Source: Minisyncoccia bacterium | GTDB lineage: Bacteria; Patescibacteriota; Minisyncoccia; Phycocordibacterales; UBA9973 | Reading direction: 5' to 3' | DNA length: 64,000 bases | Assembly: GCA_039809265.1 (NCBI GenBank) | Contig: JBDHUR010000003.1 | Location: 15,274-79,273 of the forward strand | Shown: piece after piece, positions 1-64,000 of the stretch | Position numbering within the stretch: the first letter of the stretch is position 1 | Layout of the letters: every line of letters starts with the position of its first letter | The notes under the pieces: generated by a model | Seen by the model: only the letters and a program-made list of their open reading frames with translations | Told to the model about the DNA's origin: nothing | The model's database searches: none | Made by a program: the position numbers and the translations under genes

Positions 1-1279
1 TTTACCCGCAAAGAATAATTGGTGGAGTCCAGGAGACAATGGTCCATGCGGGCCAGATACAGAAATGTTTTATGATATCACCGATGAAGGTCTGGGTGAT
101 ATGACACATGAGCAATATGTGCAAGCTGACGAAGAAGGAAAAGTAGTAGAAATCTGGAATGACGTTTTTATGCAATACGAGAAAAGAGACGGCAAAGTCG
201 TTGGTAAGTTATCTCAGAGAAATGTTGATACAGGTTCTGGCCTTGAGCGTATAACTATGCTTATGCAAGGTAAAAATAATGTTTATAGCACAGACTTTTT
301 CTCGCCAGTAATCGAATACATAAAAACCAATGCTAAAGACTACAGTGAGCGTGGAGCTAGGATTATTGGGGATCATTTGCGTAGCAGTTTGTTTATTGTG
401 GGTGATGGTGTTTTCCCTTCAAATAAAGACCAAGGGTATATAGTACGCAGGCTTGTACGCCGCGCGGCAGTGCAGATGCGGCTTTGTGGCTTGGCTGACA
501 ATGCTTCAGCCGAAGTACTGAAGCTTTTCCAGAAGGCTTATGTTGGCGCATACACAGAAATACAAAACGAAAAAGTTGTGGAAGCCATAACAGAAGAAAT
601 ACAAAAATTCCAGAAAACACTGGAATCTGGTCTGAAAGAATTTGAAAAAGGTACAGACCCGTTTATTTTAGCTACAACTTATGGATTTCCTATAGAGCTG
701 ACAGAAGAACTTGCGAAAGAAAAAAGTATAGAAATAGATCGCAGGAAGTTTGATGCACAAATGTCAGAACATCAAGATAAATCTCGTGCTGGTGCAGAGC
801 AGAAGTTCAAAGGCGGACTAGCAAATACAAATGAAAAAACTGTAAAGCTGCACACAGCACATCATTTACTACTGGCAGCACTTCAAGAGGTGCTGGGGAA
901 TGATGTACACCAGAGAGGTTCAAACATCACGGAAGAGCGTTTGCGTATGGACTTTAATTTTGACCGAAAACTTACCGCAGATGAATTACAAAAAGTAGAA
1001 GACTTGGTGAACAGTTGGATTGTGAGTAGGTTTCCAGTCGTCCGTAGAGAAATGCCACGCGAAGAAGCAGAAAAGCTTGGTGCAGAGATGGAGTTCGGCG
1101 CGAAATATCCAGAAATTGTTTCTGTATACACTATCCAAGACTCAGATGACAAATACGTCTCAAAAGAATTTTGCGGCGGGCCGCATGTAGCAAACACCGG
1201 CGATATCGGTGGGTTCAAAATACAAAAAGAAGAAGCATCTAGTGCCGGAGTGCGCAGAATAAAAGGCGTATTGGCTTAA
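1..1279 (+). CDS. alaS: alanyl-tRNA synthetase, 5'-truncated by window edge (catalytic C-part plus editing domain; ends without a C-Ala domain)
   Basis: Frame 2 is open from nt 2. Translation shows WWSPGDNGPCGPDTE, GSGLERI, the editing-domain HxxxH (HTAHHLL) and CGGPH zinc motifs. Confidence 0.85.
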   Translation, partial: LPAKNNWWSPGDNGPCGPDTEMFYDITDEGLGDMTHEQYVQADEEGKVVEIWNDVFMQYEKRDGKVVGKLSQRNVDTGSGLERITMLMQGKNNVYSTDFFSPVIEYIKTNAKDYSERGARIIGDHLRSSLFIVGDGVFPSNKDQGYIVRRLVRRAAVQMRLCGLADNASAEVLKLFQKAYVGAYTEIQNEKVVEAITEEIQKFQKTLESGLKEFEKGTDPFILATTYGFPIELTEELAKEKSIEIDRRKFDAQMSEHQDKSRAGAEQKFKGGLANTNEKTVKLHTAHHLLLAALQEVLGNDVHQRGSNITEERLRMDFNFDRKLTADELQKVEDLVNSWIVSRFPVVRREMPREEAEKLGAEMEFGAKYPEIVSVYTIQDSDDKYVSKEFCGGPHVANTGDIGGFKIQKEEASSAGVRRIKGVLA

Positions 1280-1323
1280 CTTTTTCACATATTGTATCTA
1301 TTGCTTCATGCTATACTCTACGC

Positions 1324-2502
1324 ATGGGTCTTTTTTCTTCTAAAAAGGAAAATGTAATACAAGCACATGTCATGGCTGTGGATATAGCCACGGACTTCGT
1401 TCGTGTTTCTCTCGTACGTACAAAGTTTGATACCTCACTGCGTAAGCCAGAAATTGTGGCTTACGCAGAGGCACCTATAAGCGCAGAATCTTTCGGTAAT
1501 GCGAATGCTTTTACGTCCGCCATGCTAGGTGCTTTGAGAAATGCTCTTTCTGTCGTGGTGCATAAAAATCAGATATCCCCGGAAGCTATACATTGCTTTT
1601 TGCATTCGCCTTGGGTTGGCAGCCAGACTCGCATGGCCAAGATGTCCAAGGAAACACCTTTTGTTTTTACAGAGAAGATTGCTTCTGAAATACTAGAAAA
1701 GGAAAAAGAGAATTTCTTGGCGGATGTAGATGAAGACAAATCCATGACTGTTATACAAGAGCAGATCATGAGTATAAAGCACAATGGCTACGACATTACA
1801 CAGCCTTTTGGCAGAAAAATAAATAGCATAGAAACTTCTATATTTATTGCTTTTTCAGACAAGTTTTTAATAAAGCAAATCAAAAGTGCCGTTTGGGATG
1901 TTATCCTAGGCAAGCCGATACTGTTCCATTCCGCGCATTTCTCTTCTTTTGTTGCAGTGCGAGATATAAAAAGTGATAAAGATAATTTCCTCCTTCTTTC
2001 TGTTGGAAATCTAACTTCTCACCTTTCTTTTGTTTCAAATGGCTATCTGCATTCGCACGGCTCTTTCCCGTATGGGACTTATAAACTGTATGAAGATATT
2101 TCAGAGACTTTAGGCAGAGATAGGGAAGAAGTAACTTCACTTATAGCTCTGCATTCAGCCGGCAATGCAGACGTTTCTATAGAATCTCTCTTGAATCACT
2201 CCAACAGAAAGGCGGGTGTCGCTTGGAATCAAAATTTTACCGAAGTTCTGGGACAAATATCCAGCACAGTGAATATTCCAACAACAGTCTACCTTCTCTC
2301 TGGCAAAGAAATCCATAATCCACTCGTTTCTGCACTTTTCAAAAATACAAATCAGACTTATGCACTTTCCGGTAAAAATTTTGATGCTATAATAGTAGAC
2401 GTAAAGCATGTTGTTCCATATGTGAACTGGAGCGTAAACAGCCCAAAAGATGTAAACACAATGCTCCACAGTCTTTTTATTAGTCGTCGTTTATCTTTGT
2501 AG
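1324..2502 (+). CDS. hypothetical protein, divergent actin-fold ATPase-like (FtsA/PilM family resemblance)
   Basis: 392 aa ORF. Phosphate-1-like VMAVDIATDFVRVSLV, phosphate-2-like LLLSVGNLTSHLS, adenosine-like VYLLSGKEIHNPL. Only weak family resemblance. Confidence 0.35.
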   Translation: MGLFSSKKENVIQAHVMAVDIATDFVRVSLVRTKFDTSLRKPEIVAYAEAPISAESFGNANAFTSAMLGALRNALSVVVHKNQISPEAIHCFLHSPWVGSQTRMAKMSKETPFVFTEKIASEILEKEKENFLADVDEDKSMTVIQEQIMSIKHNGYDITQPFGRKINSIETSIFIAFSDKFLIKQIKSAVWDVILGKPILFHSAHFSSFVAVRDIKSDKDNFLLLSVGNLTSHLSFVSNGYLHSHGSFPYGTYKLYEDISETLGRDREEVTSLIALHSAGNADVSIESLLNHSNRKAGVAWNQNFTEVLGQISSTVNIPTTVYLLSGKEIHNPLVSALFKNTNQTYALSGKNFDAIIVDVKHVVPYVNWSVNSPKDVNTMLHSLFISRRLSL

Positions 2503-2507
2503 TAAAT

Positions 2508-3866
2508 ATGGCAAAAAATATTCTTCAAGATATAAAACCCCTCACAAGCAATGGCCGTCGCCGGCCAGTAGTCACGGAAGCCCCGCAGGAAATTTCTCCT
2601 TTACCAAGGAAAAAAGTGGAGCAGTATATAAATGTAGACGAGCCTACCCAGAATGTCAGCGTGTCTCGTCCTGTTTACAAAGATCCGGAAATGTCAGATA
2701 CAGTAAATCCACCTCGTCGTTCTCGCGGCAGGATTTGGACTATCGTTATACTTGTTTTGCTTGGCATGTTTGTTGCGCTTTCGTATGCGTTTGAGGAAGC
2801 AACCGTAGCTGTAACACCAAAAGTTGAGACGGTTACTTTGGACAACAATTTTACTGCCAAAAAGGACGCCCCAGATGGCGAACTGCCTTTTGAAGTTGTG
2901 GCGATATCTGGAGAAGAAAGTAAAACTTTCACCGGTACAGAGAAACGTGATGCAAATGATAAAGCTACAGGAAAGGTTGTTATTTATAACGAATATAGTA
3001 CCACCGCTCAAAATTTACTGATAGAAACTCGCCTTGAGACAAAAGATGGCAAAATATACAAGACAGACAAAGCTGTCAAAGTCCCAGGGTATACAAAAAA
3101 AGGTACTGACATCGTTCCTGGTTCTATAGAAGTTGGTGTTCATGCCGATGTCTCTGGCGAGGACTACAACATACCACCTTCAGACTTCACACTCATCGGT
3201 CTAAAGGGTAGCCCAAAATATACCAAGATTTACGCGCGTTCTTCCACTGCTATTTCTGGTGGTGCAAAAGGCGAGAGGTATATCCTGAGCAATGATGAAA
3301 AAGATAAGTCTACAGAGGAACTTATATCAGCCCTGAAAGATAAACTCCTCAAGCAGGCAGAAAGTCAGATACCGGATGGATTTGTGTACTATGACGGCGG
3401 GGTTTTCTTTGATATCGACGATTCTAACATGTCGTTTGAAAGCACTTCATCAACTATTACCGGCACCGCTAAAGGCAAGCTCTCTATGCTTTTATTTGAT
3501 CAAACAAAGCTTACTGAAGCTATTGCAAAAGCGGCGATTAGCCAGTATGATGGCACTCCTGTTACGATACCAGAACTGCATGATTTGAAGTTTGAATCCA
3601 AGACTGCTCAAGATGTAGATATAACTACTGCAACATCTGTACCGTTCAAGCTAAGCGGAGATACACATATCATTTCTGTCATAGATAGCGAAAAATTGGC
3701 TAGTGAGCTGGCTGGCAAGAACAAGAATACTGATGCCCAAACTGTCTTTGCATCTTGGAGCGGCATAGACTCTGCAGAGATATCTATGAGGCCTCTTTGG
3801 AAGAGAACTTTGCCTGAAAATCCGACAGATATAAAGATAAAAGTAGATGAAAGCCTGTCTCAATAA
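2508..3866 (+). CDS. bitopic membrane protein, hypothetical (Pro/Arg-rich cytoplasmic N-tail, single TM, large extracytoplasmic domain)
   Basis: 452 aa ORF starting 5 nt after the preceding gene. Hydrophobic segment IWTIVILVLLGMFVALSYAF. No recognisable catalytic motifs. Confidence 0.5.
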   Translation: MAKNILQDIKPLTSNGRRRPVVTEAPQEISPLPRKKVEQYINVDEPTQNVSVSRPVYKDPEMSDTVNPPRRSRGRIWTIVILVLLGMFVALSYAFEEATVAVTPKVETVTLDNNFTAKKDAPDGELPFEVVAISGEESKTFTGTEKRDANDKATGKVVIYNEYSTTAQNLLIETRLETKDGKIYKTDKAVKVPGYTKKGTDIVPGSIEVGVHADVSGEDYNIPPSDFTLIGLKGSPKYTKIYARSSTAISGGAKGERYILSNDEKDKSTEELISALKDKLLKQAESQIPDGFVYYDGGVFFDIDDSNMSFESTSSTITGTAKGKLSMLLFDQTKLTEAIAKAAISQYDGTPVTIPELHDLKFESKTAQDVDITTATSVPFKLSGDTHIISVIDSEKLASELAGKNKNTDAQTVFASWSGIDSAEISMRPLWKRTLPENPTDIKIKVDESLSQ

Positions 3867-3885
3867 TAGAAACTCACTTATAAAC

Positions 3886-3914
3886 TTGCAGAGTTTTAGC
3901 TTTTCTGTTAGAAT
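3886..3914 (+). promoter_or_regulatory. sigma70-like promoter upstream of infA (TTGCAG-17-TAGAAT)
   Basis: -35 TTGCAG at 3886-3891, 17 nt spacer, -10 TAGAAT at 3909-3914, 24 nt before the infA ATG. Confidence 0.45.
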
Positions 3915-3938
3915 AACCAAATCCATATAGATACACAC

Positions 3939-4160
3939 ATGAGCGGTTTTAATCAAGAGAAAATAGAGACAGTTACAGGAGTAGTCTCCGAGGCGCTTCC
4001 TAGCACTCTTTTTCGCGTTAAAACCAAAGATGATGCGGAAATCTTGGCTTACCTTTCAGGTAAGATGAGGATGAATCGCATCAAAGTTTTGGTGGGTGAT
4101 CGGGTGGAGATTGTCCTTGATCCGTATGGCGGAAAGGGGAGGATTGTCAAAAGGATGTAA
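3939..4160 (+). CDS. infA: translation initiation factor IF-1
   Basis: 73 aa S1-like OB protein, characteristic IF-1 sequence, conserved position upstream of rpmJ-rpsM. Confidence 0.9.
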   Translation: MSGFNQEKIETVTGVVSEALPSTLFRVKTKDDAEILAYLSGKMRMNRIKVLVGDRVEIVLDPYGGKGRIVKRM

Positions 4161-4197
4161 ATCGTGTATTATGAGCAGGCTGTGTACGCATAGCCTA

Positions 4198-4226
4198 TGA
4201 AAGGGTCAAAAACCCTTCATTTTTAA
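4198..4226 (+). terminator. hairpin plus T-run after infA (possible attenuator or terminator)
   Basis: gaaagggt-caaaaa-acccttc followed by attttt. Confidence 0.4.
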
Positions 4227-4244
4227 CTTAATTTTAGATACTGC

Positions 4245-4355
4245 ATGAAAGTAAGGTCACGAGTTTCAAAAATATGCGAGAAGTGCAAAATCGTAAAGCG
4301 CAAGGGTCATTTGCGTGTTATTTGCGATAATCCAAAGCACAAACAGAAACAGTAA
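4245..4355 (+). CDS. rpmJ: 50S ribosomal protein L36
   Basis: Not in ORF track (<60 aa). ATG at 4245 gives [36 protein letters not shown] with the CxxC...C...H zinc ribbon typical of L36. Located between infA and rpsM. Confidence 0.85.
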
Positions 4356-4368
4356 TTTTAGAAATATT

Positions 4369-4749
4369 ATGAGAATCCTAGGTATAACACTTCCAAATGA
4401 TAAACGCGTAGACATTGCCCTTACTACACTTTACGGTATAGGTATTTCAAAGGCGCATAAAATACTGGACGAAGTAAAGGTTGAATATGGCACCAAAACA
4501 AAAGACATTCCAAACGACCAAGAAGACAGTATCCGTAAGATAGTAGAGGGTTTAAAGATAGAAGGTAACTTGAAGCGAGAAGTTTCCGCAAATATAAAAA
4601 GACTGAAAGACATAAAGGCCTATCGCGGAGTGCGCCACCAGAGACAGCTTCCAACTAAAGGTCAGCGTACAAAGACAAACTCTCGTACAGTCCGAGGCAA
4701 TGTCAGAAAGACTATGTCCTCTGGTCGCCGAAAGGAAAGCAAGACTTAG
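4369..4749 (+). CDS. rpsM: 30S ribosomal protein S13
   Basis: Start trimmed from ORF-track 4315 to internal ATG (MRILGITLPNDKRVDIALTTLYGIG...). Conserved S13 sequence. Confidence 0.9.
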   Translation: MRILGITLPNDKRVDIALTTLYGIGISKAHKILDEVKVEYGTKTKDIPNDQEDSIRKIVEGLKIEGNLKREVSANIKRLKDIKAYRGVRHQRQLPTKGQRTKTNSRTVRGNVRKTMSSGRRKESKT

Positions 4750-4779
4750 TCCTTACATTTTATTCATCAATATCAAACT

Positions 4780-5214
4780 ATGGGAAAAAAGAGAATTATA
4801 ACTAAAGATGGCCAGTCAGGTGAAGGGCAAAATGCTTCGCGCGGTGCTGCAAAAACTCCTAAGAAGAAGATCACTTCTGCGACTTTACATGTGGAAGCAA
4901 CTTTCAACAATACCAAAGCTGTTGTTTCTGATAAACAAGGCAACACTCTTTTCTGGTCTTCAGCCGGTATGCTTGGTTTCCGTGGTGCAAAGAAGGGTAC
5001 TCCTTTTGCTGCAGGAAAAGTGGGTGAAGTCCTTGGAGACAAAGCCTATGCTTTGGGGATAAAAGATGTTGATGCCGTCGTTAAGGGTGTCGGCTCTGGT
5101 CGCGAGCCCACTATCCGAGCATTTATTGGAAAGGGTTTTGAGCTTACAGGCGTGCGTGATGTGACTCCAGTCCCTCACAATGGCCCAAAGCCGAAAAAGC
5201 CTCGTCGAGTATAG
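4780..5214 (+). CDS. rpsK: 30S ribosomal protein S11
   Basis: 144 aa; conserved S11 sequence (e.g. GFRGAKKGTPFAA). Confidence 0.9.
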   Translation: MGKKRIITKDGQSGEGQNASRGAAKTPKKKITSATLHVEATFNNTKAVVSDKQGNTLFWSSAGMLGFRGAKKGTPFAAGKVGEVLGDKAYALGIKDVDAVVKGVGSGREPTIRAFIGKGFELTGVRDVTPVPHNGPKPKKPRRV

Positions 5215-5242
5215 TTTATAATTTTTTACTACACATTTAGTC

Positions 5243-5851
5243 ATGATAAACGGACCAAAATTTAAAATCTGCCGACGACTCGGATCTGCAATATACGAAA
5301 AATGTCAAACACAAAAGTTTGTCATTTCCGAAGCTCGCCACAGCAAGAAGAAGGGTGGCAAGAAACCCAAGGCTCTTTCTGGCTACGGTAGCCAGCTCCT
5401 AGAAAAGCAGAAAATCCGCTTTTCTTATGGTGTTTCCGAAAAGCAATTTTCAAACTATGTAAAAGCTTCTACAGAGAAAAAGGGTGTCTCCGCTACAGAC
5501 ATGCTTTATGAAAAGTTGGAAAGCCGCCTAGACAACGTAGTATACAGACTTGGTTTAGCACATACTCGCGCACTTGCTCGCCAAATGGTTTCGCACGGGC
5601 ACATAACTGTAAACGATGTAAAGACTACAGTGCCTTCATACAGTGTGAAGAAAGGTGATGTAATCCGCATCCGAGAAGGCAGCAAGAGCAGTGTGATGTT
5701 CGCAGACTTGGACAAGAAGTTGAAGAATTATTCCATCCCATCATGGCTTTCCTTTGATCTCGGTAAGTCTGAGGCTACAGTTGCCGGTAAGCCAAGCAAT
5801 ACAGAAGGCTTTCTAAACTTCAATGCCGTTTTGGAATTCTACAGCCGTTAA
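5243..5851 (+). CDS. rpsD: 30S ribosomal protein S4
   Basis: 202 aa; RLDNVVYRLGLAHTRALARQMVSHGHITVN S4 domain. Confidence 0.9.
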   Translation: MINGPKFKICRRLGSAIYEKCQTQKFVISEARHSKKKGGKKPKALSGYGSQLLEKQKIRFSYGVSEKQFSNYVKASTEKKGVSATDMLYEKLESRLDNVVYRLGLAHTRALARQMVSHGHITVNDVKTTVPSYSVKKGDVIRIREGSKSSVMFADLDKKLKNYSIPSWLSFDLGKSEATVAGKPSNTEGFLNFNAVLEFYSR

Positions 5852-5896
5852 ATTTTATTAAGCGCATCATTTTTATTAGTAATTTGTAACAAAAAT

Positions 5897-6877
5897 ATGT
5901 CCCATAACATTATTTTGCCATCAAAACCTCGCATAGTGCACGAAGAAGAAACAAAAGGCGTCTATGAAATAGACGGTTTGTACCCAGGCTACGGCCATAC
6001 ACTCGGCAACTCACTTCGTCGAATTATACTTTCATCACTTCCAGGCTCTGCTATAACAAGTGTAAAGATAGACGGCGCATCGCACGAGTTTTCAGTGCTA
6101 GAAGGCATGAAAGAAGACGTTATCACGCTTCTTCTAAATCTTAAAAAAGTTCGCTTTAAGGTCAGCTCTGAAGAATCTCAGACCGCAACTATCTCTGTCA
6201 AAGGGGTAAAAAGCGTAACAGCAAAAGATATAAAGGCTGGTGGGCAAGTAGAAATCTTGAACCCAGACCTTCACCTTGCAGAACTTACGGACAAGAATGC
6301 AAATTTGAATGTAGAGATAACTATAGAGCATGGGCTTGGCTTTGTACCAAAGGAGATACACCAGAAAAATAAAGTAGACATCGGCACTATCGCTCTAGAT
6401 GCTATCTTTTCCCCTGTACGCCGTGTTGCTTATGAAGTAGAGAATATGCGTGTGGGTGACAAGACAAACCACAACCGACTTCGCATAAACATAGAAACAG
6501 ACGGCACAGTCTCTGCGCACGAGGCGCTGGAGCGCTCTATCGGTATTATGATAGAACAGCTAAATGCTATCCTTGATTTCAAGCATGTTTTACCGAAGTC
6601 AGATATGATAGATGAAGTTGAAACGATTTCTGAAAAGAAAGAAGCTGCTTCTTCTGCAGAAGATAAGGAAGAAATGGCTGATATTCTAAAAACTCGTATA
6701 GACACCCTAGACCTTTCTACTCGCACATTGAATGCTTTGACTGGTGCAAATATCCGTACAGTCGGCGGTATTGCTCGCAAGAAGAAGGAGGACTTGCTAG
6801 AACTTGCTGGTATGGGAGAGAAGGGAATCCAAGAGATAAAGAAAGTCTTGGGTGGTTTTGGTATTACACTTAAGTAA
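5897..6877 (+). CDS. rpoA: DNA-directed RNA polymerase alpha subunit
   Basis: 326 aa; N-terminal dimerisation domain and C-terminal HhH-containing CTD. Canonical position after rpsD. Confidence 0.9.
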   Translation: MSHNIILPSKPRIVHEEETKGVYEIDGLYPGYGHTLGNSLRRIILSSLPGSAITSVKIDGASHEFSVLEGMKEDVITLLLNLKKVRFKVSSEESQTATISVKGVKSVTAKDIKAGGQVEILNPDLHLAELTDKNANLNVEITIEHGLGFVPKEIHQKNKVDIGTIALDAIFSPVRRVAYEVENMRVGDKTNHNRLRINIETDGTVSAHEALERSIGIMIEQLNAILDFKHVLPKSDMIDEVETISEKKEAASSAEDKEEMADILKTRIDTLDLSTRTLNALTGANIRTVGGIARKKKEDLLELAGMGEKGIQEIKKVLGGFGITLK

Positions 6878-6885
6878 AAAATAAC

Positions 6886-7239
6886 ATGAGACACCACAAT
6901 TCAGTCAGAAAATTTGGAAGAAAATCAAATGCACGAAATGCACTTATCAAGGGGCTAGCTCTTTCCCTTATAAAACATGGCCGTATAGAGACAACAGAAG
7001 CAAAAGCAAAAGAACTTCGCCCGTTTGTGGAGAAGCTCATAACCACTGCTCGACCAAACACCATGACAGCAAAGCGGCTTATAACGTCGCGCCTTATGAA
7101 CAGAAAGCCAGAAGTGAAGAAGCTTTTTACAGACATCATGCCTACCTACGCTGACAGAAAAGGCGGTTACACTCGTATCATAAAGTTGCCAGCACGTCAG
7201 GGAGACGGCAGCAAGATGGCGATCATAGAATTTGTATAA
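6886..7239 (+). CDS. rplQ: 50S ribosomal protein L17
   Basis: 117 aa; MRHHNSVRKFGRKSNARNAL... L17 N-terminus. Confidence 0.9.
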   Translation: MRHHNSVRKFGRKSNARNALIKGLALSLIKHGRIETTEAKAKELRPFVEKLITTARPNTMTAKRLITSRLMNRKPEVKKLFTDIMPTYADRKGGYTRIIKLPARQGDGSKMAIIEFV

Positions 7240-7258
7240 TTTAAAGAAATAAGGTAGT

Positions 7259-7615
7259 ATGACAAGCGTTATGAAACACACAATAGATGCAAGCGGACAA
7301 TCTTTGGGACGAGTAGCACAAGCTGCCGCTGTGATTCTTATGGGCAAGAATGACCCGTCTTATGTTGCAAACAAAGTTGCTAATGTGAAGGTGGCTATTG
7401 TTAATGCATCCAAGTTGAAAATATCTGAAAAGAAGAAAACTACTGTGTTCTATGAACGCTACAGTGGCTACCCAGGTGGTTTGACCAAGGAGCGCATGGA
7501 TATGCGTGCCGGTAGACGCGGATACAGAGTGTTACTAGAGGATGCTGTCTATGGCATGATACCATCAAATAAGCTCCGTGCTCGAATTATGAAAAATCTT
7601 ACAGTTACAGAATAA
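7259..7615 (+). CDS. rplM: 50S ribosomal protein L13
   Basis: 118 aa; conserved L13 sequence, followed by rpsI as usual. Confidence 0.9.
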   Translation: MTSVMKHTIDASGQSLGRVAQAAAVILMGKNDPSYVANKVANVKVAIVNASKLKISEKKKTTVFYERYSGYPGGLTKERMDMRAGRRGYRVLLEDAVYGMIPSNKLRARIMKNLTVTE

Positions 7616-7616
7616 T

Positions 7617-8024
7617 ATGGAAAAAACAAAAACAAAAAAATATACAGAGACTGTTGGCCGAAGGAAAACTTCAAGTGCCCGAGTGCGTGTCCTAGAAGCT
7701 TCAAAAAGCTCTTTCATTGTGAATGAAAAAGATGCTCATGATTACTTTCCAACAAGTGAATTGAAGAATATTATTCATGGTCCTGTTGCCGAGCTTGGAC
7801 GAGAAGGCAAGTTTGAAATAACTGTAAAAGTAAAAGGTGGTGGTGTGCACTCTCAAGCAGAAGCTGTGCGTCATGGAGTTTCTAGGGCGCTTGTAGAGAT
7901 GAATGAAGAAGACAGAACTACTCTAAAGAAAGCTGGTTTCCTAAAACGTGATCCGCGTATCAAAGAACGCCGTAAGTTTGGTTTGAAAAAAGCTCGTAAA
8001 TCCCCACAATGGAGTAAACGTTAA
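7617..8024 (+). CDS. rpsI: 30S ribosomal protein S9
   Basis: 135 aa; GRRKTSSARVRV..., C-terminal KKARKSPQWSKR. Confidence 0.9.
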   Translation: MEKTKTKKYTETVGRRKTSSARVRVLEASKSSFIVNEKDAHDYFPTSELKNIIHGPVAELGREGKFEITVKVKGGGVHSQAEAVRHGVSRALVEMNEEDRTTLKKAGFLKRDPRIKERRKFGLKKARKSPQWSKR

Positions 8025-8031
8025 GTTACTA

Positions 8032-8063
8032 CCTCCACACATAATGTGTGGAGGTTTAGTTTT
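8032..8063 (+). terminator. rho-independent terminator after rpsI
   Basis: Perfect 10 bp stem cctccacaca / tgtgtggagg with taa loop, followed by tttagtttt. Confidence 0.6.
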
Positions 8064-8240
8064 AAACAAACCTCTTCTTGTATCTTAAATAAAACATTGT
8101 GATATAATAACCATATAGAACTTTCTAACGATTTCTTCAATAAACGCCTTGAGTTAAAGAAGAAACTAAAGGATAAAGAAGGCAGATCATATGCAGAGAT
8201 AAAAAAAGAAAAACAACCACATCTTCATAGCGAAGATGTT

Positions 8241-9404
8241 TTGTCTGAGGTTGACGCTCTTATAGGTGAAGAAAATGACTTGCTGCTCTCTAACATAGAT
8301 GGTATGTACGAATATGCAAAAGAAGAAACCGGTAGTCATACACTGCCAGAGTTGTTAAAACTTGCCAGAGAAGAAAAAGAAAAATCAAAAAGAACTCAAA
8401 ATATAATACACCATGTTAAAACACTAGATACTCTAGAAGAAAAGATTGAAAAATTACGATACAATTTTCGCAGTAAAAACACAGGCACACACATAGATGA
8501 CAAAAGACTACTAAGCTGGGATAAAGCTGAAGAAAAAATAAACAATGAGCGTCTTAAATTGTCCGAGAATAAAGAGACATCGCACATTTCTCGTATGGTA
8601 GAACTTCTAAAGTACAAAGAGCAGGCGAAAGAAGGGTTTATAGAAACACCATCTAGGACAGATAAAAAGAAAGAGATTGTAAAACTCATGCGAGAATCTA
8701 AGAAAGGTATTTTCTTAGAAGGTAGCTCTGGTACAGGTAAAACACAGCTTTTACGACATATTGTAAAAAGTTTAGAAGGATATGAGCCAGAAATATTTGC
8801 TTCTACTGACCAATCTCGCGAATCAGATATCGTTGGCAAGACTGGATTAGATGTTAAAGATGGAGCAACTATTTCAAAGTTTAATGAAGGAATGCTTGTC
8901 CGTTCCATAACAGAAGGCCGTAAAGTTATTTTCGATGAATTTAATAATATGGAAAAAGGTTTGCGCTTATTATTAAAGCGTTACTTTGCCCTTAAACCAG
9001 GAGACACTTTTACTGTACCGCAAGATGGTAATACGATTTATACGGTAAAAGATGGTTTTAGAATATTAGCCACAGGCAACCTCCCAGGACCACATCACAC
9101 AGATCGTAACCCTCTCGGAGATGAAGAAACTAGAGAGTTTGAAATGCCTCATCTTGATCAAATGCCAGCAAATGAGATATACGACACACTTCTTGTTGCT
9201 TCTATGCGTGAAGATAAATCTGTTCCATATAGCAAAGACGAGGCTGAAACAACTCTTGCGAACTTAGCTAGGGCAATAAATGAAGCACACATTGCATATA
9301 CAGAAGGCAAGTCAGATTTCTTTGCAAGCGGAAATGTCCTGAAGGGTAAAAATCAAAGCCTAAAAAAGCAGTCCTTGACCCAGCACAATATCTTTCTTGG
9401 GTAG
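8241..9404 (+). CDS. AAA+ ATPase, AAA_5 (MoxR/McrB/dynein-related) type, with charged coiled-coil N-terminal region; start codon uncertain; possibly frameshift-joined to the next ORF
   Basis: Walker A GSSGTGKT, Walker B VIFDEF, sensor-1-like ILATGN. Frame is open from 8103 with no ATG until 8302. ORF-track start is TTG at 8241. Confidence 0.6.
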   Translation: MSEVDALIGEENDLLLSNIDGMYEYAKEETGSHTLPELLKLAREEKEKSKRTQNIIHHVKTLDTLEEKIEKLRYNFRSKNTGTHIDDKRLLSWDKAEEKINNERLKLSENKETSHISRMVELLKYKEQAKEGFIETPSRTDKKKEIVKLMRESKKGIFLEGSSGTGKTQLLRHIVKSLEGYEPEIFASTDQSRESDIVGKTGLDVKDGATISKFNEGMLVRSITEGRKVIFDEFNNMEKGLRLLLKRYFALKPGDTFTVPQDGNTIYTVKDGFRILATGNLPGPHHTDRNPLGDEETREFEMPHLDQMPANEIYDTLLVASMREDKSVPYSKDEAETTLANLARAINEAHIAYTEGKSDFFASGNVLKGKNQSLKKQSLTQHNIFLG

Positions 9405-9433
9405 AAGGGTATAAAAATCAAACAAAACAATCA

Positions 9434-10399
9434 TTGCCGGAATATTTATGTGAGAAAATAGCCTTTTTTGCCGGCAATGGAGATTTTCCAGAAAACGACA
9501 GAAATCTATTATTTAAGATCTTTCAAAGGTTTGGCTTTATGAATGGAGCTACTAACATATCTCGCTTCGGTGTTACCGAAGAAGAAGCAGAAGCACTTGT
9601 TTGGCAGTCAAAACTCGTATATGAAAAACCATCACTCCGCAACTTACCAATTGAAGAAATATCAAAACTTGACCCATTTAAAATGCGACAGATCAAAGAA
9701 GATAAGTTGATTGAAGACTTTATTGCTCAAAACCAGACAAAAGAACAGAAAGAAATATTGAATAACTTTTCTGAACAAGGGCAAATTTTAACTAAAAAGA
9801 AAAAAGAGAAGTTCACACAAGAAATCGACACCTTCTGGCGAGATACATACACAAATGACTGGTCATTGAACAATCAAGACTTATCAAAAGTAAAATTCAC
9901 TCCAGAATTCTTAAAGCCAGAAGAAATAAAATGGCAAGATATAGCTAAAGCAAAAGATGATCCAAAAGAATTTGGTAAATATATTACAAACCCAGAAACA
10001 GCTTTACTTGATTATGAGAAACTAGGTAAACCAGAGATATATAATCCAAATGAAGATATAGATTTGGATAAATGGTTAGAGAAGAATAAACTAAAGAAAA
10101 ACCCCGCATCTGTTATGCAATACGTTGCAGAGAAATTCAGTAAAACATACTATCTTCCTGGAATAGAGTATCAAAAATACCTATTTGAAAACCAGAAAAA
10201 GAAAGGAGTAATACCTGAAGAATTAAAAGATGGTAATTGGTACTACTTTCCAGGTGCGTCTTTCCGCGGCTCAGATGGCAGTTGGTGCGTGCCATTTGGC
10301 AGCTGGAACTCTAGTGGTTCGTTTTGGGAGCGCAGTGGTAATTGGACTAGTCTTGGCTGGAATGACCACGAGCGTGTTCTGCTCCTCGGGAAGAAATAG
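9434..10399 (+). CDS. hypothetical protein with Trp/Gly-rich C-terminus (possibly the C-terminal part of the preceding AAA+ protein)
   Basis: 321 aa ORF with only a TTG start and no RBS. The same frame is coding-like upstream to 9350. C-terminal GNWYYFPGASFRGSDGSWCVPFGSWNSSGSFWERSGNWTSLGWNDHE. Confidence 0.4.
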   Translation: MPEYLCEKIAFFAGNGDFPENDRNLLFKIFQRFGFMNGATNISRFGVTEEEAEALVWQSKLVYEKPSLRNLPIEEISKLDPFKMRQIKEDKLIEDFIAQNQTKEQKEILNNFSEQGQILTKKKKEKFTQEIDTFWRDTYTNDWSLNNQDLSKVKFTPEFLKPEEIKWQDIAKAKDDPKEFGKYITNPETALLDYEKLGKPEIYNPNEDIDLDKWLEKNKLKKNPASVMQYVAEKFSKTYYLPGIEYQKYLFENQKKKGVIPEELKDGNWYYFPGASFRGSDGSWCVPFGSWNSSGSFWERSGNWTSLGWNDHERVLLLGKK

Positions 10400-10431
10400 T
10401 ACATTGAGAATTGGTATATTGTGTATGAATT

Positions 10432-10497
10432 GACTCCGTATGTCTTTGCTAGAGCAAAGACATACGGAGTCTTCCATCAGCCGCAGGCTGATGGAAG
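10432..10497. repeat. two adjacent perfect palindromes (40 bp and 27 bp) without a U-tract
   Basis: gactccgtatgtctttgct-ag-agcaaagacatacggagtc, then cttccatcagcc-gca-ggctgatggaag. Confidence 0.6.
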
Positions 10498-10501
10498 AGG
10501 G

Positions 10502-10530
10502 TTGACAAAAGACGAAGGTGGTGATAAAAT
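10502..10530 (+). promoter_or_regulatory. consensus sigma70 promoter (TTGACA-17-TAAAAT)
   Basis: Perfect -35 TTGACA at 10502-10507, 17 nt spacer, -10 TAAAAT at 10525-10530, 25 nt upstream of the ATG at 10556. Confidence 0.5.
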
Positions 10531-10555
10531 AAGGCGAAATTAAAAATTAATAATT

Positions 10556-11158
10556 ATGTTTGAACAAAAAAACCACTCAATTTCTGAGTATGATTTAATC
10601 AAAGAGCTTTATGAAAAGATTAAACCTATTTTATTAAAAAATGACGGTTATACTTTTACAGAAGCTGAAACTCAAATGTTAAACCAACTTTTCTATTTTT
10701 TTGAAAATAGTCCGTTTTTCCCATCGAAAATTATTGTAGATGTGCTAACTCATGAAAATCTTAAAAAAGAACTTGCCACCAGGGTCCTTCTTGCAAAAGG
10801 GGTAGATAGGAAAAGCTTCACTAAAATATTAAAAGATGTTGATTTTGGTAAAATTTCTAAACCAGTTGGATTTTTCCAGAGGCTTGTTTTTACTAAAAAT
10901 AGTCAATTCCCGCAATCTAATATGAGATATATTTTTGATAAAGCACGCGAATTTGCTAATGAAGTAGAATTTATAAATATGTTACATACTATTATAGATA
11001 GGCATGATCATGTAAATCTTGAAACATTTAAACATATATTTAGAAATGAAGATAAAACATTTGCAATGGGCGTAAGGATTTTATTCAATAAAAAAAAGGG
11101 CTATCAAGGGCTTATTAGTAAAATAAAAAGTCATGAAATTTATTCGCAATATGTTTAA
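10556..11158 (+). CDS. hypothetical protein (AT-rich orphan gene)
   Basis: 200 aa ORF, markedly AT-rich codon usage, own promoter and terminator. No recognisable motif. Confidence 0.45.
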   Translation: MFEQKNHSISEYDLIKELYEKIKPILLKNDGYTFTEAETQMLNQLFYFFENSPFFPSKIIVDVLTHENLKKELATRVLLAKGVDRKSFTKILKDVDFGKISKPVGFFQRLVFTKNSQFPQSNMRYIFDKAREFANEVEFINMLHTIIDRHDHVNLETFKHIFRNEDKTFAMGVRILFNKKKGYQGLISKIKSHEIYSQYV

Positions 11159-11178
11159 TCATTTGATTTTTAAATATA

Positions 11179-11210
11179 AAACCCTGCCTTTATTTTAGGC
11201 AGGGTTTTTG
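11179..11210 (+). terminator. rho-independent terminator
   Basis: aaaccctgcct-ttatttt-aggcagggttt followed by ttgttt. Confidence 0.55.
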
Positions 11211-11211
11211 T

Positions 11212-11239
11212 TTGAAAAAATTTTCAAAATCATTATAAT
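11212..11239 (+). promoter_or_regulatory. sigma70-like promoter for grpE (TTGAAA-16-TATAAT)
   Basis: -35 TTGAAA at 11212-11217, -10 TATAAT at 11234-11239, only 6 nt before the grpE ATG (leaderless-type arrangement). Confidence 0.45.
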
Positions 11240-11245
11240 ACAGGT

Positions 11246-11815
11246 ATGAATGAAGAAGAAAAAATAGAACAAAATATTTTAGAGCCAATAGTAGAAGATG
11301 TAGTAGATTTTGAATATAATGCAGATGGCGAAGAAGATTTAAAAGCAACCTTAAAGAAGCTTAGAGCTGATCTAAAACAAGCCAATACAGAAAAACAAGA
11401 GTATTTAACAAATTGGCAAAAAGAACGCGCAGATTTTATCAACTATAAAAAGGACGAACTTTCTCGTGTTAAAAAAATAGAAAATTTAGCAAGAGAAAAT
11501 TTTGCCGAAAGTCTGTTTTCGGTTTTGGACGCGTATGATATGGCATTTTCAAATAAAGAAGCTTGGGAAAAAGTAGACAAGAATTGGCGTATGGGTGTGG
11601 AATATATACATCAACAGTTTCTAAAAGTGCTTTTTGAGAATGGTATTGAAGAGATATCTTCAAAAGAAGGTGATGTTTTTGATCCTAAAATACATCAGAG
11701 CGTAGAAGTCGTAAAAGGTGACGGAGTAGAGAATACTTTAGCAAAAATACTCCAAAAAGGCTACAAAAACAATGACCATATACTTCGACCAGTGAGAGTA
11801 AATGTGTGGGGATAA
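11246..11815 (+). CDS. grpE: nucleotide exchange factor GrpE
   Basis: 189 aa; coiled-coil N-terminal region, C-terminal GYKNNDHILRPVRVNV. Confidence 0.85.
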   Translation: MNEEEKIEQNILEPIVEDVVDFEYNADGEEDLKATLKKLRADLKQANTEKQEYLTNWQKERADFINYKKDELSRVKKIENLARENFAESLFSVLDAYDMAFSNKEAWEKVDKNWRMGVEYIHQQFLKVLFENGIEEISSKEGDVFDPKIHQSVEVVKGDGVENTLAKILQKGYKNNDHILRPVRVNVWG

Positions 11816-11817
11816 TT

Positions 11818-12339
11818 TTATTTTCCAAAAGTTTCAAACAAGACTTTTTCGGTTTCAATGTCAAGCGAGTCTGTTGTTAAAATCATGATTTCAGTCGTTA
11901 ATCCTAGATCATTTTTAATATTTGTAAACAGGTGCTCAAAAGGGTATGGGGAAATCCATGCAGAATTTTTAAGACAGATAAATCCGGCCTTTTTTAATAG
12001 ATAACGGAGACTTTCACGTTCGTTTTTGCGGGCCTCTGGCAGGTCTAGCAGTACCACTCGCCATTTGCCATCCCATGCGGCTGGTACAGGCATAGTGCCA
12101 TCTGTTAGCTCCAGTGAAGCCAGCTTTTTCTTGCCAACCGGCGTAATACGCAAATAATGCCCTTGTGGAGAGGCAAATTCCTCGGCAAGGCCATTTTCCA
12201 CCATGCCACGTACAGCGCGGTTTATAGCGTATTTTGACGCTTTTTCTTGCCCTTTATCCACAAGCTCGGCTGTTTTTACCACCTTTTTGCGTCCAAGGGC
12301 TCGGAGTATGCTATGTTGTGGATTTTTCCTGCTTGACAT
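11818..12339 (-). CDS. PaaX-family-like winged-helix transcriptional regulator (putative)
   Basis: 173 aa; N-terminal wHTH-like segment, C-terminal WDGKWRVVLLDLPEARKNERESLRYLLKKAGFICLKNSAWISP resembling the PaaX C-domain. Convergent with grpE. Confidence 0.35.
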   Translation of the reverse strand: MSSRKNPQHSILRALGRKKVVKTAELVDKGQEKASKYAINRAVRGMVENGLAEEFASPQGHYLRITPVGKKKLASLELTDGTMPVPAAWDGKWRVVLLDLPEARKNERESLRYLLKKAGFICLKNSAWISPYPFEHLFTNIKNDLGLTTEIMILTTDSLDIETEKVLFETFGK

Positions 12340-12446
12340 GTTTATATCATATACCTTATACTCAGATTATACAAGTTTTTTGCGGTCGCAGAAAACAAGT
12401 AAAATTATTTATTCGCTATTTATAAAAATATTAAAAATAAAAATAT

Positions 12447-14351
12447 ATGTCAAAAATCATAGGTATAGACTTGGGTACTACAAACTCTGCTGTCGCTATA
12501 ATAGAAGGCGGACAGCCGAAAATTATTGAGAATATTGAAGGTGCTCGCACCACTCCGTCTATCGTTGCGGTTGCTAAAAATAGCGACAGATTGGTGGGCT
12601 TGCTTGCAAAACGACAAGCTGTAACAAATCCAGAGAATACTATATACGGCATCAAGCGATTCATGGGACACATGTTTGATGATCCAGAAGTCCAGAAAGA
12701 TTTGAAGAATGTTCCATTCAAACTACAGAAAGGCAAGAATGGCGGAGTTCAAGTAAACATGAATGGCGAGTGGAAAACTCCGGAAGAAGTTTCTGCCATG
12801 ATACTAGCAAAGATAAAGTCCGATGTGGAAGCAAAGCTTGGGGAAAAAGTAACAGAGGCCATAATCACTGTGCCTGCGTACTTCAACGATGCTCAGCGTA
12901 AGGCCACAAAAGATGCTGGGGCTATTGCAGGTCTAGATGTGCAGCGCATCATCAACGAGCCAACAGCTGCTGCACTTGCTTACGGATTTAACTCAAAGAA
13001 AAGCGAAAAGATCGTCGTATACGACTTTGGTGGTGGAACTTTAGACGTATCTGTCCTTGAAGTTGGGGACGATGTGATAGAAGTGAAGTCTACGGATGGG
13101 GACAGTCATTTGGGTGGACGTGATATTGATCACAAGATCATAAACTGGATTGCAGAAGAATTTAAGAAGACATCTGGTGTGGATGTTCGTGGAGATGTGC
13201 TTGCACTTCAGAGGCTAGACGAAGCTGCAGAAAAAGCAAAGATTGAACTTTCAACTGCAGTAGAAACTGAAATAAATATTCCATTTATCACTTCCACAGC
13301 AGCAGGTCCGCAACACTTGCTTATAAAGATGTCTCGCGCCCAGCTTGAATCTTTGGCAGAAGAATACATAAACCGCTCAATTGAAATTACAAAGCGCGCG
13401 ATAGAGGCTTCTGGTTTCAAATATTCTGACATAAACGAGATCATAATGGTGGGAGGCCAGACTCGTATGCCGAAAATTGTAGAAGAAGTAAAAAAGGTGT
13501 TTGGTAAAGACCCAAATAGATCTATCAACCCAGACGAAGTTGTGGCTCTTGGTGCTGCTGTGCAAGGCGGAGTTTTGAAAGGCGAAGTGCGTGATGTTCT
13601 TTTGCTTGATGTTATACCTCTTTCACTTGGTATAGAAACTTTGGGTGGTGTTGCGACAAAACTCATAGACCGCAATACAACTATTCCATCTTCAAAATCT
13701 CAAGTGTTCTCTACCGCTGCAGACAACCAAACTTCTGTGGAAATTCACATTACACAAGGCGAACGACCTATGGCTTCTGATAACAAATCTCTTGGCAGAT
13801 TTATCTTGGATGGAATTCCGCCAGCACCGCGTGGTATGCCGCAAGTGGAAGTGTCTTTCGATGTTGACGCGAACGGTATCTTGAATGTAACTGCAAAGGA
13901 TAAAGCTTCCGGAAAAGCACAGTCTATCCGCATCGAGGCTTCTGGAGGTTTGAAGGATGAAGATATAAAGCGAATGCAAGCTGATGCGGAAGCTCACGCA
14001 GAAGAAGATGCAAAGAAGAAAGAGCTTGCCGATGTAAAAAATACTGCCGAAATGACTCTATTTACAGCAGAGAAATCTCTAAAAGATTTTGGCGACAAAA
14101 TAGATGCAAGTTTGAAGACAAGCGTTGAAGAAAAAATCACAGCACTCAAGTTATTAAAAGATGCAAGCAGTGCCGACAAAGACTCGATCCACAATGCTAC
14201 AGAAGCACTCTCAGCTGAACTTTCAAAGATTGGTGAGGCAATGCAAAAAGCAGGAGAAACCTCTGCTGGAGAAACGACAGCTGAAGTTCAAAATGAAGAA
14301 ATTCCAAACACAGAAACAACTTCTGACGAGAAAACTGACGAAGTAAAATAA
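12447..14351 (+). CDS. dnaK: molecular chaperone DnaK (Hsp70)
   Basis: 634 aa; [18 protein letters not shown]-type motifs, full NBD plus SBD. Confidence 0.95.
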
Positions 14352-14370
14352 TATGTTACAATAATCGTTC

Positions 14371-15216
14371 ATGACAAAAGATTACTACAAAATTCTTGGC
14401 GTAGAGAAGAATGCTTCGCAGGATGATATCAAAAAAGCGTTCCGAAAAATGGCGCATCAATATCATCCTGATAAAAACAAAGGCGATGATTCAAAATTCA
14501 AAGAAATAAATGAAGCTTACCAAACTCTTTCCGACAAAAAGAAGCGTGCACAGTACGACCAGTTTGGCAATGCGTACGCCTCTGGCGGTATGGGTAGCGG
14601 ACAAGGTTTTAGTGGTTTTGATTTTTCTGGCTTTCAGAACGGTAGCAGTTTTGATATGGGAGATATAGGAGATATATTTTCAGACTTTTTTGGTGGCGGT
14701 ATGACAAGCCAACAGCGTACTAGACGAGGTAGAGATTTATCTACAGAAATCATACTTACTTTTACGGAAGCTATTTTAGGCACAGAGAAAACTATATCTA
14801 TATCAAAACAGTCTACTTGTGATACATGTAAAGGTATTGGTGCAAAGCCTGGCACAAAACTGAAGACTTGCACAAAATGTAAAGGTCAAGGAAAATTAAG
14901 AGAAGCTCGCAGAACTATTTTAGGGACTTTTGAAAATATTGTGGTTTGTAGCGATTGTTATGGAGAAGGCAAGATTCCAGAAGAAAAATGTACTACATGT
15001 AGAGGAGATGGTATACACAAGAAAGAGCAAAAAATAAAGCTTATTATACCTCCCGGTACAAATAATAACGAAACATTAAAAGTTCCTGGTTATGGCGAAG
15101 CTGTCTCACATGGTAAAACAGGCGACTTATATGTGAAAATCAACATTAAGAAACCCAACAAGATTTCTAACCGCGCAAAGGAAGCTTTAGAGGTTTTAAG
15201 AGAGGAGGGGATATAA
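14371..15216 (+). CDS. dnaJ: chaperone DnaJ (short form: J domain, G/F region, CxxCxGxG zinc finger, shortened C-terminal domain)
   Basis: 281 aa; DYYKILGV...HPD J-domain, four CxxCxG repeats. Confidence 0.8.
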
Positions 15217-15223
15217 TAATAAA

Positions 15224-15258
15224 GACCAGTTGGCGCAAGGCTTACTGGTTTTTGTTTT
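15224..15258 (+). terminator. terminator after dnaJ
   Basis: accagt-N13-actggt followed by ttttgtttt. Confidence 0.5.
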
Positions 15259-15282
15259 AAATATATGGTATAATGAAAATCT

Positions 15283-16344
15283 ATGAAAAAAGAAATTTTT
15301 TATAAACCTGTATTCTTAAAGAATGAAATAGAGCTCAAGAAAATGCTCAAACAAAAACCTTATATAAGTTTTGTTGATGCTTTTAGTGATCAGTTAAAGG
15401 AACTATTTTTTATAGAAAATCATAAATATATAGGAGAAGATAAAAATAAAATTTATTCCAGCGAAGTTTTTAAAAAATATTGTTTTAAAAAAGCAAAAAG
15501 TTTTAAATATGTTTATTATCCATGGAATCACACTATAGTAAAAACTGTTCCAAAAGAAGCATACTGGAAATTAAAGACGAATAGAAATCAAGATCTCATA
15601 ACTATAAACGAACAAAAGAAATTGAAAGATTTCTCTGTAGGGGTTTTTGGTATGAGTGTAGGTAGTAATATAGCTTTTGTGTTAACACAGGCAGGGATTT
15701 CAAATTCAATAACAATAGCAGATTTTGATGAGTTAAGCACTACAAATTTAAATCGTATACTGGCTGGTGTGCATCAAGTTGGTTTAAATAAAACAGTGAT
15801 AGCTGCTCGTAGAATATATGAAGATAATCCATTTGCAAATGTGAAAACTATGCTATCTGGTGTCTCTATAAAAAACTTAGAATCTCTATTAAAAAAAGGA
15901 AAATTGAAATGTATCATAGAGGAAATAGACAATATTCCAATGAAGGTTGAGGTCAGGGTGCTCGCGATGAAGTACAAAATCCCAGTTATAATGATTACCG
16001 ACAATGGAGATGGCGTTGTGTTGCATGTGGAAAGGTATGATAAAAACCTTAAAACTATATTTAATAAACCACTCACATATTGGAAGACATTTTTAGGTGA
16101 TAATATAACTAAGGAAAAAATAGGGAAAATAATTATTGAAGATATTTTTGGGGGAGCTCAAAATGCATCATTAAGAGTTATAGATTCTGTACAGAAAGTT
16201 TTTAATAAAGAAATTATCTCATGGCCACAACTTGGTAGCGCGGCAATTCTTGGTGGCGTTATCAGTACTATAATCATAAAAAAAATTGTTAATAAAGAAG
16301 AAATGCCAAACTCATTTGTTAAACATATACAACATGAATTATGA
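15283..16344 (+). CDS. E1-like / ThiF-MoeB-family adenylyltransferase with ~100 aa N-terminal extension
   Basis: 353 aa; Rossmann VGVFGMSVGSNIAFVLTQAGI, IADFDELSTTNLNRI (ThiF-type DxD...NLNRQ-like). Low-GC sequence. TGA stop overlaps next ATG (ATGA). Confidence 0.7.
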   Translation: MKKEIFYKPVFLKNEIELKKMLKQKPYISFVDAFSDQLKELFFIENHKYIGEDKNKIYSSEVFKKYCFKKAKSFKYVYYPWNHTIVKTVPKEAYWKLKTNRNQDLITINEQKKLKDFSVGVFGMSVGSNIAFVLTQAGISNSITIADFDELSTTNLNRILAGVHQVGLNKTVIAARRIYEDNPFANVKTMLSGVSIKNLESLLKKGKLKCIIEEIDNIPMKVEVRVLAMKYKIPVIMITDNGDGVVLHVERYDKNLKTIFNKPLTYWKTFLGDNITKEKIGKIIIEDIFGGAQNASLRVIDSVQKVFNKEIISWPQLGSAAILGGVISTIIIKKIVNKEEMPNSFVKHIQHEL

Positions 16345-17390
16345 AAATAGATATATCTAAAAATCCAGAGTTTGATAATCACGAATTAGTCTCATGGTTT
16401 GAAGATTCAAGTCTCGGGTTACGTGGATTTATTGTTGTGCATAACACAAACATGGGTCCTGCTGTTGGTGGTACTAGATATTGGATTTATAAAAATGAAA
16501 ATGAAGCTATAACTGATGCTCTAAGATTATCTCGTTCGATGACCTATAAATGTGCTCTTGCAGGTGTGCCATTTGGTGGTGGAAAAGGTGTCATTATTGC
16601 AGATAGTAAGACTGTAAAAACCAAGCAGTTTTTACAGTCTTATGCAAAAAAAGTTTCTCTTCTTGGAGGCAATTTTTATACAGGAGAAGATGTTGGTTTA
16701 ACACTAGAAGATATAAATTGTATGGCTTCTAGTTCTAGATTTATTATTGGCAGTAATAATAAAGCAGGAGATCCTTCTCCGTGGGCTGCGCTAAGTGTTT
16801 TTTATGCAATGAAAGCAGCTCTTTATCAAATATATAAAAATTGTGATTTTTCTAGTAAAAAAATTGCAATTAAAGGTCTAGGTAAAGTTGGTATGGAGTT
16901 GGCGAGATTACTCTATAAAGAAGGTGCTGAATTATTTGTAAGCGACATAGATAAACTAAAGATTAATGAAATTAAATCATGGGGCGATCGAATAAATGTA
17001 GCATCAGTTAAGAATATTCATAAATTAAATGTTGATATTTATGCACCATGCGCAATGGGTGGAGATCTTACTGAAAGAAAAATAAATGAACTTAATTGTA
17101 AAATTATTTGCGGCTCAGCAAACAATCAACTTGAACGTACAGAAAATGCTAATATTTTATATAAACGAAATATTTTATATATTCCAGATTATCTTGCTAA
17201 TTCTGGTGGTTTAATAAATGTTGTTGCAGAACTCGAGACCAAAGGATATAGTAAGGATAAAGTATTTACTAGGGTACAAAAGATTGAAGAAACAACGAGA
17301 AAAGTGCTTGTCATGTCTCTTGAAATGCAGTGCTCTCCAAATGAAGTTGTTAATAAGCTTGCCCAGGATTTATTTATGAAAAATAATTAG
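16341..17390 (+). CDS. Glu/Leu/Phe/Val-dehydrogenase-family amino-acid dehydrogenase (Leu/Phe-dehydrogenase-like)
   Basis: 349 aa; GPAVGGTRYW and GGGKGVI catalytic-domain motifs, GLGKVGMELA NAD(P)-binding glycine motif. Confidence 0.75.
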   Translation: MKIDISKNPEFDNHELVSWFEDSSLGLRGFIVVHNTNMGPAVGGTRYWIYKNENEAITDALRLSRSMTYKCALAGVPFGGGKGVIIADSKTVKTKQFLQSYAKKVSLLGGNFYTGEDVGLTLEDINCMASSSRFIIGSNNKAGDPSPWAALSVFYAMKAALYQIYKNCDFSSKKIAIKGLGKVGMELARLLYKEGAELFVSDIDKLKINEIKSWGDRINVASVKNIHKLNVDIYAPCAMGGDLTERKINELNCKIICGSANNQLERTENANILYKRNILYIPDYLANSGGLINVVAELETKGYSKDKVFTRVQKIEETTRKVLVMSLEMQCSPNEVVNKLAQDLFMKNN

Positions 17391-17391
17391 T

Positions 17392-18867
17392 ATGGATAAA
17401 AAAGTTCAAAAAATTATCAAAGAATATGCTACAAAAAACTCAAATTATTGGAGACGAGTAGCAAAAAAACAAAGAGATAAGACAGTTTTTCTTGCGCAAA
17501 AAGAAAGCTCTGCTTATCGTATAAAATATAAAAAATATCATATAGATAAAAATTTCTGTTTTGAAGATCTGCCTACTGTTGATAAAGCAAATTTTCTTAA
17601 AAAAAATACGATGAATCAACTGCTTTGTGGTGGCCTGAATCAACCTCTTGTTTTTACTTCAACTTCTGGTTCTACTGGTGAGCCATATTATTTTCCTCGC
17701 AAAGAAAACCTGGATTTGCAATATTCTATATTAGTTGAACAATTCTTAAAACAAGGAGAAAACAAAGGAAAGAAACCAGCTCTGGTTTTGATATGTTTTG
17801 GTATGGGAGTATGGATTGGTGGAATAATTACATATCAAGCATTTATGATGGCTTCTCGTCGTGGGAAGTATCCTGTCTCAATACTAACTCCAGGAATAAA
17901 TATGGAAGAAATTCTTAAAGCGTTAAGAAAACTTTCTCCTCAATTTTCTGAAACAATTATTATTGGATATCCTCCTTTTGTAAAAGATATAATTGATCAG
18001 GCTCTATTTAATAATATACCCATAAAACAATTAAATATCCGTTTAATGTTTGCAGCTGAAGTTTTTACAGAAGACTTCAGAGATTATTTAGTAAAAAAAG
18101 TTACAATAAACAATATTTATCGTGATACTCTCAGTGTGTACGGGAGCGCTGATGTCGCAGCTATGGCATGGGAAACAGGAATTTCTGTTTTAATTAAAAG
18201 ACTGTTAAAATCTAAACTAGAAATTTTTAAGTATTTCTTTGGGGAAACTCAAAAAATGCCTACAATTGCTCAATATAATCCTAATTTTATCTATTTTGAA
18301 TCACTTAATAATGAAATTCTTTTAACAGCTGAAAGCGCCATACCACTCGTCCGTTATGCAATAGGTGATAGAGGACGAACTTTCACATATAAAGAAATTG
18401 ATGATGGTTTACGTTTGTTTGGAGTCAATTTAACCAAAGAAGCAAAGAAGGTTGGAATATCGGACATCAATTATCAACTACCATTTGTTTGCATATTTGA
18501 GAGAAATGATTTTTCAACTACTATTTATGGATTACAAATATATCCAGAATTAATACGCGAAGCACTTTCTCAAGAAAAAGTAAGTAATATTCTTACTGGT
18601 AAATTTGTGTTCCAAACAAAATTTGATAAAAACCAAGATCAATATTTAGAAATTAATATTGAATGCGCTGTTAATGTGGATCCATCAACTATTGATGTTG
18701 GATTATTAACTCAGACTATTAGTTCTTTTCTTACAATAAAAAGTTCCGAATTTGCTGAATTAATTAAATACGTTAAAAATAGACCCCTGATACAAATAAT
18801 TCTTTGGACATATGGTCATGATAAGTATTTTAAATTAGGAATTAAACAGAAATGGGTGGTAAAATAA
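17392..18867 (+). CDS. adenylate-forming enzyme, phenylacetate-CoA ligase / coenzyme F390 synthetase (PaaK-like) family
   Basis: 491 aa; P-loop-like FTSTSGSTGEPYYF matching the (S/T)SG(S/T)TGxP motif of PaaK/F390-synthetase-type ANL enzymes. Starts 2 nt after the previous stop. Confidence 0.65.
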   Translation: MDKKVQKIIKEYATKNSNYWRRVAKKQRDKTVFLAQKESSAYRIKYKKYHIDKNFCFEDLPTVDKANFLKKNTMNQLLCGGLNQPLVFTSTSGSTGEPYYFPRKENLDLQYSILVEQFLKQGENKGKKPALVLICFGMGVWIGGIITYQAFMMASRRGKYPVSILTPGINMEEILKALRKLSPQFSETIIIGYPPFVKDIIDQALFNNIPIKQLNIRLMFAAEVFTEDFRDYLVKKVTINNIYRDTLSVYGSADVAAMAWETGISVLIKRLLKSKLEIFKYFFGETQKMPTIAQYNPNFIYFESLNNEILLTAESAIPLVRYAIGDRGRTFTYKEIDDGLRLFGVNLTKEAKKVGISDINYQLPFVCIFERNDFSTTIYGLQIYPELIREALSQEKVSNILTGKFVFQTKFDKNQDQYLEINIECAVNVDPSTIDVGLLTQTISSFLTIKSSEFAELIKYVKNRPLIQIILWTYGHDKYFKLGIKQKWVVK

Positions 18868-18871
18868 GATT

Positions 18872-19933
18872 ATGGAAAATGATTTTATTTTAAAAATTGT
18901 TTCTGCTGGAGGCATGGCTCCGTCTGGAGATAATATGCAGCCATGGAAGACAACATGGGATGGAGAGACGCTCCGTTTGTATTTAGAAAAAAAAGCAGAT
19001 ACTTCTGTTTATAACACAGATGAATGTGGATCTTATATTGCATGTGGCGCTTTTATTGAAAACGTTAGATTGATGGCAGCGTCATTGGGGTATGCAGCAA
19101 ATATTTCTTTTTTTCCTAATACAACAACAGATCCATTTTATATTGCAAATATTATTTTTATTAAAAATACACCTACTGAATTAGAAACTGCTTCTTTTAT
19201 CAACAAAAGACATTCAAACAGAAAAAAATATTTCAAAAAAGAAATACCATCGGAATTAATCTCTATCTTTAATTTAATTGATCCATCTGTTAAAATTATT
19301 ACAGATAAATTTTTAAGAAATACTATCTTTGATATAGCTAGTTTAAATGAATATTTTATCCTACATAATAATCATGTTAGAAATGGTCTTATGAAGACTA
19401 TTCGTTGGAGCTCAAATGAAGAAGAAATTAGTCGTACTGGTTTATTTTTTAAAACACTTGAACTTAATTTAGGTCAATTATTTTTCTTTCGGAGATTTAC
19501 CAAACCTTTTTTTGTTAAAATCTTAAATTTTTTAGGTTTTCCAAAAATTTTACAAAAATCTGCAAAAAATCTATATTCAACATCATCAGCTGTAGGAGCT
19601 ATCACAATTAAAAGTATGAGCCCCCAAGATTTAGTATCTGCAGGTATTGTTATAGAAAAGATTTGGCTTATAGCAACAGAAAAAGGATTAGCTTTCCAGC
19701 CGATAACTGGTATTCCTTATTTGATTTCTGCGATGAATAAAAATTCAAAAATATTTTCTATAAATGAACAAAAATTATTAAAAGATGCTGATTTTTCTTT
19801 AAGGAAAATATTTAAGCTGCCTCCATTAGATCAATTTGGTATGATATTTAGATTAGGTTATGCTAATAAAGCAAGCGCTATTTCTAAAAGGAAATCCATT
19901 CATTCATTTCATGAATTTATAAATAATCTATGA
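18872..19933 (+). CDS. tandem nitroreductase-fold flavoprotein (SagB/McbC-like dehydrogenase or double nitroreductase)
   Basis: 353 aa; N-terminal APSGDNMQPW nitroreductase FMN-site motif. A second RHSNRKY start-of-domain motif at about residue 113. Confidence 0.65.
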   Translation: MENDFILKIVSAGGMAPSGDNMQPWKTTWDGETLRLYLEKKADTSVYNTDECGSYIACGAFIENVRLMAASLGYAANISFFPNTTTDPFYIANIIFIKNTPTELETASFINKRHSNRKKYFKKEIPSELISIFNLIDPSVKIITDKFLRNTIFDIASLNEYFILHNNHVRNGLMKTIRWSSNEEEISRTGLFFKTLELNLGQLFFFRRFTKPFFVKILNFLGFPKILQKSAKNLYSTSSAVGAITIKSMSPQDLVSAGIVIEKIWLIATEKGLAFQPITGIPYLISAMNKNSKIFSINEQKLLKDADFSLRKIFKLPPLDQFGMIFRLGYANKASAISKRKSIHSFHEFINNL

Positions 19934-21567
19934 TTTTTAATCTCGAAATTAACATATCTTTAGTCATCGTTGGTTTAGCAATCGCAATCAGTTTGATACT
20001 TGGTGCTATTGTTTTTTTAAGCAATATTCGGAGCTATACAAACATTGCATTCGCTATCTTTTCTATTCTATCTATTTCCTGGAATGTATTAAATTTTCTT
20101 TTTTATCAACCACATGATAGTACTGCTGTAGCCTTATTACTACTCCGTCTTCAGGTTTTTTTTGCTATCTGGTATTGTTTCGCATTACTGATTCTTTTTT
20201 ATATATTTCCAAAAGAAAAGACTGATATAAAAAAATGGTATAAATTTGGAATATTGCCATTGACTATTATTGTTTCATTTATGACTCTTACACCACTTGT
20301 ATTTAAACAAGTAACAAAACTAGATAGTTTGGGTAGAGTTGCTAGTGTTGAAAATAATTGGGGCGTTATAATTTTTGGAATAACTGTAACTACCATATTA
20401 GGCATAGCTTTTGTTAATCTGGTTAATAAATTCCAAAAATCTTATAAAGAAGAAAAGAAAAAATTAAGTCTGATACTAATAGGAGCAACAACAACTTTTA
20501 TTTTTCATATTATATTTAATATGATATTGCCTAGTTTTTTTGAAATAAGTAAATTTACTGAATTCGGAGCACTTTTTACTTTACCATTTAGTGCGTTAAC
20601 AGCATACGCAATCATAAAATTTAAATTATTTAATGTAAAAGTTGTTTCTGCTGAGTTGTTGGCTTTTATCTTATGGATTTTTATTTTCATTAGAATTTTG
20701 ATAGCAGAAAATCTAAGAGAACAATTCATAAATAGTATTATGTTTGTAGTTGTTGTTATTGTTGGAATTTTCCTTATCCGTTCTGTTTTAAGAGAGGTTG
20801 ATCAACGTGAAAAACTTGCAAAACTAGCAAACGAGCTTGAAACATCTAATGAAAAACTAAAATCTTTAGATACATTAAAAACAGAATTTTTATCATTAGC
20901 ATCTCATCAGTTACGAAGTCCGTTGACCGCAATAAAAGGTTACTCTTCCATGCTTCTAGAGGGCTCTTATGGGGTTTTGGCAGATACTACCCAGCGTGAG
21001 GCGATAGAAAGGATATTCCAATCCAGTACAGCTTTAGCAAAAACTGTAGAAGATTTCTTAAACGTTTCCAAGATAGAACAGGGTGGGATGAAATATGAAT
21101 TTGATGAAATAGATATATCTAAACTTGCAGAAGAGATAGTAAACGAATTGTTAGTATCAGCAGAGTCAAGAGGATTGAAGCTTACTTTCAGTACTATAGA
21201 CAAGGGCCCTTATATTGCTAGAGTTGATGCAAACAAGATACGCCAAGTGTTACTGAACTTTATAGACAACGGCATAAAATATACAAAAGAAGGTTTTGTA
21301 AGCGTGCGTGTAGGTAGAGATAGTGATAGTAAAAAAATAATTTTCTCAGTGGAAGACTCTGGTATGGGCATGACTCCAGAAATAAAATCACAACTTTTCC
21401 AAAAATTTTCTAGAGGTAATGGTGCGAGAATGAATACCGGTGGATCAGGATTAGGGCTTTATCTTGCAAAAGAAATAGTGAGGGCACACAATGGTACTGT
21501 AAATGTAAGCTCTCCTGGGCTTGGCAAAGGATCTACTTTTTATGTGACTCTACCAGCTTTAGGGTAG
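19930..21567 (+). CDS. polytopic membrane sensor histidine kinase (no periplasmic domain; HisKA plus HATPase_c)
   Basis: 545 aa; about 8 TM helices. H-box LASHQLRSPLTAIKGY; N, G1 and G2 boxes (DNGIKY, EDSGMGM, GGSGLGLYLAKEIV). ATGA overlap with the upstream gene. Confidence 0.8.
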   Translation: MIFNLEINISLVIVGLAIAISLILGAIVFLSNIRSYTNIAFAIFSILSISWNVLNFLFYQPHDSTAVALLLLRLQVFFAIWYCFALLILFYIFPKEKTDIKKWYKFGILPLTIIVSFMTLTPLVFKQVTKLDSLGRVASVENNWGVIIFGITVTTILGIAFVNLVNKFQKSYKEEKKKLSLILIGATTTFIFHIIFNMILPSFFEISKFTEFGALFTLPFSALTAYAIIKFKLFNVKVVSAELLAFILWIFIFIRILIAENLREQFINSIMFVVVVIVGIFLIRSVLREVDQREKLAKLANELETSNEKLKSLDTLKTEFLSLASHQLRSPLTAIKGYSSMLLEGSYGVLADTTQREAIERIFQSSTALAKTVEDFLNVSKIEQGGMKYEFDEIDISKLAEEIVNELLVSAESRGLKLTFSTIDKGPYIARVDANKIRQVLLNFIDNGIKYTKEGFVSVRVGRDSDSKKIIFSVEDSGMGMTPEIKSQLFQKFSRGNGARMNTGGSGLGLYLAKEIVRAHNGTVNVSSPGLGKGSTFYVTLPALG

Positions 21568-21578
21568 AGATGCGTATA

Positions 21579-22976
21579 TTATTTTTTAAAAATCGTTGTT
21601 CCTGTATCTCCATCAGATACTTCATAACCAAGGCTAGAAAGCGAGTCGCGAAGGCGATCACTTTCTAGCCAGTTTTTATCTTTGCGGGCTTGATCGCGAG
21701 CAGAAACCAAGTTTGCTATTTCTTGCGGCAAGGGTTCATTTTTTTGTTTTCCCAATTCAAGCCCGAGTACTTTGTCTATTCCAAGAAGTGTGGCTTTCTT
21801 CACCTCGTCTGGAATATCCATATCCTTTAAAAGCTCCCAGACCACAGCCAGGGCTTGCGGCATATTTAGGTCGTTGTTTATTGCCTTTCCAAACCTGTCA
21901 ATGTATCCTTTGTCAGCTTCACCGATATCTTCTCCAAGTTCTATGTAGTGTCTGTATAGCTTGTGCAATGCGCTTGCTGCAGCATCCAAAGATTCCCAGG
22001 TAAAGTTTAGCGGAGATCTATAATGTCCTGTGAGGTAGAAATACCGAAGTGCTAGCGGGCTATATCCTTTGCTCTCTATGTCGTGCAGGTTATAGGCATT
22101 GCCGAGGCTTTTACCCATCTTTCCTCCGTCTACTTGAAGAAATGCTCCGTGCAGCCAATATTTTACAAACGGAGCTTTGCCTGTAGCGCCTTGAGCTTGG
22201 GCTATCTCGTTTGGATGGTGAGTACTTTTCAAATCCTCCCCACCTATGTGCAGGTCAAACTGCTGGCCCAAGTACTTCATGCTCATAGCTGAGCATTCGA
22301 TATGCCATCCAGGAAAGCCAACACCCCAAGGCGAATCCCACTCCATATCGCGTTTTTCTTCTTTTGGAGAAAACTTCCATAAAGCGAAGTCACGCGCATT
22401 CCTTTTTTCTTTGTTAAACTCTACTCGTGCTCCAGCCTTTATATCTTTCAAGTTGGAAAGTTCCCCATATGTAAAGCCAGATTTTTCGTATGCAGCGGTG
22501 TCAAAATAAATACCGTCATTTATTTTGTAAGTCAATCCATTTTGTTCAAGCTTTTCCACCAAGTCTATCTGCTCAGCAATGTATTCAGTTGCTTTTGTGA
22601 ATTTCTCCGGTTTTGTCAGGTTGAGTTTTACGTAGCCGGCCTGAAAGTCGTCTCCGTAAAATCTTGCCACATCCCAAGCTGTCTTGCCTTCGCGTTTTTT
22701 AGCTTTTTCCATCCTATCTACACCAGTATCAGCATCGCCTTCGTTATCTCCAGTCAGATGTCCCACGTCCGTTATGTTCATAATGTAGGTCGGCTCAAAT
22801 CCATTCCATATAAGTACTCTATTTACAATATCACCCAGAGTATATGTTCGCCAGTTACCAACTGTCACATAGTCGTAAACTGTCGGGCCACATGTGTATA
22901 TGCCGACTTTTTTATTGCTTTGTATTGGCCGAAATTCTTCTTCTTTTTTAGACAAACTGTTGTATATGGTAAGCAT
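21579..22976 (-). CDS. cysS: cysteinyl-tRNA synthetase
   Basis: Start trimmed to an internal Met (MLTIYNS...) to remove overlap with the upstream gene. CGPTVYD, KMGKSLGN (KMSKS) motifs. Confidence 0.9.
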   Translation of the reverse strand: MLTIYNSLSKKEEEFRPIQSNKKVGIYTCGPTVYDYVTVGNWRTYTLGDIVNRVLIWNGFEPTYIMNITDVGHLTGDNEGDADTGVDRMEKAKKREGKTAWDVARFYGDDFQAGYVKLNLTKPEKFTKATEYIAEQIDLVEKLEQNGLTYKINDGIYFDTAAYEKSGFTYGELSNLKDIKAGARVEFNKEKRNARDFALWKFSPKEEKRDMEWDSPWGVGFPGWHIECSAMSMKYLGQQFDLHIGGEDLKSTHHPNEIAQAQGATGKAPFVKYWLHGAFLQVDGGKMGKSLGNAYNLHDIESKGYSPLALRYFYLTGHYRSPLNFTWESLDAAASALHKLYRHYIELGEDIGEADKGYIDRFGKAINNDLNMPQALAVVWELLKDMDIPDEVKKATLLGIDKVLGLELGKQKNEPLPQEIANLVSARDQARKDKNWLESDRLRDSLSSLGYEVSDGDTGTTIFKK

Positions 22977-22978
22977 GA

Positions 22979-23539
22979 TTAAAATATAATTATAATTGCA
23001 AAAATAATAATGAGACCTACGCAGGCTGCAAGCCAAGGATTTACAGGGTCTTTTTTGCCATGTATTTTCTGTTCAGTTGCTCTCAAAGCTTTATATTCCT
23101 CGTATTCCTTCAGCTCTTTGTGGGAATGTTTTGCTATTTCTTCCAAAATAAGTTTGTACACATAGTCTGCATTTTCGGAAGCCGGATTTGAAAGGCTTTT
23201 GTTTTCGGACTCCAGCAAATATCGAGCGTTGTCTAGAAATGCAAGTGCTGCATCGTGCATAGTGGCTATCTGGTTGTCAAAACGTACGAAGCGGAATGGC
23301 GCGTGCATCACTTTGCCTGTCTCTCTGTCCCATAGGGGCAAGGGAAGTGTGTGAGCAGAAATGCCATACTGCTTGGAAATAGTAGGTTTTGAATGAAGCA
23401 AGAAAAACTCTTTTATGTCAACAGGAGGTAGTTCTTCTGCTACGAAGGTAAGCTCTTCCTCTGTCGGAGCTTCCAAGTCTGTCCAGACTAGAGTTTTGTA
23501 GCGATATGTGGATATCATCAAAGCAATTATAGCCCGCAA
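22979..23539 (-). CDS. hypothetical C-terminally membrane-anchored protein
   Basis: 186 aa ORF ending in the hydrophobic LAACVGLIIIFAIIIIF. Immediately upstream of cysS on the same strand. Confidence 0.4.
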   Translation of the reverse strand: MRAIIALMISTYRYKTLVWTDLEAPTEEELTFVAEELPPVDIKEFFLLHSKPTISKQYGISAHTLPLPLWDRETGKVMHAPFRFVRFDNQIATMHDAALAFLDNARYLLESENKSLSNPASENADYVYKLILEEIAKHSHKELKEYEEYKALRATEQKIHGKKDPVNPWLAACVGLIIIFAIIIIF

Positions 23540-23569
23540 AAAGCCCTATTTCAAGGCATAAAATGTTTA

Positions 23570-23598
23570 TTGACTTTTATAAGTCTCTCTGCTAATAT
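23570..23598 (+). promoter_or_regulatory. sigma70-like promoter for rplU (TTGACT-17-TAATAT), apparently leaderless
   Basis: -35 TTGACT at 23570-23575, -10 TAATAT at 23593-23598, rplU ATG at 23608. Confidence 0.5.
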
Positions 23599-23607
23599 GT
23601 ATGGACT

Positions 23608-23925
23608 ATGGAATTTGCAGTTATACAAACAGGTGGGAAGCAGTACCAAGTTTCCGCTGGAGACAAGATAAAAGTAGAGAAGCTTGGAGACGACTTGAAG
23701 GCCGGCGACAAGATTGTGTTTGACAAGGTTTTGTTGGTAGACAACGGCAAGGACACTACTATCGGCACTCCGTACATAGACGGAGCAAAGGTTGAAGCAA
23801 CTTTTGAAAAAGCTGGCCGTCATAGCAAGGTTATGGTGGTAAAGTACAAGCAGAAAAGCAGGTACCTAAAGCGCAACGGCCACCGCCAGCCGTACTCTGA
23901 AGTCAAGATAATTTCTATAAAATAA
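23608..23925 (+). CDS. rplU: 50S ribosomal protein L21
   Basis: 105 aa; MEFAVIQTGGKQYQVSAGDKI. Confidence 0.9.
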   Translation: MEFAVIQTGGKQYQVSAGDKIKVEKLGDDLKAGDKIVFDKVLLVDNGKDTTIGTPYIDGAKVEATFEKAGRHSKVMVVKYKQKSRYLKRNGHRQPYSEVKIISIK

Positions 23926-23946
23926 AACCCCCTCCTGGGGGTTTTA
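23922..23946. terminator. bidirectional terminator between rplU and recR
   Basis: aaaaccccc-tcct-gggggtttt. Confidence 0.6.
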
Positions 23947-24561
23947 TTATTGCCGGTTCTTCAGGGCATTTTTGAGTGTGTCTTGGTCGGAGTATTCAAG
24001 CTCTGTACCCGTAGAAAGTCCGCGCCCAAGACTGGAAATTTTTATATTTTTTTCTTCCGCAATTTTTGTCAATCTTTCCCGCACATGCATGTCAGTATGA
24101 TCACCGTTTGGGTTCAACGAAAATGCTAATATGATCTCTTTTAAATTTCCAGCTTTTGCATCCTCCTCGGCCCTGCGCACAAGTTCGTTGGTGCGAACAC
24201 GAAGTGGTGTGTCTTTCTCTACCACACTCACAAGGCCGCCAAGCACAAAGTATAGGCCCTTATAAACAGAACTTTTTTCCACAGAATCTATGTCAGTGTC
24301 TTTCTCTACCACCATGAGCAGAGATTTGTCCCTGGAAGTGTTACTGCATATACTGCACGTATCAGCATCATTTTTTTTGAAAAAACGGAAGCATTTTTTG
24401 CAGCGCACCACACTTTTCTTTATACTATTTATAGCGCCAGCCAGGTCACCAACGTAGTTTGGATCAGCTGAAAGCAAAAAATAAACAAAACGCTTGGCTT
24501 GCCGTTCGCCTATTCCTGGGAACTGCGCAAAGTAGCGCGCTAGTTTTGCTAAGTCGTCCAT
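23947..24561 (-). CDS. recR: recombination protein RecR
   Basis: 204 aa; HhH (FPGIGERQA), C4 zinc finger CxxC...CxxC, Toprim domain. Confidence 0.9.
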   Translation of the reverse strand: MDDLAKLARYFAQFPGIGERQAKRFVYFLLSADPNYVGDLAGAINSIKKSVVRCKKCFRFFKKNDADTCSICSNTSRDKSLLMVVEKDTDIDSVEKSSVYKGLYFVLGGLVSVVEKDTPLRVRTNELVRRAEEDAKAGNLKEIILAFSLNPNGDHTDMHVRERLTKIAEEKNIKISSLGRGLSTGTELEYSDQDTLKNALKNRQ

Positions 24562-24564
24562 AAA

Positions 24565-25959
24565 TTAAAAATCGTTGAATGTTACTTGTCCTCCGCTTTG
24601 ACTCGCACTGAAGCCTTGGTCGTTCTTTTCTATGGAAAGAAAAGAGGTGGTTTTCTCGTCAAAGTAAAGTTCCACTTTGCCCACAGGGCCATTTCTGTGT
24701 TTTTCTATTAAAATCTCTGCCACATTTGGTTTCTCAGAATTGTCATTGTATTTATCTTCTCTGTGGATAAACATTACTACGTCTGCATCTTGTTCTATGG
24801 ATCCAGAGTCACGCAGGTCGGACAAGCGAGGCTTGCCGCCGCGGGATTCTACAGCACGAGATAGCTGGGAGAGCGCTAGCACCGGTACATCCAGCTCACG
24901 CGCCAAACCTTTGAGTGATCTGGATATTTCAGTAACTTGGTTCACCATAGAATCATAATTTTTACTTGTGGTCATAAGCTGCAGATAGTCCACGACTATT
25001 AGACCGAGGCCGTACTCGCTTTTCAGGCGTCTTGCGGCAGCGCGCATTTTTGATATAGAGTTTCCAGCTTGGTCGTCTATGTATATTGGTGCTTTGGCAA
25101 GCTTATCCAGCGAATCGCGTATGCGGGAAAATTCTTGATCTGTAGAGAGTCTGCCAGTGCGCAAGTTCCAAGCATTTACTTTGGATTCTGCTGAAAGTAG
25201 TCTTGTGGCAAGTTGTTGCGCACTCATCTCCAAAGAGAAGATGCCTACAGGTACGTTGTGTGTTGTGGCCACATTTCTGGCAATATCCAAAGCCAAAGTA
25301 GTCTTACCCATAGATGGCCGCGCCGCAAGTATTATAAGGTCTGATTTCTGAAATCCGGCAAGCATATTGTCCAAGTCTCTGTATCCTGTCGGTATGCCGC
25401 GAAGATCAGACTTGGATTCGTGCAGTTTTTCCAACTCTTCCCAAGTTTCAGAAAGAGTTTTTTTCAGCGTGGTAAACTTCTGGGTCTTTGGGTTTGAAGT
25501 TATCCCAAAAAGTTTTTTCTCGGCAGTGTCCAGTACTATGTCCAGCTCTTCATCGTTGCCGCCAAATGCTAGCTCGGCTATGTAGTCTGACGCGTCTATC
25601 AAGCTGCGCAGTGTGTGCTTTCTGTGCACTATTTCCGCATAATGTTTAGCATTTGTAGAGGACGGAACCATATTTACAAGCTCCGTTAGATATGTACGTC
25701 CGCCGACTTGTTCTAGCTGGCCTTTTTCATCTAGCTTGTTAGAAAGGGAAAGCAGGTCTATCGGCTCGTTTTTAGTAGAAAGCTCCAGCATAGACTGGTA
25801 GATGATCCTGTGTTTATCTGCATAAAAAACATCTGGCGAGATAGTATCTGAAATGTCAAAAAGTGCGCTTGGCCGCAGCATAACAGAGCCAAGTACCGCC
25901 TTCTCTGACTCCAAGCTCTGCGGCGGTATGCGTATATCACTTTTCCTTGTAGTAGCCAT
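24565..25959 (-). CDS. dnaB: replicative DNA helicase DnaB
   Basis: Start trimmed to MATTRKSD. Walker A ARPSMGKT, RecA-like C-domain. N-terminal PPQSLESEKAVLG. Confidence 0.9.
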   Translation of the reverse strand: MATTRKSDIRIPPQSLESEKAVLGSVMLRPSALFDISDTISPDVFYADKHRIIYQSMLELSTKNEPIDLLSLSNKLDEKGQLEQVGGRTYLTELVNMVPSSTNAKHYAEIVHRKHTLRSLIDASDYIAELAFGGNDEELDIVLDTAEKKLFGITSNPKTQKFTTLKKTLSETWEELEKLHESKSDLRGIPTGYRDLDNMLAGFQKSDLIILAARPSMGKTTLALDIARNVATTHNVPVGIFSLEMSAQQLATRLLSAESKVNAWNLRTGRLSTDQEFSRIRDSLDKLAKAPIYIDDQAGNSISKMRAAARRLKSEYGLGLIVVDYLQLMTTSKNYDSMVNQVTEISRSLKGLARELDVPVLALSQLSRAVESRGGKPRLSDLRDSGSIEQDADVVMFIHREDKYNDNSEKPNVAEILIEKHRNGPVGKVELYFDEKTTSFLSIEKNDQGFSASQSGGQVTFNDF

Positions 25960-26069
25960 AACTTGCTGGATTGTATCACATTGGCAGCCGCGCTTAAAAT
26001 TGCTTTCTGTATAAATGTGTGACAAACGTGTGGATTTTATAAAAACCTAAAAAGTGGTAGAATACGCAA

Positions 26070-27125
26070 ATGGAGAAGAAAATAAAAACAGTACTGACAG
26101 GAGACAGGCCTACAGGCAGGCTTCACCTAGGACACTTTGTCGGGTCTATACAAAATCGCTTGAAGCTGCAAGACGAGGCAGAGAAATCTTTTTATATGAT
26201 AGCCGATGTCCAAGCATTGACAGACAATGCCGACAATCCAGAGAAAGTTAGAAGTAATGTTCTGGAAATCGCAATGGACAACTTGGCTTGCGGACTTGAT
26301 CCAGAAAAAACAACTTTCTTCATACAATCGGGAATCCCAGAGATTGCGGAGCTGACGGTTTTCTTCATGAACTTAGTGACTTTGCAGCAACTCTCACATA
26401 ACCCGACTATAAAGTCTGAATCAGCAGAAAAAGGCTTCAGCCTTGCAACTAAGCTTTTGGACAACGAGGGCGATGAAAACAGCAAGGGCGTCCCTCTCGG
26501 CTTCTTGGCTTACCCAGTTTCTCAGTCAGCAGATATACTTGCCTTCAAGGCTACTACTGTACCTGTCGGCATAGATCAGATGCCTGTTATAGAGCAGGCG
26601 AATGATATCGCAAAAAAGTTTAACGCTATATACGACACAGGAATTTTTGAAAAGATAGAAGGTGTGGTTGGGTCTATCCCGCGCCTAGTTGGCACAGACG
26701 GCAATGCCAAGATGTCCAAATCCTTGGGCAACTGTATTTATCTTTCTTCATCAGACAAAGAGATAGAGGAGCAAGTTATGAGTATGTATACCGACCCAAA
26801 CCATTTGCGAGTGGAAGACAAAGGGAAAGTAGAAGGTAATGTTGTATTTACATATCTAGATATTTTTGACCCAAATGTAGATGAAGTGGCTGAACTTAAA
26901 AAACAATATGAAAATGGCGGTCTTGGAGATGTAGTAATAAAGAAGCGTTTGATAAAGATACTGCAGGAACTTATCGTGCCAATCCGAACACGAAGAGAAG
27001 AACTGGCAAAAAATCCAGAGGAAGTACTGCAAATACTAAAAGATGGCACAGAAAGAGCCAGAAAAACAGCTATGGAAACACTAGCGGAAGTTAAAAAAGC
27101 TTTAAAAATAAACTATTTTGGATAG
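26070..27125 (+). CDS. trpS: tryptophanyl-tRNA synthetase
   Basis: 351 aa; TGDRPTGRLHLGHFVG (HIGH), KMSKS. Confidence 0.9.
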   Translation: MEKKIKTVLTGDRPTGRLHLGHFVGSIQNRLKLQDEAEKSFYMIADVQALTDNADNPEKVRSNVLEIAMDNLACGLDPEKTTFFIQSGIPEIAELTVFFMNLVTLQQLSHNPTIKSESAEKGFSLATKLLDNEGDENSKGVPLGFLAYPVSQSADILAFKATTVPVGIDQMPVIEQANDIAKKFNAIYDTGIFEKIEGVVGSIPRLVGTDGNAKMSKSLGNCIYLSSSDKEIEEQVMSMYTDPNHLRVEDKGKVEGNVVFTYLDIFDPNVDEVAELKKQYENGGLGDVVIKKRLIKILQELIVPIRTRREELAKNPEEVLQILKDGTERARKTAMETLAEVKKALKINYFG

Positions 27126-27133
27126 TTTATTGC

Positions 27134-27162
27134 TTGATTTTATAAATAAACTGTGTTATAAT
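27134..27162 (+). promoter_or_regulatory. promoter with extended -10 (TTGATT-17-TGtTATAAT) upstream of the ABC exporter gene
   Basis: -35 TTGATT at 27134-27139, TGtTATAAT at 27154-27162. Confidence 0.4.
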
Positions 27163-27191
27163 GCACCTAAACAACTTAATAAATAAATAAA

Positions 27192-28982
27192 ATGAAAAGA
27201 AAAACTTACTTGAAACAAACTTTACAGTTCTTCAGGCCATTTTGGCCGTCTATAGCGATGATCGTTGGATTTATGGTTGTAGACATGATGTTGTCGCTTT
27301 TGAGTCCGTACTTATTTGGGAAAAGCGCAGATGCTGTTTTAGCCAAAGACGTAAATCATGCTTTAGTGCTTGTAGGGTTAGGCGCTCTGGTTTATATTAT
27401 GCAAACACAGGCGTTGCTTTATTTTAGAGAAAATATAGAAATCAAAAAACTTGATACGAATATAAATAGACATCTTTCAAATATTTCTCTATCAAAAATG
27501 CTTACTTTTTCTATAGGCCAGCACAACAATGAAAACTCCGGAGTAAAACAACACATAGTAAACCAAGGTCAAAATTCTTTGCCAGAAATGGTATTTCAGA
27601 TGCTTTACGAGATTGCACCTTTGGCTATAAGAGTTTTAATTACGGCAACAATTTTGTGTATTGTAGATTTTCGCTTAGGTATCTTTGTCTTACTTGCAAT
27701 AACTAGTTATTTACGAGTTACATTTATAGTAAATAAAAAATTTGTACCAACACTAATGAAGCTTCGCGAGCGGAGGCAGAGTGTAGCCAAATTTTCTTCA
27801 GAAATATATCGCAACTTCCCGCTTGTGGTTATAGAGGGTCAAGAGGAAAAAGCTAAGAAAGATTTTAGTAACACTGTTGAAGCAGTGGATCAGTTTGAAC
27901 AAAAACTTTGGCTAAATTGGAACAAAACTCTGCTCACTAACAGGTTTTTTATTTCTATCGGTCAGTGGGGAGGTCTAGCGATAGGTGTTTATCTGATAGC
28001 GCAAGGAAATATGAAAACAGGAATGTTCGTTACGTTGTCTTCTTGGCTTTCCAGTCTGTTCGGGTCACTTTATCAAGTGGGTCGCTTACAAAGAAGATAC
28101 ATAGTACTACTCTCTCAAATCAAAAAATATTTTGACATGATGGAAATAGAACCAGAAATTGTAAACACTGAAAATGCCATAAAGATTGAAGATGTGAACG
28201 GCAAAATAGAGTTTAAAGACGTCAGCTTTGCTTATCCTAAAAGAGAAACAGTTTTATCCGAGCAAGATGCTGAGGAAGCCGATGAAAAAGGTGAAATCAC
28301 TGTGCAAGACATAAGTTTTACCATAGAAGCTGGTCAAACTGTTGGTATTGTAGGTGAATCTGGTTCAGGTAAAAGTACTATTGTAAATCTCTTTCGCAGA
28401 TATCATGATCCAACAGAAGGCCAAATACTTGTAGATGATATAGACTTGAAACAAATAGATCTGCATTCATTGCGCAAACAAGTAGGTAATGTAGAACAAG
28501 AAGTTTCTCTTTTTGATACAACAATAAAAGAAAATATTTTGTTCGGCTTAAATGGTGAAGCAAAGAATTTTACGCGCGAAGATTTAGATAAAATTGCAAA
28601 GATGGCGTCTATAGACAAATTCATTGCGGAGTTAAAGGATGATTATAATACTGTGATAGGAGAAAAAGGCATTAAACTCTCTGGTGGTGAACGCCAAAGA
28701 ATTGCCATTGCCAGAGCTTTAGCAAAAAATCCAAAAATCTTGATATTTGATGAAGCAACTTCTGCGCTGGATTCTAACAACGAAAAGATTGTTCATGAAG
28801 CGATAAAGGCAAGCTCTAAAGGCAGGACCACTATCATTATCGCCCACAGACTTTCTACAGTGAAAGATGCAGACAAAATCTTGGTTATGAGCAAAGGCCG
28901 CCTTGTAGCAGAGGGCACACATGAAGAGCTTGTGCGCACAAACGCTGAGTACCAAAAGCTGGTGAAGAACCAGATATTTTAA
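27192..28982 (+). CDS. ABC exporter, fused permease-ATPase (type I exporter)
   Basis: 596 aa; 6-TM N-domain, Walker A GESGSGKST, signature LSGGERQRIAIARAL, Walker B ILIFDEATSALD. Confidence 0.85.
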   Translation: MKRKTYLKQTLQFFRPFWPSIAMIVGFMVVDMMLSLLSPYLFGKSADAVLAKDVNHALVLVGLGALVYIMQTQALLYFRENIEIKKLDTNINRHLSNISLSKMLTFSIGQHNNENSGVKQHIVNQGQNSLPEMVFQMLYEIAPLAIRVLITATILCIVDFRLGIFVLLAITSYLRVTFIVNKKFVPTLMKLRERRQSVAKFSSEIYRNFPLVVIEGQEEKAKKDFSNTVEAVDQFEQKLWLNWNKTLLTNRFFISIGQWGGLAIGVYLIAQGNMKTGMFVTLSSWLSSLFGSLYQVGRLQRRYIVLLSQIKKYFDMMEIEPEIVNTENAIKIEDVNGKIEFKDVSFAYPKRETVLSEQDAEEADEKGEITVQDISFTIEAGQTVGIVGESGSGKSTIVNLFRRYHDPTEGQILVDDIDLKQIDLHSLRKQVGNVEQEVSLFDTTIKENILFGLNGEAKNFTREDLDKIAKMASIDKFIAELKDDYNTVIGEKGIKLSGGERQRIAIARALAKNPKILIFDEATSALDSNNEKIVHEAIKASSKGRTTIIIAHRLSTVKDADKILVMSKGRLVAEGTHEELVRTNAEYQKLVKNQIF

Positions 28983-28989
28983 AAACTTC

Positions 28990-29025
28990 CCATAAAGGCA
29001 AATAGTCTTTGTGGGATTTTTTATA
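28990..29025 (+). terminator. terminator after ABC exporter
   Basis: tcccataaag-gcaaatagt-ctttgtggga followed by tttttt. Confidence 0.4.
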
Positions 29026-29053
29026 TCTAGCGTTTTATGGTAAAATACTTCCT

Positions 29054-30391
29054 ATGTCAAAACGTATTTATATAAAGGATTTACAAGCAGAAATTGGCAA
29101 GGAAGCAACTATATGCGGCTGGGTAAATGTCCGTCGCGACCAAGGAAAGATGGTGTTTTTTGACATTCGTGATTTTTCTGGGGTCATTCAAACTGTAGTT
29201 TTGCCCGGCAGTAAGGCAATAGAAACAGCAAAAGAAATAAAGCAGGAATCTGCTATCTCAATTAAAGGTAAGGTTAATGAACGCCCTGCTAAAAATAAAA
29301 ATCTAAAAGTGCAGAATGGAGATATAGAACTTGAAGTTTTAGAGATAGAAATTCTTGGCGTGGCAGAGAGTTTACCGTTTGATATGTCTGCTGATGGATT
29401 TAATTTGGATGTAACCACAGAACTCGACCATAGAGCATTGACACTACGCCACCCGCGCCTACAATCTATTTTTAAAGTACAATCTGCAATCATAGATTTA
29501 TTCCGTGAATTTATGAAGGCTCAAGATTTTTTTGAATTTCAGGCACCCTCAATTGTACCAGCCACAGCGGAAGGTGGAGCAGAGGTATTTCAGTTGGATT
29601 ATTTTGATAAAAAAGCGTACTTGTCTCAATCTCCGCAACTATATAAGCAAATTGTAATGTCAGCATTTGAAAGAGTATTCTCTGTTAATAAGGTTTTCAG
29701 GGCAGAACCATCAGCAACTACTAGACATCTTACAGAGATAGTCTCTTTAGATGTGGAATTTGGGTTTATAAATTCATGGCGTGATGTTAGGGACTTATCT
29801 GAAAAGACAGTTAGGTATATCTTGAATAATTTGAAATCAAGATGTGAAAAAGAACTAGAATTCCTGGGAGCTGTTTTACCAGAAATGATAAATGAAACAC
29901 CCACACTATCCCTAAAAGAAGCTCAGAATAAAATTTTTATAAAAACAGATAGAGATGTTCGGGGAGAAAAGGATTTAAACCCCGAAGATGAAAGGATTAT
30001 ATGTGAAATCATAAAAGAAGAAACGGGCTCTGATTTTGTGTATATTTATGGATATCCAACAAGACAAAAGCCGTTTTATGTCTTCCCAAATCCAGAAAAT
30101 CCAGAATTTAATGAAGGAATGGACCTATTATGTAAAGGGGTTGAATGGCTTTCAGGCGGAAGAAGAATAAATGACTACACACAACTAATGAAGCACGTAG
30201 AGGAGTGGGGTATGGACCCAGCAAAAATAGAAATGTTTCTAGAGGCTTTTAAGTATGGTGTTCCACCCGAAGGAGGTTTTGCTTTTGGGGCCGAACGCAT
30301 GACAATGCAAATACTTGGATTGAAAAACATCCGCGAGGCTTCTATGTTTCCTAGGGATATGCACCGCATAGATCAGCGGCTGTCGCAGTAG
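29054..30391 (+). CDS. class IIb aminoacyl-tRNA synthetase, AspRS (type 2) / AsnRS family
   Basis: Start trimmed to MSKRIY. N-terminal OB anticodon-binding domain, motif 2 FRAEPSATTRHLTE, motif 3 GGFAFGAERMTMQILG. Asp vs Asn specificity not resolvable by eye. Confidence 0.75.
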   Translation: MSKRIYIKDLQAEIGKEATICGWVNVRRDQGKMVFFDIRDFSGVIQTVVLPGSKAIETAKEIKQESAISIKGKVNERPAKNKNLKVQNGDIELEVLEIEILGVAESLPFDMSADGFNLDVTTELDHRALTLRHPRLQSIFKVQSAIIDLFREFMKAQDFFEFQAPSIVPATAEGGAEVFQLDYFDKKAYLSQSPQLYKQIVMSAFERVFSVNKVFRAEPSATTRHLTEIVSLDVEFGFINSWRDVRDLSEKTVRYILNNLKSRCEKELEFLGAVLPEMINETPTLSLKEAQNKIFIKTDRDVRGEKDLNPEDERIICEIIKEETGSDFVYIYGYPTRQKPFYVFPNPENPEFNEGMDLLCKGVEWLSGGRRINDYTQLMKHVEEWGMDPAKIEMFLEAFKYGVPPEGGFAFGAERMTMQILGLKNIREASMFPRDMHRIDQRLSQ

Positions 30392-30426
30392 CGAGTGGTT
30401 TTGTATTTTGTGAGATAGAATAAATT

Positions 30427-31092
30427 ATGGAAGAAACAAATGGAATTATAAATCAACTCGGGGCTCTGTCGTACTTTGGGATTTTCGGAGTTTCTTTACT
30501 TGCAAATATGGTAATACCCATACCAGAGGAAATTATACTTTTGGCGTTTGGTTACCTAGTTGGCACAGGGCATTTGTCAGCGTGGCTACTTATACCAATC
30601 CTTATTGCCGGACTTTTGATTAGCGACATAGTCATATACTGGCTGGCAAAGAAAGGTAATAAGCTCATCGTCGGCATATATAACAAATTCTTTTCTAAAA
30701 GATTGCCGCTGGATACAAGCTGGCTTTACTTGCACATAAACAAAGTTATTTTCTTTTCAAGATTTCTTATGCAGCTACGTTTCCTCGGGCCATTTCTTGC
30801 CGGACAACAAAATGTACCAATGAAGAGGTTTGTGAAAATAAATTTTCTTGCGCTTTTAATATATGTTCCGCTTTACATATTCATAGGTATGTACTTCCAT
30901 TCTAGAATAGGCAGAATAATAGACGGTATTGGCCTTGTGAAAAACATACTGCTTGTGGCTATCGGTGTAGTTGTGGTTATCTCTATCTCAAAATTCTTCA
31001 ACAGCATTATTTTTGGACCATACACCCTAGCCTTGCATGGTAAACCAGAGGAGCGCACGATTATACCTTTCATTTACAAAGTAAAAAAGTAA
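30427..31092 (+). CDS. DedA/TVP38-family (VTT domain) membrane protein
   Basis: 221 aa; LSYFGIFGVSLLANMVIPIPEEIILLAFGY typical DedA N-terminal region. Confidence 0.75.
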   Translation: MEETNGIINQLGALSYFGIFGVSLLANMVIPIPEEIILLAFGYLVGTGHLSAWLLIPILIAGLLISDIVIYWLAKKGNKLIVGIYNKFFSKRLPLDTSWLYLHINKVIFFSRFLMQLRFLGPFLAGQQNVPMKRFVKINFLALLIYVPLYIFIGMYFHSRIGRIIDGIGLVKNILLVAIGVVVVISISKFFNSIIFGPYTLALHGKPEERTIIPFIYKVKK

Positions 31093-31093
31093 T

Positions 31094-31915
31094 ATGGAAG
31101 ATACAAAATCCGCCTATAATGTAAAGACCCCTATTTTTGAAGGACCTTTTGATGTCCTACTTGATCTCATAGAACGCAGAAAACTTTTTATCAATGAAAT
31201 ATCTTTGGCGCAAGTCACAGACGACTATGTGTCCTATGTAAAGGGTTTGAATATGGCAGATGACGAAACTGCAGAAAATAAAAATTCTACAAATCTTCTA
31301 TCTGGTATCACTTCTTTCATCATCATTGCAGCTACGCTGATACTTATAAAATCCAAATCTATATTGCCCAACATGCTTTTGACCGAAGATGAAGAAAAAG
31401 AAATAGGCACATTGGAAAACAGATTACATTTGTATAAAGTTGCTCGCGATGCCGGAGAATATATAAAAAAGATATTCGGCAAATCTGTTATATTTTCACC
31501 GCTTGAACGTAAGAACGATGATGTGCGTTTTTCTCCAGACCCGCAAATCACGGCATTGTACATGCGCGAGCTTGCGGACGATGTATTTCGCAATATCCCA
31601 AGGAAAAATGAACCTCTGCCACAGGTAGAAGTGCGTAAAGTTATAAGCTTGGAAGAAATGATAGACAATCTTGGCAAGCGTATAGAGGAAAGTTTGACCA
31701 TGAACTTCCGAGAATTTTCTGGGCATAAAGGAGTAAAAACAAAAGAAGAAAAAGTCTTTGTTATTGTGTCGTTTCTTGCTATGCTGGAGCTAGTACGACA
31801 GGGGATAGTAGACGTGATCCAGAGCGCAAACTTTGACGAGATAGAGATGAAAAGACTTGAAAAATCTATGGAAGAATTTATGGATGACAGGGAAGCTAAT
31901 GAGGCTGTAGAATAA
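31094..31915 (+). CDS. scpA: segregation and condensation protein A
   Basis: 273 aa; FEGPFDVLLDLIERRKLFINEISLAQVTDDY. Confidence 0.8.
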   Translation: MEDTKSAYNVKTPIFEGPFDVLLDLIERRKLFINEISLAQVTDDYVSYVKGLNMADDETAENKNSTNLLSGITSFIIIAATLILIKSKSILPNMLLTEDEEKEIGTLENRLHLYKVARDAGEYIKKIFGKSVIFSPLERKNDDVRFSPDPQITALYMRELADDVFRNIPRKNEPLPQVEVRKVISLEEMIDNLGKRIEESLTMNFREFSGHKGVKTKEEKVFVIVSFLAMLELVRQGIVDVIQSANFDEIEMKRLEKSMEEFMDDREANEAVE

Positions 31916-31919
31916 AATT

Positions 31920-32450
31920 ATGGAACTTGATGCAAAAATAGAAGCATTACTTTTTTATACAGGCGAGCCGATGACGCTGAGTAAGCTCGCTTCGCTTTGT
32001 GATGTTTCAGAAGAAGATATACAAAACGCTTTGCCTGTGCTGAAAGAAAAACTAGAGAACAGAGGCATTATCCTTGTAGAAAAAGATAAAGAGATGATGC
32101 TTGGTGTACATAAAGAGCTTGGTGAGCTTGTAGAGAAATTGCGAAAAGACGATCTGAACAAAGAACTCTCAAAAGCAAGCTTGGAAACTTTGTCCATCAT
32201 TCTCTATACCGACAAGCCAACCCGTGCAGACATAGACTACATACGCGGGGTGAATTCCAGCTTTATCTTGCGCAACCTTATGATACGCGGTCTTGTAGAG
32301 AAATCTCAACACGAAGAAGATTCGCGCAAGTTTTACTACAAGCCTACATTTGAGCTACTTGGCTTCCTTGGCATTGGCGCTATTTCCGAGCTGCCAGAAT
32401 ACGAATCTGTTACAAAAGCGTTCAAGGGTGTAGAAGTAGAGTCTGAATAA
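31920..32450 (+). CDS. scpB: segregation and condensation protein B
   Basis: 176 aa; LEALLFYTGEPMTLSKLASL, tandem wHTH. Confidence 0.8.
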   Translation: MELDAKIEALLFYTGEPMTLSKLASLCDVSEEDIQNALPVLKEKLENRGIILVEKDKEMMLGVHKELGELVEKLRKDDLNKELSKASLETLSIILYTDKPTRADIDYIRGVNSSFILRNLMIRGLVEKSQHEEDSRKFYYKPTFELLGFLGIGAISELPEYESVTKAFKGVEVESE

Positions 32451-32453
32451 TCT

Positions 32454-33401
32454 ATGAAAAATCGGAGACTTATACAACTCTTGTGCGTGCTTTGCTTTAC
32501 CGAAATACTCGGTCTTGTATTTTGGAATGCTCAGTTTGAAAAAGAAGCGGCGGTGCGGGCTGTGTCCGCTGAAATTGCCAAATTTCAAAATCCCTTCAAC
32601 GAGATAAACATCCAAGCGCAAAATGCTGTAGTGATAGATTTGGATACTAACACCACTATATATGCGAAGCATTCTGACAAGCCGAAACCTATAGCTTCCA
32701 TAACAAAACTTATGACCACAGACGTGGCACTTTCAAATATAAAAATGGATGATGTGATTACTATAACGCAGAAAGCACTGGACACAGAGGGTAATGATGG
32801 GCTGAAACTTGACCAAAAATGGCAGGCAAAAGATCTTATACCATTTATGCTTGTACGATCTTCCAACGATGCAGCTGAAGCAATCCGTGAGCATATAGAA
32901 CAATCAGAAGACAACAATGTGCAAGACTTTATAAGTACTATGAATATGCGCGGACAAGCTCTTGGTTTACCGGGAATTTCGTTTCAAAATCCTTCTGGGC
33001 TAGACACAACAGAAAAAACTCCGACAGCTCTTGCTTCTGCCAAGGACGCAGTTCTTTTACTTCAGGACGTCTACGCCGAAAATCCTGAAATTATAGGCCA
33101 AACAAACAGCCCCGTGGCGAAATATAGTTCTCTAGATGGCAAAGAATATGAGATAAAAAATACCAATGAAGCTATACCATTTCTGCCTGGACTAATAGCC
33201 TCTAAAACCGGTTTTACAGATAGTGCGGGAGGGAATTTGGTTATCTTGGCTAGAACGACAGAAGGGAGAACACTGGGAATAAGTGTTCTCGGCTCCACCA
33301 TCAAAGGCCGCTTTGAAGATACAGTATTGCTTTTGCAAACCGCAAATGAATATTTCAACAGGCTTTACTCAAATCAACTAGAAAAATATTACCCTTGGTA
33401 G
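32454..33401 (+). CDS. D-alanyl-D-alanine carboxypeptidase (PBP5/6-type serine peptidase)
   Basis: Signal/TM N-terminus; SxxK (SITKLMT), SxN (RSSNDAA), KTG (SKTGFT). Confidence 0.8.
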   Translation: MKNRRLIQLLCVLCFTEILGLVFWNAQFEKEAAVRAVSAEIAKFQNPFNEINIQAQNAVVIDLDTNTTIYAKHSDKPKPIASITKLMTTDVALSNIKMDDVITITQKALDTEGNDGLKLDQKWQAKDLIPFMLVRSSNDAAEAIREHIEQSEDNNVQDFISTMNMRGQALGLPGISFQNPSGLDTTEKTPTALASAKDAVLLLQDVYAENPEIIGQTNSPVAKYSSLDGKEYEIKNTNEAIPFLPGLIASKTGFTDSAGGNLVILARTTEGRTLGISVLGSTIKGRFEDTVLLLQTANEYFNRLYSNQLEKYYPW

Positions 33402-33429
33402 GTTTACATTCGTATTTAATGAAAATAAT

Positions 33430-33462
33430 AAAAGCCAGACATGACGTCTGGCTTTTTGTTTA
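33430..33462 (+). terminator. rho-independent terminator
   Basis: aaaagccagac-atgac-gtctggctttt followed by tgttt. Confidence 0.6.
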
Positions 33463-33728
33463 GTCGTCTACATTTATATTATCTGATTTTATATAAGTGA
33501 AAAAGCATAAAACTATATATACCATTATTATCTGATAGCAAAACACTAAATAGCCCCACATTCCAATTTTTGTTACGTCACGTGATATAACAGTGGATAG
33601 AATAACTAACATAACAGTAGTTACAAAAATAATATTGTCTGCAATTTTTTATATATTATATTATACTTTTTATCACCAGTAAAGTTATACAGATACTGGG
33701 ATTATTAAGATTGGCTTGTTGAACAAGT

Positions 33729-34808
33729 GTGGTATACTTTGAAATTATGACGCTTCTGGACATAACAAAAGTCTTTTTGCCTGCAACACTCGCATTTATC
33801 ACGGGCATAGCCATCACTCCCGCTTTATCTCATTATTTTTACAGGTATAAGATGTGGAAAAAGCGCGACAGAAGCTTAGATACAAATTCGGATGCCTTCA
33901 AACAGATACACAAAGATAAAGTTGCGGCAGAACTTTCTACTCCAAGCGTAGGCGGAATAGTCATATGGGCTTCGGTTTTGATTTCCATTGGTGTTATATA
34001 TTTAGCTTCGGTTATATTTCCATCTGATCTTTCTTTCAAATTGAATTTTTTAAGCAGAAGCCAAACACTTGTGCCGCTAGGTATTTTTATTTTCGGCGCA
34101 ATGCTTGGGCTGGTGGATGATGCTTTGGAAATACGTGGATTTTCAAGCCTTACCAGAGATAGTAAGTGGTATACATGGATGAAGATTGCATGCGTGCTGC
34201 TTATAGGCCTTGTAGCAGGACTTTGGTTCCACAGTAAGCTTGGCATTTCTAGTATTGCTATACCATTTGATGGCAGGATAGAGCTGGGTGTATTCTTTGT
34301 GCCTTTCGTTATGTTTCTAATGCTAGCGGTTTTCTCTGGAGGGGTTATAGACGGGCTAGACGGTCTATCTGGCGGAGTAATGGCATCTATCTTTATGGCA
34401 TTTTCTGCTATATCTTTTGGCCATCATCAGCTAGACATGGCGGCGCTTTGTGCTGTTATCGCTTGTTCTACACTTGCATTTCTTTGGTTCAATATACCAC
34501 CAGCTAGGTTTTATATGGGAGAAACAGGAATGATGGCGCTCACAGTTACACTTGGGGCCATAGCAGTTATGACGGATTCAGTCCTCATACTACCTATAGC
34601 TGCATTTCCTCTTTTACTTACATCTTTGTCTGTCATCCTCCAAAAAGCTTCTCGTACGCTGCGTGGAGGGAAGAGAGTTTTTAAAGTTGCACCGCTTCAC
34701 CACCACTTTGAAGCTATCGGCTGGCCAAAATACAAAGTCACAATGCGATACTGGGTCATCTCTGTCATTTGTGCTATTATCGGCACTTTAATATCTTTCA
34801 TAAGTTGA
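33729..34808 (+). CDS. mraY: phospho-N-acetylmuramoyl-pentapeptide transferase
   Basis: 359 aa polytopic; LGLVDDALEI, MGETGMMAL, PLHHHFE motifs. Confidence 0.8.
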   Translation: MVYFEIMTLLDITKVFLPATLAFITGIAITPALSHYFYRYKMWKKRDRSLDTNSDAFKQIHKDKVAAELSTPSVGGIVIWASVLISIGVIYLASVIFPSDLSFKLNFLSRSQTLVPLGIFIFGAMLGLVDDALEIRGFSSLTRDSKWYTWMKIACVLLIGLVAGLWFHSKLGISSIAIPFDGRIELGVFFVPFVMFLMLAVFSGGVIDGLDGLSGGVMASIFMAFSAISFGHHQLDMAALCAVIACSTLAFLWFNIPPARFYMGETGMMALTVTLGAIAVMTDSVLILPIAAFPLLLTSLSVILQKASRTLRGGKRVFKVAPLHHHFEAIGWPKYKVTMRYWVISVICAIIGTLISFIS

Positions 34809-35929
34809 TGAAATCGCTCAAGGTAGATAAGATGTTTCTTTGGATTGTCAGCATACTTGTCGGTGTTGGATTTTTCCTATTCGTTTCAGCAGCATTGGGA
34901 ACTTTGGATAAAAATGAAAGCAAGTTTTACTCTGTGCTTATGAGCCAAGGCTTCGGACTGATAGGCGGAATCCTTGTATCATATATATGCTACAAAATAC
35001 CTTATACTTTTTGGAAAAAATACTCTCTGGTTTTATTTATTTGTTCTATCTTGTTGGTGCTTATGGTTTTTATTCCGAGCTTAACACTGGAGCATAATGG
35101 AGCAAGACGTTGGGTTAGTTTAGGATTTATCTCTTTTCAGCCTGTGGAATTTCTAAAAATTGCTTTTATAATATATGCAGCTGCATGGTTGTCCTACATA
35201 CGAGGCAAAATACATGATGCAAAATTTTCGGTCATTCCATTTTTATGTGTTACAGGGATTATAGCGCTAGTCTTAGCAAAGCAGCCTGACACAAAAAGTC
35301 TTATCCTTATCTTCATCTCAGGTATAGCAATGCTCTTTGTTTCTGGTATAAAGTGGAAATATTTAGGATACATAGCACTGGTCGGCGTAGTGGGGTTTTC
35401 TTTATTGCTTATTATAAACCCATACACTCAAAGTAGGGTCAAGACCTTCTTGAAACCAGATAGGGATCCGGCAGATCAGTCTTTCCAAATACAGCAATCT
35501 CTCATTGCAATTGGTTCTGGCAAAATCTTTGGCAGAGGTTTTGGTCAAAGTATAGAGAAATTTAGTAAACTGCCAGAACCTCAGGGGGACGCTATTTTTG
35601 CAGTAATAGGAGAAGAGTTTGGATTTATCGGAACTATGTCAGTGGTAATACTTTTTGTAATGTTTGCGTTACGCGGACTTCGCATAGCCAACATGGCCCC
35701 AGATATGTTTAGTAGACTTTTAGTAACCGGAATTGTTATACTCTTTACAACGCAAGCATTCTTAAATATTGCTTCGTTTATAGGTATATTTCCCTTAACG
35801 GGTGTACCACTTGTATTTATATCTCACGGCGGAACATCTCTTATGGTAGCACTTGCCAGCATCGGTATCATATTAAATATATCTAAATACCAGAAAAACA
35901 AAGCATTATCAGATAAAGAAATTCAGTAA
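34808..35929 (+). CDS. ftsW: SEDS-family peptidoglycan glycosyltransferase FtsW/RodA
   Basis: Start set at ATG overlapping the mraY stop (alternative Met 24 nt downstream). 10-TM SEDS protein. Confidence 0.8.
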   Translation: MKSLKVDKMFLWIVSILVGVGFFLFVSAALGTLDKNESKFYSVLMSQGFGLIGGILVSYICYKIPYTFWKKYSLVLFICSILLVLMVFIPSLTLEHNGARRWVSLGFISFQPVEFLKIAFIIYAAAWLSYIRGKIHDAKFSVIPFLCVTGIIALVLAKQPDTKSLILIFISGIAMLFVSGIKWKYLGYIALVGVVGFSLLLIINPYTQSRVKTFLKPDRDPADQSFQIQQSLIAIGSGKIFGRGFGQSIEKFSKLPEPQGDAIFAVIGEEFGFIGTMSVVILFVMFALRGLRIANMAPDMFSRLLVTGIVILFTTQAFLNIASFIGIFPLTGVPLVFISHGGTSLMVALASIGIILNISKYQKNKALSDKEIQ

Positions 35930-35930
35930 C

Positions 35931-37058
35931 ATGAAAATAGTTTTCACTGGCGGTGGTACAGGCGGACATTTCTACCCGATCATCGCTATAGCCGAAAAAG
36001 TAAATCAGATCATAGATCGCGACAAGATAGTTCAGGCGAAGCTTTACTATTTTTCTGATGACCCATATGACAAGGCGGCACTTTTTGATAACGGCATAAC
36101 ATTTAAGCAGATACCGGCAGGCAAGATGCGGGTGTATTTTTCCGTGCAAAACTTTTTTGATATGTTTAAAACTTTTACGGGTGTAGTAAAAGCTGTTTTT
36201 GCATTGTTTGCAATTTTCCCTGATGTTGTTGTAGGCAAGGGAGGGTATTCAAGCTTCCCAACATTGCTTGCTGCCAGGATACTGGGTATACCAGTAGTTA
36301 TCCACGAGTCAGATTCGTATCCGGGACGTGTAAATGTTTGGGCTGGAAAGTTTGCAAGGCGTGTAGCTGTATCATTTCAAGAGGCCGCGCAATATTTCCC
36401 AAAGAAAACTGTAGCATGGAGCGGACAGCCGATACGAGACGAGATAGCTCAGTCAGCAAAGGAAGGAGTGTTTGAATTTTTCAATTTAGATAAAAATATA
36501 CCTGTAGTATTAGTCTTGGGCGGTTCACTTGGCGCGCAAGTTATAAATGACGCTATCATAGATAGTCTGCCAAAACTTGTCTCCAACTATCAAGTCTTGC
36601 ACCAAACAGGTATCAAAAATTTTGAAGAAGTAAAAAATACTGCGGAGATAGTACTAGGAGACAACCCAAACAAAGCACATTACAAGCCTTTTCCTTTCAT
36701 GAATAACTTACAGCTGCGTATGGCAGCTGGTGCGGCAACTGTCGCCATCTCTCGCGGTGGATCTATGATATTTGAGATCGCTTCTTGGGGGGTGCCGGCA
36801 ATAATAATACCTATAACAAAGACAAACGGCGACCATCAAAGGAAAAATGCTTATACTTTCGCTGCAGCCGGCGCAGGTGAGGTAATGGAAGAAGCTAACC
36901 TGACAGGCTCTGTACTTGCCAGCGAGCTGGAACATCTTGTAAGCAATAAATCTCGCCTTGAACTTATGAAGAAAAATGCTGAAGCGTTTACCCAAAAGGA
37001 TGCTGCACTACACATAGCAGAGGAAATAGTCGGCATAGCTCTATCGCACGAGAAATAA
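35931..37058 (+). CDS. murG: UDP-GlcNAc:lipid I N-acetylglucosaminyltransferase MurG
   Basis: 375 aa; FTGGGTGGHFYP glycine loop, GT-B fold. Confidence 0.85.
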   Translation: MKIVFTGGGTGGHFYPIIAIAEKVNQIIDRDKIVQAKLYYFSDDPYDKAALFDNGITFKQIPAGKMRVYFSVQNFFDMFKTFTGVVKAVFALFAIFPDVVVGKGGYSSFPTLLAARILGIPVVIHESDSYPGRVNVWAGKFARRVAVSFQEAAQYFPKKTVAWSGQPIRDEIAQSAKEGVFEFFNLDKNIPVVLVLGGSLGAQVINDAIIDSLPKLVSNYQVLHQTGIKNFEEVKNTAEIVLGDNPNKAHYKPFPFMNNLQLRMAAGAATVAISRGGSMIFEIASWGVPAIIIPITKTNGDHQRKNAYTFAAAGAGEVMEEANLTGSVLASELEHLVSNKSRLELMKKNAEAFTQKDAALHIAEEIVGIALSHEK

Positions 37059-37112
37059 TTTTTTCCACACTGTCAACTCCATAACTACCTATATTTTTGA
37101 TAACATTGAGGT

Positions 37113-38552
37113 ATGGAAAAAGGAAATAGAAACCGAAAAGTTGTTACTCGCTTTGCGCCTAGCCCGACAGGTTTTTTGCATGTTGGTGGGGTACGCACGG
37201 CTTTGTATGCGTGGCTTTTTGCGCGGCAGCATGGAGGAACTTTTATCTTGCGAATTGAGGATACCGACAAGGCAAGAGAAGTTGCTGGGTCCATGGAGCA
37301 TATCATCCAATCTTTGAAATGGCTAGGTATTGAGTGGGACGAGGGTCCAGACATAGGCGGTCCATGCGCACCATACATACAGTCCGAGAGGCTGGATATC
37401 TACAAGAAATATGCACAAGAACTTGTAGATAAAGGCCTAGCTTATGCTGACCCTTACTCTGAAGAGCAACTTGAGGCACTTCGAGAGCAAGCGAAAGCGG
37501 AGAAAAAACCGTTTTTATATAGAGATCACAGGCCGGAAAACCCTCCTGTTTGGGATGGCACTCAGCCGCTTAGATTCAAGATAACCGATCTAAATACATA
37601 CGAATGGGATGACCTTGTGCGTGGAAAGCTATCTGCTGGTCCAGAAGCATTGGATGACTTTATAATTATAAAAAGTGACGGGTATCCTACATACAATTTG
37701 TCTCACATGATAGACGATTTGGAGATGGGTGTAACACACATAATGCGATCCGATGAATTTTTAGCTTCAACACCAAAATTCTTGGCTCTATATGAAGGTC
37801 TTGACATAAAGAGGCCAGAGATAGGCCTATTACCTCCTATAATGAGTCCAGACGGCAAGAAAAAGCTTGGTAAGAGAGACGGCGCAAAGGACATTTTAGA
37901 CTATAAAAACGAGGGGTACTTACCAGAAGCAATGATGAACTTCTTGGCTTTTATTGGCTGGAATCCAGGCGGAGAAAAAGAACTTTATTCAAAAGAAGAA
38001 CTTATAGAGGCTTTTGACATTTCAAAAGTTCATAAAAGCGGCGGCGGGTTTAACGTAGAAAAGCTAAACTGGTTTAACAGAGAATATATAAAAAAGTTAT
38101 CTAGCGCAGATTTTTGGCAATATGCAAACAGATTTATACCAGATTGGATAAGTACAGAGAAGATAGACAAAGCAGATATTGAGACTCTTTTGCGAGACAG
38201 GATAAACAAGTTTGACGAAGTGGCGGTGTTTTTTGAAGAAAGCAGATATATGTTTGAAAAGCCAGAATATGGTCCAGAAAAACTGCTATGGAAAGGCTCT
38301 TCCATTGAAAATACAAAGAAACATTTAATAAAAGTCATAGAACTTTGCAATAACATAGATTCTTGGAATAAGGATTCCGTGCATAGTATTGTCTTCCCAT
38401 ATGCAGACGAAGCTGGCCGCGGAGATGTACTTTGGCCAATGCGTGTAGCACTTTCTGGCAAAGACAAATCTCCAGATCCGTTTATTTTGGCTGGCATACT
38501 TGGTAAAGAGGAAACTATAGATAGATTGGAGGAAGCACAAAACAAGCTATAA
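37113..38552 (+). CDS. gltX: glutamyl-tRNA synthetase
   Basis: 479 aa; RFAPSPTGFLHVGG (HIGH), KLGKR (KMSKS). Confidence 0.9.
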   Translation: MEKGNRNRKVVTRFAPSPTGFLHVGGVRTALYAWLFARQHGGTFILRIEDTDKAREVAGSMEHIIQSLKWLGIEWDEGPDIGGPCAPYIQSERLDIYKKYAQELVDKGLAYADPYSEEQLEALREQAKAEKKPFLYRDHRPENPPVWDGTQPLRFKITDLNTYEWDDLVRGKLSAGPEALDDFIIIKSDGYPTYNLSHMIDDLEMGVTHIMRSDEFLASTPKFLALYEGLDIKRPEIGLLPPIMSPDGKKKLGKRDGAKDILDYKNEGYLPEAMMNFLAFIGWNPGGEKELYSKEELIEAFDISKVHKSGGGFNVEKLNWFNREYIKKLSSADFWQYANRFIPDWISTEKIDKADIETLLRDRINKFDEVAVFFEESRYMFEKPEYGPEKLLWKGSSIENTKKHLIKVIELCNNIDSWNKDSVHSIVFPYADEAGRGDVLWPMRVALSGKDKSPDPFILAGILGKEETIDRLEEAQNKL

Positions 38553-38556
38553 AATT

Positions 38557-39861
38557 ATGAGAAGTCGGGATATACACAATTTAAGAAATTTTATTGTACT
38601 CCCGCTCTTAGCACTAGTGCTTTTTCTGCCTTTTGTTATGCGTGGTCAGACTGTTGATGAACTGCAGCAAAAAATAAATGCCCGAAATGCAGACATAGAA
38701 CGCTTGGAACAAGAGATAGCATCTTACCAAAAACAGCTTGACACAACAGGTAAAGAAAAAGATACACTTGCCAAATCCATAAAACAGTTAGACCTAAACA
38801 AAAAATCCATTCTTGCAGAAATAGAAATCTTAAATGACAAGATAGACAGCAAGAACGAAGAGTTGGAAAATCTTGGCGGACAAATAGATGAAACATCCAA
38901 ACAGATAGACGTAAATACCGAAGTTGTAAAAAGCATGATCCGCAGGCTACGAGAGCAAGGCGATCAATCTCTCTTGTCATATATCATAGGAGGTTCTTCT
39001 ATCAGCGATGTTTGGAAAGAGATAGACAATATAACTGCGTTCAATGCTGAGTTATCTAACACAACTTCAATGTTGGATAATTCTAAAACAAGATTAGAAC
39101 TTCATCATAGCGAAATTGAGAAAGTAAAAACAGAATTAGAAGGCTTAAAAGCTGACCAAAACGACCAGAAGAAAATAGTAGATCAAAACACTTCAGAAAA
39201 AAATGCTTTACTCAAAGAAACAAAAAATAAAGAATCTGAATATCAGAAAATCCTAGCCGAGAAACAGAAACAGAAAGACCAGTTTGCCAGTGAAATACGG
39301 GAGTATGAAAACAAGATTTCCTTCATTTTAGATCCGTCAAAACTCCCTCAAAGCGGGCAGGGGACTTTAAGCTGGCCTCTGGACAATGTAGTAATAACTC
39401 AGCTTTTTGGTAAAACTGTTGCGGCACAAAGACTTTATACTTCAGGCACGCACAATGGTATAGATTTAGGGACAAAAATAGGTACACCGGTAAAGGCCAT
39501 GGCTGATGGTGTGATTATAGGCACAGGAGATACAGATGTACAATGTAAAGGTGTTTCTTTCGGCCGTTTTATAACTATTAAGTATGACAATGGCTTATCT
39601 AGTACTTTTGGACACCTTAGCGTTGTACGGGTAAGCAATGGCGATAGAGTAACCCGCGGACAAGTAGTTGGACTTTCTGGAAATACTGGCTACTCTACTG
39701 GCCCACATCTGCATGTCTCTGTTTACGCCAACGGATCTGTAGAAGTTAAGACTTTACCATCGTTGTCCTGTAAAGGGAAAGTTTTAACACAGCCGATAGC
39801 TGCGACCAACGGCTATTTAGACCCCATGCTCTACTTGCCGCCAGTACCGGCAAAAAATTAA
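38557..39861 (+). CDS. M23-family metallopeptidase with N-terminal coiled coil (EnvC-like)
   Basis: 434 aa; signal/TM, long coiled coil, HNGIDLG and GNTGYSTGPHLHVSV LytM motifs. Confidence 0.8.
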   Translation: MRSRDIHNLRNFIVLPLLALVLFLPFVMRGQTVDELQQKINARNADIERLEQEIASYQKQLDTTGKEKDTLAKSIKQLDLNKKSILAEIEILNDKIDSKNEELENLGGQIDETSKQIDVNTEVVKSMIRRLREQGDQSLLSYIIGGSSISDVWKEIDNITAFNAELSNTTSMLDNSKTRLELHHSEIEKVKTELEGLKADQNDQKKIVDQNTSEKNALLKETKNKESEYQKILAEKQKQKDQFASEIREYENKISFILDPSKLPQSGQGTLSWPLDNVVITQLFGKTVAAQRLYTSGTHNGIDLGTKIGTPVKAMADGVIIGTGDTDVQCKGVSFGRFITIKYDNGLSSTFGHLSVVRVSNGDRVTRGQVVGLSGNTGYSTGPHLHVSVYANGSVEVKTLPSLSCKGKVLTQPIAATNGYLDPMLYLPPVPAKN

Positions 39862-39864
39862 TCT

Positions 39865-40881
39865 ATGCTTAAAAAAGTAAGACATTTCTATGAAAAATAC
39901 GAGATACCGCTTTCTTACGGCTCTCTTTTTTTGGGCTTCATCATAGATTCATTCACACTAACAAGAGTGGACAGAATGTTTGATCTTTTTTGGGTTTTAG
40001 GACACGTAATGGTGGCTTCTATCGCTTTAATAATATTCAATAAATTTTATACTAAACCGAAAATAAAATTCTTAGCTGAGCTAGCTATCCAGTTTGCTTT
40101 TGGAGGACTCCTAAGTGCATGTTTGGTATTTTATGCAAGAGGTGCAACACTTTCATATAACTGGCCTTTTATACTCATCTTGCTAGCTGCTTTTGTCTGC
40201 AGCGAATATTTCAAAAAACATTTTGAGAAAATGGCGTTGCAAGTCTCATTTCTATTTTTTGCATTATTCTCTTTTAGCATATTCTTTGTGCCAGTCATTA
40301 TAGGTAGAATAGGGGATATTATATTTATCTTATCCGGCATTATGAGTCTGATTTTTATAAGCATTTTTCTCGCCATCCTATACGGCACAACTAAAGAAAA
40401 ATTTAAGGAAAGCAGGAAATATGTTTTTATATCAATTATCGGAATTTTTGTTTCAATAAATATTCTTTACTTTACAAATCTCATTCCGCCATTACCGCTT
40501 TCACTCAAAGACGCTGGCGCATATACAAATATTATAAAAACAAATGACGGATATGTGCTAGAGGGCGAGCAGAACACTTTTGCTACGCTTCATGGCCTGC
40601 GCCTAAAGCATTTCTCCTACAATGACAATATATACGTCTACACAGCTATATTTGCTCCAGCAAATATAAGTATCCCTATAGTTCACGAATGGCAATACTA
40701 TGATACTACAGCAAAAAAATGGAAAACTCACAGTACTATAAAACTTAAAATCATAGGCGGAAGAGATGAAGGTTTTCGTACTTACTCCAAATCTTATTCA
40801 CAAAGCAAAGGAAAATGGCGTGTAAACGTACGCACCGAACCTGGCGCACTTATTGGGCGTGTGCAGTTTGTAGTAGAATAG
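39865..40881 (+). CDS. hypothetical polytopic membrane protein with C-terminal soluble domain
   Basis: 338 aa; about 7 TM helices then a ~130 aa beta-rich domain. No motif recognised. Confidence 0.45.
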   Translation: MLKKVRHFYEKYEIPLSYGSLFLGFIIDSFTLTRVDRMFDLFWVLGHVMVASIALIIFNKFYTKPKIKFLAELAIQFAFGGLLSACLVFYARGATLSYNWPFILILLAAFVCSEYFKKHFEKMALQVSFLFFALFSFSIFFVPVIIGRIGDIIFILSGIMSLIFISIFLAILYGTTKEKFKESRKYVFISIIGIFVSINILYFTNLIPPLPLSLKDAGAYTNIIKTNDGYVLEGEQNTFATLHGLRLKHFSYNDNIYVYTAIFAPANISIPIVHEWQYYDTTAKKWKTHSTIKLKIIGGRDEGFRTYSKSYSQSKGKWRVNVRTEPGALIGRVQFVVE

Positions 40882-40884
40882 TAG

Positions 40885-40914
40885 TTTACATTGCCAAAAG
40901 TTTTGTGGTATAAT
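40885..40914 (+). promoter_or_regulatory. promoter with extended -10 (TTTACA-18-TGgTATAAT)
   Basis: -35 TTTACA at 40885-40890, TGgTATAAT at 40906-40914. Upstream of the SWIB gene. Confidence 0.5.
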
Positions 40915-40969
40915 GGAGCTGGTTTAGTGAACATTATTAATTTATCCATAAATAATAAAATAAATTTAT

Positions 40970-41230
40970 ATGGCAGAAAAGAAAATAAATAGTGCTTTTA
41001 TGAAGCCTTTGGCTGTTAGTGATGAACTTTCCCTCGTAGTAGGTAAAGGTCCGATGCCAAGAAGCGAAGTTGTAAAGAAGCTTTGGGATTATATCAAGAA
41101 AAATAAGCTTCAAGATGAGAAGAACAAGCGTAACATAAACGCTGACGATAAGCTTAAAAAGGTCTTTGGTGGAAAGGGAACAGTTTCTATGTTTGAGATG
41201 ACAAAGCTCGTTTCCAAGCACCTATCATAA
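40970..41230 (+). CDS. SWIB/MDM2-domain protein
   Basis: 86 aa; MKPLAVSDELSLVVGKGPMPRSEVVKKLWDYIKKNKLQD is a typical SWIB domain. Confidence 0.8.
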   Translation: MAEKKINSAFMKPLAVSDELSLVVGKGPMPRSEVVKKLWDYIKKNKLQDEKNKRNINADDKLKKVFGGKGTVSMFEMTKLVSKHLS

Positions 41231-41253
41231 AGATTTAATTCTTTATCTAAAAT

Positions 41254-41290
41254 AAAACCCGCGTTTTTAAAAACGCGGGTTTTATTTTTT
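41254..41290 (+). terminator. rho-independent terminator
   Basis: aaaacccgcgttttt/aaaaacgcgggtttt followed by a T-run. Confidence 0.65.
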
Positions 41291-41521
41291 CTTAAGTAGA
41301 TAAGAAAGAACATATGCAAGTTTTAAGCTATATTCACACAAAGCCTTTTTGAGAGTATGATAACCTACAGGGAAAGGGAGTATAAAACAGAGTTAAAAGT
41401 ATTTAAATGCTTGGCGGACACTGTTAGATTTAATTTTATTTGAGCGAGCTTAGTGTCGCACAATATATCTTTGCGGTAATACCACTACTACAGGAAGAAT
41501 TAGCCATAAATATAAATACCG

Positions 41522-41977
41522 CTAAGACTGAATGCATTCGTTATAAACATTCACTTGTGCATTATATTGAGCCACAGAATCTTTCTCATTCTTTACCATT
41601 TCGTTAAACCCTGCTACTTTTTCATTGAAAGCGTTCACGTCGTCTTCTTTTGAGCCATCTGCCAAGACTTTGTCTTTAAGATCATTTAGCTCTTTTTCCA
41701 TGCTACCGAGATTGTCCTCTAAGACTGCTATGTGCTGTTTTAGATCTTCTGATGCCGGCATACATCCATTTGTATCTGTGGTGGTGCTACTATTATTACC
41801 GTTATTTTGGCTTGACGTACCATTTTGAGCTGATGGATCTATAAGCTCACTAGCAGCCTCCAGCGCATTCTTGTTGATAAATCTGTGATACAAGTCTACG
41901 ATCTGACCTTTAAGCACATATAATGTGCACAAAACAAAAACTATTATTAGAATATTTATAAAAAGTCTTGATTTCAT
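41522..41977 (-). CDS. hypothetical membrane-anchored coiled-coil protein
   Basis: Start moved to internal Met (MKSRLFINILIIVFVL...). The ORF-track N-terminal extension overlaps the upstream gene. Confidence 0.4.
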   Translation of the reverse strand: MKSRLFINILIIVFVLCTLYVLKGQIVDLYHRFINKNALEAASELIDPSAQNGTSSQNNGNNSSTTTDTNGCMPASEDLKQHIAVLEDNLGSMEKELNDLKDKVLADGSKEDDVNAFNEKVAGFNEMVKNEKDSVAQYNAQVNVYNECIQS

Positions 41978-41981
41978 ATTT

Positions 41982-42431
41982 TTATTTACATGAAGTTGAT
42001 TTGGTATAACCCTTGGCCTCGGCTTCTTCTTCTGTTGCAAAATAGATCTTATTTGTCTCAGATAAGCTTTTGGCGCCAGAGCACCACGTATAATAATATT
42101 TCGTACCTTTCTTGGAAGCAACAATTTGTTTCTGAAGTTCCGTTGGCTGGCTATTTGCACCCTCCACTAATTTTTCTGTCTGACTTGACACAATAGACGA
42201 AGTATTGTCGGATGATGTTTTGACAATATTTGCTGTATTTTGAACCAAACCCTGCATGTCTCTAGGATAGACCAAAGACACTGGAGAAGCCCCGGAACGA
42301 GCCATAGAGAGCCTGCCAAGTCCAAAAGCAGCTACAGCTACCAAAACAAGAGTTATAACGATATAAACATCCTTCCCTGTTTCTGAGCCGGCTAAACCCT
42401 TGATTTTTTGGCTAAAATCTTTTATACTCAT
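41982..42431 (-). CDS. hypothetical membrane-anchored protein with Cys-containing C-terminal module
   Basis: Start moved to internal Met (MSIKDF). TM helix VYIVITLVLVAVAAFGL. C-terminal KYYYTWCSGAKSLSETNKIYFATEEEAEAKGYTKSTSCK. Confidence 0.4.
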   Translation of the reverse strand: MSIKDFSQKIKGLAGSETGKDVYIVITLVLVAVAAFGLGRLSMARSGASPVSLVYPRDMQGLVQNTANIVKTSSDNTSSIVSSQTEKLVEGANSQPTELQKQIVASKKGTKYYYTWCSGAKSLSETNKIYFATEEEAEAKGYTKSTSCK

Positions 42432-42504
42432 CCTATCTTGATTATAAGTAATAAAAAGATGCTTGGCTAGTTGATTCCTCGTGGAATAGGCCAAAAACAC
42501 ATTT

Positions 42505-42777
42505 ATGGCACATAGAAAAGCGGGCGGTTCCGCTAAAAACCTAAAAGATTCAAATCCCAAGTATTTGGGCACGAAGCTATATGATGGCCAAAAGACAAAA
42601 GCAGGCCAAGTAATAGTACGACAGCGAGGCACAAAAATCATGGCCGGAGTAGGAGTTGGTGTCGGGAGAGATCATACATTGTTTGCATTAAAAGAAGGTA
42701 CTGTGAAGTTCAAAGATACACGCAAAGTACACTTCAACGGCAAAACAATAGCCAAGAAAACAGCAAATGTTATTTAA
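42505..42777 (+). CDS. rpmA: 50S ribosomal protein L27
   Basis: 90 aa; [16 protein letters not shown]... Unusually separated from rplU. Confidence 0.9.
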
Positions 42778-42780
42778 TAA

Positions 42781-42810
42781 AAATTCCCCGGATCGGGGAA
42801 TTTTTATTTT
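42781..42810. terminator. bidirectional terminator between rpmA and rplI
   Basis: aaattccccg-gatc-ggggaattt flanked by A/T runs. Confidence 0.6.
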
Positions 42811-43249
42811 ATATGTTCTTAATTTCTACAGAAAACTCTGTCTTCTTGCCAAGTATCTCTACGCAAACTTTGTAGTCACCAAGCTCCTTTATGGGTTTTT
42901 CTAAAATTATAAACTTCGGATCTATTTCTATCTTTTTCTTAGCGAGTTCTTCAGCCAAATCTTCCTTGTGAATACTGGAGAATAAATGCCCAGCTTCATT
43001 TGCTTTTCGCTCCAGAAATATTTGGACGTCTTTTACCTGTGATAAATTCTTCATAAGCAGGTCTTTTTGAACTTCCTTTTTTACAACCACAGCTTGCTTC
43101 ATGGTGCGGATTTTCTCCACAGCTTTATCTGTTGCAATTTCTACAAGCTTTTTAGGAAGCAAGAAATTGTGCGCGTATCCATCCTGCACATCCTTAACGT
43201 CGTGCTTCTTGGCAACACCTTTGACATCCTGCAGGAATATAACCTTCAT
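42809..43249 (-). CDS. rplI: 50S ribosomal protein L9
   Basis: 146 aa; [32 protein letters not shown]. Confidence 0.85.
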
Positions 43250-43265
43250 ATGAAGATATACTACA

Positions 43266-44483
43266 CTATTTGTTCAAGAATTCAACAGCCTTATCCATTT
43301 GCGGATCTTTCTTGTTTTTTGCGTCATCTTCTGTAAATGGAACTTTGATATCTGGCTCTATGCCTTTCTCTGAGATTGAAACACCTTTTGGTGTAAGCCA
43401 TTTTGCAATAGTGACTTTCAAAGATGTGTCGTCTGTAACATTTACTACTTCTTGAACTGAACCTTTACCATAAGTGGTATCACCGACAAGTGTAGCCTTG
43501 TCATTATCTTTCAGCGCGCCAGCCAAAATCTCTGAAGCAGAAGCAGAGCCACCGTCTACAAGGATCACTAGCTTCAGCTGGTTTGTAAATACATCATAGC
43601 CTTTAGATCGGTGGACTATTGTGTCTCCATTTTTACCAAAATCTTCCGACACTACAACATCACCCGATGGCAAGAACCAGCTAGCCATGTCTATGGCAGC
43701 ATCAAGATACCCGCCCGGGTTGCCTCGCAAGTCTATGATAAGCTTTGAAGAACCGCTGTCAGCAAACTCTTTCAAAGCATTGCGGAAAAGTTTTGGTGAA
43801 TTTGCAGAAAAACTGTACAAACTTATAACAAAGACTCCATCATCGCGCTTTTTTGTATCTATCACAGGTGCTTCTATCGTGTCACGGACAATACTGATTT
43901 CTTTTGGAGAAGTCAGTCCTTTACGAACTACTGTCAGCTTTACTGTTGTCCCCTTCTCTCCGCGTATCAGCTTTACAGCTTCGTCCACGCTCAATCCAGA
44001 TGTTACTTTATCGTCAATCTTTAGTATCTGGTCACCAGATTGCATTCCTGCTTTTTCGGAAGGAGAACCTTTCAGAGGAGATATAACTGTCAATATGCTG
44101 TCTTTTATATCCACTTCCATGCCAACACCACTAAACTCGCCACTAATGGTTTCGTTGAACGATTTATTTTCTTCTGGATCAAAAAATACAGTGTATGGAT
44201 CACCATACGATGCAGCCAAACCTTTTATCGCACCATATATGCGTTCTTTGTTTGTTACTTTATCTGCGTCTGGATACTTTTTATTCAAAATATCCCAAAC
44301 TTGCCAAAAAGGCTCAAAATCTTCTTGGGATGCGCCGGTATCTGTCGGCGGAGTTTTGTTTATAACAGAAGCTACTCGTTCTACATAAGGACGCCTATTG
44401 TAACCAAAGTAACTACCAGCAAAAAATGCCAGAACTATAGCGATAACTGCACACGAGATAAAAAATGTTTTGTCTTTTTTCAT
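43266..44483 (-). CDS. ctpA: carboxyl-terminal processing protease (S41) with PDZ domain
   Basis: 405 aa; N-terminal [22 protein letters not shown] catalytic Ser region, KGS...K dyad. Confidence 0.85.
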
Positions 44484-44495
44484 AAAATAATTTGC

Positions 44496-45704
44496 TTAAG
44501 ATGAAAGTAATGCAGATGCAGTGTAAGTGTTTGCTGCATCCCATAACAGCCAGGAATTTAAGCCTACATCATAGGTTGCTTGCATTTGAGTACGCACCAT
44601 ATCGGCAGTGTATGTCGCACCCAAGTTAAAATCTTGAATCCATGGACGAAGTTTGGCTGGATCCTCGCCTATAGCTTTCGCTCGCGCCACAGCTCCTTCC
44701 ATGGAAGTCTTTACTATCTCGTACGGATGTTTTGCTGGCTCGGCTATGTTATAAGAACCTTTGGCATAATGAGACGGATACACCATTGGACATATGTAGT
44801 CAAAATATGGCAAAGCTTTCTCTAATACTTGGCCAATACCAAGGTCGTCTTTTGAAGTTGTAACCAAACCAAACATATCTGCAGATGTTTTTATTCCACT
44901 ATCTTTCAAAGCTTCATGTAGGTGTTCATAAAAATTTTTCATTATATCTGCGCGAGTAATTGTACCACCCTCATTTGGATATGCAATATCTTTCATGTTT
45001 CCATCAGAAGGAAAACGAATGTAGTCAAAATTTATTTCATCAAAACCCATTGCATAAGATTCGTTCGCAATATCTACTATGTATTTCCATACATCTTCAT
45101 TTGAAGGGTCTAAAAAACTCAAACCTTTATTGTCTTTCCAAACAGCTCCGGTTGATTTTGTTTTTATAGCCCAGTCTGGATTTAGTTTTGCCATATATGG
45201 GTCTTGAAAAACAGTTAGCCTGCCAACCACATATATACCCTTGCTGTGTAAATCAGCTATGAGTTTTTTTGGGGCTGCTATTCTTTTCTCTGTTGACTTA
45301 TATTGAGTAATGTCTGGATTTTTCATCTCAAAAGAGATTTTTCCAGTTGAGTCTTTTATGTCTATCACTACAGTATTTAACTCTGTAGTATCCACCATTT
45401 TTACAATTTTGGAAAACAGATTTGCCGAGCCAGCAACCCAGCTAGACACATATACACCCTTGACCTCACTCGGTGTTTCGATGTGCGTAACAACAACAGC
45501 ATCTTCCCCAGACAGAAAAGACATTTCTGTCTTTTCTGGTACACTCACCATTTCTTCTAAGGTATTTCCACCAGAATTTCCTACACCAGCAGTATTCGCT
45601 GTGTATCTTATTGAAGCAATGTCTGGCTCAAAAAATGCATACGAAACAAAAGCTGCCGCTACAGCAATAAGAACAGCAGCAAATATCAATAATTTTTTAT
45701 TCAT
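44496..45704 (-). CDS. secreted glycoside-hydrolase-like TIM-barrel protein (GHL/DUF4015-like), putative
   Basis: 402 aa; signal peptide; FDEINFDYIRFPSDG segment resembling GHL-family putative glycosidases. Weak assignment. Confidence 0.4.
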   Translation of the reverse strand: MNKKLLIFAAVLIAVAAAFVSYAFFEPDIASIRYTANTAGVGNSGGNTLEEMVSVPEKTEMSFLSGEDAVVVTHIETPSEVKGVYVSSWVAGSANLFSKIVKMVDTTELNTVVIDIKDSTGKISFEMKNPDITQYKSTEKRIAAPKKLIADLHSKGIYVVGRLTVFQDPYMAKLNPDWAIKTKSTGAVWKDNKGLSFLDPSNEDVWKYIVDIANESYAMGFDEINFDYIRFPSDGNMKDIAYPNEGGTITRADIMKNFYEHLHEALKDSGIKTSADMFGLVTTSKDDLGIGQVLEKALPYFDYICPMVYPSHYAKGSYNIAEPAKHPYEIVKTSMEGAVARAKAIGEDPAKLRPWIQDFNLGATYTADMVRTQMQATYDVGLNSWLLWDAANTYTASALLSS

Positions 45705-46206
45705 GTATATTTTCTACTCCTTGCTGGTAAGGATATGTGGATGAAACCCTGTACTGCTTGTGGGGCGCAACTTCTTGCTCTTGATTATTTTCTGATTCAG
45801 CATTTTCAGAAATATCTGGAACCTCCCTTTCTATAACACGCACAACTCTCCTCCTGCGAATGCGCGGAGGTGCCGCCTGCTCAGGTGCTTCAGACCCTGC
45901 AGTACCATACATATCAGCAATGTCTGTATTGGGGCGTTGCTCTACAAAAGACTGTGATGTATTGCGCAGCTTGGCCAAGAAGTCTCGTCTTTCCCTATAT
46001 AACAAATATCCTACAGTAAAGATTAAAAGCCCTATAATAGCTAAAACTATTCTCTTCCAGAAAAATGGAACCCCAAAGAATGGAAAGATTGCAGTAAAAA
46101 GTCCTAGTATACAGATGATCCGTTGTTTGAGCATGTTTGTGATGAAAAATAATTTATATAAATGTATTATACACGAAAAATAAGAAAAGCTATGTGAATT
46201 AGGCAT
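45697..46206 (-). CDS. hypothetical membrane protein with Arg-rich linker
   Basis: 169 aa; two N-terminal TM helices, RRRRVVRV tract. No motif recognised. Confidence 0.35.
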   Translation of the reverse strand: MPNSHSFSYFSCIIHLYKLFFITNMLKQRIICILGLFTAIFPFFGVPFFWKRIVLAIIGLLIFTVGYLLYRERRDFLAKLRNTSQSFVEQRPNTDIADMYGTAGSEAPEQAAPPRIRRRRVVRVIEREVPDISENAESENNQEQEVAPHKQYRVSSTYPYQQGVENIHE

Positions 46207-46843
46207 GGACGAAGGCAGAGATGCGCTTTACTTTATGCGAGCGCGGTATTATAATGCCGACAGGGGCAGGTTTTTATCAGAAGACCCTGTGTGGGATGAA
46301 AACCTGTTCCCTTATGGTAACAACAATCCCGCAACTAATATTGATCCGAATGGAGATTGTCCTATTTGTTTGGTTTTAGGTGAAGCTGGGTTTGGTATTG
46401 CAACAGGTTACGGCATTGCGAAACTAACAGGACAAGATTATACTTGGAAAAACGCTGTTGTTGATGGTGCATTAGGTGCTATTACTGCGGGGGCAAGTAT
46501 TTATGCAGGGATAGCTAAGATTGGGGCAAAGGGAGGTATTGCAAGTTCTAGAGCATTAGGTAGAGCAATGGAAGAATCGTTGGGGATGCTTAAATCAAAA
46601 ACTTCTATTAATATCGGAGGTAAAATTAGATTCCCCGATAGATTAACAAATGGATTTTTGGAAGAAGCTAAAAATGTTGCGCATTTAAATTTTACAAGAC
46701 AACTAAAGGATTATTTAAAATATTCTCAGGATAATGGTTTGCAGATGATTTTACATACAAGGGGAAGTACAACTTTCTCCAAAACTCTTCAAAAGCTAAT
46801 TGATGACGGTATTATTATTCATAAAAAAGTGCCTGGGTTTTAA
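46205..46843 (+). CDS. orphan RHS C-terminal tip: RHS core end motif plus Gly-rich hydrophobic linker plus putative PD-(D/E)xK-type toxin domain
   Basis: ALYFMRARYYNADRGRFLSEDPV...YGNNNPATNIDPNG is the canonical RHS core C-terminal motif. Downstream RFPDRL...EEAKN fits PD-x(n)-ExK. No RHS repeat body upstream. Confidence 0.6.
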   Translation: MDEGRDALYFMRARYYNADRGRFLSEDPVWDENLFPYGNNNPATNIDPNGDCPICLVLGEAGFGIATGYGIAKLTGQDYTWKNAVVDGALGAITAGASIYAGIAKIGAKGGIASSRALGRAMEESLGMLKSKTSINIGGKIRFPDRLTNGFLEEAKNVAHLNFTRQLKDYLKYSQDNGLQMILHTRGSTTFSKTLQKLIDDGIIIHKKVPGF

Positions 46844-46856
46844 TATATAAATTTTT

Positions 46857-47453
46857 ATGACTGATTTAAATATTTTAGAAAAACGTTGGGCAGAATTAGC
46901 CAGTAAGCCAAAGTCAAAAGAAGAAATCGAGGAAGTATTGCTACTTGGTAAGAAAATTGAGTTAGAGCGAGCAAAAGAATATAAAGGATTAATTAATGAG
47001 CTTGCAGGTATAGGCATAAATATAACATCAATTTGGGATTTAGTAAATACAAAAGCTAAATATCCCGATGCCATTACATACTTATTAAAATATTTACCAA
47101 TGGTTACTTACGAAAGGAATAAAGAGGGTATAATAAGAGCCTTAACTGTCTCTGAAGCAAAAGGAGTAGCAATTCCAGTTCTTTTAAATGAATATTTAAA
47201 ATTACCTAAAGAAAAGGAAAATTTAAGATGGATAATTGGCAATGCTGTGAATGTAATTGCTACAAAAAATGATGTGGAGACAATAATCCCCATTGTTTTG
47301 GATAAAGAAAATGGGCCATCAAGACAAATGTTCGTATCGGCATTAGGTAAAATAAAAAATGAAAAAATAAAAAATGTGTTACTTCAACTAATTAATGATG
47401 ATGATAAGGTTATTAGGGATGAGGCTCAAAAAGTCTTGAAGAAGTTTAAATAA
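46857..47453 (+). CDS. HEAT/PBS-lyase-like repeat protein, candidate immunity protein
   Basis: 198 aa; repeated helical LxxLxxD..VR..A motifs; immediately downstream of the toxin tip. Confidence 0.5.
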   Translation: MTDLNILEKRWAELASKPKSKEEIEEVLLLGKKIELERAKEYKGLINELAGIGINITSIWDLVNTKAKYPDAITYLLKYLPMVTYERNKEGIIRALTVSEAKGVAIPVLLNEYLKLPKEKENLRWIIGNAVNVIATKNDVETIIPIVLDKENGPSRQMFVSALGKIKNEKIKNVLLQLINDDDKVIRDEAQKVLKKFK

Positions 47454-47482
47454 AAGAGTTTTAAATTCAAAACAGAATAAAA

Positions 47483-47923
47483 ATGAAAAGAATACCGATA
47501 GTAATGCTTTACTTGCTGACTTCGTTGGGGGCATACAGTCAAGGTAAAAAATCATACTCATATGAGTTTGATAACATACACCGCGTTATCAAAGAATCCT
47601 ACTCACCTGAGTGCAAGTTTATAACCTACACTTACGATAATGACGGAAACCGTTTATTAGAATCTAAAAAATACTTTACGTTTAACGTAAATCAACAAAA
47701 TATAACCTGCCAAAACCCAACAGGCAGCATAATACTAACACCCACCTCAACGGGTGTTTATTCATACCAGTGGAGTAGTGGAGCAACAGGAAACACAGGA
47801 ACTAATTTAACACAAGGGGTAAACACTGTTACTATAACAGAAAGCAACTACAATGGTGCAACCATTACCACAAACTCGCCGCGGATTTTAGATTTGTTTT
47901 CTGCAAAATACCTTTTGACATAG
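47483..47923 (+). pseudogene. RHS/YD-repeat protein N-terminal remnant (signal peptide plus YD repeats), truncated
   Basis: Signal peptide MKRIPIVMLYLLTSLGAYSQG; YSYEFDNIHRV and YTYDNDGNRLL YD-repeat motifs. The ORF runs into the convergent rsmI 3' end. Confidence 0.45.
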
Positions 47924-48531
47924 TCAATATCTCCTTTGACAAATTCTTCATAAAGTTTTGTCATCTCTCTAGCGATCACAACTTCCCTGCCCTTATTCAA
48001 AACTTTTGCAAGCGACTCAAGTGTTTTTTCTATTCTATGCGTAGATTCATAAAAGACAGACACATCCTTTGCTTCGCGAAGCTTTGCAAATATAGTCTCA
48101 CGACCCTTTTTGTGTGGCAAAAATCCAAAGAAATGAAACTCTGCTGTGGATAAACCGGAAGCAGAAAGTGCAGAGACTAGAGCACTAGGTCCTGGAACAG
48201 GAATTACTTTGCACTCTGGTAAATCTCTGTGGACATGTTCCACGAGCAGAACTCCTGGGTCAGAAATGGCAGGTGTGCCAGCATCTGAAACCAAGGATAA
48301 AGTCTTACCTTCCTCAAGCATTTGCAAAATGTCTTTTTCCTTATTCAAAGAGCTATTCGCATGGTAGCTCATGGTTTTGGTTTTTATATCGTAATGATAT
48401 AGAAGTTTCTTTGTAACACGAGTATCTTCACACAGAACAAGATCAGACTCGGCAAGCACGCGAATAGCCCGAAGAGTTATATCCTCCAAGTTGCCTATGG
48501 GTGTTGCTACTATGTATAGTATTCCTGCCAT
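47848..48531 (-). CDS. rsmI: 16S rRNA (cytidine1402-2'-O)-methyltransferase
   Basis: Start trimmed to MAGILYIVATPIGNLEDITLRA. Tetrapyrrole-methylase fold. Confidence 0.85.
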   Translation of the reverse strand: MAGILYIVATPIGNLEDITLRAIRVLAESDLVLCEDTRVTKKLLYHYDIKTKTMSYHANSSLNKEKDILQMLEEGKTLSLVSDAGTPAISDPGVLLVEHVHRDLPECKVIPVPGPSALVSALSASGLSTAEFHFFGFLPHKKGRETIFAKLREAKDVSVFYESTHRIEKTLESLAKVLNKGREVVIAREMTKLYEEFVKGDIDYVKRYFAENKSKIRGEFVVMVAPL

Positions 48532-48583
48532 ATATAAATACGCGTCACGCAAGTGTATTATAACATGTTATAATACATAGAGT

Positions 48584-50515
48584 ATGGACAGATTTTACAG
48601 TATATTTGGCTTTTTAATTTGTTTATTGGCTCTTGGTCTACCAACCAAGAGCTCTGCAGCTGTACCACAGTACGCAAGCTTCCAAAGCTTGCGTCAGTCA
48701 AACGTCATAATTCAATATGGCAACATAGAGAAAAAATATTACTATAACTGTTCTCTTTCTAGCTTCTCTTGCACAAAAAGCACGAATACACCAACAATAA
48801 ACTTTCCATTAAAAGCAAAGACTGGACAGAAGCTTCTTGTGTCTTCAGATGCTTCAAAAGCTATACTTGTGGAAACAAAGAAAAATGGTGCAGGCAATTA
48901 CAACGCTACAGTTTACAAAAATATCTCTGGCAAAGTAGTAAAAGTTGGCACTATCGCCACACCATACTTGCCATATAGCAGTCTGTGGAGTTCTGATTAC
49001 AACAAAGTCGCGCTTTATTCCAAAGATGCAACCTTACCTGCAAACAACATTCGCATTTTCATATTTGATACAGACAAACTTACATCTTTTGGCGAAACTA
49101 CTATAGAAACAAAATATGCCTACTCTTACACTCTTTCCCCGCGCGGAGACACAATTGCTTTTTATGATCCGCCTCGTGACTCAAACAACAAAACTAGGAG
49201 CTTCAACTTTATAGACATTAATAGTGGAAAAACATACAAAATAAACGAACCGCTAGACTATTGGGACTTGGTTTCAGAGCAACCAAGGACTTTCCAATTC
49301 TCTACAGATGGCAAAACTTTGTTTTTCGTAGATGACAAAGACGATCCTATGACTTTATACACTGTTGATATAGACAACACACGGCAAACAGGAGAAATGA
49401 CAGCCGTAAGATTTTTCCCGAATTCTAAAGAACATATTACTGACTTTGCTTTTATAGATGCCAACACTTTGGTGTACATTTCCAACACACCAGATGCTCC
49501 ATACGAATGGGATTTGCGTCTGTATGATATGACAAAAAATACAACAAGTGTCATAACAACAAATGTTGTTTACACTTCACGTATTTTGAAAGAAGGAAAA
49601 TATTTGCTCGTAAATAAAATAGTAAACAACACTGCTGTGCCATATGTCTACAACACCCAAACAAAAGCTGGCAAATATTTCACACAGCTTAAGCCCAGCA
49701 CTACAGCTCTTCCTGGTACCAGAAGTATAGTAGACATAAACGGCATGAAGGGTGTCCTGGTGCAACCTAAGGGCGGCATAACAGCTGATACACCACTTTT
49801 CATCTGGCTGCACGGCGGTCCGTACAGACAAACTTCCTACGGTTACCATCCGTACGGATCCTATGGTGTGTATGACTGGATATTGGATGAAATGGTCAAA
49901 AAGGGTGTGGCGGTACTGAAGCTAGACTACAGAGGCAGCCTGGGCTATGGCAGGATTTATGCTTCGTCTATCAAGAATGAAGTTGGTAAAGGCGATGTGG
50001 CAGATGTAGTACAAGCTGCAACCAAAATCCGCACAGACTACCCTGCCCTCCAAAAAGTTTTCCTTGTAGGCAACAGCTACGGCGGCTATCTAACTTTGAA
50101 ATCGCTAGTGGAAAGACCAGAGACTTTTTCCGGCGGATTCTCTATAAACGGCGTAACAGACTGGGCAGAACTTCTGATACCACTTCGCACTTCTATCTTT
50201 AACACTCATTTCAATGGCTTACCAGACGACAGCAACAAATGGCTATATGACCAAGCATCCATACTCCAGAAGATAAACAACTTACCAAACAACTTGCCCG
50301 TCGTCATAGCTCAAGGTTCAAGCGATAACACCATAAATCCTTCTCAAGCAACCCTGCTTTATAATGCACTCAAAAATACTGGCAAAGATACTGCCATCGT
50401 GCGATACGCGGGTCAAGGACACACATTTAGTGCTGTAAAACCACTGACAGACATCTGCAAGAGGCTTCTCTATATGGCAGGAAAAAGCTCAACAAACGCT
50501 TGCGTATTTAAATAA
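48584..50515 (+). CDS. secreted S9-family peptidase (beta-propeller plus prolyl-oligopeptidase alpha/beta hydrolase domain)
   Basis: 643 aa; signal peptide; C-terminal GNSYGGYLTL nucleophile elbow, downstream Asp/His (SSDNT, GQGHTF). Confidence 0.75.
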   Translation: MDRFYSIFGFLICLLALGLPTKSSAAVPQYASFQSLRQSNVIIQYGNIEKKYYYNCSLSSFSCTKSTNTPTINFPLKAKTGQKLLVSSDASKAILVETKKNGAGNYNATVYKNISGKVVKVGTIATPYLPYSSLWSSDYNKVALYSKDATLPANNIRIFIFDTDKLTSFGETTIETKYAYSYTLSPRGDTIAFYDPPRDSNNKTRSFNFIDINSGKTYKINEPLDYWDLVSEQPRTFQFSTDGKTLFFVDDKDDPMTLYTVDIDNTRQTGEMTAVRFFPNSKEHITDFAFIDANTLVYISNTPDAPYEWDLRLYDMTKNTTSVITTNVVYTSRILKEGKYLLVNKIVNNTAVPYVYNTQTKAGKYFTQLKPSTTALPGTRSIVDINGMKGVLVQPKGGITADTPLFIWLHGGPYRQTSYGYHPYGSYGVYDWILDEMVKKGVAVLKLDYRGSLGYGRIYASSIKNEVGKGDVADVVQAATKIRTDYPALQKVFLVGNSYGGYLTLKSLVERPETFSGGFSINGVTDWAELLIPLRTSIFNTHFNGLPDDSNKWLYDQASILQKINNLPNNLPVVIAQGSSDNTINPSQATLLYNALKNTGKDTAIVRYAGQGHTFSAVKPLTDICKRLLYMAGKSSTNACVFK

Positions 50516-50517
50516 AT

Positions 50518-50550
50518 AAAATCCCCTTGGTTATTCCAGGGGGATTTTTG
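50518..50550. terminator. bidirectional terminator between convergent genes
   Basis: aaatccccttgg-ttatt-ccagggggattt followed by ttgtttt. Confidence 0.5.
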
Positions 50551-50552
50551 TT

Positions 50553-51287
50553 TTACTTCTTCACCTGCATGCCTCTATGATAAACTATCGTGTTTAACAC
50601 CGCGTCCAAATACACATGGTGTGTTTTTGGCAGCCAATGATAAATATGATTTTTTGTAATGTTAAAAGTGCTCCAAGGCCCTTTCGCACAATGCAAGATG
50701 GTTTTACTTATAGAAATACCAAGTCTTTTGTTTAACTCTAAAAAACTGTACTCCATGAGGGAGATATAGAAATCTTGGTCTACATCTACGCATATCACTT
50801 TATTTTGCAGATAGGATGGGAATCTGAACTTATACGTCTCCAGACCGCCATCTTCCGGCATCCTGTAAATCGAACGATCAAAAGATTCATCACCATCTTT
50901 GTTGTAGAAAAAACGAGTTCTTTCTTTAGATAGGTATTCATCAATGCAGGCATATATGGCGTATCCGCAATCAGAAAACACAGGCGGAAATGTCTTTTCG
51001 TATTTATATATCCGAAAGTCTGGGTTTACGAGGCGGGGATCTGTAGCCATAGATTCTACGGCTATCCGGAAGACTATACTTTTACCATCTTTTGTCGGAT
51101 TGCTTATGTTTTCATAAACCTTATAATCTTCTTTCCCCCACAGTGAAGTATTTAGATTTGACATGACGTCATAATATTTCAACTCCATATTGTCGCGATA
51201 GTCACGCGGCTCATTTGAGCTGATCAGTTCTTTGGCAATAAGCACTACCTTGATATCCTCGGTGTGACTTTCAAGTTTCTGTACCAT
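50553..51287 (-). CDS. hypothetical protein
   Basis: 244 aa ORF with a DVDQD (DxD-like) segment. No confident family assignment. Confidence 0.4.
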   Translation of the reverse strand: MVQKLESHTEDIKVVLIAKELISSNEPRDYRDNMELKYYDVMSNLNTSLWGKEDYKVYENISNPTKDGKSIVFRIAVESMATDPRLVNPDFRIYKYEKTFPPVFSDCGYAIYACIDEYLSKERTRFFYNKDGDESFDRSIYRMPEDGGLETYKFRFPSYLQNKVICVDVDQDFYISLMEYSFLELNKRLGISISKTILHCAKGPWSTFNITKNHIYHWLPKTHHVYLDAVLNTIVYHRGMQVKK

Positions 51288-51343
51288 ATTTTTAGATTTT
51301 AATGTTTAGTATATGGTACTACTTTATATGTTTTTGTCAATGT

Positions 51344-51784
51344 TTACTTATATTTCTTGGTTCGCCACTTGTCAGCTATTTTAACCTTGTTTAGAGAGCG
51401 CTCAAGCTCTGCTTCAAAGTGCTCAAAATCCACGTCCTGAGCGTTTTTACGCTCTTTAGAGAGCTTTTCTGCCTTAACTCTAGCTTCCTCTATGCTTTTC
51501 TCTATATCCCCAACGTGCTCGGCATAGTCTGCTAGCACTGCTACCTCAGTAACACCATCCACTTTTTTTACTTCCACAAACCCTCCATCCAAAGCAAACG
51601 GCACAGGCTCGTCTGTAGCACCAGCCACAATATCGCCAGAAGTCAGAGATGCAACTAGCGGAATATGATCCGGCAAGACAGTTATAATACCTTCTTTTGT
51701 AGGTAAAGTTACTTGGCTGACATTTTCTTCAAATACCAGCTTTTCCGGAGTAACTATTTTGAGTTTTAGAAATTTATTTGACAT
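51344..51784 (-). CDS. atpC: F-type ATP synthase epsilon subunit
   Basis: 146 aa; LKIVTPEKLVFEENVSQVTLPTKEGIITVLPDHIPL. Confidence 0.85.
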   Translation of the reverse strand: MSNKFLKLKIVTPEKLVFEENVSQVTLPTKEGIITVLPDHIPLVASLTSGDIVAGATDEPVPFALDGGFVEVKKVDGVTEVAVLADYAEHVGDIEKSIEEARVKAEKLSKERKNAQDVDFEHFEAELERSLNKVKIADKWRTKKYK

Positions 51785-51785
51785 A

Positions 51786-53439
<1,654 letters not shown>

Positions 53440-53443
53440 AAAT

Positions 53444-54349
53444 TTAACTCACTGAAGCCATACCAGCCGAGATTTCCGAAATTTCTTGCGTGATGCCGGC
53501 TTGGCGGGCTTTGTTAAATACTAATGTCAGATCTCCAATCATATCTGCCGCGGCGTCGCTTGCGTTCTTCATTGCGATCATTCGTGCCGACTGTTCACTC
53601 GCGCTTGATTCAAGGATCATCTGATACATTTGCATTCTGACAATCTTTACGACCATGTCTTTCATCACTTCTTCGTAGTTCGGTTCAAAGACATACTGTG
53701 TTCCTGTTTTGCTTTCTGAAATATTTTTATTTTCTACTGTAGAGAGCGCTTCTTCAATCCCTTTCTTAACTTCCTCTTTCGATACCGGCAAAAGTTTTCG
53801 TATCTTTGGTATCTGCGTAAGTCCGGAAACGTAGTCGGTGAATGCAACATGGATTTCGTCATACTTTCCTGATGCGTACAAATCTGTAACAAGTCTTGCT
53901 GCCGAGAGCGTGTCGAACAGTTTTGGATTCTCCGGCATTTCAGTAAACGAAGCGATGACTTCTTTCCCAAGCCGTCGCAGCATAGCGTCGCCTTTCTTCC
54001 CTACTGTTACGAAAGAAAGTTCGTCGTTCGGGTGAGTTCGCATTTGCGCGATTACTTTTCGCATAATCTGCGCGTTGTAGGAGCCGCATAGTCCGCGGTT
54101 GGAAGTAATAAGCACGGTCAATTTTTTATTTCCATTTCGTTCCTTCAAAAGTTCATGAGTTGTTTCATCCACATACTGAGACAAAGAAGTCAGAACTTCC
54201 CAAGAATATCCGGCGTACACGCGAGAAGCAACCGTCATACCGACGGCTTTCTTCATCTTGGCAGCAGCAACAAGCTCCATCGCCTTGGTGATTTTCTTTG
54301 TGTTCTTTATGGACGTAATACGTCGTTTGATTTCTTTTGTGGATGCCAT
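53444..54349 (-). CDS. atpG: F-type ATP synthase gamma subunit
   Basis: 301 aa; MASTKEIKRRITSIKNTKKITKAMELVAAAKM. Confidence 0.9.
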   Translation of the reverse strand: MASTKEIKRRITSIKNTKKITKAMELVAAAKMKKAVGMTVASRVYAGYSWEVLTSLSQYVDETTHELLKERNGNKKLTVLITSNRGLCGSYNAQIMRKVIAQMRTHPNDELSFVTVGKKGDAMLRRLGKEVIASFTEMPENPKLFDTLSAARLVTDLYASGKYDEIHVAFTDYVSGLTQIPKIRKLLPVSKEEVKKGIEEALSTVENKNISESKTGTQYVFEPNYEEVMKDMVVKIVRMQMYQMILESSASEQSARMIAMKNASDAAADMIGDLTLVFNKARQAGITQEISEISAGMASVS

Positions 54350-54353
54350 TTAA

Positions 54354-54695
54354 TTAATCTAAACTTTCGTAAGAAATGATATCTTTTAGTCTTTCAGGAA
54401 ATTCTGAAGGTTCTGGCAATACAATATCTTGATCTTCAATTTTTATTGGTTTTGTAAAATCCAAAAAGTGCATGAAAAATACTACGCGATGAGGGAACGC
54501 ATTTGGTTTATTTACAACCTCACTTCCAGTTTCATTTAGAAACTGATCATCATATGGTGCCTGCCAATCAAGCCTTGGTACACCTTCAACTTCTTGAGTT
54601 ATTTCATCAAAATTTAAAGCTTTGTCTGAAGTAAGCTCTATAAGATGAACATCTGGATTATTTTCTACTTTATACACACCAATTATATTGATCAT
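54354..54695 (-). CDS. small AT-rich hypothetical protein inserted between atpA and atpG
   Basis: 113 aa ORF, 6 nt after the atpA stop and 4 nt before the atpG start. Low GC relative to neighbours. Confidence 0.4.
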   Translation of the reverse strand: MINIIGVYKVENNPDVHLIELTSDKALNFDEITQEVEGVPRLDWQAPYDDQFLNETGSEVVNKPNAFPHRVVFFMHFLDFTKPIKIEDQDIVLPEPSEFPERLKDIISYESLD

Positions 54696-54701
54696 AAAAT
54701 T

Positions 54702-56210
54702 TTATTTATTGAACACCGTCTTATATTCCTCAATAATTTTCTTAAGTTCTGCTTCTCCTTCATCTGTCCACATTTTTGCTTCGCGGACTTCTGACATGAA
54801 CTGCTTTGCGTTCTGTTCTCCGTATTTGATCAAGCCCGTTTCAAATTCTCGAATCTTGTCGATCGCAATGTCGTCCACAAGTCCGCGAGTAAGCGCATAC
54901 ATGGAGACAACTTGGTGTTCCACACTCATCGGAGAATATTGTCCTTGCTTCAAAAGTTCCACTGCTCGGCGTCCTCGGTCAAGCTGCTTTCGAGTTCCTT
55001 CGTCCAAATCTGAACCGAACTGTGTAAAGGCTTCAAGTTCTCGAAACTGCGCAAGATCGAGCTTCAATGTTCCAGCAACTTTTTTCATCGCTTTGATCTG
55101 AGCAGAAGATCCCACGCGAGACACAGAGTTACCAACGTTTACTGCAGGACGAATACCTTTGTAGAACAAATCTGTTTCCAAGAAAATCTGTCCGTCAGTG
55201 ATAGAAATAACGTTTGTCGGAATGTAAGCAGAAATATCTCCGGCCTGAGTTTCAATGATTGGAAGCGCTGTAATAGAACCTCCACCGAATTCTTTGTTCT
55301 TTCGGCAAGCGCGTTCAAGCAAGCGTGAGTGCAAGTAGAACACATCTCCAGGGTAAGCTTCGCGGCCTGGTGGACGTCGAAGAAGAAGAGAAATTTCTCG
55401 GTAAGCAACAGCATGCTTTGAAAGATCATCGTAGATGATGAGCACGTCTTCACCTTTGTCCATGAAATATTCTGCGATAGACACACCAGTATAAGGCGCA
55501 ATATAAGAAAGCGCAGCCGGTTCTGAAGCGCCGGCAGAGACAATGACTGTGTAGTCCATAGCGCCAGCTTCGCGCAAGCGTGTCTCTATCTTTCTGAGTT
55601 TTGAATCTTTCTGACCGATGGAAACGTAGACGCATTTCATATTTTGACCCTTCTGGTTCAATATCGTGTCTATAGCAATAGCAGTCTTACCAGTTTGTCT
55701 GTCACCAATGATAAGTTCACGCTGACCTCGACCTATCGGGATAAGCGCATCTATAGCTTTTATACCTGTCTGTACCGGCTGGTCCACAGACTGTCTAGTG
55801 ATCACACCAGAAGCCACGCGTTCTATAGGGTAATTTGTTTTTGATTCTATAGTGCCAGCGCCATCTATTGGAGCGCCAAGAGCGTCTACCACACGGCCTA
55901 TCATCGCCTCACCAACAGGCACAGAAAGTATTTTACCTGTACGCTTTACACCTTGACCTTCTTTCAGGTGGGTATAATCTCCAAGCACAATAGCACCGAT
56001 AGCATCTTCCTCAAGGTTAAGTGCCACCCCCATACCGCCAGCATCAAACGCCACCATTTCTGAAGATTGGCATTGTGAAAGACCGGAAATTTTTACAATT
56101 CCGTCTGAAACAGACACAATAGTTCCGACTTCATATATTTCTGGAGTCGCATCAAACTCTTGGATCTTTTGTTTTAAATTGTTGATGAGTGCTTCTGCTT
56201 GTGTTTTCAT
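54702..56210 (-). CDS. atpA: F-type ATP synthase alpha subunit
   Basis: 502 aa; GDRQTGKT Walker A, conserved alpha sequence. Confidence 0.95.
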
Positions 56211-56212
56211 AT

Positions 56213-56593
56213 TTAGTGTGTAAGTGATTCTTGTAATAAGACTAGTTGTTTTTTTAAACTTGCATCATACTCTAGCCCTTTATATGTAGCGATGAATCCT
56301 CCGATCAGTGTTTCATCTATCTCTACTTCTACATCTTTACCGCTTGCATTCATTTTCTCTGTTATCCCTGATACAGTATTCTTACTTATTTCAAAAGGTG
56401 TACGGATGCGGACTTGTTCATTTCTTGACTTCATCTCAACCAATCGTTCTAAATGACGCAATATGTCTGGAAGTCTGTTCTCCATCTTGTGCGAGGTAAC
56501 AAATTTCATAAAGTCTTTTGTTACTTGCTCTCCAGTTCTACCGTCTTCAAGCATGGACAAAAGTGTATGTGCGATGTTCTTTGATGCATCCAT
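56213..56593 (-). CDS. atpH: F-type ATP synthase delta (OSCP) subunit, short form
   Basis: 126 aa; C-terminal IDETLIGGF delta motif. Position between atpF and atpA. Confidence 0.7.
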
Positions 56594-57084
56594 TATTTGG
56601 CAAGAATTTCTTTGATAATCTTTTCGCTTTTTTCACCAGTCATTGTATTTTTCAATATCTTCTCTACAGACATAACCACAGCCTTTGCGGTCTCTGTATT
56701 CAGCTCTTTTATCATGCTTTCACGCTCCTTATCCACCATAGCTCGGCCATTCTCAAGTATTCCCTGTTTTTCTTTCTCTGCATCTACCTGTGCTTGTGCG
56801 ACTATACCCTTTCCGTCCTCTTCTGCTTTAGTTAAAGTATCTACCGCTTTCATACGAGCTTCCTTTTCTATTTCTTTTTTAGTTTCTTCGGCTTCTGACA
56901 AAGCAACTTTTGACTTCTCTGCATTCTCTAATCCAGTCGTGATATCTGTGTGTCTGTCACGGATCACCTTACGAAGTGGTTTTATAGCTATGAAGTAAAG
57001 TATCACAAACACCAACGCAAAGTTGAATATCTGCGCTAGCATGAGTTTCCAATCTATATGAAATGTTGCTATTAAATCGTTCAT
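56593..57084 (-). CDS. atpF: F-type ATP synthase subunit b
   Basis: 163 aa; N-terminal TM then a long charged helix. Confidence 0.8.
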   Translation of the reverse strand: MNDLIATFHIDWKLMLAQIFNFALVFVILYFIAIKPLRKVIRDRHTDITTGLENAEKSKVALSEAEETKKEIEKEARMKAVDTLTKAEEDGKGIVAQAQVDAEKEKQGILENGRAMVDKERESMIKELNTETAKAVVMSVEKILKNTMTGEKSEKIIKEILAK

Positions 57085-57158
57085 TGAAAAATTTTATACT
57101 TATAATACTGCCCTGAACACAATGCAGATGATAGGCTTCCGCATTGAGGTTCAAAACA

Positions 57159-57452
<294 letters not shown>

Positions 57453-57483
57453 TCAACCACATGTGCCACAAGTCAAAAAGTTT

Positions 57484-58386
57484 TTAGCTGTGTGCTACAG
57501 ACCGAGCATGTGCGTCATGCGATTCGTCATGAGCATCATGATCCTGTGAAGCTATAGTAAAGTAGACCACTGTCAAAAGAGAAAAGATGAGGGCTTGGAT
57601 GAGTCCGACAAAAACTTCGAGCAACAGAAATGGTGCCGGAACAACGTACGCAACAAGCGCGCTCATGGACGCAAGCAAGACTTCGCCGGCAAACACGTTC
57701 CCAAAAAGACGAAAAGAAAGCGAAGCAACTTTTGCTATTTCTCCTATAGCTTCAAGCACACCTACAAAGAACGAGATTGGTGCCACCACAAGGATGGTCG
57801 GCTCGCGCCGTACTTTGGTAAAGATGTACCCAAGCGCTTTAAGATTAACATATTTGTTAAAGGTTTTCCATAGACCAATTGACACTATACCAAATATATT
57901 GGCTCCTATAACAGAAAAAAGTCCGAGCGCAAGAGTAGTATTTACATCGGCAGTGCCCCCGCGGAAAAGCGCCACAAATGTCTCATGTCCGTCTTTTATC
58001 TCATTGAATCCGATAGAACCTACGCCGGGTAGAATTCCCAGCCAGTTGTTGAATAGCATAAAGAAGAAAATAGATATTGCTAGCGGGAAAATTTTCTCTG
58101 AAAGCTTGCGGTCATTGGTAACTTGGTCACAAACAGATAACGCACCTTCTACTACTATTTCAAAAATATGCTGCATTTTGCTCGGTATTTTAGAAAGCTT
58201 GAGGCGCAAAACAACAGAGACAAGCACAACGAGAGCAAGCGCTAGCCAACTGGTAAGCATAGAATTTGTCACAGGTATTCCACCATCAGACGGCCCAATA
58301 TGAAAAACCTCTTCGGCAAAGAGTGTATGAGCGTGGTGGGAGTTTTCTGTTGTTTGTGTTTCTGTATGAATGTTTTCAGTATGCAT
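57484..58386 (-). CDS. atpB: F-type ATP synthase subunit a
   Basis: 300 aa; LSFRLFGNVFAGE conserved Arg-containing helix. Confidence 0.85.
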   Translation of the reverse strand: MHTENIHTETQTTENSHHAHTLFAEEVFHIGPSDGGIPVTNSMLTSWLALALVVLVSVVLRLKLSKIPSKMQHIFEIVVEGALSVCDQVTNDRKLSEKIFPLAISIFFFMLFNNWLGILPGVGSIGFNEIKDGHETFVALFRGGTADVNTTLALGLFSVIGANIFGIVSIGLWKTFNKYVNLKALGYIFTKVRREPTILVVAPISFFVGVLEAIGEIAKVASLSFRLFGNVFAGEVLLASMSALVAYVVPAPFLLLEVFVGLIQALIFSLLTVVYFTIASQDHDAHDESHDAHARSVAHS

Positions 58387-58388
58387 AG

Positions 58389-58634
58389 CTATTTATCGTT
58401 GGTTGTTTCAAAGTTGTTGCGGTAAATCTTTATCTCTTTATATATGCCATAAATAGTGGCGGCAAAGCAGACAGCAAGGATAATGAAAAACACTGCATTG
58501 CTGGCATGTGTAAAATGCTTTACCAGAAACGCTACAGCCACAGGCCCTAGTATCCAGCTGGTTGTCTTGGCATAGAACATAAGCGCTGGCTTGTACCAGC
58601 TTTCCCCTGCCTGCTTTTTCCCATCTGTATCCAT
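58389..58634 (-). CDS. small membrane protein at head of atp operon (AtpZ/AtpI-like, putative)
   Basis: 81 aa, two TM helices, immediately upstream of atpB. Confidence 0.4.
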   Translation of the reverse strand: MDTDGKKQAGESWYKPALMFYAKTTSWILGPVAVAFLVKHFTHASNAVFFIILAVCFAATIYGIYKEIKIYRNNFETTNDK

Positions 58635-58689
58635 AAAAAGAAAAGGCTAAAAATCTCTTTTGGCCAAGGACAGTATAACACAACAGAAC

Positions 58690-58733
58690 CAAATCGTAAA
58701 ACAAAAATAGAGACCCATACAGGATCTCTATTT
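58690..58733 (-). terminator. minus-strand hairpin plus U-tract between tRNA-Ile and the atp operon
   Basis: aaatagagaccc / gggatctctattt-type stem with one mismatch (58705-58733); minus-strand downstream sequence reads tttgttttacg. Confidence 0.45.
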
Positions 58734-58853
58734 ACAAATTCAATAAACCAAATCAGTTGCCCAAAATACTTTTTACCAAAGGATATTCTGAAAAATGATT
58801 TTTAATATGTTCCATACTAAAGGCATCCTCGCACAAATATACTATGTCAACTG

Positions 58854-58925
58854 TGAGTGTGGAAGGAATCGGACCTTCGACCTCTGTCTTATCAGGACAG
58901 CGTTCTACCACTGAACTACACACTC
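58854..58925 (-). tRNA. tRNA-Ile (anticodon GAT)
   Basis: Hand-folded cloverleaf: acceptor GAGTGTG/CACACTC, D-arm GTTC-AGTGGTA-GAAC, anticodon stem CTGTC/GACAG with loop CTGATAA, T-arm GAAGG-TCCGATT-CCTTC, discriminator A. No encoded CCA. Confidence 0.7.
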
Positions 58926-58981
58926 ATAATAGTCTTTTGAATATAACAGAAATTTGCACTTGTAGCAATAAAACAACAAAA

Positions 58982-59011
58982 GAAAAGCGCCCCGCGTAGC
59001 GGGGCGCTTTT
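58982..59011. terminator. terminator downstream of the RRM-protein gene
   Basis: aaaagcgccccgc-gtag-cggggcgctttt. Confidence 0.55.
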
Positions 59012-59021
59012 TAGCCTAGAC

Positions 59022-59306
59022 TTATCTTCCTCCTCGGAATCCGCCTGAAGGACGAGCTTCCATAGGACGAGCTTCATTCACTGTAAGGTTTCGTCCACCG
59101 AAATCCTTTCCATTGAACATGTCGATAGCTTTCTGAGCTTCGTCATCGTTTGACATTTCTACGAAACCGAATCCTTTGGATCGGCCTGTCATCTTGTCTA
59201 TGATAATAGTAGCAGAATCTACTGCTCCAGCTTGAGCGAAGTGATTTTTGAATTCATCTTCGGTAGTGGAGTATGGTAGTCCGCCAACATACAATTTCTT
59301 TGCCAT
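59022..59306 (-). CDS. RRM-domain RNA-binding protein with RGG-like tail
   Basis: 94 aa; RNP2 LYVGGL, RNP1 KGFGFVEM, C-terminal GGFRGGR. Confidence 0.85.
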   Translation of the reverse strand: MAKKLYVGGLPYSTTEDEFKNHFAQAGAVDSATIIIDKMTGRSKGFGFVEMSNDDEAQKAIDMFNGKDFGGRNLTVNEARPMEARPSGGFRGGR

Positions 59307-59473
59307 ACTTTTACGCGAAACAAGTTCGCGAAGAAAATTATTTAATAACGTAGACTAGGCTCGTTGTACCCATGGATAGGCACGGATACTTTTATTGGAA
59401 ACCCAACAAACAAAAGCTAAAGACCTACAGGTAGTTTATAGCATAAAAGCAAACGTATGGCAATGTGAATATC

Positions 59474-60463
59474 TTATTCTTCCTCTGCATCCCCTGTTTC
59501 GCCTGACTGCAGCGAGTCTATTATCTTGTCTATACCGCCCGCCATTAGACCTGGAATATTTGAAAAAGACTTCTTTATACGGTGGTCTGTTACCCTGTCT
59601 TGAGGGAAGTTATATGTGCGTATCTTCTCGCTGCGGTCTCCAGTGCCGATCTGGTTTTTCCTGTCTGCGGAATACTTTTTTGCTTCTTCCTCATCCTTCC
59701 GCTGTTGGAGCTTGGAGAGCAAGATAGACATTGCTCGCTCGCGATTGCCCAGCTGGCTGCGCTCTGCGGTGGAGCGTACGTCTATACCTGTGGGCTTGTG
59801 TATCACTCGTACTGCTGTTTCTACTTTGTTCACATTCTGCCCGCCTGCTCCGCCCGAACGAGAATACTCAAGCTCTATATCTGCCGGATTTATTTCAATA
59901 GTAATTTTCTTTTTTATTGGAAGCACTGCCACAGATGCAGTAGAAGTATGCACACGTCCGTTTTTCTCTGTGGCGGGGATACGCTGCACTCTGTGTACAC
60001 CAGTCTCATAGCGCAGCAAGCGATACACGTCCTTGCCATGCACTTCAAAAGAGGCTTCTTTATACCCGCCTACATCATTCTTGGATTCATCCACTGTTTT
60101 CCAAGACCAACCTCGCTTATCTGCATAGCGTTCGTACATCTCAGCAAGCTCATAAGCAAAAAGCGACGCCTCGTCTCCACCGGCTCCGGCACGAACTTCA
60201 AGGACTATTTCGTTTGGAAATTCTTCTTCCTCTTTTTCAGCATCTTGAATAGATTTGATCTGCTCTTCCAATGCTTCCTTTTGCATATAGATATTCTTCA
60301 GCTCCTCCTGTGCCATATCATGCAAAGTACCATCCGAGTCCAGCATCTCGCGGACTTCGGCTTCTTCGCGGGCAAGCCTTTCCAAACCTTCGGCCAGGAA
60401 ACTTGTTTTATGGCTTTTCTTTAGTTCTTCTAGATTGTAAGACATGGCTTTATTATACATCAA
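59474..60463 (-). CDS. prfA: peptide chain release factor 1
   Basis: 329 aa; GGQ motif ([12 protein letters not shown]), PAT tripeptide ([14 protein letters not shown]) indicating RF1 rather than RF2. Confidence 0.85.
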
Positions 60464-60512
60464 AAGAGCGGAAAATTTTGCTGAATAATCGCAAAATTTT
60501 CCGCTCTTTTTA
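60462..60512. terminator. long hairpin between rpmE and prfA
   Basis: aaaagagcggaaaattttgc / gcaaaattttccgctctttt followed by ttagaaat. Confidence 0.5.
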
Positions 60513-60517
60513 GAAAT

Positions 60518-60775
60518 CTATTTCTTCTTTGCGGTAGCACGGCGAGCCTTGAATTTCTCGATACGGCCAGCGTTGTCCATAACCTTCTCTGTACCAGTGT
60601 AAAAAGGATGTGAGGCACTAGATATTTCTATGCGGTAAGACGGATATTCCTTGCCGTCTTCCCATTTTGCTTTTTCCTCAGTCTCCACTGTAGAGTTGAT
60701 CAGAAACTTTGCATCACTGGAAGCGTCCACAAATAGGACTGGGCGATAATTTTTAGGATGAATGTCTTTTTTCAT
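60518..60775 (-). CDS. rpmE: 50S ribosomal protein L31 (non-zinc type B)
   Basis: 85 aa; [13 protein letters not shown]..., no CxxC pair. Confidence 0.85.
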
Positions 60776-60815
60776 ACCAAGGTACTTTAGCAGATTTTAT
60801 AGAAATTGGCAATAT

Positions 60816-62213
60816 CTAGCGTTTTGAGACTCCATATTCTTTCAAATAGTCTATGTCGTCCTGAATTTTTGCTTTTAAGTTCATCACACTTTTGCCATAT
60901 GAACAGCTTGAACCGCCAGTACCATAATATTTACAGGCAGCCTTGATTTGGCTAGAATAACTGTTACCAACGGCTCCTAGGTCTGCCAAATATAGGGCAG
61001 ATGCCATAAAGGCATCCTCTGCCATCCAAGGGTTTGGGTAGTGTCCAAGATCAGCCTGAAGACGATCTTCAAAAATTTTCCACGTGGACGGTATGAATTG
61101 CGCTGGGCCCATTGCTCCGCCCCAACCGGCAACCCCAGCTATCGGACAAGACACCACAGTCTTCGTCCAGTCATATCCAAGTTTTTTTGTAATTTCCAAA
61201 AATGGCCCCACATCCCTGCTTGGCTTCATTAGATTGGTAAAAGCTTTTCCTGTATTTACGCCAACACCGGCACCTGTTTCAGTATTTGACAGGTAACACT
61301 TGCCGACATTTGCACCCAGGTTTGACTCTTGGGTTAAAATAGCCAAAACGAGAGATGGTTCTACGCCAGTTTTTGTATAAGCCTGCTCGGCAAATGCCAG
61401 TGCTGCGTCAAAACGAATAGCTTGAGATTGACCAGCAAGCGTAAACAGTCTTGCGTTTATTGCTGCCACCTTTGCCTGCTGCTGAGCTATGACCTTCTGA
61501 TATTCTTTCTCTTTGTTCTGACTTATCGAAAGAAGCTGTTGTTGTTGTTTTTTGTTTTCTTCTACTTTTTTGCGAGCCTGCTCAAGTTCTGCTTTTGCAT
61601 CTGCTTCGGCATCTTGCTTCTCTTCCAGCGACTGTTTTTCTTCTTCAGTATCATGTCTAATACCATGAAGCTCATCAACCGAAGTCTTCAGTTCTACCTT
61701 TATACTAGATACTGAATCTAAATCATTATAAAAATCAGAAATACTTCCCTTTGTCAAAAGTAATTGAACCACTGAATCATTATCCAGCTCGCGGGTTTTA
61801 CGGATAAGCTGTGCTAGAGATTCTTTCTGCAGACCAAGCTTATCAGAAAGCACCGCAATCTTTTGATTCTTTTGGTCTATTTCTCCTCCAAGTTTTTTTA
61901 TAAGAGCCAACCGAGCATTAATCTTTGTTTGTTTTGCTGATATATCTGCTTGAAGTATAGAAATATCACCCTTCAAAGTACCCGACTGCTTTTTTTGGCC
62001 ATCTAACGCTTTTTCCTGCTCTGCAAGCTCTGCTTGGCACACTGCCAGCTTTTGACGAAGTTCATCCTGAGAAAGACCAGTAAAATTGTCATCACAAACA
62101 GCAGTGGGAGATTGTGCACTAGCGAAATGTGCATTTATGTTAAAACCGACAACCAAACTAAAAACTGCAAGCAATGCCACGGATTTTTGAACAAAGTTTT
62201 TCATATACTTCAC
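60816..62213 (-). CDS. secreted coiled-coil protein with C-terminal lytic-transglycosylase-like (SLT) domain, putative
   Basis: 465 aa; signal peptide, long coiled coil, LAILTQESNLG resembling the SLT catalytic ES motif. Confidence 0.5.
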   Translation of the reverse strand: MKYMKNFVQKSVALLAVFSLVVGFNINAHFASAQSPTAVCDDNFTGLSQDELRQKLAVCQAELAEQEKALDGQKKQSGTLKGDISILQADISAKQTKINARLALIKKLGGEIDQKNQKIAVLSDKLGLQKESLAQLIRKTRELDNDSVVQLLLTKGSISDFYNDLDSVSSIKVELKTSVDELHGIRHDTEEEKQSLEEKQDAEADAKAELEQARKKVEENKKQQQQLLSISQNKEKEYQKVIAQQQAKVAAINARLFTLAGQSQAIRFDAALAFAEQAYTKTGVEPSLVLAILTQESNLGANVGKCYLSNTETGAGVGVNTGKAFTNLMKPSRDVGPFLEITKKLGYDWTKTVVSCPIAGVAGWGGAMGPAQFIPSTWKIFEDRLQADLGHYPNPWMAEDAFMASALYLADLGAVGNSYSSQIKAACKYYGTGGSSCSYGKSVMNLKAKIQDDIDYLKEYGVSKR

Positions 62214-62228
62214 TATTATAGCATAACG

Positions 62229-62262
62229 AAAAAGCCGCGTCTGTCGTGACGCGGCTTTTGTG
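62229..62262 (-). terminator. rho-independent terminator after rplY
   Basis: aaaagccgcgtc-tgtcgtg-acgcggctttt; the minus strand reads a U-tract after the stem. Confidence 0.55.
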
Positions 62263-62280
62263 TGGATAGTATTTTTATGC

Positions 62281-62922
62281 TTATTCTGCAGTTTCTTCTT
62301 CTTTCTTGCCTTTTTCTACAGAAACTTCTATAGAAGAAAGGTCTACAGGCGCTGATTCTTCTTTTTCTTCTTTCATTTCTGATACTGAAGCTATAATATC
62401 GTCCTCATGGAGAGAAACCAGAACACCCTTCGGAAGCGCTAGGTCTTTCACATGGAACGAGCTGTGCAAGTCTACGAGCTTTGATATGTCTACAGCGATA
62501 GAGTGCGGCAAATCTTTAGGCAAAGCTTTGACCTCTATTTCATGCATAACTTTAATAAGCATGCCAAGGCCAGACTTCACCGCAGGAGACTCGCCTGTGA
62601 ATTCTATAGGAACTTTCACTTCAATCTCCTTGTTCGCATCAACAGCCAAGAAGTCTATGTGGACAGGTATGTGTCTCACCGGGTCCATCTGTATATCGTG
62701 AATAAGGGCATCTATTTTGCCGCCCTCTGTTTCCAGAACGATAGTTGAAGTCTCTCCTGCTTCTTTCCAAACTTTCAAAAAGTCTTTTGCAGACACAGTG
62801 ATAGAAGTTGCTGGCTTTTTGTTGCCATAGTAGACAGCCGGTACGCCGCCGCTTGACCTTAGGTCATCTATATTTTTACCCGCTTCTCTATTTTTTGCTA
62901 TAAGTGTAACCATGCGCTCCAT
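62281..62922 (-). CDS. rplY: 50S ribosomal protein L25 / general stress protein Ctc form
   Basis: 213 aa; N-terminal L25 beta-barrel plus acidic C-terminal extension. Confidence 0.8.
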   Translation of the reverse strand: MERMVTLIAKNREAGKNIDDLRSSGGVPAVYYGNKKPATSITVSAKDFLKVWKEAGETSTIVLETEGGKIDALIHDIQMDPVRHIPVHIDFLAVDANKEIEVKVPIEFTGESPAVKSGLGMLIKVMHEIEVKALPKDLPHSIAVDISKLVDLHSSFHVKDLALPKGVLVSLHEDDIIASVSEMKEEKEESAPVDLSSIEVSVEKGKKEEETAE

Positions 62923-62956
62923 TATATACAGATTTGCATTTTTGTCAAAATATATG

Positions 62957-64000
62957 CTATTTTTCCGGCTTTGCTAGGTGACTTGCAGCGTATTCTTTGG
63001 TACCGCCCCACTTTTTGCCTGGATTGAACATAAACAGCGGATCAAAGATTTTCTTTATTTGCCCAAAAAGGTCGTACACTTCGCTGCCAAACATTTTTGG
63101 TAAGTAAGGCGTGCGGATAATACCGTCATTATGCTCGGCATCTATTGAACCATGATAAGAAAGCACTAGATCGTACACCTCATCTGACAAATTTGAAATA
63201 ATCTCTGCTGTCTTTGGATTGTTGAAGTCCATGAGCGGTATTATATGGAAATTCCCATTTCCCGCATGACCAGCAATGGTGTAGATAAGCTCGGGATACT
63301 TTGCAAAAATAGAATCCAGCTTCGGCAGAAATTCCGGCAAGAATTCCGGCCGGACGATAATGTCATCTATGAAAGGAGCAGTTCTTCTGCCCTGCACATG
63401 CTTTCGCAAAAGCGCGAAGCTATCTCGTCGCATGTCCCAATACTTTTTTGCTTCTTGTTCACTGCTTGTAATACGTGCTTTCAAGTTAAAATGTGCTATC
63501 TTTTTCAATAGATTTTCAGATTTTATTTGTATTTCCTTTTCGTCCACACCGGAATATTCTACAAGTATTATCAGCTTCGGAACGCCACCAGTTAGTACCA
63601 TCCAAAATTCTGGAAAGAAAGATAAGCTGAAGCGTACAGTACCCCAAAGACCTTTTGCTTTTACAAAATCTTTAAAGAATTTCATTGCCAAGCCGAAGGT
63701 TTTGTCATCATACGATTCAACACTTGTCGGGTTTGTTTCTACTATCTCCGCAACGACAGAACCAAGCGGAGCCAAGTCATTCATAAACAGGACTGTCAGC
63801 TTTGAAACTTTTGGATTCTCCACCAAACGCCAAGTGATCTCTGTGACTATACCCAAAGTCCCCTGACTGCCTATTATGATCTGCGACAGGTCAAAAATGT
63901 CTTCTGCTTCACTTGCACCTTTTTGTAAAACATTCCAGATACGATAGCCAGCAGCATTTTTGGAAACTTTTGGCTTTGCAGTATCTATCATCATTTTATG
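62957..64000 (-). CDS. FAD-linked oxidase (GlcD / D-lactate dehydrogenase family), N-terminus beyond window edge
   Basis: Frame stays open to the window end. End of the FAD-binding PCMH domain (IIGSQGTLGIVTEIT) plus FAD-oxidase C-terminal domain. Confidence 0.7.
   Translation of the reverse strand, partial: HKMMIDTAKPKVSKNAAGYRIWNVLQKGASEAEDIFDLSQIIIGSQGTLGIVTEITWRLVENPKVSKLTVLFMNDLAPLGSVVAEIVETNPTSVESYDDKTFGLAMKFFKDFVKAKGLWGTVRFSLSFFPEFWMVLTGGVPKLIILVEYSGVDEKEIQIKSENLLKKIAHFNLKARITSSEQEAKKYWDMRRDSFALLRKHVQGRRTAPFIDDIIVRPEFLPEFLPKLDSIFAKYPELIYTIAGHAGNGNFHIIPLMDFNNPKTAEIISNLSDEVYDLVLSYHGSIDAEHNDGIIRTPYLPKMFGSEVYDLFGQIKKIFDPLFMFNPGKKWGGTKEYAASHLAKPEK

What the first reader, a model, noticed from the sequence alone, without database searches (positions are those of the whole stretch)
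8241..10399. AAA+ (AAA_5-type) ATPase with coiled-coil N-region, apparently joined to a Trp/Gly-rich C-terminal module; accessory insertion between the ribosomal-protein block and grpE
The sequence shows Walker A GSSGTGKT, Walker B VIFDEF and sensor-1-like ILATGN, typical of the AAA_5 (MoxR/McrB/dynein-related) clade. The downstream ORF has no ATG and no RBS. It ends in a striking repeat-like tail, GNWYYFPGASFRGSDGSWCVPFGSWNSSGSFWERSGNWTSLGWNDHE. There is no VWA/MIDAS partner as expected for MoxR, and no McrC-like nuclease. An AAA_5 ATPase with this N-terminal coiled coil and C-terminal Trp-rich module is not a configuration I recognise. The location between rpsI and grpE, and a start codon that is itself unclear (open frame from 8103, first ATG at 8302), suggest an accessory or defence-type element.
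Basis: partly seen in the sequence, partly recalled or inferred. Interest (0 to 1): 0.7.

Follow-up and report, generated by a model that had tools for sequence, protein, structure and literature searches.

The report
Broken, orphaned DGR target gene
The two reading frames are one gene, a midasin/MoxR-like ATPase fused to a hypervariable binding domain that a diversity-generating retroelement rewrites; this architecture is already known as common in CPR bacteria, and here it is split by a real one-base deletion and has no retroelement nearby.

Summary
The two ORFs are one gene, split by a 1-nt deletion at 9367/9368. All homologues are single ORFs of 569-903 aa that read LKKAVLDP across the junction. 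The same split occurs on at least 23 contigs from independent assemblies, so it is not an assembly error.

The tail is the variable region (VR, about 10251-10384) of a diversity-generating retroelement (DGR) target. Five homologous loci carry a template repeat 250-400 bp downstream whose mismatches fall almost only on template adenines, and they also carry Avd and reverse transcriptase (RT) genes. Among five strains of the window's own lineage, the VR varies only at NNC/NNT codons. These sites coincide with adenines of the homologues' templates (odds ratio 33, p = 3e-13).

The literature already describes AAA-ATPase plus C-type-lectin as the commonest DGR target architecture in CPR bacteria. 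This is therefore a new, probably inactivated, member of a known kind. Interest is low to moderate.

The parts
8103..8240 (+). In-frame upstream extension of ORF1 with no ATG, GTG or TTG. It encodes the N-terminal motif FFNKRLxLKK...G-SY that is conserved at the start of homologues P0002-P0007.
   Evidence: Translation and alignment. Relatives L001/L002 have a 103-bp deletion of 8115-8217. A small hairpin at 8219-8239 lies just before the TTG.
8241..9404 (+). ORF1 (387 aa from TTG): coiled-coil N-region plus the AAA_5 ATPase and lid. The last 11 codons (9369-9401) are out of frame, followed by TAG at 9402-9404.
   Evidence: AAA_5, E = 7e-12; the family profile hits Midasin/Rea1 (E about 1e-28), NorQ, CobS and CbbQ. 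Foldseek matches NorQ/CbbQ with TM-score 0.73-0.79.
8721..8744 (+). Walker A, GSSGTGKT.
   Evidence: G207, G210, G212, K213 and T214 are invariant in alignment A1.
8925..8942 (+). Walker B, VIFDEF.
   Evidence: I276-N281 are invariant.
9063..9080 (+). Sensor-1 strand, ILATGN. The invariant Arg335 and Arg344 follow at 9105 and 9132.
9362..9368 (+). Frameshift site. A 1-nt deletion relative to the intact relatives (AAAAAAGG became AAAAAAG) leaves A_AAA_AAG in the ORF1 frame. A -1 slip here would restore the conserved ...LKK-AVLDP...
   Evidence: The heptamer is not conserved in other homologues. There is no stimulatory structure (z = 0.04).
9368..10399 (+). Continuation of the gene in the -1 frame (ORF listing ORF2 is 9434..10399). 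It holds the conserved AVLDP / FPExDRNLLFKIF middle region and the C-terminal module.
   Evidence: The exact 321-aa product is on 23 contigs.
9743..10396 (+). C-terminal module of 218 aa. It also occurs as stand-alone proteins of 200-310 aa and fused to a different AAA_5 ATPase. It is a probable divergent C-type-lectin fold and bears the VR.
10251..10384 (+). DGR variable region (VR): an invariant scaffold (TGG, GTGCC, GGC, CGC...) interspersed with NNC/NNT codons. The 3' boundary falls after CGTGTTCTGCTC.
   Evidence: 45 variable sites among 5 strains coincide with adenines of the L003 and L027 template repeats (OR 33-34, p about 1e-12 to 3e-13); omega is 1.47 here against 0.07-0.14 in the ATPase and middle segments.
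10432..10496 (+). Two adjacent perfect hairpins (18-bp stem at 10432-10471; 11-bp stem at 10472-10496), starting 33 nt after the stop codon and with no T-run. They may be a DGR target-site hairpin or a transcript-end structure.
   Evidence: z = -11. L001 and L028 keep a hairpin at the same place with a completely different stem sequence.

Best explanation
Positions 8103/8241-10399 are one gene for a cytoplasmic protein of about 720-765 aa. It has a helical N-region, a midasin/MoxR-class AAA+ (AAA_5) ATPase, a conserved helical middle region, and a C-terminal module of about 220 aa. The last 45 or so codons of that module are the variable region (VR) of a diversity-generating retroelement (DGR).

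In complete versions of the system, seen at homologous loci, four elements accompany the gene: a template repeat (TR), an Avd gene, a reverse transcriptase (RT) and often a VWA-domain partner. The RT copies TR RNA while misreading adenines, and the cDNA overwrites the VR. This randomises the AAY-templated codons that form the ligand-binding surface.

By inference, the hypervariable domain acts as a ligand sensor or binder coupled to a hexameric ATPase, as in MoxR-VWA systems.

The window's copy is an orphan. It has no TR, RT, Avd or VWA gene within 64 kb. It has lost a canonical start for the conserved N-terminus. A genuine 1-nt deletion at 9367/9368 splits it. Its VR is frozen across many samples. 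It is most likely an inactivated relic, or at best a crippled copy, of a DGR target. That target was diversified earlier in the history of this lineage by a template located elsewhere in the genome.

Shown: gene unity, the reality of the frameshift, family membership, the DGR nature of the VR, and the ATPase class. Inferred: the sensor-ATPase mechanism, the remote template, and the pseudogene status.
For: One gene: all homologues are single ORFs spanning the junction. There is a 1-nt gap against L001/L002.

Real frameshift: the same split is found on 23 contigs, and the junction string is in all 10 fetched loci. It is also in L028, which has a different 3' end.

DGR family: VR/TR pairs show adenine-specific mismatches in L003 (12/14), L004/L009 (12/17), L005/6 (21/22), L007/8 (12/12) and L027 (18/18). 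An RT with the GNLTSQ motif and bAvd genes are present at these loci.

The window's VR: at least 8 distinct VRs sit on near-identical backbones. Variable sites coincide with TR adenines (OR 33, p = 3e-13). Omega is 1.47 in the VR against 0.07-0.14 in the ATPase and middle segments, and VR dS (0.20) is far below that of the adjacent gene body (about 1).

ATPase class.

VWA partners in homologous loci.

No TM segment.

Literature.
Against: No TR, RT or Avd in the window, and none found by pattern scans of three public collections. A cognate template in this genome is therefore unproven.

Pseudogene status is not proven. The frameshifted allele is abundant and is present in two haplotypes. Both halves show strong purifying selection against the intact allele, although that mostly reflects history before the frameshift. 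A_AAA_AAG in frame could allow -1 slippage.

No experiment exists for any member of this family.
Confidence: 0.85

Rival explanations
1. The frameshift is decoded. Ribosomes slip -1 on A_AAA_AAG (9362-9368) and make some full-length protein alongside an ATPase-only 387-aa product. This would be either adventitious 'correction' of the indel or a dnaX-like two-product arrangement.
For: The heptamer is in exact register, and a -1 slip restores the conserved LKK|AVLDP. A-AAA-AAG is the dnaX slippery sequence, and AAA-AAA runs can rescue single-nucleotide deletions in E. coli (abstracts of PMC1851650 and PMC5009743). The frameshifted allele is widespread and occurs in two haplotypes.
Against: The heptamer follows automatically from deleting one G from AAAAAAGG, which is the sequence in the intact relatives. 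It is not conserved in other homologues. There is no downstream structure (z = 0.04) and no well-spaced SD-like element. The tRNA-Lys repertoire of the organism is unknown, since the window holds only tRNA-Ile.
Confidence: 0.13
2. The split yields two working proteins: an ATPase (ORF1) and a separately translated C-terminal variable protein (ORF2 from TTG 9434 or ATG 9539). This would resemble the stand-alone versions of the module.
For: The C-terminal module exists as stand-alone proteins of 200-310 aa, including a 262-aa paralogue in sister strains. Some gene callers start ORF2 at the ATG (286-aa P0161 and P0164).
Against: No Shine-Dalgarno-like sequence lies before either start. The break cuts through the invariant AVLDP / FPExDR middle region that all fused homologues keep contiguous with the ATPase. 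ORF1 ends in 11 out-of-frame residues.
Confidence: 0.15
3. The tail is simply a fast-evolving or recombining low-complexity region, unrelated to a retroelement. The protein would then be a novel AAA_5 defence ATPase with a new W-rich domain.
For: No TR, RT or Avd in the 64-kb window. The gene body itself is a recombination mosaic. There is no Pfam model for the module.
Against: Orthologous tails in five other loci have adenine-mismatched TRs plus Avd and RT. Variable sites in this lineage match those adenines (p about 1e-12 to 3e-13) and are NNC/NNT codons in a fixed scaffold. PADLOC gives only generic P-loop hits.
Confidence: 0.03

Closest known systems
CPR DGR target proteins with an AAA ATPase fused to a CLec-type variable domain (Paul et al. 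2017 as summarised in PMC10907252; 'UVR4'/Midasin class of Wu et al. 2018, PMC5758913)
   Same: Midasin/AAA_5-like ATPase at the N-terminal side, a C-terminal VR, CPR hosts, no signal peptide or TM segment, and the VR outside the known Pfam CLec models. The homologous loci have the canonical target-TR-Avd-RT order.
   Different: The window copy has no TR, Avd or RT within 64 kb, is frameshifted, lacks a canonical start for the conserved N-terminus, and sits between rpsI and grpE. I could not compare it directly with the UVR4 alignment because the supplement is not held.
MoxR-class AAA+ ATPases with VWA partners (NorQ-NorD, CbbQ-CbbO, CobS-CobT)
   Same: They are the best structural matches of the ATPase (TM-score 0.73-0.79). 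Walker A/B, sensor 1 and the Arg residues are conserved. Homologous loci encode an adjacent VWA protein of 650-700 aa (VWA E = 1e-9; CobT_C E = 3.8e-15).
   Different: About 160 aa of coiled-coil N-region and about 340 aa of C-terminal extension carrying a hypermutated domain. There is no VWA gene in the window. The VWA partners carry an N-terminal HExxH motif in L005 and L027.
Mtd (Bordetella phage BPP-1, 1yu0) and TvpA (Treponema denticola, 2y3c), the structurally solved DGR variable proteins
DGR-diversified STAND NTPase and MoxR-VWA 'ternary' conflict systems of multicellular bacteria (PMC10907252; PMC7159879)
   Same: An NTPase coupled to a DGR-diversified CLec 'sensor', a predicted cytoplasmic location, and a VWA component.
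   Different: The NTPase class differs (AAA_5, not STAND). Here the CLec is fused to the MoxR-like ATPase itself. No effector domain was identified. The CPR RTs form a separate clade, according to the paper.
dnaX -1 programmed frameshift (A_AAA_AAG)
   Same: An identical slippery heptamer in the zero frame, and a shorter product if no slip occurs.
   Different: No conserved heptamer across homologues, no SD or stem-loop stimulators, and the site arose by a recent 1-nt deletion.

Membership tests
DGR target (variable) protein | Homology to proteins whose C-terminal VR has a cognate TR with adenine-specific mismatches | tested here: met
   P0002, P0003, P0005, P0010 and the L027 target: VR/TR pairs with 12/14, 12/12, 12/17, 21/22 and 18/18 mismatches at TR adenines. 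The window tail aligns to their VRs.
DGR target (variable) protein | Variation confined to positions templated by TR adenines (AAY codons) | tested here: met
   Five strain VRs have 45 variable sites, 36 of them at codon positions 1-2. They coincide with adenines of the L003 and L027 TRs (OR 33 and 34, p = 3e-13 and 1e-12). Omega is 1.47.
DGR target (variable) protein | A cognate TR in the same genome | tested here: inconclusive
   None in the 64-kb window or in the flanks of relatives. Pattern scans of the genome, metagenome and viral collections found nothing, not even the window's own VR, so this genome is absent from them. The low VR dS (0.20 against about 1) suggests a shared remote TR.
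DGR target (variable) protein | DGR reverse transcriptase and Avd nearby | tested here: not met
   There is no RT or Avd in the window: motif scan and tblastn with RT and Avd queries. The single weak hit is antisense to atpD.
DGR target (variable) protein | VR displayed on a C-type-lectin (or Ig) fold | tested here: inconclusive
DGR target (variable) protein | IMH-type 3' boundary and a downstream hairpin | tested here: inconclusive
   Homology between the two target paralogues stops exactly after CGTGTTCTGCTC. Strong hairpins lie at 10432-10496, but their role was not tested, and the spacing of 48 nt from the VR end is longer than I recall for BPP-1 (from my own knowledge).
AAA+ ATPase, AAA_5 / MoxR-midasin-dynein clade | Pfam AAA_5 above the gathering score, with Walker A, Walker B, sensor 1 and Arg residues present | tested here: met
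   46 bits against 22. GxxGxGKT, hhhhDE, the N of ATGN, and R335/R344 are invariant in the family. Midasin profile hit E about 1e-28. NorQ/CbbQ TM-score 0.73-0.79.
MoxR-VWA system | An adjacent VWA/MIDAS-domain partner | tested here: not met
   tblastn with the VWA partners of L005, L007 and L027 finds none in the window. The partner is present next to the homologues in L005/6, L007, L010 and L027.
McrBC-type restriction | A McrC nuclease partner and an N-terminal DNA-binding domain | tested here: not met
   The neighbours are rpsI, a 200-aa unknown, grpE, a PaaX_M protein and dnaK. McrB appears only as a distant fold match (rank 47).
Programmed -1 ribosomal frameshift site | A slippery heptamer in frame, conserved among homologues, with stimulatory elements | tested here: not met
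   The heptamer is in frame, but it is not conserved and no structure is present.

The most novel reading that the evidence does not exclude
A CPR bacterium keeps a remote, trans-acting DGR that rewrites two dispersed targets: this ATPase fusion next to rpsI, and a 262-aa stand-alone paralogue next to rpoD. The frameshifted allele stays in use because ribosomes slip -1 on A_AAA_AAG. The result would be an ATPase-only product and a full-length sensor-ATPase from one gene. Wu et al. 2018 found remote targets only outside the CPR DGRs, so this would be unusual for CPR. A recoded DGR target has not, to my knowledge, been described.
Probability: 0.08. Interest if true: 0.6.

Novelty: new member of a known kind. 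Interest (0 to 1): 0.3.

Why it matters
The finding turns an apparently unrecognised 'AAA_5 plus W-rich module' into a recognisable object: the commonest class of DGR target in CPR bacteria. It adds some detail to that class.

- The C-terminal module has no Pfam model but models at pLDDT 92, and it travels between different ATPases and stand-alone genes.
- Homologous loci couple the ATPase to a VWA partner (with an HExxH motif in L005 and L027), which points to a MoxR-VWA-type machine with a hypermutable sensor.
- The window lineage shows what happens when a target is separated from its retroelement: a frozen VR, a lost start codon, a frameshift and allele swapping.

None of this overturns current understanding. 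Its value is mainly correct annotation, plus a possible natural case for studying orphan or remote DGR targets.

Tried and rejected
1. I searched for the template repeat with blastn of the VR against the window and against relatives' loci. I also ran IUPAC pattern scans of genome contigs, metagenome contigs (twice) and viral contigs. All were negative. Those collections do not contain even the window's own VR, so the negatives say nothing about the rest of this genome.

2. I searched for an RT or Avd in the window. The one weak hit, at 51927-52034, is antisense to atpD.

3. I tried to find the lineage's RT through a protein search with the L003 RT. It returned 7,966 CPR RTs, all about 60-70% identical, and none could be assigned to this strain. 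The one locus I followed (L027) turned out to be a different, complete DGR.

4. I searched for a TR-derived ORF in the protein database using a VR-to-Asn query. No such ORF was found.

5. Programmed frameshift: the heptamer is not conserved and there is no structure.

6. Sequencing error: rejected, because 23 independent contigs carry the split.

7. Alternative genetic code: rejected by inspection. The neighbouring ribosomal, rpoA and dnaK genes are intact under table 11.

8. Defence-island context: PADLOC and PHROGs give only generic P-loop matches.

9. Rfam: nothing beyond chance hairpin hits.

10. Paul et al. 2017 (PMC5436926) and the Wu et al. supplements are not held, so I could not compare directly with their sequences.
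Full report
**What is in the sequence**

After the rpsI stop and its terminator hairpin (8031-8055), a frame opens at 8103 and runs to TAG at 9402-9404. Its first canonical start is TTG at 8241, and its first ATG is at 8304. A second frame, shifted by -1, is open from 9350 to TAG at 10397-10399. Walker A is at 8721-8744, Walker B at 8925-8942 and the sensor-1 strand at 9063-9080. Pfam AAA_5 is hit at 46 bits against a cutoff of 22.

**One gene, really broken**

A search with the conceptually joined protein found ten homologues of 569-903 aa. All are single ORFs, and all keep the motif L-x-K-A-V-L-D-P across the join.

- The closest homologue, P0001 (86% identity), lies in the same place (rpoA-rplQ-rplM-rpsI-gene) on two Logan contigs.
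- Its DNA reads CTAAAAAAGGCAGTC where the window reads CTAAAAAA-GCAGTC. The window therefore lacks one base at 9367/9368.
- This is not an assembly error. The exact 321-aa ORF2 product is on 23 contigs from ENA, Logan and NCBI assemblies. All ten loci fetched show the 387 + 321 aa split and the same junction string.
- A JGI contig (L028) has the same frameshift on a backbone that is 100% identical up to 10186, but it carries a different 3' end.

**What the tail is**

Five homologous loci from other lineages have a direct repeat of the gene's last 110-130 nt, placed 250-400 nt downstream. The mismatches fall almost only on adenines of the downstream copy.

| Locus | Mismatches at template adenines |
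|---|---|
| L003 | 12 of 14 |
| L004/L009 | 12 of 17 |
| L005/L006 | 21 of 22 |
| L007/L008 | 12 of 12 |
| L027 | 18 of 18 |

These loci also carry bAvd genes and a reverse transcriptase with the DGR hallmark GNLTSQ. These proteins are therefore targets of diversity-generating retroelements, and the Trp/Gly-rich tail is the variable region.

**The window's own VR**

- Proteins in the same 90% cluster, and sister loci, give at least eight different tails on otherwise near-identical backbones.
- At the DNA level, five strains share an invariant scaffold interrupted by NNC/NNT codons. Homology between the two kinds of target gene stops exactly after CGTGTTCTGCTC.
- The 45 variable sites coincide with adenines in the verified templates of L003 and L027 (odds ratios 33 and 34, p = 3e-13 and 1e-12).
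- Between the window and L001, omega is 1.47 in the VR against 0.07 in the ATPase and 0.14 in the middle region. Synonymous divergence in the VR (0.20) is far below that of the adjacent gene body (about 1). This is what is expected if both VRs were copied from nearly the same template (the numbers are small).

**What is missing here**

The window has no template repeat. It has no RT or Avd; the only weak hit is antisense to atpD. It has no VWA gene. Relatives with the same synteny lack these elements as well. Pattern scans of the three public DNA collections found nothing, not even the window's own VR, so they are uninformative about the rest of this genome. The VR is identical on all 23 contigs, so this strain's copy is not visibly diversifying.

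**The protein**

- ATPase: the family profile hits Rea1/Midasin AAA modules (E about 1e-28), then NorQ, CobS and CbbQ. The AF2 model superposes on NorQ/CbbQ at TM-score 0.73-0.79. The catalytic residues are invariant.
- Location: there is no hydrophobic segment, so the protein is probably cytoplasmic.
- C-terminal module (9743-10396): it has no Pfam or PDB sequence match. It forms a well-conserved family that also occurs as stand-alone proteins of 200-310 aa, and it is fused to a quite different AAA_5 ATPase in L027.
- Partner: in L005/6, L007, L010 and L027 the ATPase gene is next to a 650-700 aa protein with a C-terminal VWA domain. L005 and L027 also have an HExxH motif in the N-terminal part. 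This fits a MoxR-VWA type of machine.

**How it most likely works**

In complete systems, the RT copies TR RNA with adenine-specific errors and the cDNA replaces the VR. This randomises the AAY-templated residues of the C-terminal binding surface. That step is established DGR biology, and the genomic signature is shown here for the homologues. By inference, the variable domain recognises a changing ligand and the AAA+ ring, possibly with the VWA partner, transduces or acts on that binding. Doré et al. suggest the same for CPR AAA-CLec targets (PMC10907252).

**Status of the window copy**

The window gene has lost that context and is split. I consider four outcomes.

| Outcome | Estimated probability | Main points |
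|---|---|---|
| Inactivated relic | about 0.55 | No DGR or VWA context, lost start codon, frameshift, frozen VR |
| Two separately working halves | about 0.15 | Stand-alone forms of the module exist, but there is no RBS and the break cuts the invariant middle region |
| Partial rescue by -1 slippage on A_AAA_AAG | about 0.13 | The heptamer is in register, but it is an automatic by-product of the deletion, is not conserved and has no stimulator |
| Unresolved | remainder | |

**Comparison with what is known**

Wu et al. 2018 list CPR targets with an unclassified VR ('UVR4') whose N-terminal part matches the Midasin AAA domain (PMC5758913). Doré et al. [quoted passage not shown] 2017. Roux et al. 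2021 note that CPR targets usually lack recognisable domains and predict new CLec variants there (PMC8144416). The finding is thus a new, degenerate member of a known kind.

**Verdict**

The finding is correctly explained as an orphaned, frameshifted DGR target. Novelty: new member of a known kind. Interest: 0.3.

Noticed in passing
window 8640-10537, compared with L001: The flanking genes are 99-100% identical between the window and L001 (5251-7250 and 10538-11010). The gene body is only about 80% identical (dS about 1), while its first 400 nt are 99% identical. This looks like a recombination mosaic or allele replacement centred on the target gene. rplM and rpsI (7251-8043) are also patchy, at 85-97%.
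   Followed up: partly
window 8103-8240; L001 and L002: The conserved N-terminal motif FFNKRLxLKK is encoded upstream of the TTG, with no canonical start codon. ATA at 8115 could be a mutated ATG. Relatives L001/L002 have a 103-bp deletion of exactly 8115-8217. Both alleles therefore seem to have lost the ancestral N-terminus in different ways.
   Followed up: partly
window 10432-10471; L001 about 5090-5130; L028: An 18-bp perfect hairpin lies downstream of the stop. In L001 and L028 a 17-bp hairpin with an entirely different stem sequence sits at the same position. The second hairpin (10472-10496) and everything after it are identical. The stand-alone paralogue (L025) has yet another hairpin, followed by a T-run.
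   Followed up: partly
L025/L026 1065-1853; L024: Sister strains carry a second, 262-aa stand-alone target (C-terminal module plus VR, with a different 3' end, RVLLYKRNDS) next to rpoD-dnaG-rpoC. In L024 the rpsI-linked ATPase gene carries this paralogue's 3' end and neighbours, which implies recombination between the two targets. The paralogue is not in the window.
   Followed up: partly
L028 (JGI 3300045332), aligned to window 9250-10600: L028 is a recombinant haplotype. The window backbone, including the frameshift, is 100% identical up to 10186. After that come an L001-like pre-VR region and hairpin, with a third VR sequence.
   Followed up: yes
L007 883-2916; L005 6181-8136; L010 8135-10120; L027 798-2894: VWA-domain proteins of 650-700 aa are encoded next to the ATPase-CLec targets. 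L005, L007 and L010 are mutually 30-33% identical. L027 is CobT_C-like. L005 and L027 have an N-terminal HExxH motif. L027 also has a 141-aa gene between the VWA and ATPase genes.
   Followed up: partly
L004 2681-2792; L009 2545-2656: A template repeat is present downstream of the target, but there is no Avd or RT in the following 7 kb (GDH, ParB and others). This is another locus where the cassette is incomplete.
   Followed up: no
L003 2696-2950; L027 5311-5574: Gene callers annotate the template repeats as small Asn-rich ORFs (84 and 87 aa, ...GNWNVPYGNWN...). This is a useful handle for finding TRs in protein databases.
   Followed up: partly
window 11818-12339 (-): A 173-aa protein with a PaaX_M (Cas2-like) domain (E = 5e-21) and a winged-helix-like N-terminus sits between grpE and dnaK. 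I recall that hrcA often sits at this position, and this protein may be a substitute heat-shock regulator.
   Followed up: no
window 10556-11158 (+); promoter-like site 10502-10530: A 200-aa ORF with no family match (only DUF2659, below threshold) lies between the target gene and grpE. It is 100% conserved in relatives and is preceded by a near-consensus TTGACA-17-TG-TAAAAT promoter-like site.
   Followed up: no
L024 (GCA_044220935.1): In this assembly rpoB, rpoC and the ATPase gene are all split into two calls. This suggests an error-prone assembly, so its extra break in the ATPase gene should not be taken as biological.
   Followed up: no
L025 1-1064: About 1 kb upstream of the stand-alone paralogue has no ORF in any frame. 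It could be an RNA gene or a degraded region. I did not examine it.
   Followed up: no

Follow-up and report, generated by a model that had tools for sequence, protein, structure and literature searches.

Two overlapping reading frames on the forward strand of a 64-kb stretch of Minisyncoccia DNA (64,000 nucleotides, hereafter the window) raise the question of whether they are two genes or one and, if one, why it is broken. An earlier note on this DNA had joined an ATPase frame to the frame downstream by a single-base slip at an A6 run, and had offered a homopolymer sequencing error, a programmed frameshift or an incipient pseudogene as the cause. The elements at issue are the following.

8241–9404, + strand: zero-frame open reading frame of 387 aa from TTG, comprising an N-terminal coiled region and a MoxR-type AAA_5 ATPase (AAA_5 profile, Foldseek); its stop is TAG 9402–9404.
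9350–9404, + strand: stretch of 55 nt open in both frames, from the −1-frame TAA (9347–9349) to the zero-frame TAG (9402–9404).
9362–9368, + strand: A_AAA_AAG heptamer in the zero frame (CTA AAA AAG), the site of the frame change, immediately after which orthologues have an extra G.
9368–10399, + strand: −1-frame continuation of 343 codons plus stop (AVLDPAQYLSWVEGYK...LLLGKK).
9434–9436, + strand: TTG, the earliest canonical codon at which the downstream frame could start; translation from it would yield 321 aa.

The two frames are one gene with a single-base frame change at the A-run, as the earlier note had thought probable, because homology crosses the junction. The fused sequence is 86% identical to its closest orthologues over 100% of its length, in the same gene neighbourhood, and the fusion point falls within the near-invariant motif LKK/AVLDP. 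Alignment to homologues, which had been suggested as a check, returned single fused proteins and not two separate genes: relatives outside the window's lineage encode one protein of 719–856 aa in all cases. Among the 150 representatives listed, all but one (P0108) span the junction, do not extend as far as it or are truncated before it. A single product of about 710 aa had been predicted; the fused product measures 719 aa counted from TTG 8241. A scan of GTDB genomes yielded only distant Parcubacteria/Patescibacteria relatives and unrelated AAA_5 matches in Leucobacter, and a scan of JGI metagenomes with a degenerate pattern for both alleles gave no match.

The lesion is a lineage-specific one-base deletion within this single ancestral gene. 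At the junction, the zero frame reads AAG GGT AAA AAT CAA AGC CTA AAA AAG CAG TCC ... TAG. Where the syntenic orthologues L001 and L002 have CTA AAA AAG GCA, the window has CTA AAA AAG CA; A6GG has become A6G, with one G lost and the A6 run of the same length. The loci L001, L002, L030, L003, L023 and L024 are all in-frame at this site. The A6 run at 9362–9367 is present as the note described, but its length is not what varies, since A6 is found in orthologues too and what has been lost is the G after the run. Of the +1 and −1 shifts it had entertained, −1 (or its +2 equivalent) holds and +1 does not. The last 20 or so zero-frame codons had been dismissed as junk; only the final 11 (9369–9401, QSLTQHNIFLG) are out of frame, and the preceding KGKNQSLKK is conserved among homologues. 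The downstream frame is open from 9350, just after TAA 9347–9349, with no ATG, GTG or TTG before TTG 9434, exactly as reported, but its homology begins only at 9368 (AVLDP...). The KSKPKK before that point is off-frame, and a 28-codon open stretch is little proof in AT-rich DNA. Among related loci, L030 has an in-frame TAA, and L034 and L035 carry one A more at the corresponding site. These were discounted as independent breaks, given that the same assemblies split rpoB, rpoC or a ligase gene, or have ~2.6x coverage.

The deletion is present in the genome and not only in one assembly. The exact 387-aa and the exact 321-aa split products were each found in 23 contigs read (33 index blocks), which come from many independent samples and assemblers (ENA, Logan, NCBI and JGI assemblies), and about 20 retrieved contigs are identical over positions 8000–10600. 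An error of sequencing or assembly at the homopolymer, with the true gene intact, would account for a single-base change adjoining an A6 run. It is extremely improbable given the same sequence from different assemblers, an A-run as long as in the intact orthologues, and the loss of a G from a GG pair. Both sequencing error and an altered run length were accordingly ruled out. The exact fused 719-aa sequence is absent from the collection searched, leaving no intact copy of the allele on record, and the 90% clusters of the window's lineage hold split or partial forms only. Carrier contigs are nearly clonal, with 0–6 SNPs per ~13 kb outside recombination tracts; within the gene they are ~100% identical, and the SNPs elsewhere sit in recombination tracts.

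The N-terminal part of the gene is a MoxR-type AAA+ ATPase (Pfam AAA_5) by profile, motif and fold. It matches the AAA_5 profile with an E-value of 1.3e-12 (48 bits, the cutoff being 22) and contains the Walker motifs GSSGTGKT and IFDEFN. The top Foldseek matches of the modelled ATPase part are NorQ and CbbQ (E about 1e-10; TM-score 0.72–0.80, normalized to the target), and its sequence matches are midasin and NorQ. While these MoxR ATPases are the best structural matches, sequence identity to them is only ~15%. What sets this family apart from NorQ and CbbQ is a long coiled region at the N-terminus, an additional conserved helical domain and a C-terminal module that is variable; no VWA partner lies adjacent to the gene within the window. 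The −1-frame continuation comprises the helical domain, a middle region that is variable and a tail that is hypervariable. In the structure model, the helical domain is confidently placed and the C-terminal part is of low confidence. Three further elements flank or belong to the gene.

8103–8240, + strand: in-frame stretch of 46 codons matching the N-terminal extension of homologues, with no ATG, GTG or TTG.
10253–10390, + strand: GC-rich, variable-region-like 3' end of the gene, in which codon positions 1–2 vary between strains on a fixed scaffold.
10432–10498, + strand: two perfect hairpins directly 3' of the stop codon, with stems of 19 bp and 13 bp.

In the first of these, a TATAAT at 8103–8108 (preceded by TGn) is followed after 6 nt by ATA 8115–8117, at the position where a homologue has ATG. 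An ancestral leaderless ATG may have become ATA here, which would be a possible second lesion. At the position of the first post-stop hairpin, L001 has a different sequence that also forms a perfect hairpin. An Rfam search of 7900–10700 returned nothing credible.

Judged from its sequence, the gene is a probable target of a diversity-generating retroelement (DGR) in a Patescibacteria (CPR) bacterium, predicted to encode an AAA ATPase fused to a hypervariable C-terminal domain. Variable regions in the window's clade differ at codon positions 1–2 on a fixed scaffold. In the homologue locus L003, a variable region (VR, 2293–2423) and a template repeat (TR, 2716–2846) are 89% identical, the TR has AAY codons, and both a bAvd gene and a reverse transcriptase (RT) are present. 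The CPR variable proteins of AAA ATPase-CLec architecture, as outlined in PMC10907252 with reference to Paul et al. 2017, appear to share the N-terminal AAA_5 (MoxR-like) domain and the hypervariable 3' region with AAY-type codon variation, for which L003 with its VR/TR, bAvd and RT would provide the counterpart. In contrast to them, the window gene is interrupted and has no TR, Avd or RT within 64 kb, where the one weak RT match is an ATP synthase beta gene; a CLec fold is unconfirmed in its C-terminal part, which is modelled with low confidence. Nearly all carrier contigs have the same variable region.

The site of the deletion is also the gene's only in-frame copy of A_AAA_AAG. A −1 slip there would give LKK-AVLDP and hence the exact ancestral 719-aa protein, identical to orthologues at the junction. 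The earlier note had proposed looking for a slippery heptamer with downstream structure; the heptamer, which it had overlooked, is there in the correct frame, but the structure is weak. The heptamer is confined to the clade of the window, L001 and L030. Two candidate stimulators were considered.

9341–9346, + strand: GAAGGG, a Shine-Dalgarno-like element 15 nt upstream of the heptamer (bacterial sites typically have it at about 10–14 nt), which encodes K-G and is ancestral.
9372–9409, + strand: candidate hairpin of low stability, separated from the heptamer by 3 nt (−10.2 kcal/mol; −5.5 for the inner stem).

These features invite the proposal of a functional, selected −1 recoding event that sets a fixed ratio of ATPase-only to full-length protein, in the manner of dnaX tau/gamma or the OrfA/OrfAB of insertion sequences. 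The zero-frame heptamer is identical to that of the −1 sites of E. coli dnaX and IS3/IS911-type elements, and tandem slippage of two tRNA-Lys would likewise give the −1 frame. The geometry is also typical, with a short overlap of 55 nt and a zero-frame stop 11 codons downstream. The downstream frame of 343 codons is intact, with low dN/dS and no rate acceleration, and this allele is the sole one seen for the lineage across many samples. In addition, the hairpin is 3.4 kcal/mol stronger than its equivalent in the in-frame L001 (−6.8 kcal/mol) through two synonymous differences.

We nevertheless consider selected recoding unlikely. No relative shares the frameshift; the site is in-frame in the closest orthologues and in every other family member, unlike the situation in dnaX, IS3 and IS911. 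No convincing stem-loop lies 5–9 nt downstream and there is no functional Shine-Dalgarno stimulator, again in contrast to those systems. The hairpin is weak, poorly spaced and no better than shuffles, with post-heptamer folds at z −0.1 to −0.6 (the hairpin itself at −0.6). Since Shine-Dalgarno sequences are absent from the genes of this genome, the GAAGGG element probably plays no part. The genome does not avoid in-frame A_AAA_AAG: 15 copies were observed against 12 expected in 64 genes, dnaK and rpsK among them, and this speaks against a high intrinsic slipperiness. Here it is the −1 product that corresponds to the full-length ancestral protein, and the zero-frame product is truncated as the result of a recent deletion, a further difference from dnaX and the insertion sequences. 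The lineage is also too young for selection to show. An evolved programmed frameshift, as raised in the earlier note, is hence disfavoured.

A second proposal is gene fission, in which a working 387-aa ATPase would be accompanied by a separate variable-region protein of 321 aa (from TTG 9434) or 286 aa (from ATG 9539, the next candidate start). Gene callers predict exactly the products of 387 and 321 aa, the A/T-rich and Shine-Dalgarno-free sequence before TTG 9434 resembles that upstream of other genes, and the C-terminal module is found elsewhere in the family alone or fused to other N-termini (including P0019). The break also falls just after a low-confidence linker (residues 362–369) in the structure model. 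However, both fission products would lose residues 377–398, including the invariant V378, D380 and P381; a protein begun at TTG 9434 would lack AVLDP together with the helical domain's first helix. Codons 9368–9433 contain no start codon and encode the family's most conserved motif. Within the family, the natural boundary between modules lies ~125 residues downstream (profile position ~545, versus ~417 for the junction), and matches to the N-terminal module run unbroken across the junction in the family profile comparison. We therefore regard fission as quite improbable.

Comparison with the intact L001 bears on both proposals. For the whole C-terminal part, dN/dS is 0.19, and for 9368–9433 it is 0.04, with 5 synonymous changes and 1 non-synonymous change in 22 codons that are readable only after a frameshift, a pattern that argues against fission. 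A relative-rate test gave 17 unique changes on the window branch versus 21, indicating no acceleration. These values are expected under continued translation, but a recent mutation predicts the same. There are no further stops in the 343 downstream codons, though with carriers so close to clonal a selection test on this has no power; the intact frame would follow from the recency of the event and this near-clonality. A dN/dS among carriers was not possible at ~100% identity.

Rescue could also be envisaged at the RNA level, through RNA polymerase slippage adding one A in the A6 run, as CTA AAA AAA GCA would equally encode LKK-A. In bacteria, slippage by RNA polymerase is generally productive only at runs of about 8–9 or more. 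The gene contains four runs of at least 6 bases, none longer than 6. Moreover, an A6 run in E. coli gave a single six-A RNA species during −1 translational slippage (PMC1851650). Such rescue is very improbable.

The reading that we favour, as probable though well short of certain, is that of a recent frameshift mutation that has left an incipient pseudogene, with slippage as at most a leaky compensation, rather than a programmed frameshift shaped by evolution. Of the three causes offered in the earlier note, the incipient pseudogene (or leaky frameshift mutation) fits best. Relative to intact orthologues, the gene carries a disabling lesion that is real in the genome, as a pseudogene should. 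The deletion occurred, probably recently, immediately 3' of a pre-existing in-frame A_AAA_AAG. Standard decoding now gives a 387-aa product, consisting of the ATPase core and an 11-residue nonsense tail. Tandem −1 slippage of two lysyl-tRNAs would re-read the G and restore the ancestral 719 aa (...SLKK-AVLDP...), so a small number of ribosomes may still make the full protein. As expected for spontaneous slippage at an unstimulated heptamer, the rate would be low, roughly 1% or less, and the allele would be recently inactivated or strongly down-tuned (leaky). In E. coli, heptamers lacking stimulators reach at most about 10x a 0.055% background (PMC4066793). Assuming uniform mutation, perfect rescue would follow from 1/2157 deletions and near-perfect rescue from 12/2157. 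On that assumption the co-location of deletion and heptamer looks striking, but we discount it because the site is one of the four runs of at least 6 bases, where mutational bias suffices.

Some observations run counter to this preferred reading. The clone is widespread and recombination with intact-type alleles occurs inside the gene, yet repaired copies number 0 of the 23 contigs read. No tRNA-Lys genes, on which the efficiency of slippage would depend, were found in the window or the retrieved loci. The low dN/dS of the C-terminal part, the lack of rate acceleration and the hairpin stronger than that of L001 point in the same direction.

The closest parallels to a leaky frameshift mutation are cases of compensatory frameshifting, namely herpesvirus thymidine kinase G-run mutants and pDEST17 A6 deletion clones (PMC5009743, PMC1851650), which share a one-base indel beside a homopolymeric slippery run. 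A class of 'compensatory, low-level' frameshifting has been described (PMC5009743), and in E. coli one-base deletions beside an A6 run were rescued by −1 slippage to give active enzyme (PMC1851650). In those cases, spontaneous slippage restores some correct protein at a low level, as is predicted here.

For annotation, the called genes of 387 aa and 321 aa are one interrupted gene, and the interruption is biological rather than technical. The locus shows an indel that became fixed in nature precisely at a gene's only slippery heptamer, where the same A-run promotes slipping by polymerases and would let ribosomes partly undo the damage. If −1 decoding were substantial, a recoding site would be coming into being in an uncultured CPR bacterium, with an added regulatory layer on DGR-diversified ATPase sensors. 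It is conceivable, if rather doubtful, that a recoding switch has newly arisen here, producing mostly ATPase-only protein alongside a minor, adjustable share of the full-length sensor diversified by the DGR. With such a switch, control of a DGR target protein by translational frameshifting would be known for the first time, and its origin would be an indel at a slippery site already in place. Otherwise, the locus would be an ordinary young pseudogene of an accessory gene.

The two ORFs at issue lie between the ribosomal-protein and chaperone genes of the window and are arranged as follows:

4.8-14.4 kb, in order: rpsK, rpsD, rpoA, rplQ, rplM, rpsI, the two ORFs at issue, a 200-aa ORF, grpE, dnaK
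8241-9404, frame 0: first ORF, 387 aa, with an AAA_5 ATPase domain
From TTG at 9434: second ORF as called, 321 aa

The frame of the second ORF is open back to 9350, and ATG, GTG and TTG are all absent ahead of 9434. The zero frame at the site reads CTA AAA AAG CAG, where the A6 run (9362-9367) and the next G form the heptamer A_AAA_AAG in exact X_XXY_YYZ phase. A -1 slip at the heptamer fuses the frames as ...NQSLKK|AVLDPAQYLSWVEGYK..., with a product of 719 aa. The earlier note described the frames at the A6 run correctly, as judged by ORF and frame reading of the window. Of the +1/-1 shift it proposed, only the -1 part stands, since the frames join by -1; the zero frame does end in an out-of-frame tail, comprising the last 11 codons and not about 20.

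The split allele is widespread in public data. The exact 387-aa protein is indexed in 33 blocks of the public collection and the 321-aa protein in 24, and 23 contigs were read for each split product. Some 20 fetched contigs match the window at 99.7-100% identity across 8000-10600, and a further carrier, L013, does so at 98.5%; all keep A6G. As the same allele occurs in contigs from ENA, Logan, NCBI and JGI, the homopolymer sequencing error previously offered as an explanation is excluded. The exact fused 719-aa sequence is absent from the public collection, and the 90% clusters of the window lineage hold split or partial forms only.

Searches with the fused sequence returned single proteins spanning both halves, in line with the suggestion that orthologues might be single fused proteins:

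P0001: 719 aa, 86% identity to the fused sequence, 100% coverage
P0002: 745 aa, 52% identity to the fused sequence
Further single-protein homologues: 793-856 aa

With a cutoff of E<=1e-30, 909 relatives emerged from a complete HMM search against 1.84 billion representatives. The profile's N-terminal module is unbroken across positions ~2-545, with the junction at about 417. The C-terminal module (~545-805) is also found alone or on other N-termini, which places the natural module boundary about 125 residues downstream of the break. Among the matches listed, only one protein (P0108) ends at the junction. In the family alignment, the junction sits within the best-conserved motif, K-x-x-L-K-K-A-V-L-D-P, with no variation at V378, D380 or P381. 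AlphaFold models two parts of the fusion confidently: the ATPase (residues 40-360), whose fold matches the MoxR AAA+ proteins NorQ and CbbQ, and a helical domain (370-480) that starts with the AVLDP segment; residues 362-369 form a short low-confidence linker. We conclude that the two ORFs are one gene with a real frameshift. Clean gene fission into two proteins is unlikely, because neither product would keep the segment that is best conserved in the family.

Apparent breaks were also seen elsewhere. P0108 (394 aa), a distant GC-rich homologue, is broken at the homologous site (L034 5100-5140; L035; assemblies ERZ1300416, ERZ2470813), where CTG GAA AAA GAC GGT CAT TGA reads KKTVIDPA in the +1 frame, which implies one A too many in the run; no C-terminal module follows downstream. 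This break may be error or decay, because these contigs have about 2.6x coverage and a DNA ligase gene split in three. Contig L030 (GCA_044220935.1, 894-3059) carries a mosaic allele whose junction is intact (SLKKAVLDP) and which has an in-frame TAA at codon 245; its assembly looks error-prone, as rpoB and rpoC are split on the same contig.

The lost base can be identified. P0001 is encoded downstream of rpoA, rplQ, rplM and rpsI, the same place as the window gene, in two Logan assemblies (L001, L002) that read CTA AAA AAG GCA GTC CTT GAT against CTA AAA AAG -CA GTC CTT GAC in the window. The A run is equally long in both, and the window is short of one G. The heptamer is missing from more distant relatives, which spell the motif with other codons (TTA AAG AAA, TTA GAG AAG, TTA CAA AAG). 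Once repaired, the gene contains in-frame A_AAA_AAG just once, and only 1 of 2157 possible deletions would be perfectly rescuable. Homopolymers of at least 6 bases number only four in the gene, the A6 run among them, so mutational bias is sufficient to explain the site of the indel. Had the immediate ancestor read AAA AAA G, the run would have been the gene's longest.

Upstream of the gene, a strong terminator-like hairpin at 8031-8055 (ACCTCCACACATAATGTGTGGAGGT, then a T-rich tail) lies 3' of rpsI and parts the ribosomal operon from the ATPase gene. In the region 8098-8240, the 46 in-frame codons ahead of TTG 8241 (8103-8240) match the homologues' N-terminal extension (FFNKRLxLKK...) and contain no ATG, GTG or TTG. 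A TGn-TATAAT is followed after 6 nt by ATA (8115); equal spacing leads to ATG in L003, the P0002 locus, which looks like a leaderless start. The ATA is either a start codon lost in the window lineage or a non-canonical start. About 110 nt of this region are deleted in L001 and L002. Shine-Dalgarno sequences are absent upstream of rpsK, rpsD, rpoA, rplQ, rpsI and dnaK, and at grpE TATAAT, 6 nt and ATG follow one another (11234-11248), which suggests that leaderless mRNAs are common in this organism.

In L003, the last 131 nt of the homologous gene (2293-2423, variable region) recur 423 nt downstream (2716-2846, template repeat) at 89% identity, with AAY codons in the repeat where the gene varies. 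Beyond this copy lie a bAvd-like gene and a reverse transcriptase; together these are a diversity-generating retroelement (DGR). In the window clade, strains diverge over the C-terminal ~45 residues (10253-10390), the changes falling at codon positions 1-2 while the scaffold SDGxWxVPxGxW...WxDxxRVLL stays fixed. DGR targets in CPR bacteria are reported to consist most often of an AAA ATPase fused to a CLec variable domain (PMC10907252, citing Paul et al. 2017). Relatives in GTDB are metagenome-assembled genomes from the Parcubacteria and Patescibacteria. On these sequence features, the interrupted gene appears to be a DGR target. Neither template repeat nor reverse transcriptase was found within the 64-kb window. 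Nearly all carrier contigs share one and the same variable region, a hint that the target is currently not undergoing diversification.

Two perfect hairpins directly follow the stop of the variable-region gene (10432-10471, 10470-10498). Both have counterparts in L001 (5091-5128, 5130-5154), where the first pairs perfectly despite a wholly different sequence and the second keeps its sequence. The pair may serve DGR target recognition, or may be terminators that lack a T-run. In L032 and L033 (1-1853), the C-terminal variable-region module sits behind an unrelated N-terminus in a protein of 262 aa, and the genes that come next are rpoD, dnaG and rpoC, not grpE and dnaK. The ~1 kb before this protein is ORF-free in six frames, possibly a structural RNA or chimeric assembly.

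Selection was assessed against L001. dN/dS is 0.08 for the N-part, 0.19 for the C-part and 0.04 for the 22 codons translatable only after the frameshift (9368-9433; 5 synonymous changes, 1 non-synonymous). When L003 serves as the outgroup, 17 unique changes fall on the window branch versus 21, no excess. These values fit continued translation and very recent mutation equally; the data favour recent mutation. Apart from a few dense recombination tracts, only 0-6 SNPs per ~13 kb separate the carriers, and their in-gene variation consists of imported patches (L013, 9814-10039; L031, 10187 onward); the lineage therefore lacks power to detect relaxed selection. The patches derive from intact-type alleles and never cover the frameshift site. 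The gene itself is a recombination mosaic: its first 139 codons (8241-8657) are nearly identical to L001, with about 7 synonymous differences, and dS is about 1 in the remainder.

A true recoding function, also raised in the earlier note, is improbable. The same heptamer serves as the classic slip site in dnaX and many IS elements, and here it lies in the correct phase. The best downstream hairpin (9372-9409, -10.2 kcal/mol) is 3.4 kcal/mol stronger than in L001 through two synonymous differences, which is suggestive but thin. An evolved programmed frameshift is not supported, because the frameshift is lineage-specific, young and without convincing stimulators. The hairpin has a spacer of only 3 nt and is no better than shuffles, and larger fold windows give z of 0.0 to -0.6. 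GAAGGG, 15 nt upstream of the heptamer, is ancestral, and Shine-Dalgarno sequences were not found at ribosomal-protein and chaperone genes in the window. The 64 long ORFs of the window show no avoidance of in-frame A_AAA_AAG (15 observed vs 12 expected, dnaK and rpsK included); the motif is markedly under-represented in E. coli, where heptamers without stimulators reach at most about ten times the 0.055% background (PMC4066793).

One-base deletions beside an A6 run have yielded active enzymes by -1 slippage, without A7 transcripts (PMC1851650), and 'compensatory' frameshifting, which bypasses indels at a low level, is an established category (PMC5009743). We lean towards a recently fixed frameshift mutation, positioned such that spontaneous -1 slippage at A_AAA_AAG would still yield a small amount of the exact full-length 719-aa protein.

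Follow-up and report, generated by a model that had tools for sequence, protein, structure and literature searches.

ThiF-like cyclases that act together with a flavin-dependent oxidase (FDO) convert N-acyl aromatic amino acids into oxazolones, as described between 2021 and 2025 for OxzB, TyzB/TyzC and TrzS. In Rv1355c, or TrzS, an ATP-dependent cyclase and an FDO desaturase that requires O2 are fused in one protein, which makes N-acyl tryptazolones (PMC12856293). The split pair TyzB/TyzC (PMC10404671) and the OxzB fusion (bioRxiv 10.1101/2020.06.11.147165) perform the same conversion with Tyr/Phe. NAS-ThiF-nitroreductase clusters are also known from Thalassotalea, Massilia and Stieleria (PMC12479983), and the products of these clusters and of TyzACB are oxazolones or N-acyl 2,3-dehydro-amino acids (PMC10404671, PMC12479983). 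The oxazolone product of OxzAB has been suggested to be a labile, stress-linked signal (bioRxiv 10.1101/2020.06.11.147165). Here we analyzed a 64-kb stretch of patescibacterial DNA (64,000 nucleotides, hereafter the window) and propose, with middling confidence, that one of its operons specifies a ligase-dependent pathway to an oxazolone (N-acyl dehydro-amino-acid azlactone) and couples it genetically to a sensor kinase of the membrane.

Organization and conservation of the operon

Five closely spaced, co-directional ORFs occupy the plus strand between dnaJ and cysS (15283-21567). The first and second ORFs, encoding the ThiF-like protein and the dehydrogenase, share an ATGA overlap at 16341, as do the nitroreductase and kinase ORFs at 19930; spacers of 1 nt (17391) and 4 nt (18868-18871) separate the dehydrogenase from the ligase and the ligase from the nitroreductase, respectively. 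These coordinates bear out the initial annotation, which listed five same-strand ORFs with gaps of 0-4 nt or ATGA overlaps and a sharp drop in GC relative to dnaJ and cysS. The GC content of the cluster is 0.305 versus 0.401 in the remaining window, with dnaK at 0.429, dnaJ at 0.377 and cysS at 0.425. Right after the dnaJ stop codon, a stem-loop followed by a U-run (15218..15256, plus strand) looks like an intrinsic terminator parting dnaJ from the operon. Its RNA fold has an energy of -19.2 kcal/mol (z = -5.6), matched by none of 200 shuffles, and it was not among the calls of a simple terminator scan. A putative extended -10-like promoter element, TGGTATAAT, was read off the sequence at 15266..15274 (plus strand), 8 nt 5' of the first ATG; a hexamer-pair promoter scan made no call there and a -35 match is absent. 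Its placement would imply a leaderless or near-leaderless operon mRNA. The 10-codon mini-ORF MKIYEKRNFL, pointed out earlier at the first start, is present (ATG at 15273), though it lacks conservation in related loci. A PaaX_M-domain protein is encoded 3 kb upstream of the cluster (11818-12339).

The arrangement is more than a chance one: the same gene set was found again in 80 species-representative genomes and 80 metagenome contigs. The five-gene operon is real and conserved over hundreds of candidate phyla radiation (CPR) bacteria. In 47 well-flanked Patescibacteria species genomes anchored on the ligase, the ThiF gene adjoins the ligase gene without exception, accompanied by the kinase in 43 (4 without), the nitroreductase in 40 (7 without a detectable one) and the dehydrogenase in 30; the co-localization in relatives that the initial annotation put forward as a check is thereby strongly borne out. 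Among 21 well-flanked metagenome contigs anchored on ThiF, the ligase and the dehydrogenase were each found in 18, the kinase in 14 and the nitroreductase in 13. Gene order is shuffled, with at least 16 different same-strand orders in the 47 ligase-anchored genomes; the dehydrogenase gene lies immediately 5' of the ligase gene in 27 of the 30 ligase-anchored loci that contain it. The median intergenic gap is 4 bp (80 loci). The catalytic motifs of all four enzymes are intact in the 72-85 family members compared.

ThiF-like and nitroreductase-like proteins

The first gene (15283..16344, plus strand) encodes a ThiF/E1-like adenylating enzyme of 353 aa (Pfam ThiF, residues 104-338), which matches the NCBIfam Rv1355c family over model positions 26-325 of 722 (219.8 bits, E 6e-65). 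Every other ThiF model scores <=62 bits; the Rv1355c/TrzS model exceeds the TcdA, ThiF and MoeB models by 150-250 bits, and majority-type CPR ThiFs reach 299-312 bits on it. The N-terminal extension of about 100 aa noticed initially is genuine: it spans ~100-105 aa before the ThiF domain, is confidently folded in the predicted structure (pLDDT about 95; 87.8 for the whole AF2 model) and shares homology with the N-terminal part of the Rv1355c model. AclA (9egb) is the top fold match, and ThiF, MoeB, PaaA, MccB and TcdA are also matched. Likening the extension to that of MccB was not supported. The core matches TcdA as well as PaaA and MccB (for the latter two, Foldseek E 1e-9 to 1e-8), but the full-length superposition on MccB is poor (rmsd 11-13 A), and the sequence of the extension does not match the RRE clamp of MccB/PaaA. 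Among PDB sequences, the core best matches TcdA, the t6A dehydratase (E 5.5e-8), and MccB is a weak match (E 2e-4). Residues G123/G127, D147/D149, N155/N157/R158, K170 and D216 are kept in 75-79 of 82 family members. The family has no conserved Cys and is thus adenylation-only, as expected of a cyclase. We predict that the protein, homologous to the N-terminal (cyclase) half of Rv1355c/TrzS, is an ATP-dependent cyclodehydratase.

The fourth gene (18872..19933, plus strand) encodes a single-chain duplicated nitroreductase-fold flavoprotein of the FDO/Acg group (353 aa; Pfam Nitroreductase). Its NCBIfam scores are 165 bits for PRK14851, 161.9 bits for the Rv1355c family (model positions 374-717) and 117 bits for the Acg family, and it matches 2ymv in the PDB (E 2e-7). 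These matches vindicate the description as a tandem nitroreductase in the sense of an Acg/FDO single-chain pseudo-dimer; the internal-repeat comparison is weak (hhalign E 0.002, probability 14%). By contrast, its likeness to SagB was not supported, as no SagB model matched. The motif APSGDNMQPW was confirmed at residues 16-25, whereas the second motif reads RHSNRKKY (113-120) rather than RHSNRKY. A-P-S-x-x-N-x-Q-P-W and R113/R117 are kept in 68-72 of 72 family members. The protein is a predicted C-alpha/C-beta desaturase, homologous to the C-terminal half of Rv1355c/TrzS. In some clusters, a second nitroreductase subtype, nearest to the Acg family (183-191 bits), takes the place of the TrzS-like one.

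The comparison with TrzS rests on scores against the NCBIfam Rv1355c-family model, whose curated cut-off is 476 bits. The ThiF and nitroreductase of the window sum to 382 bits, under this cut-off, and the pair from another locus (L012) totals about 500 bits, over it. As far as homology can tell, the two window proteins are the halves of the Rv1355c/TrzS architecture, split. The TcdA and AclA matches and the Acg-nearest subtype would suit an alternative that we regard as unlikely, namely, that the enzymes make or modify a compound that is not an N-acyl-amino-acid oxazolone, such as a cofactor, part of the envelope or a nucleoside (by ct6A-type cyclization), and that the kinase merely regulates the operon on an unrelated membrane or host cue. 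However, the TrzS model outscores its competitors by the margin given above, and every characterized ThiF plus FDO pair yields oxazolones or dehydro-N-acyl amino acids. TcdA itself cyclodehydrates an N-acylated amino-acid carboxylate (PMC12596934), so that the chemical logic is alike under either reading.

Ligase and dehydrogenase

The third gene (17392..18867, plus strand) encodes a PaaK-fold adenylate-forming ligase of 491 aa, assigned from predicted fold and motifs. Profile searches recovered the expected ThiF, ELFV, Nitroreductase, HisKA and HATPase_c domains in the operon, but the ligase has no Pfam match. The best Foldseek match of its AF2 model (pLDDT 83.4) is PaaK1 (2y27; E 7e-22, TM 0.63/0.71), followed by ClxA, AjiA1 and 6siw, a 'PaaK family AMP-ligase', and its profile matches PaaK2 in the PDB (E 1.4e-9). 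Together with the motif TSGSTGEP, the fold upholds the PaaK-like assignment made initially. Of 85 family members, 83-85 retain TSGSTGxP, YG(S/T)AD, GDxG and Lys485 unchanged. More than 1,500 homologues are essentially all from Patescibacteria, and the family is, by its sequence distribution, CPR-specific. ClxA, NatL2 and AjiA1, which attach acyl-adenylates directly to amines or phenols, have the same fold (Foldseek E 1e-15 to 1e-17) at about 14-16% identity. ClxA is an 'amide ligase' forming the bond straight from the acyl-adenylate (PMC12519233, PMC9400959) and NatL2 forms amides/esters in the same direct way (PMC7204872), demonstrating that the PaaK scaffold is capable of such bonds without CoA. 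The substrates of these enzymes are aminohydroxybenzoates, in benzoxazole pathways, and the CPR ligase is about 60 aa longer, with no NCBIfam equivalog. By analogy, the ligase may stand in for an N-acyltransferase, forming the N-acyl amino acid with ATP. It could also be an ordinary acyl-CoA ligase feeding an acyltransferase encoded elsewhere; no recurrent acyltransferase was found among the genes neighbouring the clusters in relatives.

The second gene (16341..17390, plus strand) encodes a Leu/Phe/Trp-type NAD(P) amino-acid dehydrogenase of 349 aa with ELFV_dehydrog_N and ELFV_dehydrog domains and the catalytic GGGK. PDB matches to TrpDH (5b37, E 4e-77) and LeuDH (3vpx, E 7e-73) agree with the earlier Leu/Phe-type assignment; the NCBIfam ScyB model gives 308 bits versus a cut-off of 600. 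Cluster-linked homologues have Gly115 (47/47) and Leu291 (43/48), the pocket pair of PheDH/TrpDH, versus Ala/Val in LeuDH. Such a predicted PheDH/TrpDH-like pocket matches the aromatic amino acids of every known oxazolone pathway. Since the gene is missing from a third of the clusters, it is an accessory gene, present in about two thirds. An ELFV dehydrogenase and a PaaK fold are also classic parts of aromatic amino-acid/phenylacetate catabolism, and the upstream PaaX_M-domain protein would fit a catabolic or salvage operon, in which the dehydrogenase yields arylpyruvate, the PaaK-like enzyme acts on arylacetate or arylacetyl-CoA, the kinase senses an external amino acid, and ThiF and the nitroreductase are auxiliary. 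This is improbable, however, given that the gene always accompanying the ligase is that for ThiF (47/47) and not that for the dehydrogenase (30/47), that the ligase scores <=40 bits on PaaK equivalog models (cut-offs near 650), that no 2-oxoacid oxidoreductase/decarboxylase, ring-oxygenase or thioesterase genes recur beside the clusters, and that none of 83 related loci encodes a homologue of the PaaX_M protein.

Sensor kinase and receivers

The operon ends with a HisKA_7TM sensor histidine kinase of 545 aa (19930..21567, plus strand; Pfam HisKA_7TM 16-236, HisKA 317-385, HATPase_c 433-543), whose gene converges on cysS across an 11-nt spacer. Hydropathy reveals 8 strong hydrophobic segments (8-9 TM) connected by loops of <=21 aa, save one of 41 aa, indicating that the kinase has no periplasmic domain, as first noted. 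The TM domain equals the catalytic core in conservation, and W51, G185 and E289 are invariant. The proposed genetic coupling to the enzymes holds, both in the ATGA overlap and in the retention of the kinase by relatives, where it is the last gene in most cluster orders. Clusters often carry one or two stand-alone receiver genes in addition, and receivers abut the operon in 29 of 80 loci; no receiver or response regulator was detectable within the 64-kb window. The pathway product may be sensed by the kinase, that is, 'made and sensed in cis'.

Origin of the cluster

The GC dip had been read as the sign of a horizontally acquired island. Sharp GC edges at dnaJ and cysS and a terminator and promoter of its own would be in keeping with recent acquisition, but we consider it hardly probable. 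Relatives with about 45-65% protein identity keep the same grpE-dnaK-dnaJ-[cluster] synteny, arguing that the cluster is not a recent island. The cluster directly follows dnaJ in 11 GTDB loci and 6 metagenome loci, and the genes found near it in the window, grpE, dnaK, TrpRS, ABC and AspRS, recur in its neighbourhood elsewhere. Relatives of the cluster proteins are all from Patescibacteria, and neither an integrase nor a tRNA or repeat boundary was observed. Clusters are slightly AT-richer than their flanks in 61 of 70 relatives (mean -0.027, Wilcoxon p 3e-9), and thus AT-richness is partly a family trait. Because the window dip of -0.096 is an outlier, a lower-GC CPR allele may have been swapped in in situ.

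Proposed pathway

The initial suggestion that the E1-like enzyme, flavoprotein, ligase and dehydrogenase make an amino-acid-derived small molecule is upheld in outline by homology to the TrzS halves and by linkage. Its RiPP/TOMM/microcin framing is largely refuted and very improbable. In that reading, the E1-like enzyme with its N-terminal extension would act on a ribosomal peptide, adenylating the peptide C-terminus in the manner of MccB, PaaA or the TOMM C-protein, and the nitroreductase would be of SagB/McbC type. The core does superpose on PaaA and MccB, the extension is folded and the nitroreductase superfamily includes SagB/McbC enzymes, but the family matched best by far is that of TrzS, a characterized small-molecule oxazolone synthase (PMC12856293), no YcaO, SagB, ocin-ThiF or cyclodehydratase model (Pfam, NCBIfam) matches, and a scan for short ORFs inside or <=500 bp from the clusters of 80 loci found no conserved precursor (any small ORF in at most 3/80), consistent with the YcaO and convincing precursor reported missing at the outset.

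The oxazolone pathway is proposed on the basis of observed gene content, TrzS-half homology, intact catalytic motifs, PaaK fold and conserved linkage; from these we infer the amide-forming role of the ligase, the substrate identity and the kinase ligand. The Phe/Trp-type dehydrogenase would act on an amino acid with an aromatic or bulky side chain, interconverting it with the corresponding 2-oxo acid and yielding the amino-acid acceptor or else an arylpyruvate-type acyl donor. The PaaK-fold ligase would adenylate a carboxylic acid and acylate the amino acid with it at the amino group, with need of neither CoA nor an acyltransferase. The ThiF-like enzyme would then adenylate the carboxylate of the N-acyl amino acid, so that the amide oxygen closes the 5(4H)-oxazolone ring, and the FMN oxidase would desaturate C-alpha/C-beta to give a conjugated oxazolone, or an N-acyl dehydro-amino acid once the ring is hydrolysed. 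Finally, the 7TM kinase, with the membrane domain as its only sensor module, might sense the hydrophobic, hydrolytically labile product in an autoinducer-like manner or, alternatively, control the operon; in many relatives it would signal via the one or two receivers encoded at the operon head. Several observations count against the oxazolone model: FDO desaturation needs O2 in the known systems, whereas many CPR bacteria inhabit anoxic settings; the summed score of the window pair falls short of the Rv1355c cut-off; some loci have no detectable nitroreductase or no kinase; and the window has no detectable receiver.

Comparison with known systems

TrzAS of Mycobacterium/Rhodococcus (Rv1356c-Rv1355c; Kleetz et al. 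2025, PMC12856293) shares the ThiF-like cyclase and the FDO desaturase with the window. The window pair aligns to both halves of the Rv1355c-family model, N-terminal extension included, ATP-binding Asp and Arg residues are conserved, and the aromatic amino-acid logic fits the Trp/Phe-type dehydrogenase. However, TrzS is fused, whereas in the window cyclase and oxidase are separate genes with two others between them. The acyl-CoA N-acyltransferase TrzA is absent, a PaaK-fold ligase being invariably there instead, and the CPR cluster adds the dehydrogenase and the 7TM kinase in a different host phylum, Patescibacteria. TyzACB of M. tuberculosis (Grigg et al. 2023, PMC10404671) is split like the window, with a stand-alone ThiF (TyzB) beside a stand-alone FDO (TyzC), and operons of this type share its overlapping or very short spacers. 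Unlike the window, TyzACB and the NAS clusters need an N-acyl amino-acid synthase/acyltransferase (TyzA, NasY), and a ligase, dehydrogenase or kinase has not been reported as their conserved partner. The chemistry of OxzAB from Pseudoalteromonas rubra (de Rond et al., bioRxiv 10.1101/2020.06.11.147165) is likewise defined by ThiF-nitroreductase co-occurrence, but OxzB is a fusion with the N-acyltransferase OxzA upstream, found in Proteobacteria only and without a sensor kinase. The N-acyltransferase that defines every characterized oxazolone cluster is missing from the CPR clusters, and a ligase-based oxazolone-type cluster next to a kinase is undescribed in the searched literature.

CqsA/CqsS and LuxM/LuxN of Vibrio are quorum-sensing pairs of a synthase and a polytopic receptor kinase, in which CqsS and LuxN detect a small hydrophobic signal inside the membrane. 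Their chemistry differs from that of the cluster, and the Vibrio receptors are hybrid kinases feeding LuxU/LuxO, whereas CPR clusters have stand-alone receivers only, and in some genomes only. The likeness is one of gene arrangement: in both, a signal-synthesis gene, putative in the CPR clusters, adjoins a multi-TM kinase without a periplasmic domain.

Organization of the cluster

The block consists of five genes on the forward strand, encoding an E1-like ThiF protein (15283-16344), an ELFV dehydrogenase (16341-17390), a PaaK-fold ligase (17392-18867), a nitroreductase of the FDO type (18872-19933) and a 7TM histidine kinase (19930-21567). The ORF call recovers the tight same-strand arrangement described in the initial annotation, with ATGA overlaps at 16341 and 19930, one 1-nt gap and one 4-nt gap. 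Between the end of the kinase gene and the convergent cysS there are 11 nt. The reported drop in GC content relative to dnaJ and cysS is also found (0.305 in the block versus 0.377 and 0.425, respectively); dnaK has 0.429 and the rest of the window 0.401. A stem-loop followed by a U-run (15218-15256; -19.2 kcal/mol, z -5.6) lies 3' of the dnaJ stop codon, and a TGGTATAAT element, read by eye, is located 8 nt upstream of the first ATG. These two features suggest that the block forms a transcription unit of its own. A simple promoter and terminator scan was uninformative in the AT-rich block (31 promoter-like sites versus 35.7 expected). The sole Rfam match at the gathering threshold in the 64-kb window is a tRNA gene (58854-58925, minus strand).

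ThiF and nitroreductase proteins correspond to the halves of Rv1355c

The ThiF protein matches the Rv1355c-family model of NCBIfam at positions 26-325 of 722 (E 6e-65, 219.8 bits), more than 150 bits ahead of the next-best ThiF model (62.3 bits). The fourth protein, in which Pfam recognizes a Nitroreductase domain, aligns to this model as well, over positions 374-717 (161.9 bits); its other NCBIfam matches are PRK14851 (165 bits) and the Acg family (117 bits). Since the two proteins cover separate parts of the model, the E1-like gene and the gene initially described as a tandem nitroreductase each represent, judged by their sequences, one half of a known fusion architecture, with two other genes between them. 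An internal-repeat test of the nitroreductase was marginal only. The 476-bit equivalog cut-off of the Rv1355c model, which represents the full fusion, is out of reach for a half-length protein; in the related locus L012 the summed score of ThiF and nitroreductase exceeds it, and the majority ThiF subtype of the CPR (Patescibacteria) scores 299-312 bits on the same model. These scores would place the ThiF protein with the TrzS/TyzB/OxzB type. Rv1355c was characterized in 2025 as TrzS, in which the ThiF-like domain carries out ATP-dependent cyclization and the FDO domain O2-dependent desaturation (PMC12856293).

The Pfam ThiF domain spans residues 104-338, which leaves about 100 aa in front of it and confirms the N-terminal extension noticed initially. 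Residues 1-105 contain no Pfam domain and align to the N-terminus of Rv1355c (NCBIfam). Asp216 of the EEIDN motif is present in 75/75 non-gap ThiF sequences, alongside D147/D149, R158 and K170; its equivalence to TrzS-Msmeg D217 was inferred from the E1 motif rather than from an alignment. There is no conserved Cys in the family. Two ThiF subtypes exist, the window type being encoded upstream of the ligase and the majority type downstream of it. The clusters are also served by two nitroreductase subtypes. One is TrzS/PRK14851-like (window; L012 12682-13791). The other is nearest to the Acg family, with 183-191 bits in the two examples scanned, namely, L036 11492-12535 and L004 4292-5314, where the gene orders are LIG-NR-ThiF (LIG, ligase; NR, nitroreductase) and that of the window, respectively. 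The top fold match of the ThiF core is AclA from Tenacibaculum discolor (PDB 9egb), a ThiF-type enzyme for which structures released in 2025 (9egb, 9egc, 9egd) are described as 'in complex with substrate'. The literature searched did not yield a function for AclA, which may likewise act on a small molecule and bear on the ThiF family of the cluster.

Ligase and dehydrogenase

No Pfam domain was detected in the third protein. Its AF2 model (pLDDT 83.4) matches PaaK1, PaaK2 and BT_0428 (Foldseek E 1e-20 to 1e-22), and the family profile retrieves PaaK2 from the PDB (E 1.4e-9), in agreement with the PaaK-like ligase proposed at first. Of 85 ligases, 83-85 have each of the ANL adenylation motifs unchanged, namely, A3 TSGSTGxP, A5 YG(S/T)AD, GDxG and the C-terminal Lys485. 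At the equivalog level, the window ligase matches no PaaK model and the L012 ligase reaches about 40 bits against cut-offs of 646-700. The next Foldseek matches are ClxA, AjiA1 and the 6siw ligase, PaaK-family enzymes in which the acyl-adenylate is coupled directly to nucleophiles. ClxA has been described as a PaaK-family 'amide ligase' (PMC12519233, PMC9400959), and direct coupling is also known for the PaaK-family enzyme NatL2 (PMC7204872). The ligase has more than 1,500 relatives, and every one with a taxon name is from Patescibacteria.

The second protein contains both ELFV dehydrogenase domains above the Pfam cut-off and a Rossmann NAD site. It can be aligned over its whole length with Nostoc tryptophan dehydrogenase (5b37, E 4e-77) and leucine dehydrogenase (3vpx, E 7e-73), so its assignment as a Leu/Phe-type enzyme stands. 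The catalytic Lys of the GGGK motif is found in 46/47 homologues. On the ScyB equivalog model of NCBIfam the protein scores 308 bits, below the 600 cut-off. Mutagenesis has shown that leucine and phenylalanine dehydrogenases are told apart at two pocket positions, Ala113/Val291 in the former and Gly/Leu in the latter. The protein has Gly115 and Leu291, kept in 47/47 and 43/48 cluster-linked homologues, respectively, and this pair points to an aromatic or bulky substrate.

Conservation across relatives

The ligase-anchored survey covered one genome per GTDB species and yielded 291 pattern-matching stretches, 252 of which encode a relative; the best 80 of these 252 were fetched. Apart from two loci labelled Gammaproteobacteria, which are probably mis-binned, all 80 are labelled as Patescibacteria or as unclassified 'bacterium' MAGs. 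Family profiles were built from the loci, and partners were counted in the 47 loci with enough flank. ThiF accompanies the ligase in all 47, the kinase in 43, the nitroreductase in 40 and the dehydrogenase in 30. The comparison across related genomes proposed in the initial annotation therefore bears out the co-localization, and an FDO-type nitroreductase shares the operon with ThiF in those 40/47 loci. All partners lie on the same strand and the median intergenic gap is 4 bp. At least 16 gene orders were observed, the commonest being DH-LIG-ThiF-NR-HK (DH, dehydrogenase; HK, kinase), and the dehydrogenase gene is immediately upstream of the ligase gene in 27/30 well-flanked ligase-anchored loci that have it. 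A second survey covered metagenome contigs, with the window-type ThiF as the anchor. Its 21 well-flanked loci include the ligase in 18 cases, the dehydrogenase in 18, the kinase in 14 and the nitroreductase in 13, and the window order, ThiF-DH-LIG-NR-HK, is the commonest within this subfamily. The order is shuffled and yet adjacency is kept, which is strong evidence of functional linkage. That genomes of about 1 Mb keep an operon of 6 kb, in 250 species or more, argues for its importance to the lifestyle of these organisms.

Unrelated insertions of 1-5 kb split the clusters of L003 (10608-12419; same genome as L043), L014, L026, L035, L060, L063 and L066. The inserted genes include a GmrSD restriction gene, TruD, dihydroorotate dehydrogenase, radical SAM and peptidases, and the flanking cluster genes are intact. 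L078, a contig of 5.4 kb, carries two inverted ligase copies with identical scores (955-2460, plus strand; 2971-4476, minus strand), probably an assembly artefact or an inverted duplication. The closest relative of the window is a ThiF 97% identical to its own, encoded at 868-1926 of a 3-kb metagenome contig (L084, WBZM01026942.1). Two further relatives, P0001 and P0121, are at 93-94%, and the next ones at 81% (ThiF) and about 53% (ligase). This sharp fall in identity implies that the lineage of the window is sparsely sampled.

Genomic island, RiPP and defence readings

The low GC content had been taken as the mark of a horizontally acquired island, and the dip of the window (-0.096) is extreme among relatives. 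However, 61/70 relatives also have a lower GC content in the cluster than in its flanks (mean difference -0.027, p 3e-9), so the dip is partly a family trait. In addition, the arrangement grpE-dnaK-dnaJ-[cluster], with TrpRS, ABC and AspRS genes nearby, recurs in relatives at about 45-65% identity, which argues for long residence over recent acquisition. A recent island was therefore rejected as the main cause of the dip. Just upstream, the window DnaJ (14371-15216) has 281 aa, versus about 358 aa for the DnaJ at the same position in relatives (e.g. L006 3252-4328); the missing stretch of about 77 aa falls between 'GDLYVKINI' and 'KKPNKIS', where C-terminal domain II is located. GC content is low (0.34-0.36) in a second patch as well (8241-10399), which holds a gene for an AAA_5 (dynein-related/McrB-like) ATPase followed by a 321-aa ORF without a Pfam match; the pair may be of the McrBC-like restriction type, and its PADLOC matches are weak. 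A PaaX_M (Cas2-like) protein of 173 aa is encoded between grpE and dnaK (11818-12339, minus strand), 5 kb from the ligase gene, and was rejected as a regulator of the operon since it has no homologue in 83 related loci.

The second reading, RiPP/TOMM machinery, is not supported. The N-terminal extension of the E1-like protein is shared with Rv1355c, and the order of its secondary-structure elements, beta-alpha-beta-alpha-alpha-alpha-beta-beta-alpha, differs from that of an RRE (three strands, then three helices). Alignments of ThiF with MccB that take in the core alone span about 250 columns, and longer ones have an rmsd of 11-13 Å. Models of YcaO, SagB, ocin_ThiF_like and cyclodehydratases (Pfam, NCBIfam) have no match in the five proteins. 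None of these appears among the recurrent neighbours in 80 loci either, in keeping with the lack of YcaO noted at first inspection. The failure to spot a convincing precursor-peptide ORF likewise extends to the relatives: a survey of small ORFs (12-75 aa) that covered 80 loci and the window, with their internal gaps and 500 bp on either side, found no family in more than three loci, and the families seen in up to three are antisense fragments. The lack of matches to YcaO and SagB and of a precursor ORF led to the rejection of RiPP/TOMM machinery. A known anti-phage defence system was rejected too, the PADLOC matches being generic E1-domain matches of at most 40 bits and weak HATPase matches.

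Sensor kinase and receivers

HisKA_7TM (29.9 versus the 28.6 cut-off), HisKA and HATPase_c domains were all found above their Pfam cut-offs in the fifth protein. Its hydropathy profile has eight strong hydrophobic segments, and all loops are too short for a periplasmic domain, just as described from the first reading. Among 50 homologues the membrane region is as conserved as the catalytic core, and W51, G185 and E289 are invariant. The 64-kb window encodes no receiver protein. De novo clustering of neighbour ORFs in the 80 loci returned receivers, tRNA synthetases, DnaJ/K and ABC transporters, the only recurrent non-housekeeping neighbour being a stand-alone receiver. It is about 130 aa long, is found singly or as a tandem pair in 29/80 loci and mostly abuts the first gene. 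These abutting receivers are likely the phosphorylation partners of the kinase. CheY-like receivers, one to three in tandem, adjoin the first cluster gene in about a third of relatives, for example L045 (218-1033), L048 (8734-9953) and L076 (5296-6080).

Predicted pathway and its implications

By homology to TrzS and TyzB, the ThiF protein would adenylate the carboxylate of an N-acyl amino acid, whose amide oxygen would then close the oxazolone ring, and the FDO would desaturate the C-alpha/C-beta bond. The ligase could supply the N-acyl amino acid by adenylating a carboxylic acid and joining it to an amino acid, standing in for the missing acyltransferase. The dehydrogenase may provide either the aromatic amino acid or, as acyl donor, an arylpyruvate. 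More speculatively, the 7TM kinase might sense the hydrophobic, labile product or regulate the operon. The architecture is consistent with the earlier proposal that the product is made and sensed in cis.

A stronger version of this proposal, which we regard as rather improbable, is that the cluster is a self-contained system of signal production and reception, with a ligase-built oxazolone (a labile AHL-like azlactone) as autoinducer and the co-transcribed 7TM kinase with the receivers as its dedicated receptor. If true, the CPR would have their first described intrinsic system for chemical signalling between cells or between symbiont and host, and oxazolones their first identified receptor and physiological role. 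The kinase is a concrete, testable candidate for such a receptor. The cluster is also a pointer to signalling or secondary metabolism as a conserved capability of the CPR, whose host interactions are poorly understood. With the ligase, N-acyl amino acids might be reached independently of CoA, a route that would be of biocatalytic interest.

Comparison with known oxazolone systems

Oxazolone synthases were first discovered in 2021. The founding synthetase is the fusion OxzB, which acts with OxzA (bioRxiv 10.1101/2020.06.11.147165), and according to a 2025 review no ThiF-like enzyme other than OxzB is known to have a small-molecule substrate (PMC12596934). In M. tuberculosis, tyrazolones are made by the split pair TyzB/TyzC with TyzA (PMC10404671). 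TrzA produces N-acyl-tryptophan, which TrzS turns into N-acyl tryptazolones (PMC12856293). Oxazolones are prone to hydrolysis by acid and by methanol (PMC12856293). N-acyl dehydrotyrosines come from NAS-ThiF-nitroreductase clusters in Pseudomonadota, Actinomycetota and Planctomycetota (PMC12479983). Signalling or stress functions are suspected in these papers, and the resemblance of oxazolones to acyl-homoserine lactones has been remarked by their authors. The known FDOs require O2.

Every characterized system, whether TrzAS, TyzACB, OxzAB or NAS-ThiF-nitroreductase, uses an N-acyltransferase, encoded adjacently (OxzA, TyzA, TrzA, NasY). By contrast, de novo clustering of all neighbour ORFs in the 80 loci revealed no recurrent acyltransferase, and the PaaK-fold ligase is present in 100% of the loci. 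Nor does an acyltransferase appear to be hidden in the interrupted clusters. Among ten inserted genes scanned nothing is recurrent; two have no Pfam match, and the Pfam assignments comprise TruD, dihydroorotate dehydrogenase, radical SAM, S9 peptidase, ROK, GTP cyclohydrolase II, alpha/beta hydrolase and M19 dipeptidase. The literature searched contains neither a description of the five-gene cluster in Patescibacteria nor a ligase-built or kinase-coupled oxazolone pathway. The predicted pathway would bring oxazolone chemistry to a phylum of ultra-small, biosynthetically poor genomes. It would be rebuilt on an ATP-dependent ligase instead of an acyl-CoA/ACP acyltransferase and tied to one of the few sensor kinases of CPR organisms. 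The cluster is best described, at the level of sequence, as a predicted new variation on a known pathway: oxazolone-synthase chemistry in a fourth phylum, with an altered first step and a dedicated sensor kinase.

Follow-up and report, generated by a model that had tools for sequence, protein, structure and literature searches.

A toxin-immunity island of apparent Bacteroidota origin, built on a shell-less RHS C-terminal tip, occupies a strain-variable site in a lineage of Patescibacteria

The stretch of DNA analysed here, a window of 64 kb from a member of the Patescibacteria (CPR, Parcubacteria/Paceibacteria-like), contains a foreign island of approximately 1.67 kb (~46180-47852, no strand assigned) that lies between the promoter of a gene for a 145-aa membrane protein and the stop codon of rsmI and carries a toxin ORF, an immunity ORF and a third ORF. 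The native membrane-protein gene (45697-46134, minus strand) is divergent from the island, has an extended -10 box at ~46164-46175 and is 99% identical from strain to strain, and the native rsmI-like methyltransferase gene (47848-48552, minus strand; PF00590) is convergent with it. The sister lineage L048 represents the empty site: it retains the membrane-protein gene at 56 bp from rsmI, and its homology with the window ends on the left at 46135 and picks up again on the right, within the rsmI-like gene, from 47861 on. The left junction is set at ~46177-46183 by a shared promoter box (TTCGTGTATAAT), and the right junction falls at 47846-47857, where SprB homology stops (47845) and rsmI homology runs from 47857 at the latest. 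GC content drops to 0.295 inside the island versus ~0.39 in its surroundings. A search around the island for target-site duplications or terminal inverted repeats was negative, and the site is flanked by neither a recombinase nor repeats. An earlier, sequence-only reading had delimited the feature as 46184-47453; the feature is real, but this span is too short, as the foreign DNA runs to ~47852 through the third ORF. The abrupt switch of GC and taxonomic affinity at the borders is what an assembly chimera of Bacteroidota reads joined to CPR reads would give, but both junctions recur in more than 20 independent assemblies (ENA, Logan, NCBI, JGI) and CPR genes stand on either side of the island within individual contigs as long as 413 kb, so that such an artefact is practically excluded.

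The toxin ORF (46205-46843, plus strand; 212 aa) begins MDEGRDALYFMRARYYNADRGRFLSEDPVWDENLFPYGNNNPATNIDPNG..., closely preceded by an in-frame stop at 46181-46183, and is composed of a core-end remnant, a linker and a predicted nuclease domain. Most other strains have ATA in place of its ATG at 46205 (polymorphic position 46207), and their ORF starts instead at the ATG equivalent to 46235 (MRARYY, 202 aa). The rhs core-end remnant (46184-46357, plus strand) comprises the last ~55 codons of the core, from the C-terminal plug or aspartyl-protease region, and ends ...NIDPNG, with the left-flank DNA homology between strains stopping exactly at 46357. Residues 7-50 match NCBIfam TIGR03696 (Rhs_assc_core) with an E of 1.2e-10 and 41.8 bits against a cutoff of 32.5, and because this match spans model positions 29-75 of 76, the RHS core domain appears to be represented by its C-terminal part only. 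Residues 6-50 also align with the last ~48 residues of Rhs/TcC cores in the PDB. The remnant still has its two DPxx motifs, DPVW (residue 27) and DPNG (residue 47); in Rhs1 the catalytic Asp sits in the second of these, and the RHS protease plug measures ~95 residues, of which roughly half are missing here (PMC8636562). The Pfam scan gave no match to RHS_repeat (PF05593) on the ORF, which starts inside the core end, and no N-terminal trafficking domain was detected in the Pfam or NCBIfam scans. These results bear out the earlier description of an orphan, 5'-truncated RHS C-terminal tip with an adjacent immunity gene and no YD-repeat body upstream, the divergent neighbor noted there being the 145-aa membrane-protein gene.

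The core end is followed by a Gly/Ala-rich, moderately hydrophobic linker (46355-46549, plus strand; DCPICLVLGEAGFGIATGYGIA...AVVDGALGAITAGASIYAGIAKIG), as had been noticed from the sequence, with 38% Gly+Ala and hydrophobic stretches at residues 51-75 and 81-110. Its hydrophobicity is modest (maximum Kyte-Doolittle value of 1.37 over 15 residues), and the PDB match to mosquito SGS1 runs on through it. The predicted Tox-REase-7 nuclease domain (46565-46789, plus strand; PF15649, PD-(D/E)xK-type) was identified by a Pfam match of residues 121-195 to profile positions 3-84 of 84 (E of 1.2e-12, 48.3 bits versus a cutoff of 25) and shares 65-72% identity with tips at Bacteroidota RHS loci. In an alignment with four of these tips the motifs G-RAM-E, RFPD, EEAK and Q are invariant, and they parallel the conserved residues of the family, GxxxE, IxD, ExK and Q (Zhang et al. 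2012, PMC3482391), with Phe in RFPD standing where the IxD motif has Ile. The proposal of a restriction-endonuclease-fold toxin with conserved D/E/K residues is supported accordingly by an above-cutoff family match and by the retention of GxxxE, FPD, EEAK and Q, which together make the tip a probable member of such a toxin family. No relative of known structure was found by sequence or by REase-7-domain profile search of PDB sequences, and an AlphaFold2 model of the 212-aa ORF was rejected as unusable (mean pLDDT of 34.7 from a 4-sequence alignment).

The gene that follows (46857-47453, plus strand; 198 aa) encodes a HEAT protein, Imm-HEAT, whose HEAT_2 match is barely over the gathering score (29.6 versus 27.7 bits). 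Among its 241 homologues every named one is from Bacteroidota, at 60-77% identity and with the best at 72-77%. This protein is the predicted immunity partner, cognate to the Tox-REase-7 tip: homologues lie directly 3' of Tox-REase-7 ORFs in L052, L053 and L054 (Sphingobacterium RHS loci and metagenome contigs), the HEAT gene invariably accompanies the REase-7 tip in CPR strains, and the catalogue of Zhang et al. (2012, PMC3482391) already pairs Imm-HEAT with Tox-REase-7 as its immunity protein. Its earlier designation as an immunity candidate, as opposed to a housekeeping gene, is further strengthened by its position in a strain-variable island in which other strains have other immunity families.

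The third ORF (47483-47923, plus strand; 146 aa) encodes a signal peptide and the N-terminal ~122 residues of a T9SS SprB-repeat surface protein from Bacteroidota. The ORF is cut off at the island junction, and its final 24 codons are antisense to the 3' end of rsmI. A tblastn search with P0427, a protein of 833 aa that combines six SprB repeats with a Por_Secre_tail domain, aligned residues 4-122 of the third ORF at 51% identity and stopped at 47845, and a search of 1.84 billion representatives returned SprB-repeat giants. The ORF itself has one SprB repeat, which is under the Pfam cutoff (23.2 versus 28 bits), and no Por_Secre_tail sorting domain. A candidate donor SprB-repeat gene would begin MKRIPIVMLYLL... 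or MNKVSLLSVLLYF....

Taken together, the HEAT homologues, the nearest core ends (at most 68% identity; Saprospiraceae, Chitinophagales and Bacteroidales), the T9SS SprB N-terminus and the GC dip identify the island as evidently of Bacteroidota origin, and the T9SS-specific gene fragment would make the donor phylum unambiguous. The composition of the island suggests that one continuous segment of a donor rhs locus was taken over, comprising ~55 core codons, linker, Tox-REase-7, Imm-HEAT and the start of a SprB gene; the T9SS SprB-repeat protein would have been the next donor gene after the immunity gene, and its first ~122 codons would have come along. Entry was probably a single insertion by illegitimate recombination into one species-level lineage. 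When metagenomes were scanned with the core-end alignment, the matches were one contig of the same lineage and distant RHS genes, with no donor among them, and a scan with the SprB-fragment alignment gave 599 pattern matches that included no relatives. There is no sign of phage carriage, since neither the toxin alignment nor the HEAT protein found close relatives in scans of viral contigs.

In Enterobacteria, the established role of orphan rhs-CT/immunity modules is that of a reservoir. By this precedent, a full-length rhs elsewhere in the genome would change its tip by recombining with the orphan through the common core end, and recombination at the present site does fall exactly at the DPNG boundary. 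However, the full-length rhs with a matching core end that the earlier reading had proposed to look for was absent from every collection searched, namely 5.8 billion protein clusters, GTDB species genomes and JGI metagenomes, and tblastn with RHS fragments and bodies detected no further RHS sequence in the 64-kb window. None of the 5.8 billion clusters, which include lineage contigs of 100-400 kb, contains a protein of more than 212 aa with the same core end, and the best match of full-length type (P0006) is 71% identical. A role as a reservoir is therefore very improbable for this tip, although an RHS shell gene with another core end may lie outside the ~64 kb of this genome that the window covers.

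The comparison of strains provided direct insight into the variability of the site. At identical junctions, other strains hold four further toxin/immunity cassettes, for at least five in all: REase-7/HEAT, REase-9/DUF4304 (in two subtypes), an unclassified tip with SMI1_KNR4 and another unclassified tip with Imm44. The tips of cassettes 3 and 4 match no Pfam family even at E up to 10. Breakpoints between strains fall at 46357/46358, ~46498-46555 and ~47524-47570, the core-end haplotypes (n=6) reassort with tips, and replacement of a cassette always involves a matched toxin-immunity pair. Homology arms are provided by the core-end remnant on the left of the cassette and by the third ORF on its right. 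The linker, which the window shares with L010 as far as 46535 and with L089 as far as 46555, appears to behave as a separate recombining module common to toxin cassettes 3 and 4. Tip and immunity gene would form an exchangeable cassette that swaps by homologous recombination in three shared modules, namely core end, linker and SprB fragment. A piece of 72 nt (47470-47541, plus strand), covering intergenic sequence and the start of the signal peptide, probably marks a recombination scar: it is 100% identical to a relic in the L010 allele, where it is joined to the final 90 nt of the toxin gene of cassette 4, in front of an orphan Imm44 gene. The L010 allele has two immunity genes.

The same comparison bears on whether the module is maintained. 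The sequence-only reading had regarded it as decaying or silent, a description that the data do not support: toxin and immunity ORFs are intact in all ~25 independent contigs, with no stop or frameshift across five cassette types, cassettes are exchanged among strains, and of the segregating sites in 40 codons of the core end 17 are synonymous and 0 nonsynonymous (p ~5e-12). Between sublineages the linker has a pS of 0.29-0.37 with a pN/pS of 0.05-0.06, and among strains the SprB fragment has a pS of 0.21-0.38 with a pN/pS of 0.11-0.16 (p ~6e-8). The island arms are under purifying selection. It is unlikely that their low pN/pS was generated already in donor genomes, because the junctions are identical and the pS of the arms (~0.3) matches the value for a diverged patch in DUF4015, a native gene (0.287). 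For the REase-7/HEAT segment of the window, which is nearly identical between sublineages, selection on the tip is not measurable because pS is ~0.01. We also considered that nucleotide diversity confined to the island might reflect repeated Bacteroidota imports via the arms, and rejected this reading because native genes have equally diverged patches when the window is compared with L050 (the DUF4015 patch among them; 7-16 differences per 100 nt) and because variation in the right arm reaches to 15 nt or less from the junction, too near for crossovers with a donor that lacks rsmI.

A silent relic of a chance horizontal transfer, unexpressed and too young to have collected disabling mutations, would be in keeping with several features of the locus. 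The toxin has neither delivery apparatus nor signal peptide, no clear Shine-Dalgarno sequence stands ahead of any island gene, promoter-like sites in the island do not exceed the shuffled expectation, and the REase-7/HEAT segment, with its near absence of diversity, could be recent. Against these stand arms with native-like divergence and a pN/pS of 0-0.16, the uninterrupted ORFs, the exchange of cassettes strictly in matched pairs, and a new upstream ATG (46205) that occurs on two different cassette backgrounds. On balance we regard decay as unlikely. We favor, with moderate confidence, a self-neutralized and recombining toxin-immunity module that is kept for immunity, for addiction or for both. 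Under this interpretation a short toxin would be made in the cytoplasm and neutralized by the adjacent immunity protein, the immunity gene may guard against matching toxins of neighbors, and the intact toxin may hinder loss of the pair in an addiction-like effect, while cassette turnover would follow the local toxin repertoire. Lacking both a YD-repeat shell and a trafficking domain, the toxin as predicted could not work as an encapsulated RHS weapon of the canonical kind. A role in addiction or immunity does not explain the full invariance of the 40-residue core-end peptide, nor does it explain the constraint on the truncated SprB fragment.

In two further readings the toxin would leave the cell. 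In the first, the ~200-aa protein is a working weapon that takes a route independent of RHS: it would be freed by lysis, vesicles or another exporter and would enter its target via the glycine-zipper-like linker, possibly after self-cleavage at DPNG, in strain competition or in attack of the CPR cell on its host. The strict amino-acid conservation of the core end, including both DPxx motifs, and of the linker is consistent with this, as are the resemblance of the linker to the region after the Rhs core in mosquito SGS1 and the presence at one site of multi-allelic toxin-immunity pairs, which are typical under frequency-dependent selection. However, about half of the protease plug is missing, self-cleavage would have to proceed outside a shell, the linker is only modestly hydrophobic, and the toxin is not accompanied by a signal peptide, a lysis gene or a receptor-binding domain; we consider such a weapon unlikely. 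In the second and likewise unlikely reading, the locus would be a domesticated, shell-less RHS tip in which the invariant core-end peptide, with its two DPxx protease motifs, and the glycine-zipper linker form a minimal leader for self-processing and membrane entry. If this were true, a nuclease of ~200 aa would act outside its producer without an RHS cage or secretion system, an episymbiont would use the multi-allelic locus to compete with other strains or to manipulate its host, the secreted SprB fragment, conserved along with it, would make a third working component, and the Bacteroidota origin would hint at the physical partner of the CPR cell.

The locus is of wider interest in three respects. 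A tiny CPR genome kept a 1.7-kb Bacteroidota fragment until synonymous divergence reached ~0.3, the truncated coding pieces left in this fragment have conserved amino-acid sequences, and strains swap cassettes at one site. If these observations hold, interbacterial toxin pressure or toxin-immunity addiction would shape even minimal episymbiont genomes, the locus would be a marker for which Bacteroidota live with Paceibacteria-like cells, and it would offer a natural test of the usefulness of an RHS tip without its shell. To our knowledge, the hosts of most CPR lineages are not known.

The Tox-REase-7/Imm-HEAT pair and orphan RHS tips are themselves already known, and it is the host and context that are unusual; we found no report of RHS tips in the literature on polymorphic toxins in CPR/Patescibacteria. 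Type II toxin-antitoxin modules are similar in that a small cytoplasmic nuclease toxin adjoins a neutralizing protein, as predicted here, and in that loss of the pair would be disfavored if the toxin outlasts its antidote, but the present locus differs in having the gene order and families of polymorphic toxins, no DNA-binding antitoxin and no relevant match among the PADLOC defense models. The acquired-defense or orphan immunity islands of gut Bacteroidales likewise gather horizontally gained, strain-variable immunity genes at one site. Those islands are not known to carry intact toxins along with their immunity genes and often have a dedicated recombinase, whereas here every allele has an intact toxin ORF and the site has no flanking recombinase or repeats. 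The orphan rhs-CT/rhsI and cdiA-CT/cdiI modules of Enterobacteria share with this locus a 5'-truncated core end fused to a complete tip, an immunity gene directly after it, breakpoints at the core/tip boundary (DPxG) and nested relics of older cassettes, represented here by the 3' toxin remnant and orphan Imm44 of L010. They lie downstream of a full-length rhs as a reservoir; the present module differs in that no parent rhs was found in the collections searched, and also in its reduced-genome CPR host, its inter-phylum transfer and the purifying selection on its truncated ORF. The Tox-REase-7/Imm-HEAT pairs of Bacteroidota, such as that of Sphingobacterium mizutaii (L052), have a toxin 65-72% identical with all motifs kept, a 198-aa HEAT family at 72-77% identity, and the same gene order with a spacing of ~10 nt. 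These pairs, however, end or directly follow a DUF6443/RHS-repeat gene whose product exceeds 1100 aa, of which only ~55 core codons are left in the window.

We identified in the window an ORF at 46205-46843 (+) that reads MDEGRDALYFMRARYYNADRGRFLSEDPVWDENLFPYGNNNPATNIDPNG and continues through a Gly/Ala-rich stretch into a C-terminal domain of ~110 residues, the tip of an RHS toxin. Its residues 7-50 correspond to positions 29-75 of the 76 in the NCBIfam RHS-associated core model TIGR03696 (E 1.2e-10), the last ~48 residues of Rhs/TcC cores from PDB sequences align to residues 6-50, and Pfam Tox-REase-7 matches residues 121-195 with 48.3 bits (cutoff 25, E 1.2e-12). The next ORF (46857-47453, 198 aa) narrowly exceeds the Pfam gathering score for HEAT_2. 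These matches, far beyond chance, bear out the sequence-only reading of an RHS tip followed by a HEAT ORF, including its coordinates, and the feature reaches further right than that reading supposed. An in-frame stop at 46181-46183 precedes the toxin ORF, and the gene beyond it is native and divergent.

Imm-HEAT proteins are among the described immunity partners of Tox-REase-7, a family with the motifs GxxxE, IxD, ExK and Q (Zhang et al. 2012, PMC3482391), and all listed motif positions are invariant between the window tip and four Bacteroidota tips (65-72% identical). Sphingobacterium mizutaii (L052) and two metagenome contigs (L053, L054) each have a Tox-REase-7 ORF with a HEAT homologue ~10 nt 3' of it, and in L052 and L053 the pair stands where a DUF6443/RHS-repeat gene ends. 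Because of this adjacency, the published pairing and the invariant motifs, the toxin-immunity assignment, a pairing already known, is well supported at the level of sequence. In L052 (5760-10597) the Tox-REase-7 domain is called as its own 138-aa ORF with a hydrophobic N-terminus, not fused to the RHS gene; the order is a 1185-aa DUF6443/RHS-repeat gene, an 86-aa ORF and the Tox-REase-7 ORF, with an Imm40 gene and an IS110 transposase nearby, which may represent a frameshifted or a modular arrangement. The closest PDB sequence match of 46220-46516 (ORF residues 6-104) is the mosquito salivary gland surface protein SGS1 (8fjp_A, E 3.5e-5). As this alignment runs beyond the Rhs core end and on through the Gly/Ala-rich linker, hydrophobic post-core segments like it may recur as a module among RHS-type proteins.

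The limits of the insert were set by comparison with an empty site in L048, a sister lineage sharing 94% identity in ATP synthase beta, where rsmI is followed by 56 bp and then the membrane-protein and DUF4015 genes; L049, a more distant relative, likewise lacks the insert. The left junction falls at ~46177-46183, immediately beyond the membrane-protein gene's conserved promoter box (TTCGTGTATAAT), and the right junction at 47846-47857, giving an island of ~1.67 kb. Target-site duplications and inverted repeats flanking the island were looked for, and none were found. A third ORF (47483-47923) codes for a protein with a signal peptide, a single YD-like motif and a single SprB repeat. Its residues 4-122 match the N-terminus of P0427 with 51% identity; P0427 has 833 aa and combines six SprB repeats with a T9SS Por_Secre_tail domain. 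This alignment ends at 47845, the open frame then entering rsmI antisense for 75 nt, and the final 24 codons of the ORF are no more than rsmI 3'-end sequence read in antisense. The island is a single uninterrupted piece of a foreign chromosome, comprising an rhs 3' end, the tip, the immunity gene and the 5' part of the gene that follows. GC in the tip and immunity part falls to 0.295 vs ~0.39 in the surroundings.

Among the core genes of the window are those for ribosomal proteins and an F-type ATP synthase, and proteins labelled Candidatus Parcubacteria, Pacebacteria, Nomurabacteria or Patescibacteria group share 85-88% identity with its ATP synthase beta. These identities place the host among CPR bacteria, in agreement with the reduced genome assumed from sequence alone. 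Named homologues of the HEAT protein are all from Bacteroidota (Sphingobacterium, Flavihumibacter, Pedobacter, Flavobacterium, Saprospiraceae, Bacteroidales), the top ones 72-77% identical, and the closest core ends in GTDB genomes, at most 68% identical, are mostly from Bacteroidota. T9SS sorting is a Bacteroidota-type system, and the SprB fragment (47483-47848), whose signal peptide is intact, should as a piece of a T9SS substrate be without role in a CPR cell. Database scans found no donor of the island. A full-length rhs gene with a matching core end, which the sequence-only reading had proposed to look for, did not emerge. A search of 5.8 billion protein clusters gave only short proteins of 190-212 aa with this core end, and the best real RHS fragment, P0006, is 71% identical; neither GTDB genomes nor JGI metagenomes yielded a parent gene when scanned, nor did tblastn of the window, our 64-kb view of this genome, and the viral contigs scanned held nothing close.

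The island occupies the same junctions in ~25 independent contigs of one species-level lineage, and its interior varies. Cassette 1, with a CPIC-type linker, Tox-REase-7 and Imm-HEAT, is carried by the window, L040, L043, L050 and L056; cassettes 2a (L001-6) and 2b (L007-9, L044) combine Tox-REase-9 and DUF4304 with a linker unlike the CPIC type; and the CPIC-type linker recurs with unclassified tips paired with SMI1_KNR4 in cassette 3 (L010) or Imm44 in cassette 4 (L087-89). In every contig the toxin and immunity ORFs are intact. DNA homology between strains stops right after ...NIDPNG (46357), or in or just past the linker (~46498-46555), and restarts at ~47524-47570, within the SprB fragment; six core-end haplotypes reassort with the tips. 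Codon 46205-46207 is polymorphic at 46207, being ATG in the window, L040, L043, L044, L046 and L089 and ATA in L001-9, L010, L050 and L056, where the ORFs begin 10 codons later at MRARYY; ATA encodes Ile, the residue expected in the RHS core (...IDEG...). Since at least three different cassettes carry the ATG variant, it either recombines freely with them or has multiple origins. In L010 (2290-2454) a 72-nt piece 100% identical to window 47470-47541 (intergenic sequence and signal-peptide start) is joined, in the same reading frame, to the final 90 nt of the toxin of cassette 4 (~27 codons, FPNRLEAWKWEFQQNQILRGLLNKNMH), and an orphan Imm44 gene follows, so that L010 holds two immunity genes; this nested relic is evidently the scar of an earlier exchange. 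The tips of cassette 3 (L010 1281-1892, containing HEIHPVKFGG...SQHAH) and cassette 4 (L089 341-940, containing VVHGNS...LKNGIT, partner Imm44) give no Pfam hit even when E values up to 10 are allowed and may represent unclassified nuclease families.

Over 40 codons of the core end, pS is 0.35-0.39 and pN/pS 0 across all loci, every one of the 17 segregating sites being synonymous (17/17, p ~5e-12). The CPIC-type linker gives pN/pS 0.05-0.06 (pS 0.29-0.37, window vs L050 or L010), the SprB fragment 0.11-0.16 among strains (pS 0.21-0.38, p ~6e-8) and native DUF4015 0.06 (pS 0.287, window vs L050). Between cassettes 2a and 2b (L001 vs L007), pN/pS is 0.20 for the REase-9 tip (pS 0.66) and 0.32 for DUF4304 (pS 0.42), and the REase-7 domain and HEAT gene, with pS ~0.01 between the window and L050, have too little divergence for pN/pS. 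High diversity limited to the island arms was considered and rejected, as native genes are mosaic too: the DUF4015 gene (44501-45700) differs from L050 at 6-16 nt per 100, and its neighbours (44001-44500 and 45701-46200) show no or almost no difference. The population is a patchwork in which segments of deeply diverged sublineages have recombined. On the simplest reading the island would predate the split of these sublineages, its arms under constraint comparable to native genes, and the REase-7/HEAT cassette would be young and spread via arm recombination. These selection data disfavour the view, taken in the sequence-only reading, of a silent relic; promoter-like matches at chance level speak for silence, which is a possibility for the window's own young cassette.

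The island carries neither shell nor trafficking domain, which makes canonical RHS encapsulation and delivery impossible. The core-end remnant, only about half of the ~95-residue plug, retains DPVW and DPNG, its two DPxx motifs, with 16 residues between them; in Rhs1 two DPLGL motifs lie 17 residues apart, with the catalytic Asp in the second (PMC8636562). What the locus does we infer: a short nuclease would be produced in the cytoplasm and restrained by the HEAT protein, the pair being retained through useful immunity and/or an intact toxin that makes loss hard, and cassettes would turn over via homologous recombination in the shared modules. Such retention does not account for the absolute core-end conservation or the SprB-fragment constraint, and for this reason we keep, as a minority hypothesis, a working weapon that acts via a non-RHS route.

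The locus would work in the manner of an orphan rhs-CT/immunity module, and its two genes are members of the Tox-REase-7 and Imm-HEAT families. It differs from a full-length RHS toxin in lacking the shell and N-terminal domain and in its partial core, and from classical orphans, which are defined by a parent gene, in that the collections searched hold none. The searchable literature yielded no description of RHS tips in CPR bacteria, an absence within that literature only; we regard the locus as a known kind of toxin-immunity system in an unusual host and evolutionary setting. A 244-aa ORF at 50553-51287 (-), between the S9 peptidase and ATP synthase epsilon genes, has no Pfam match and is kept in all strains, with a 233-aa version in the sister lineage L048.
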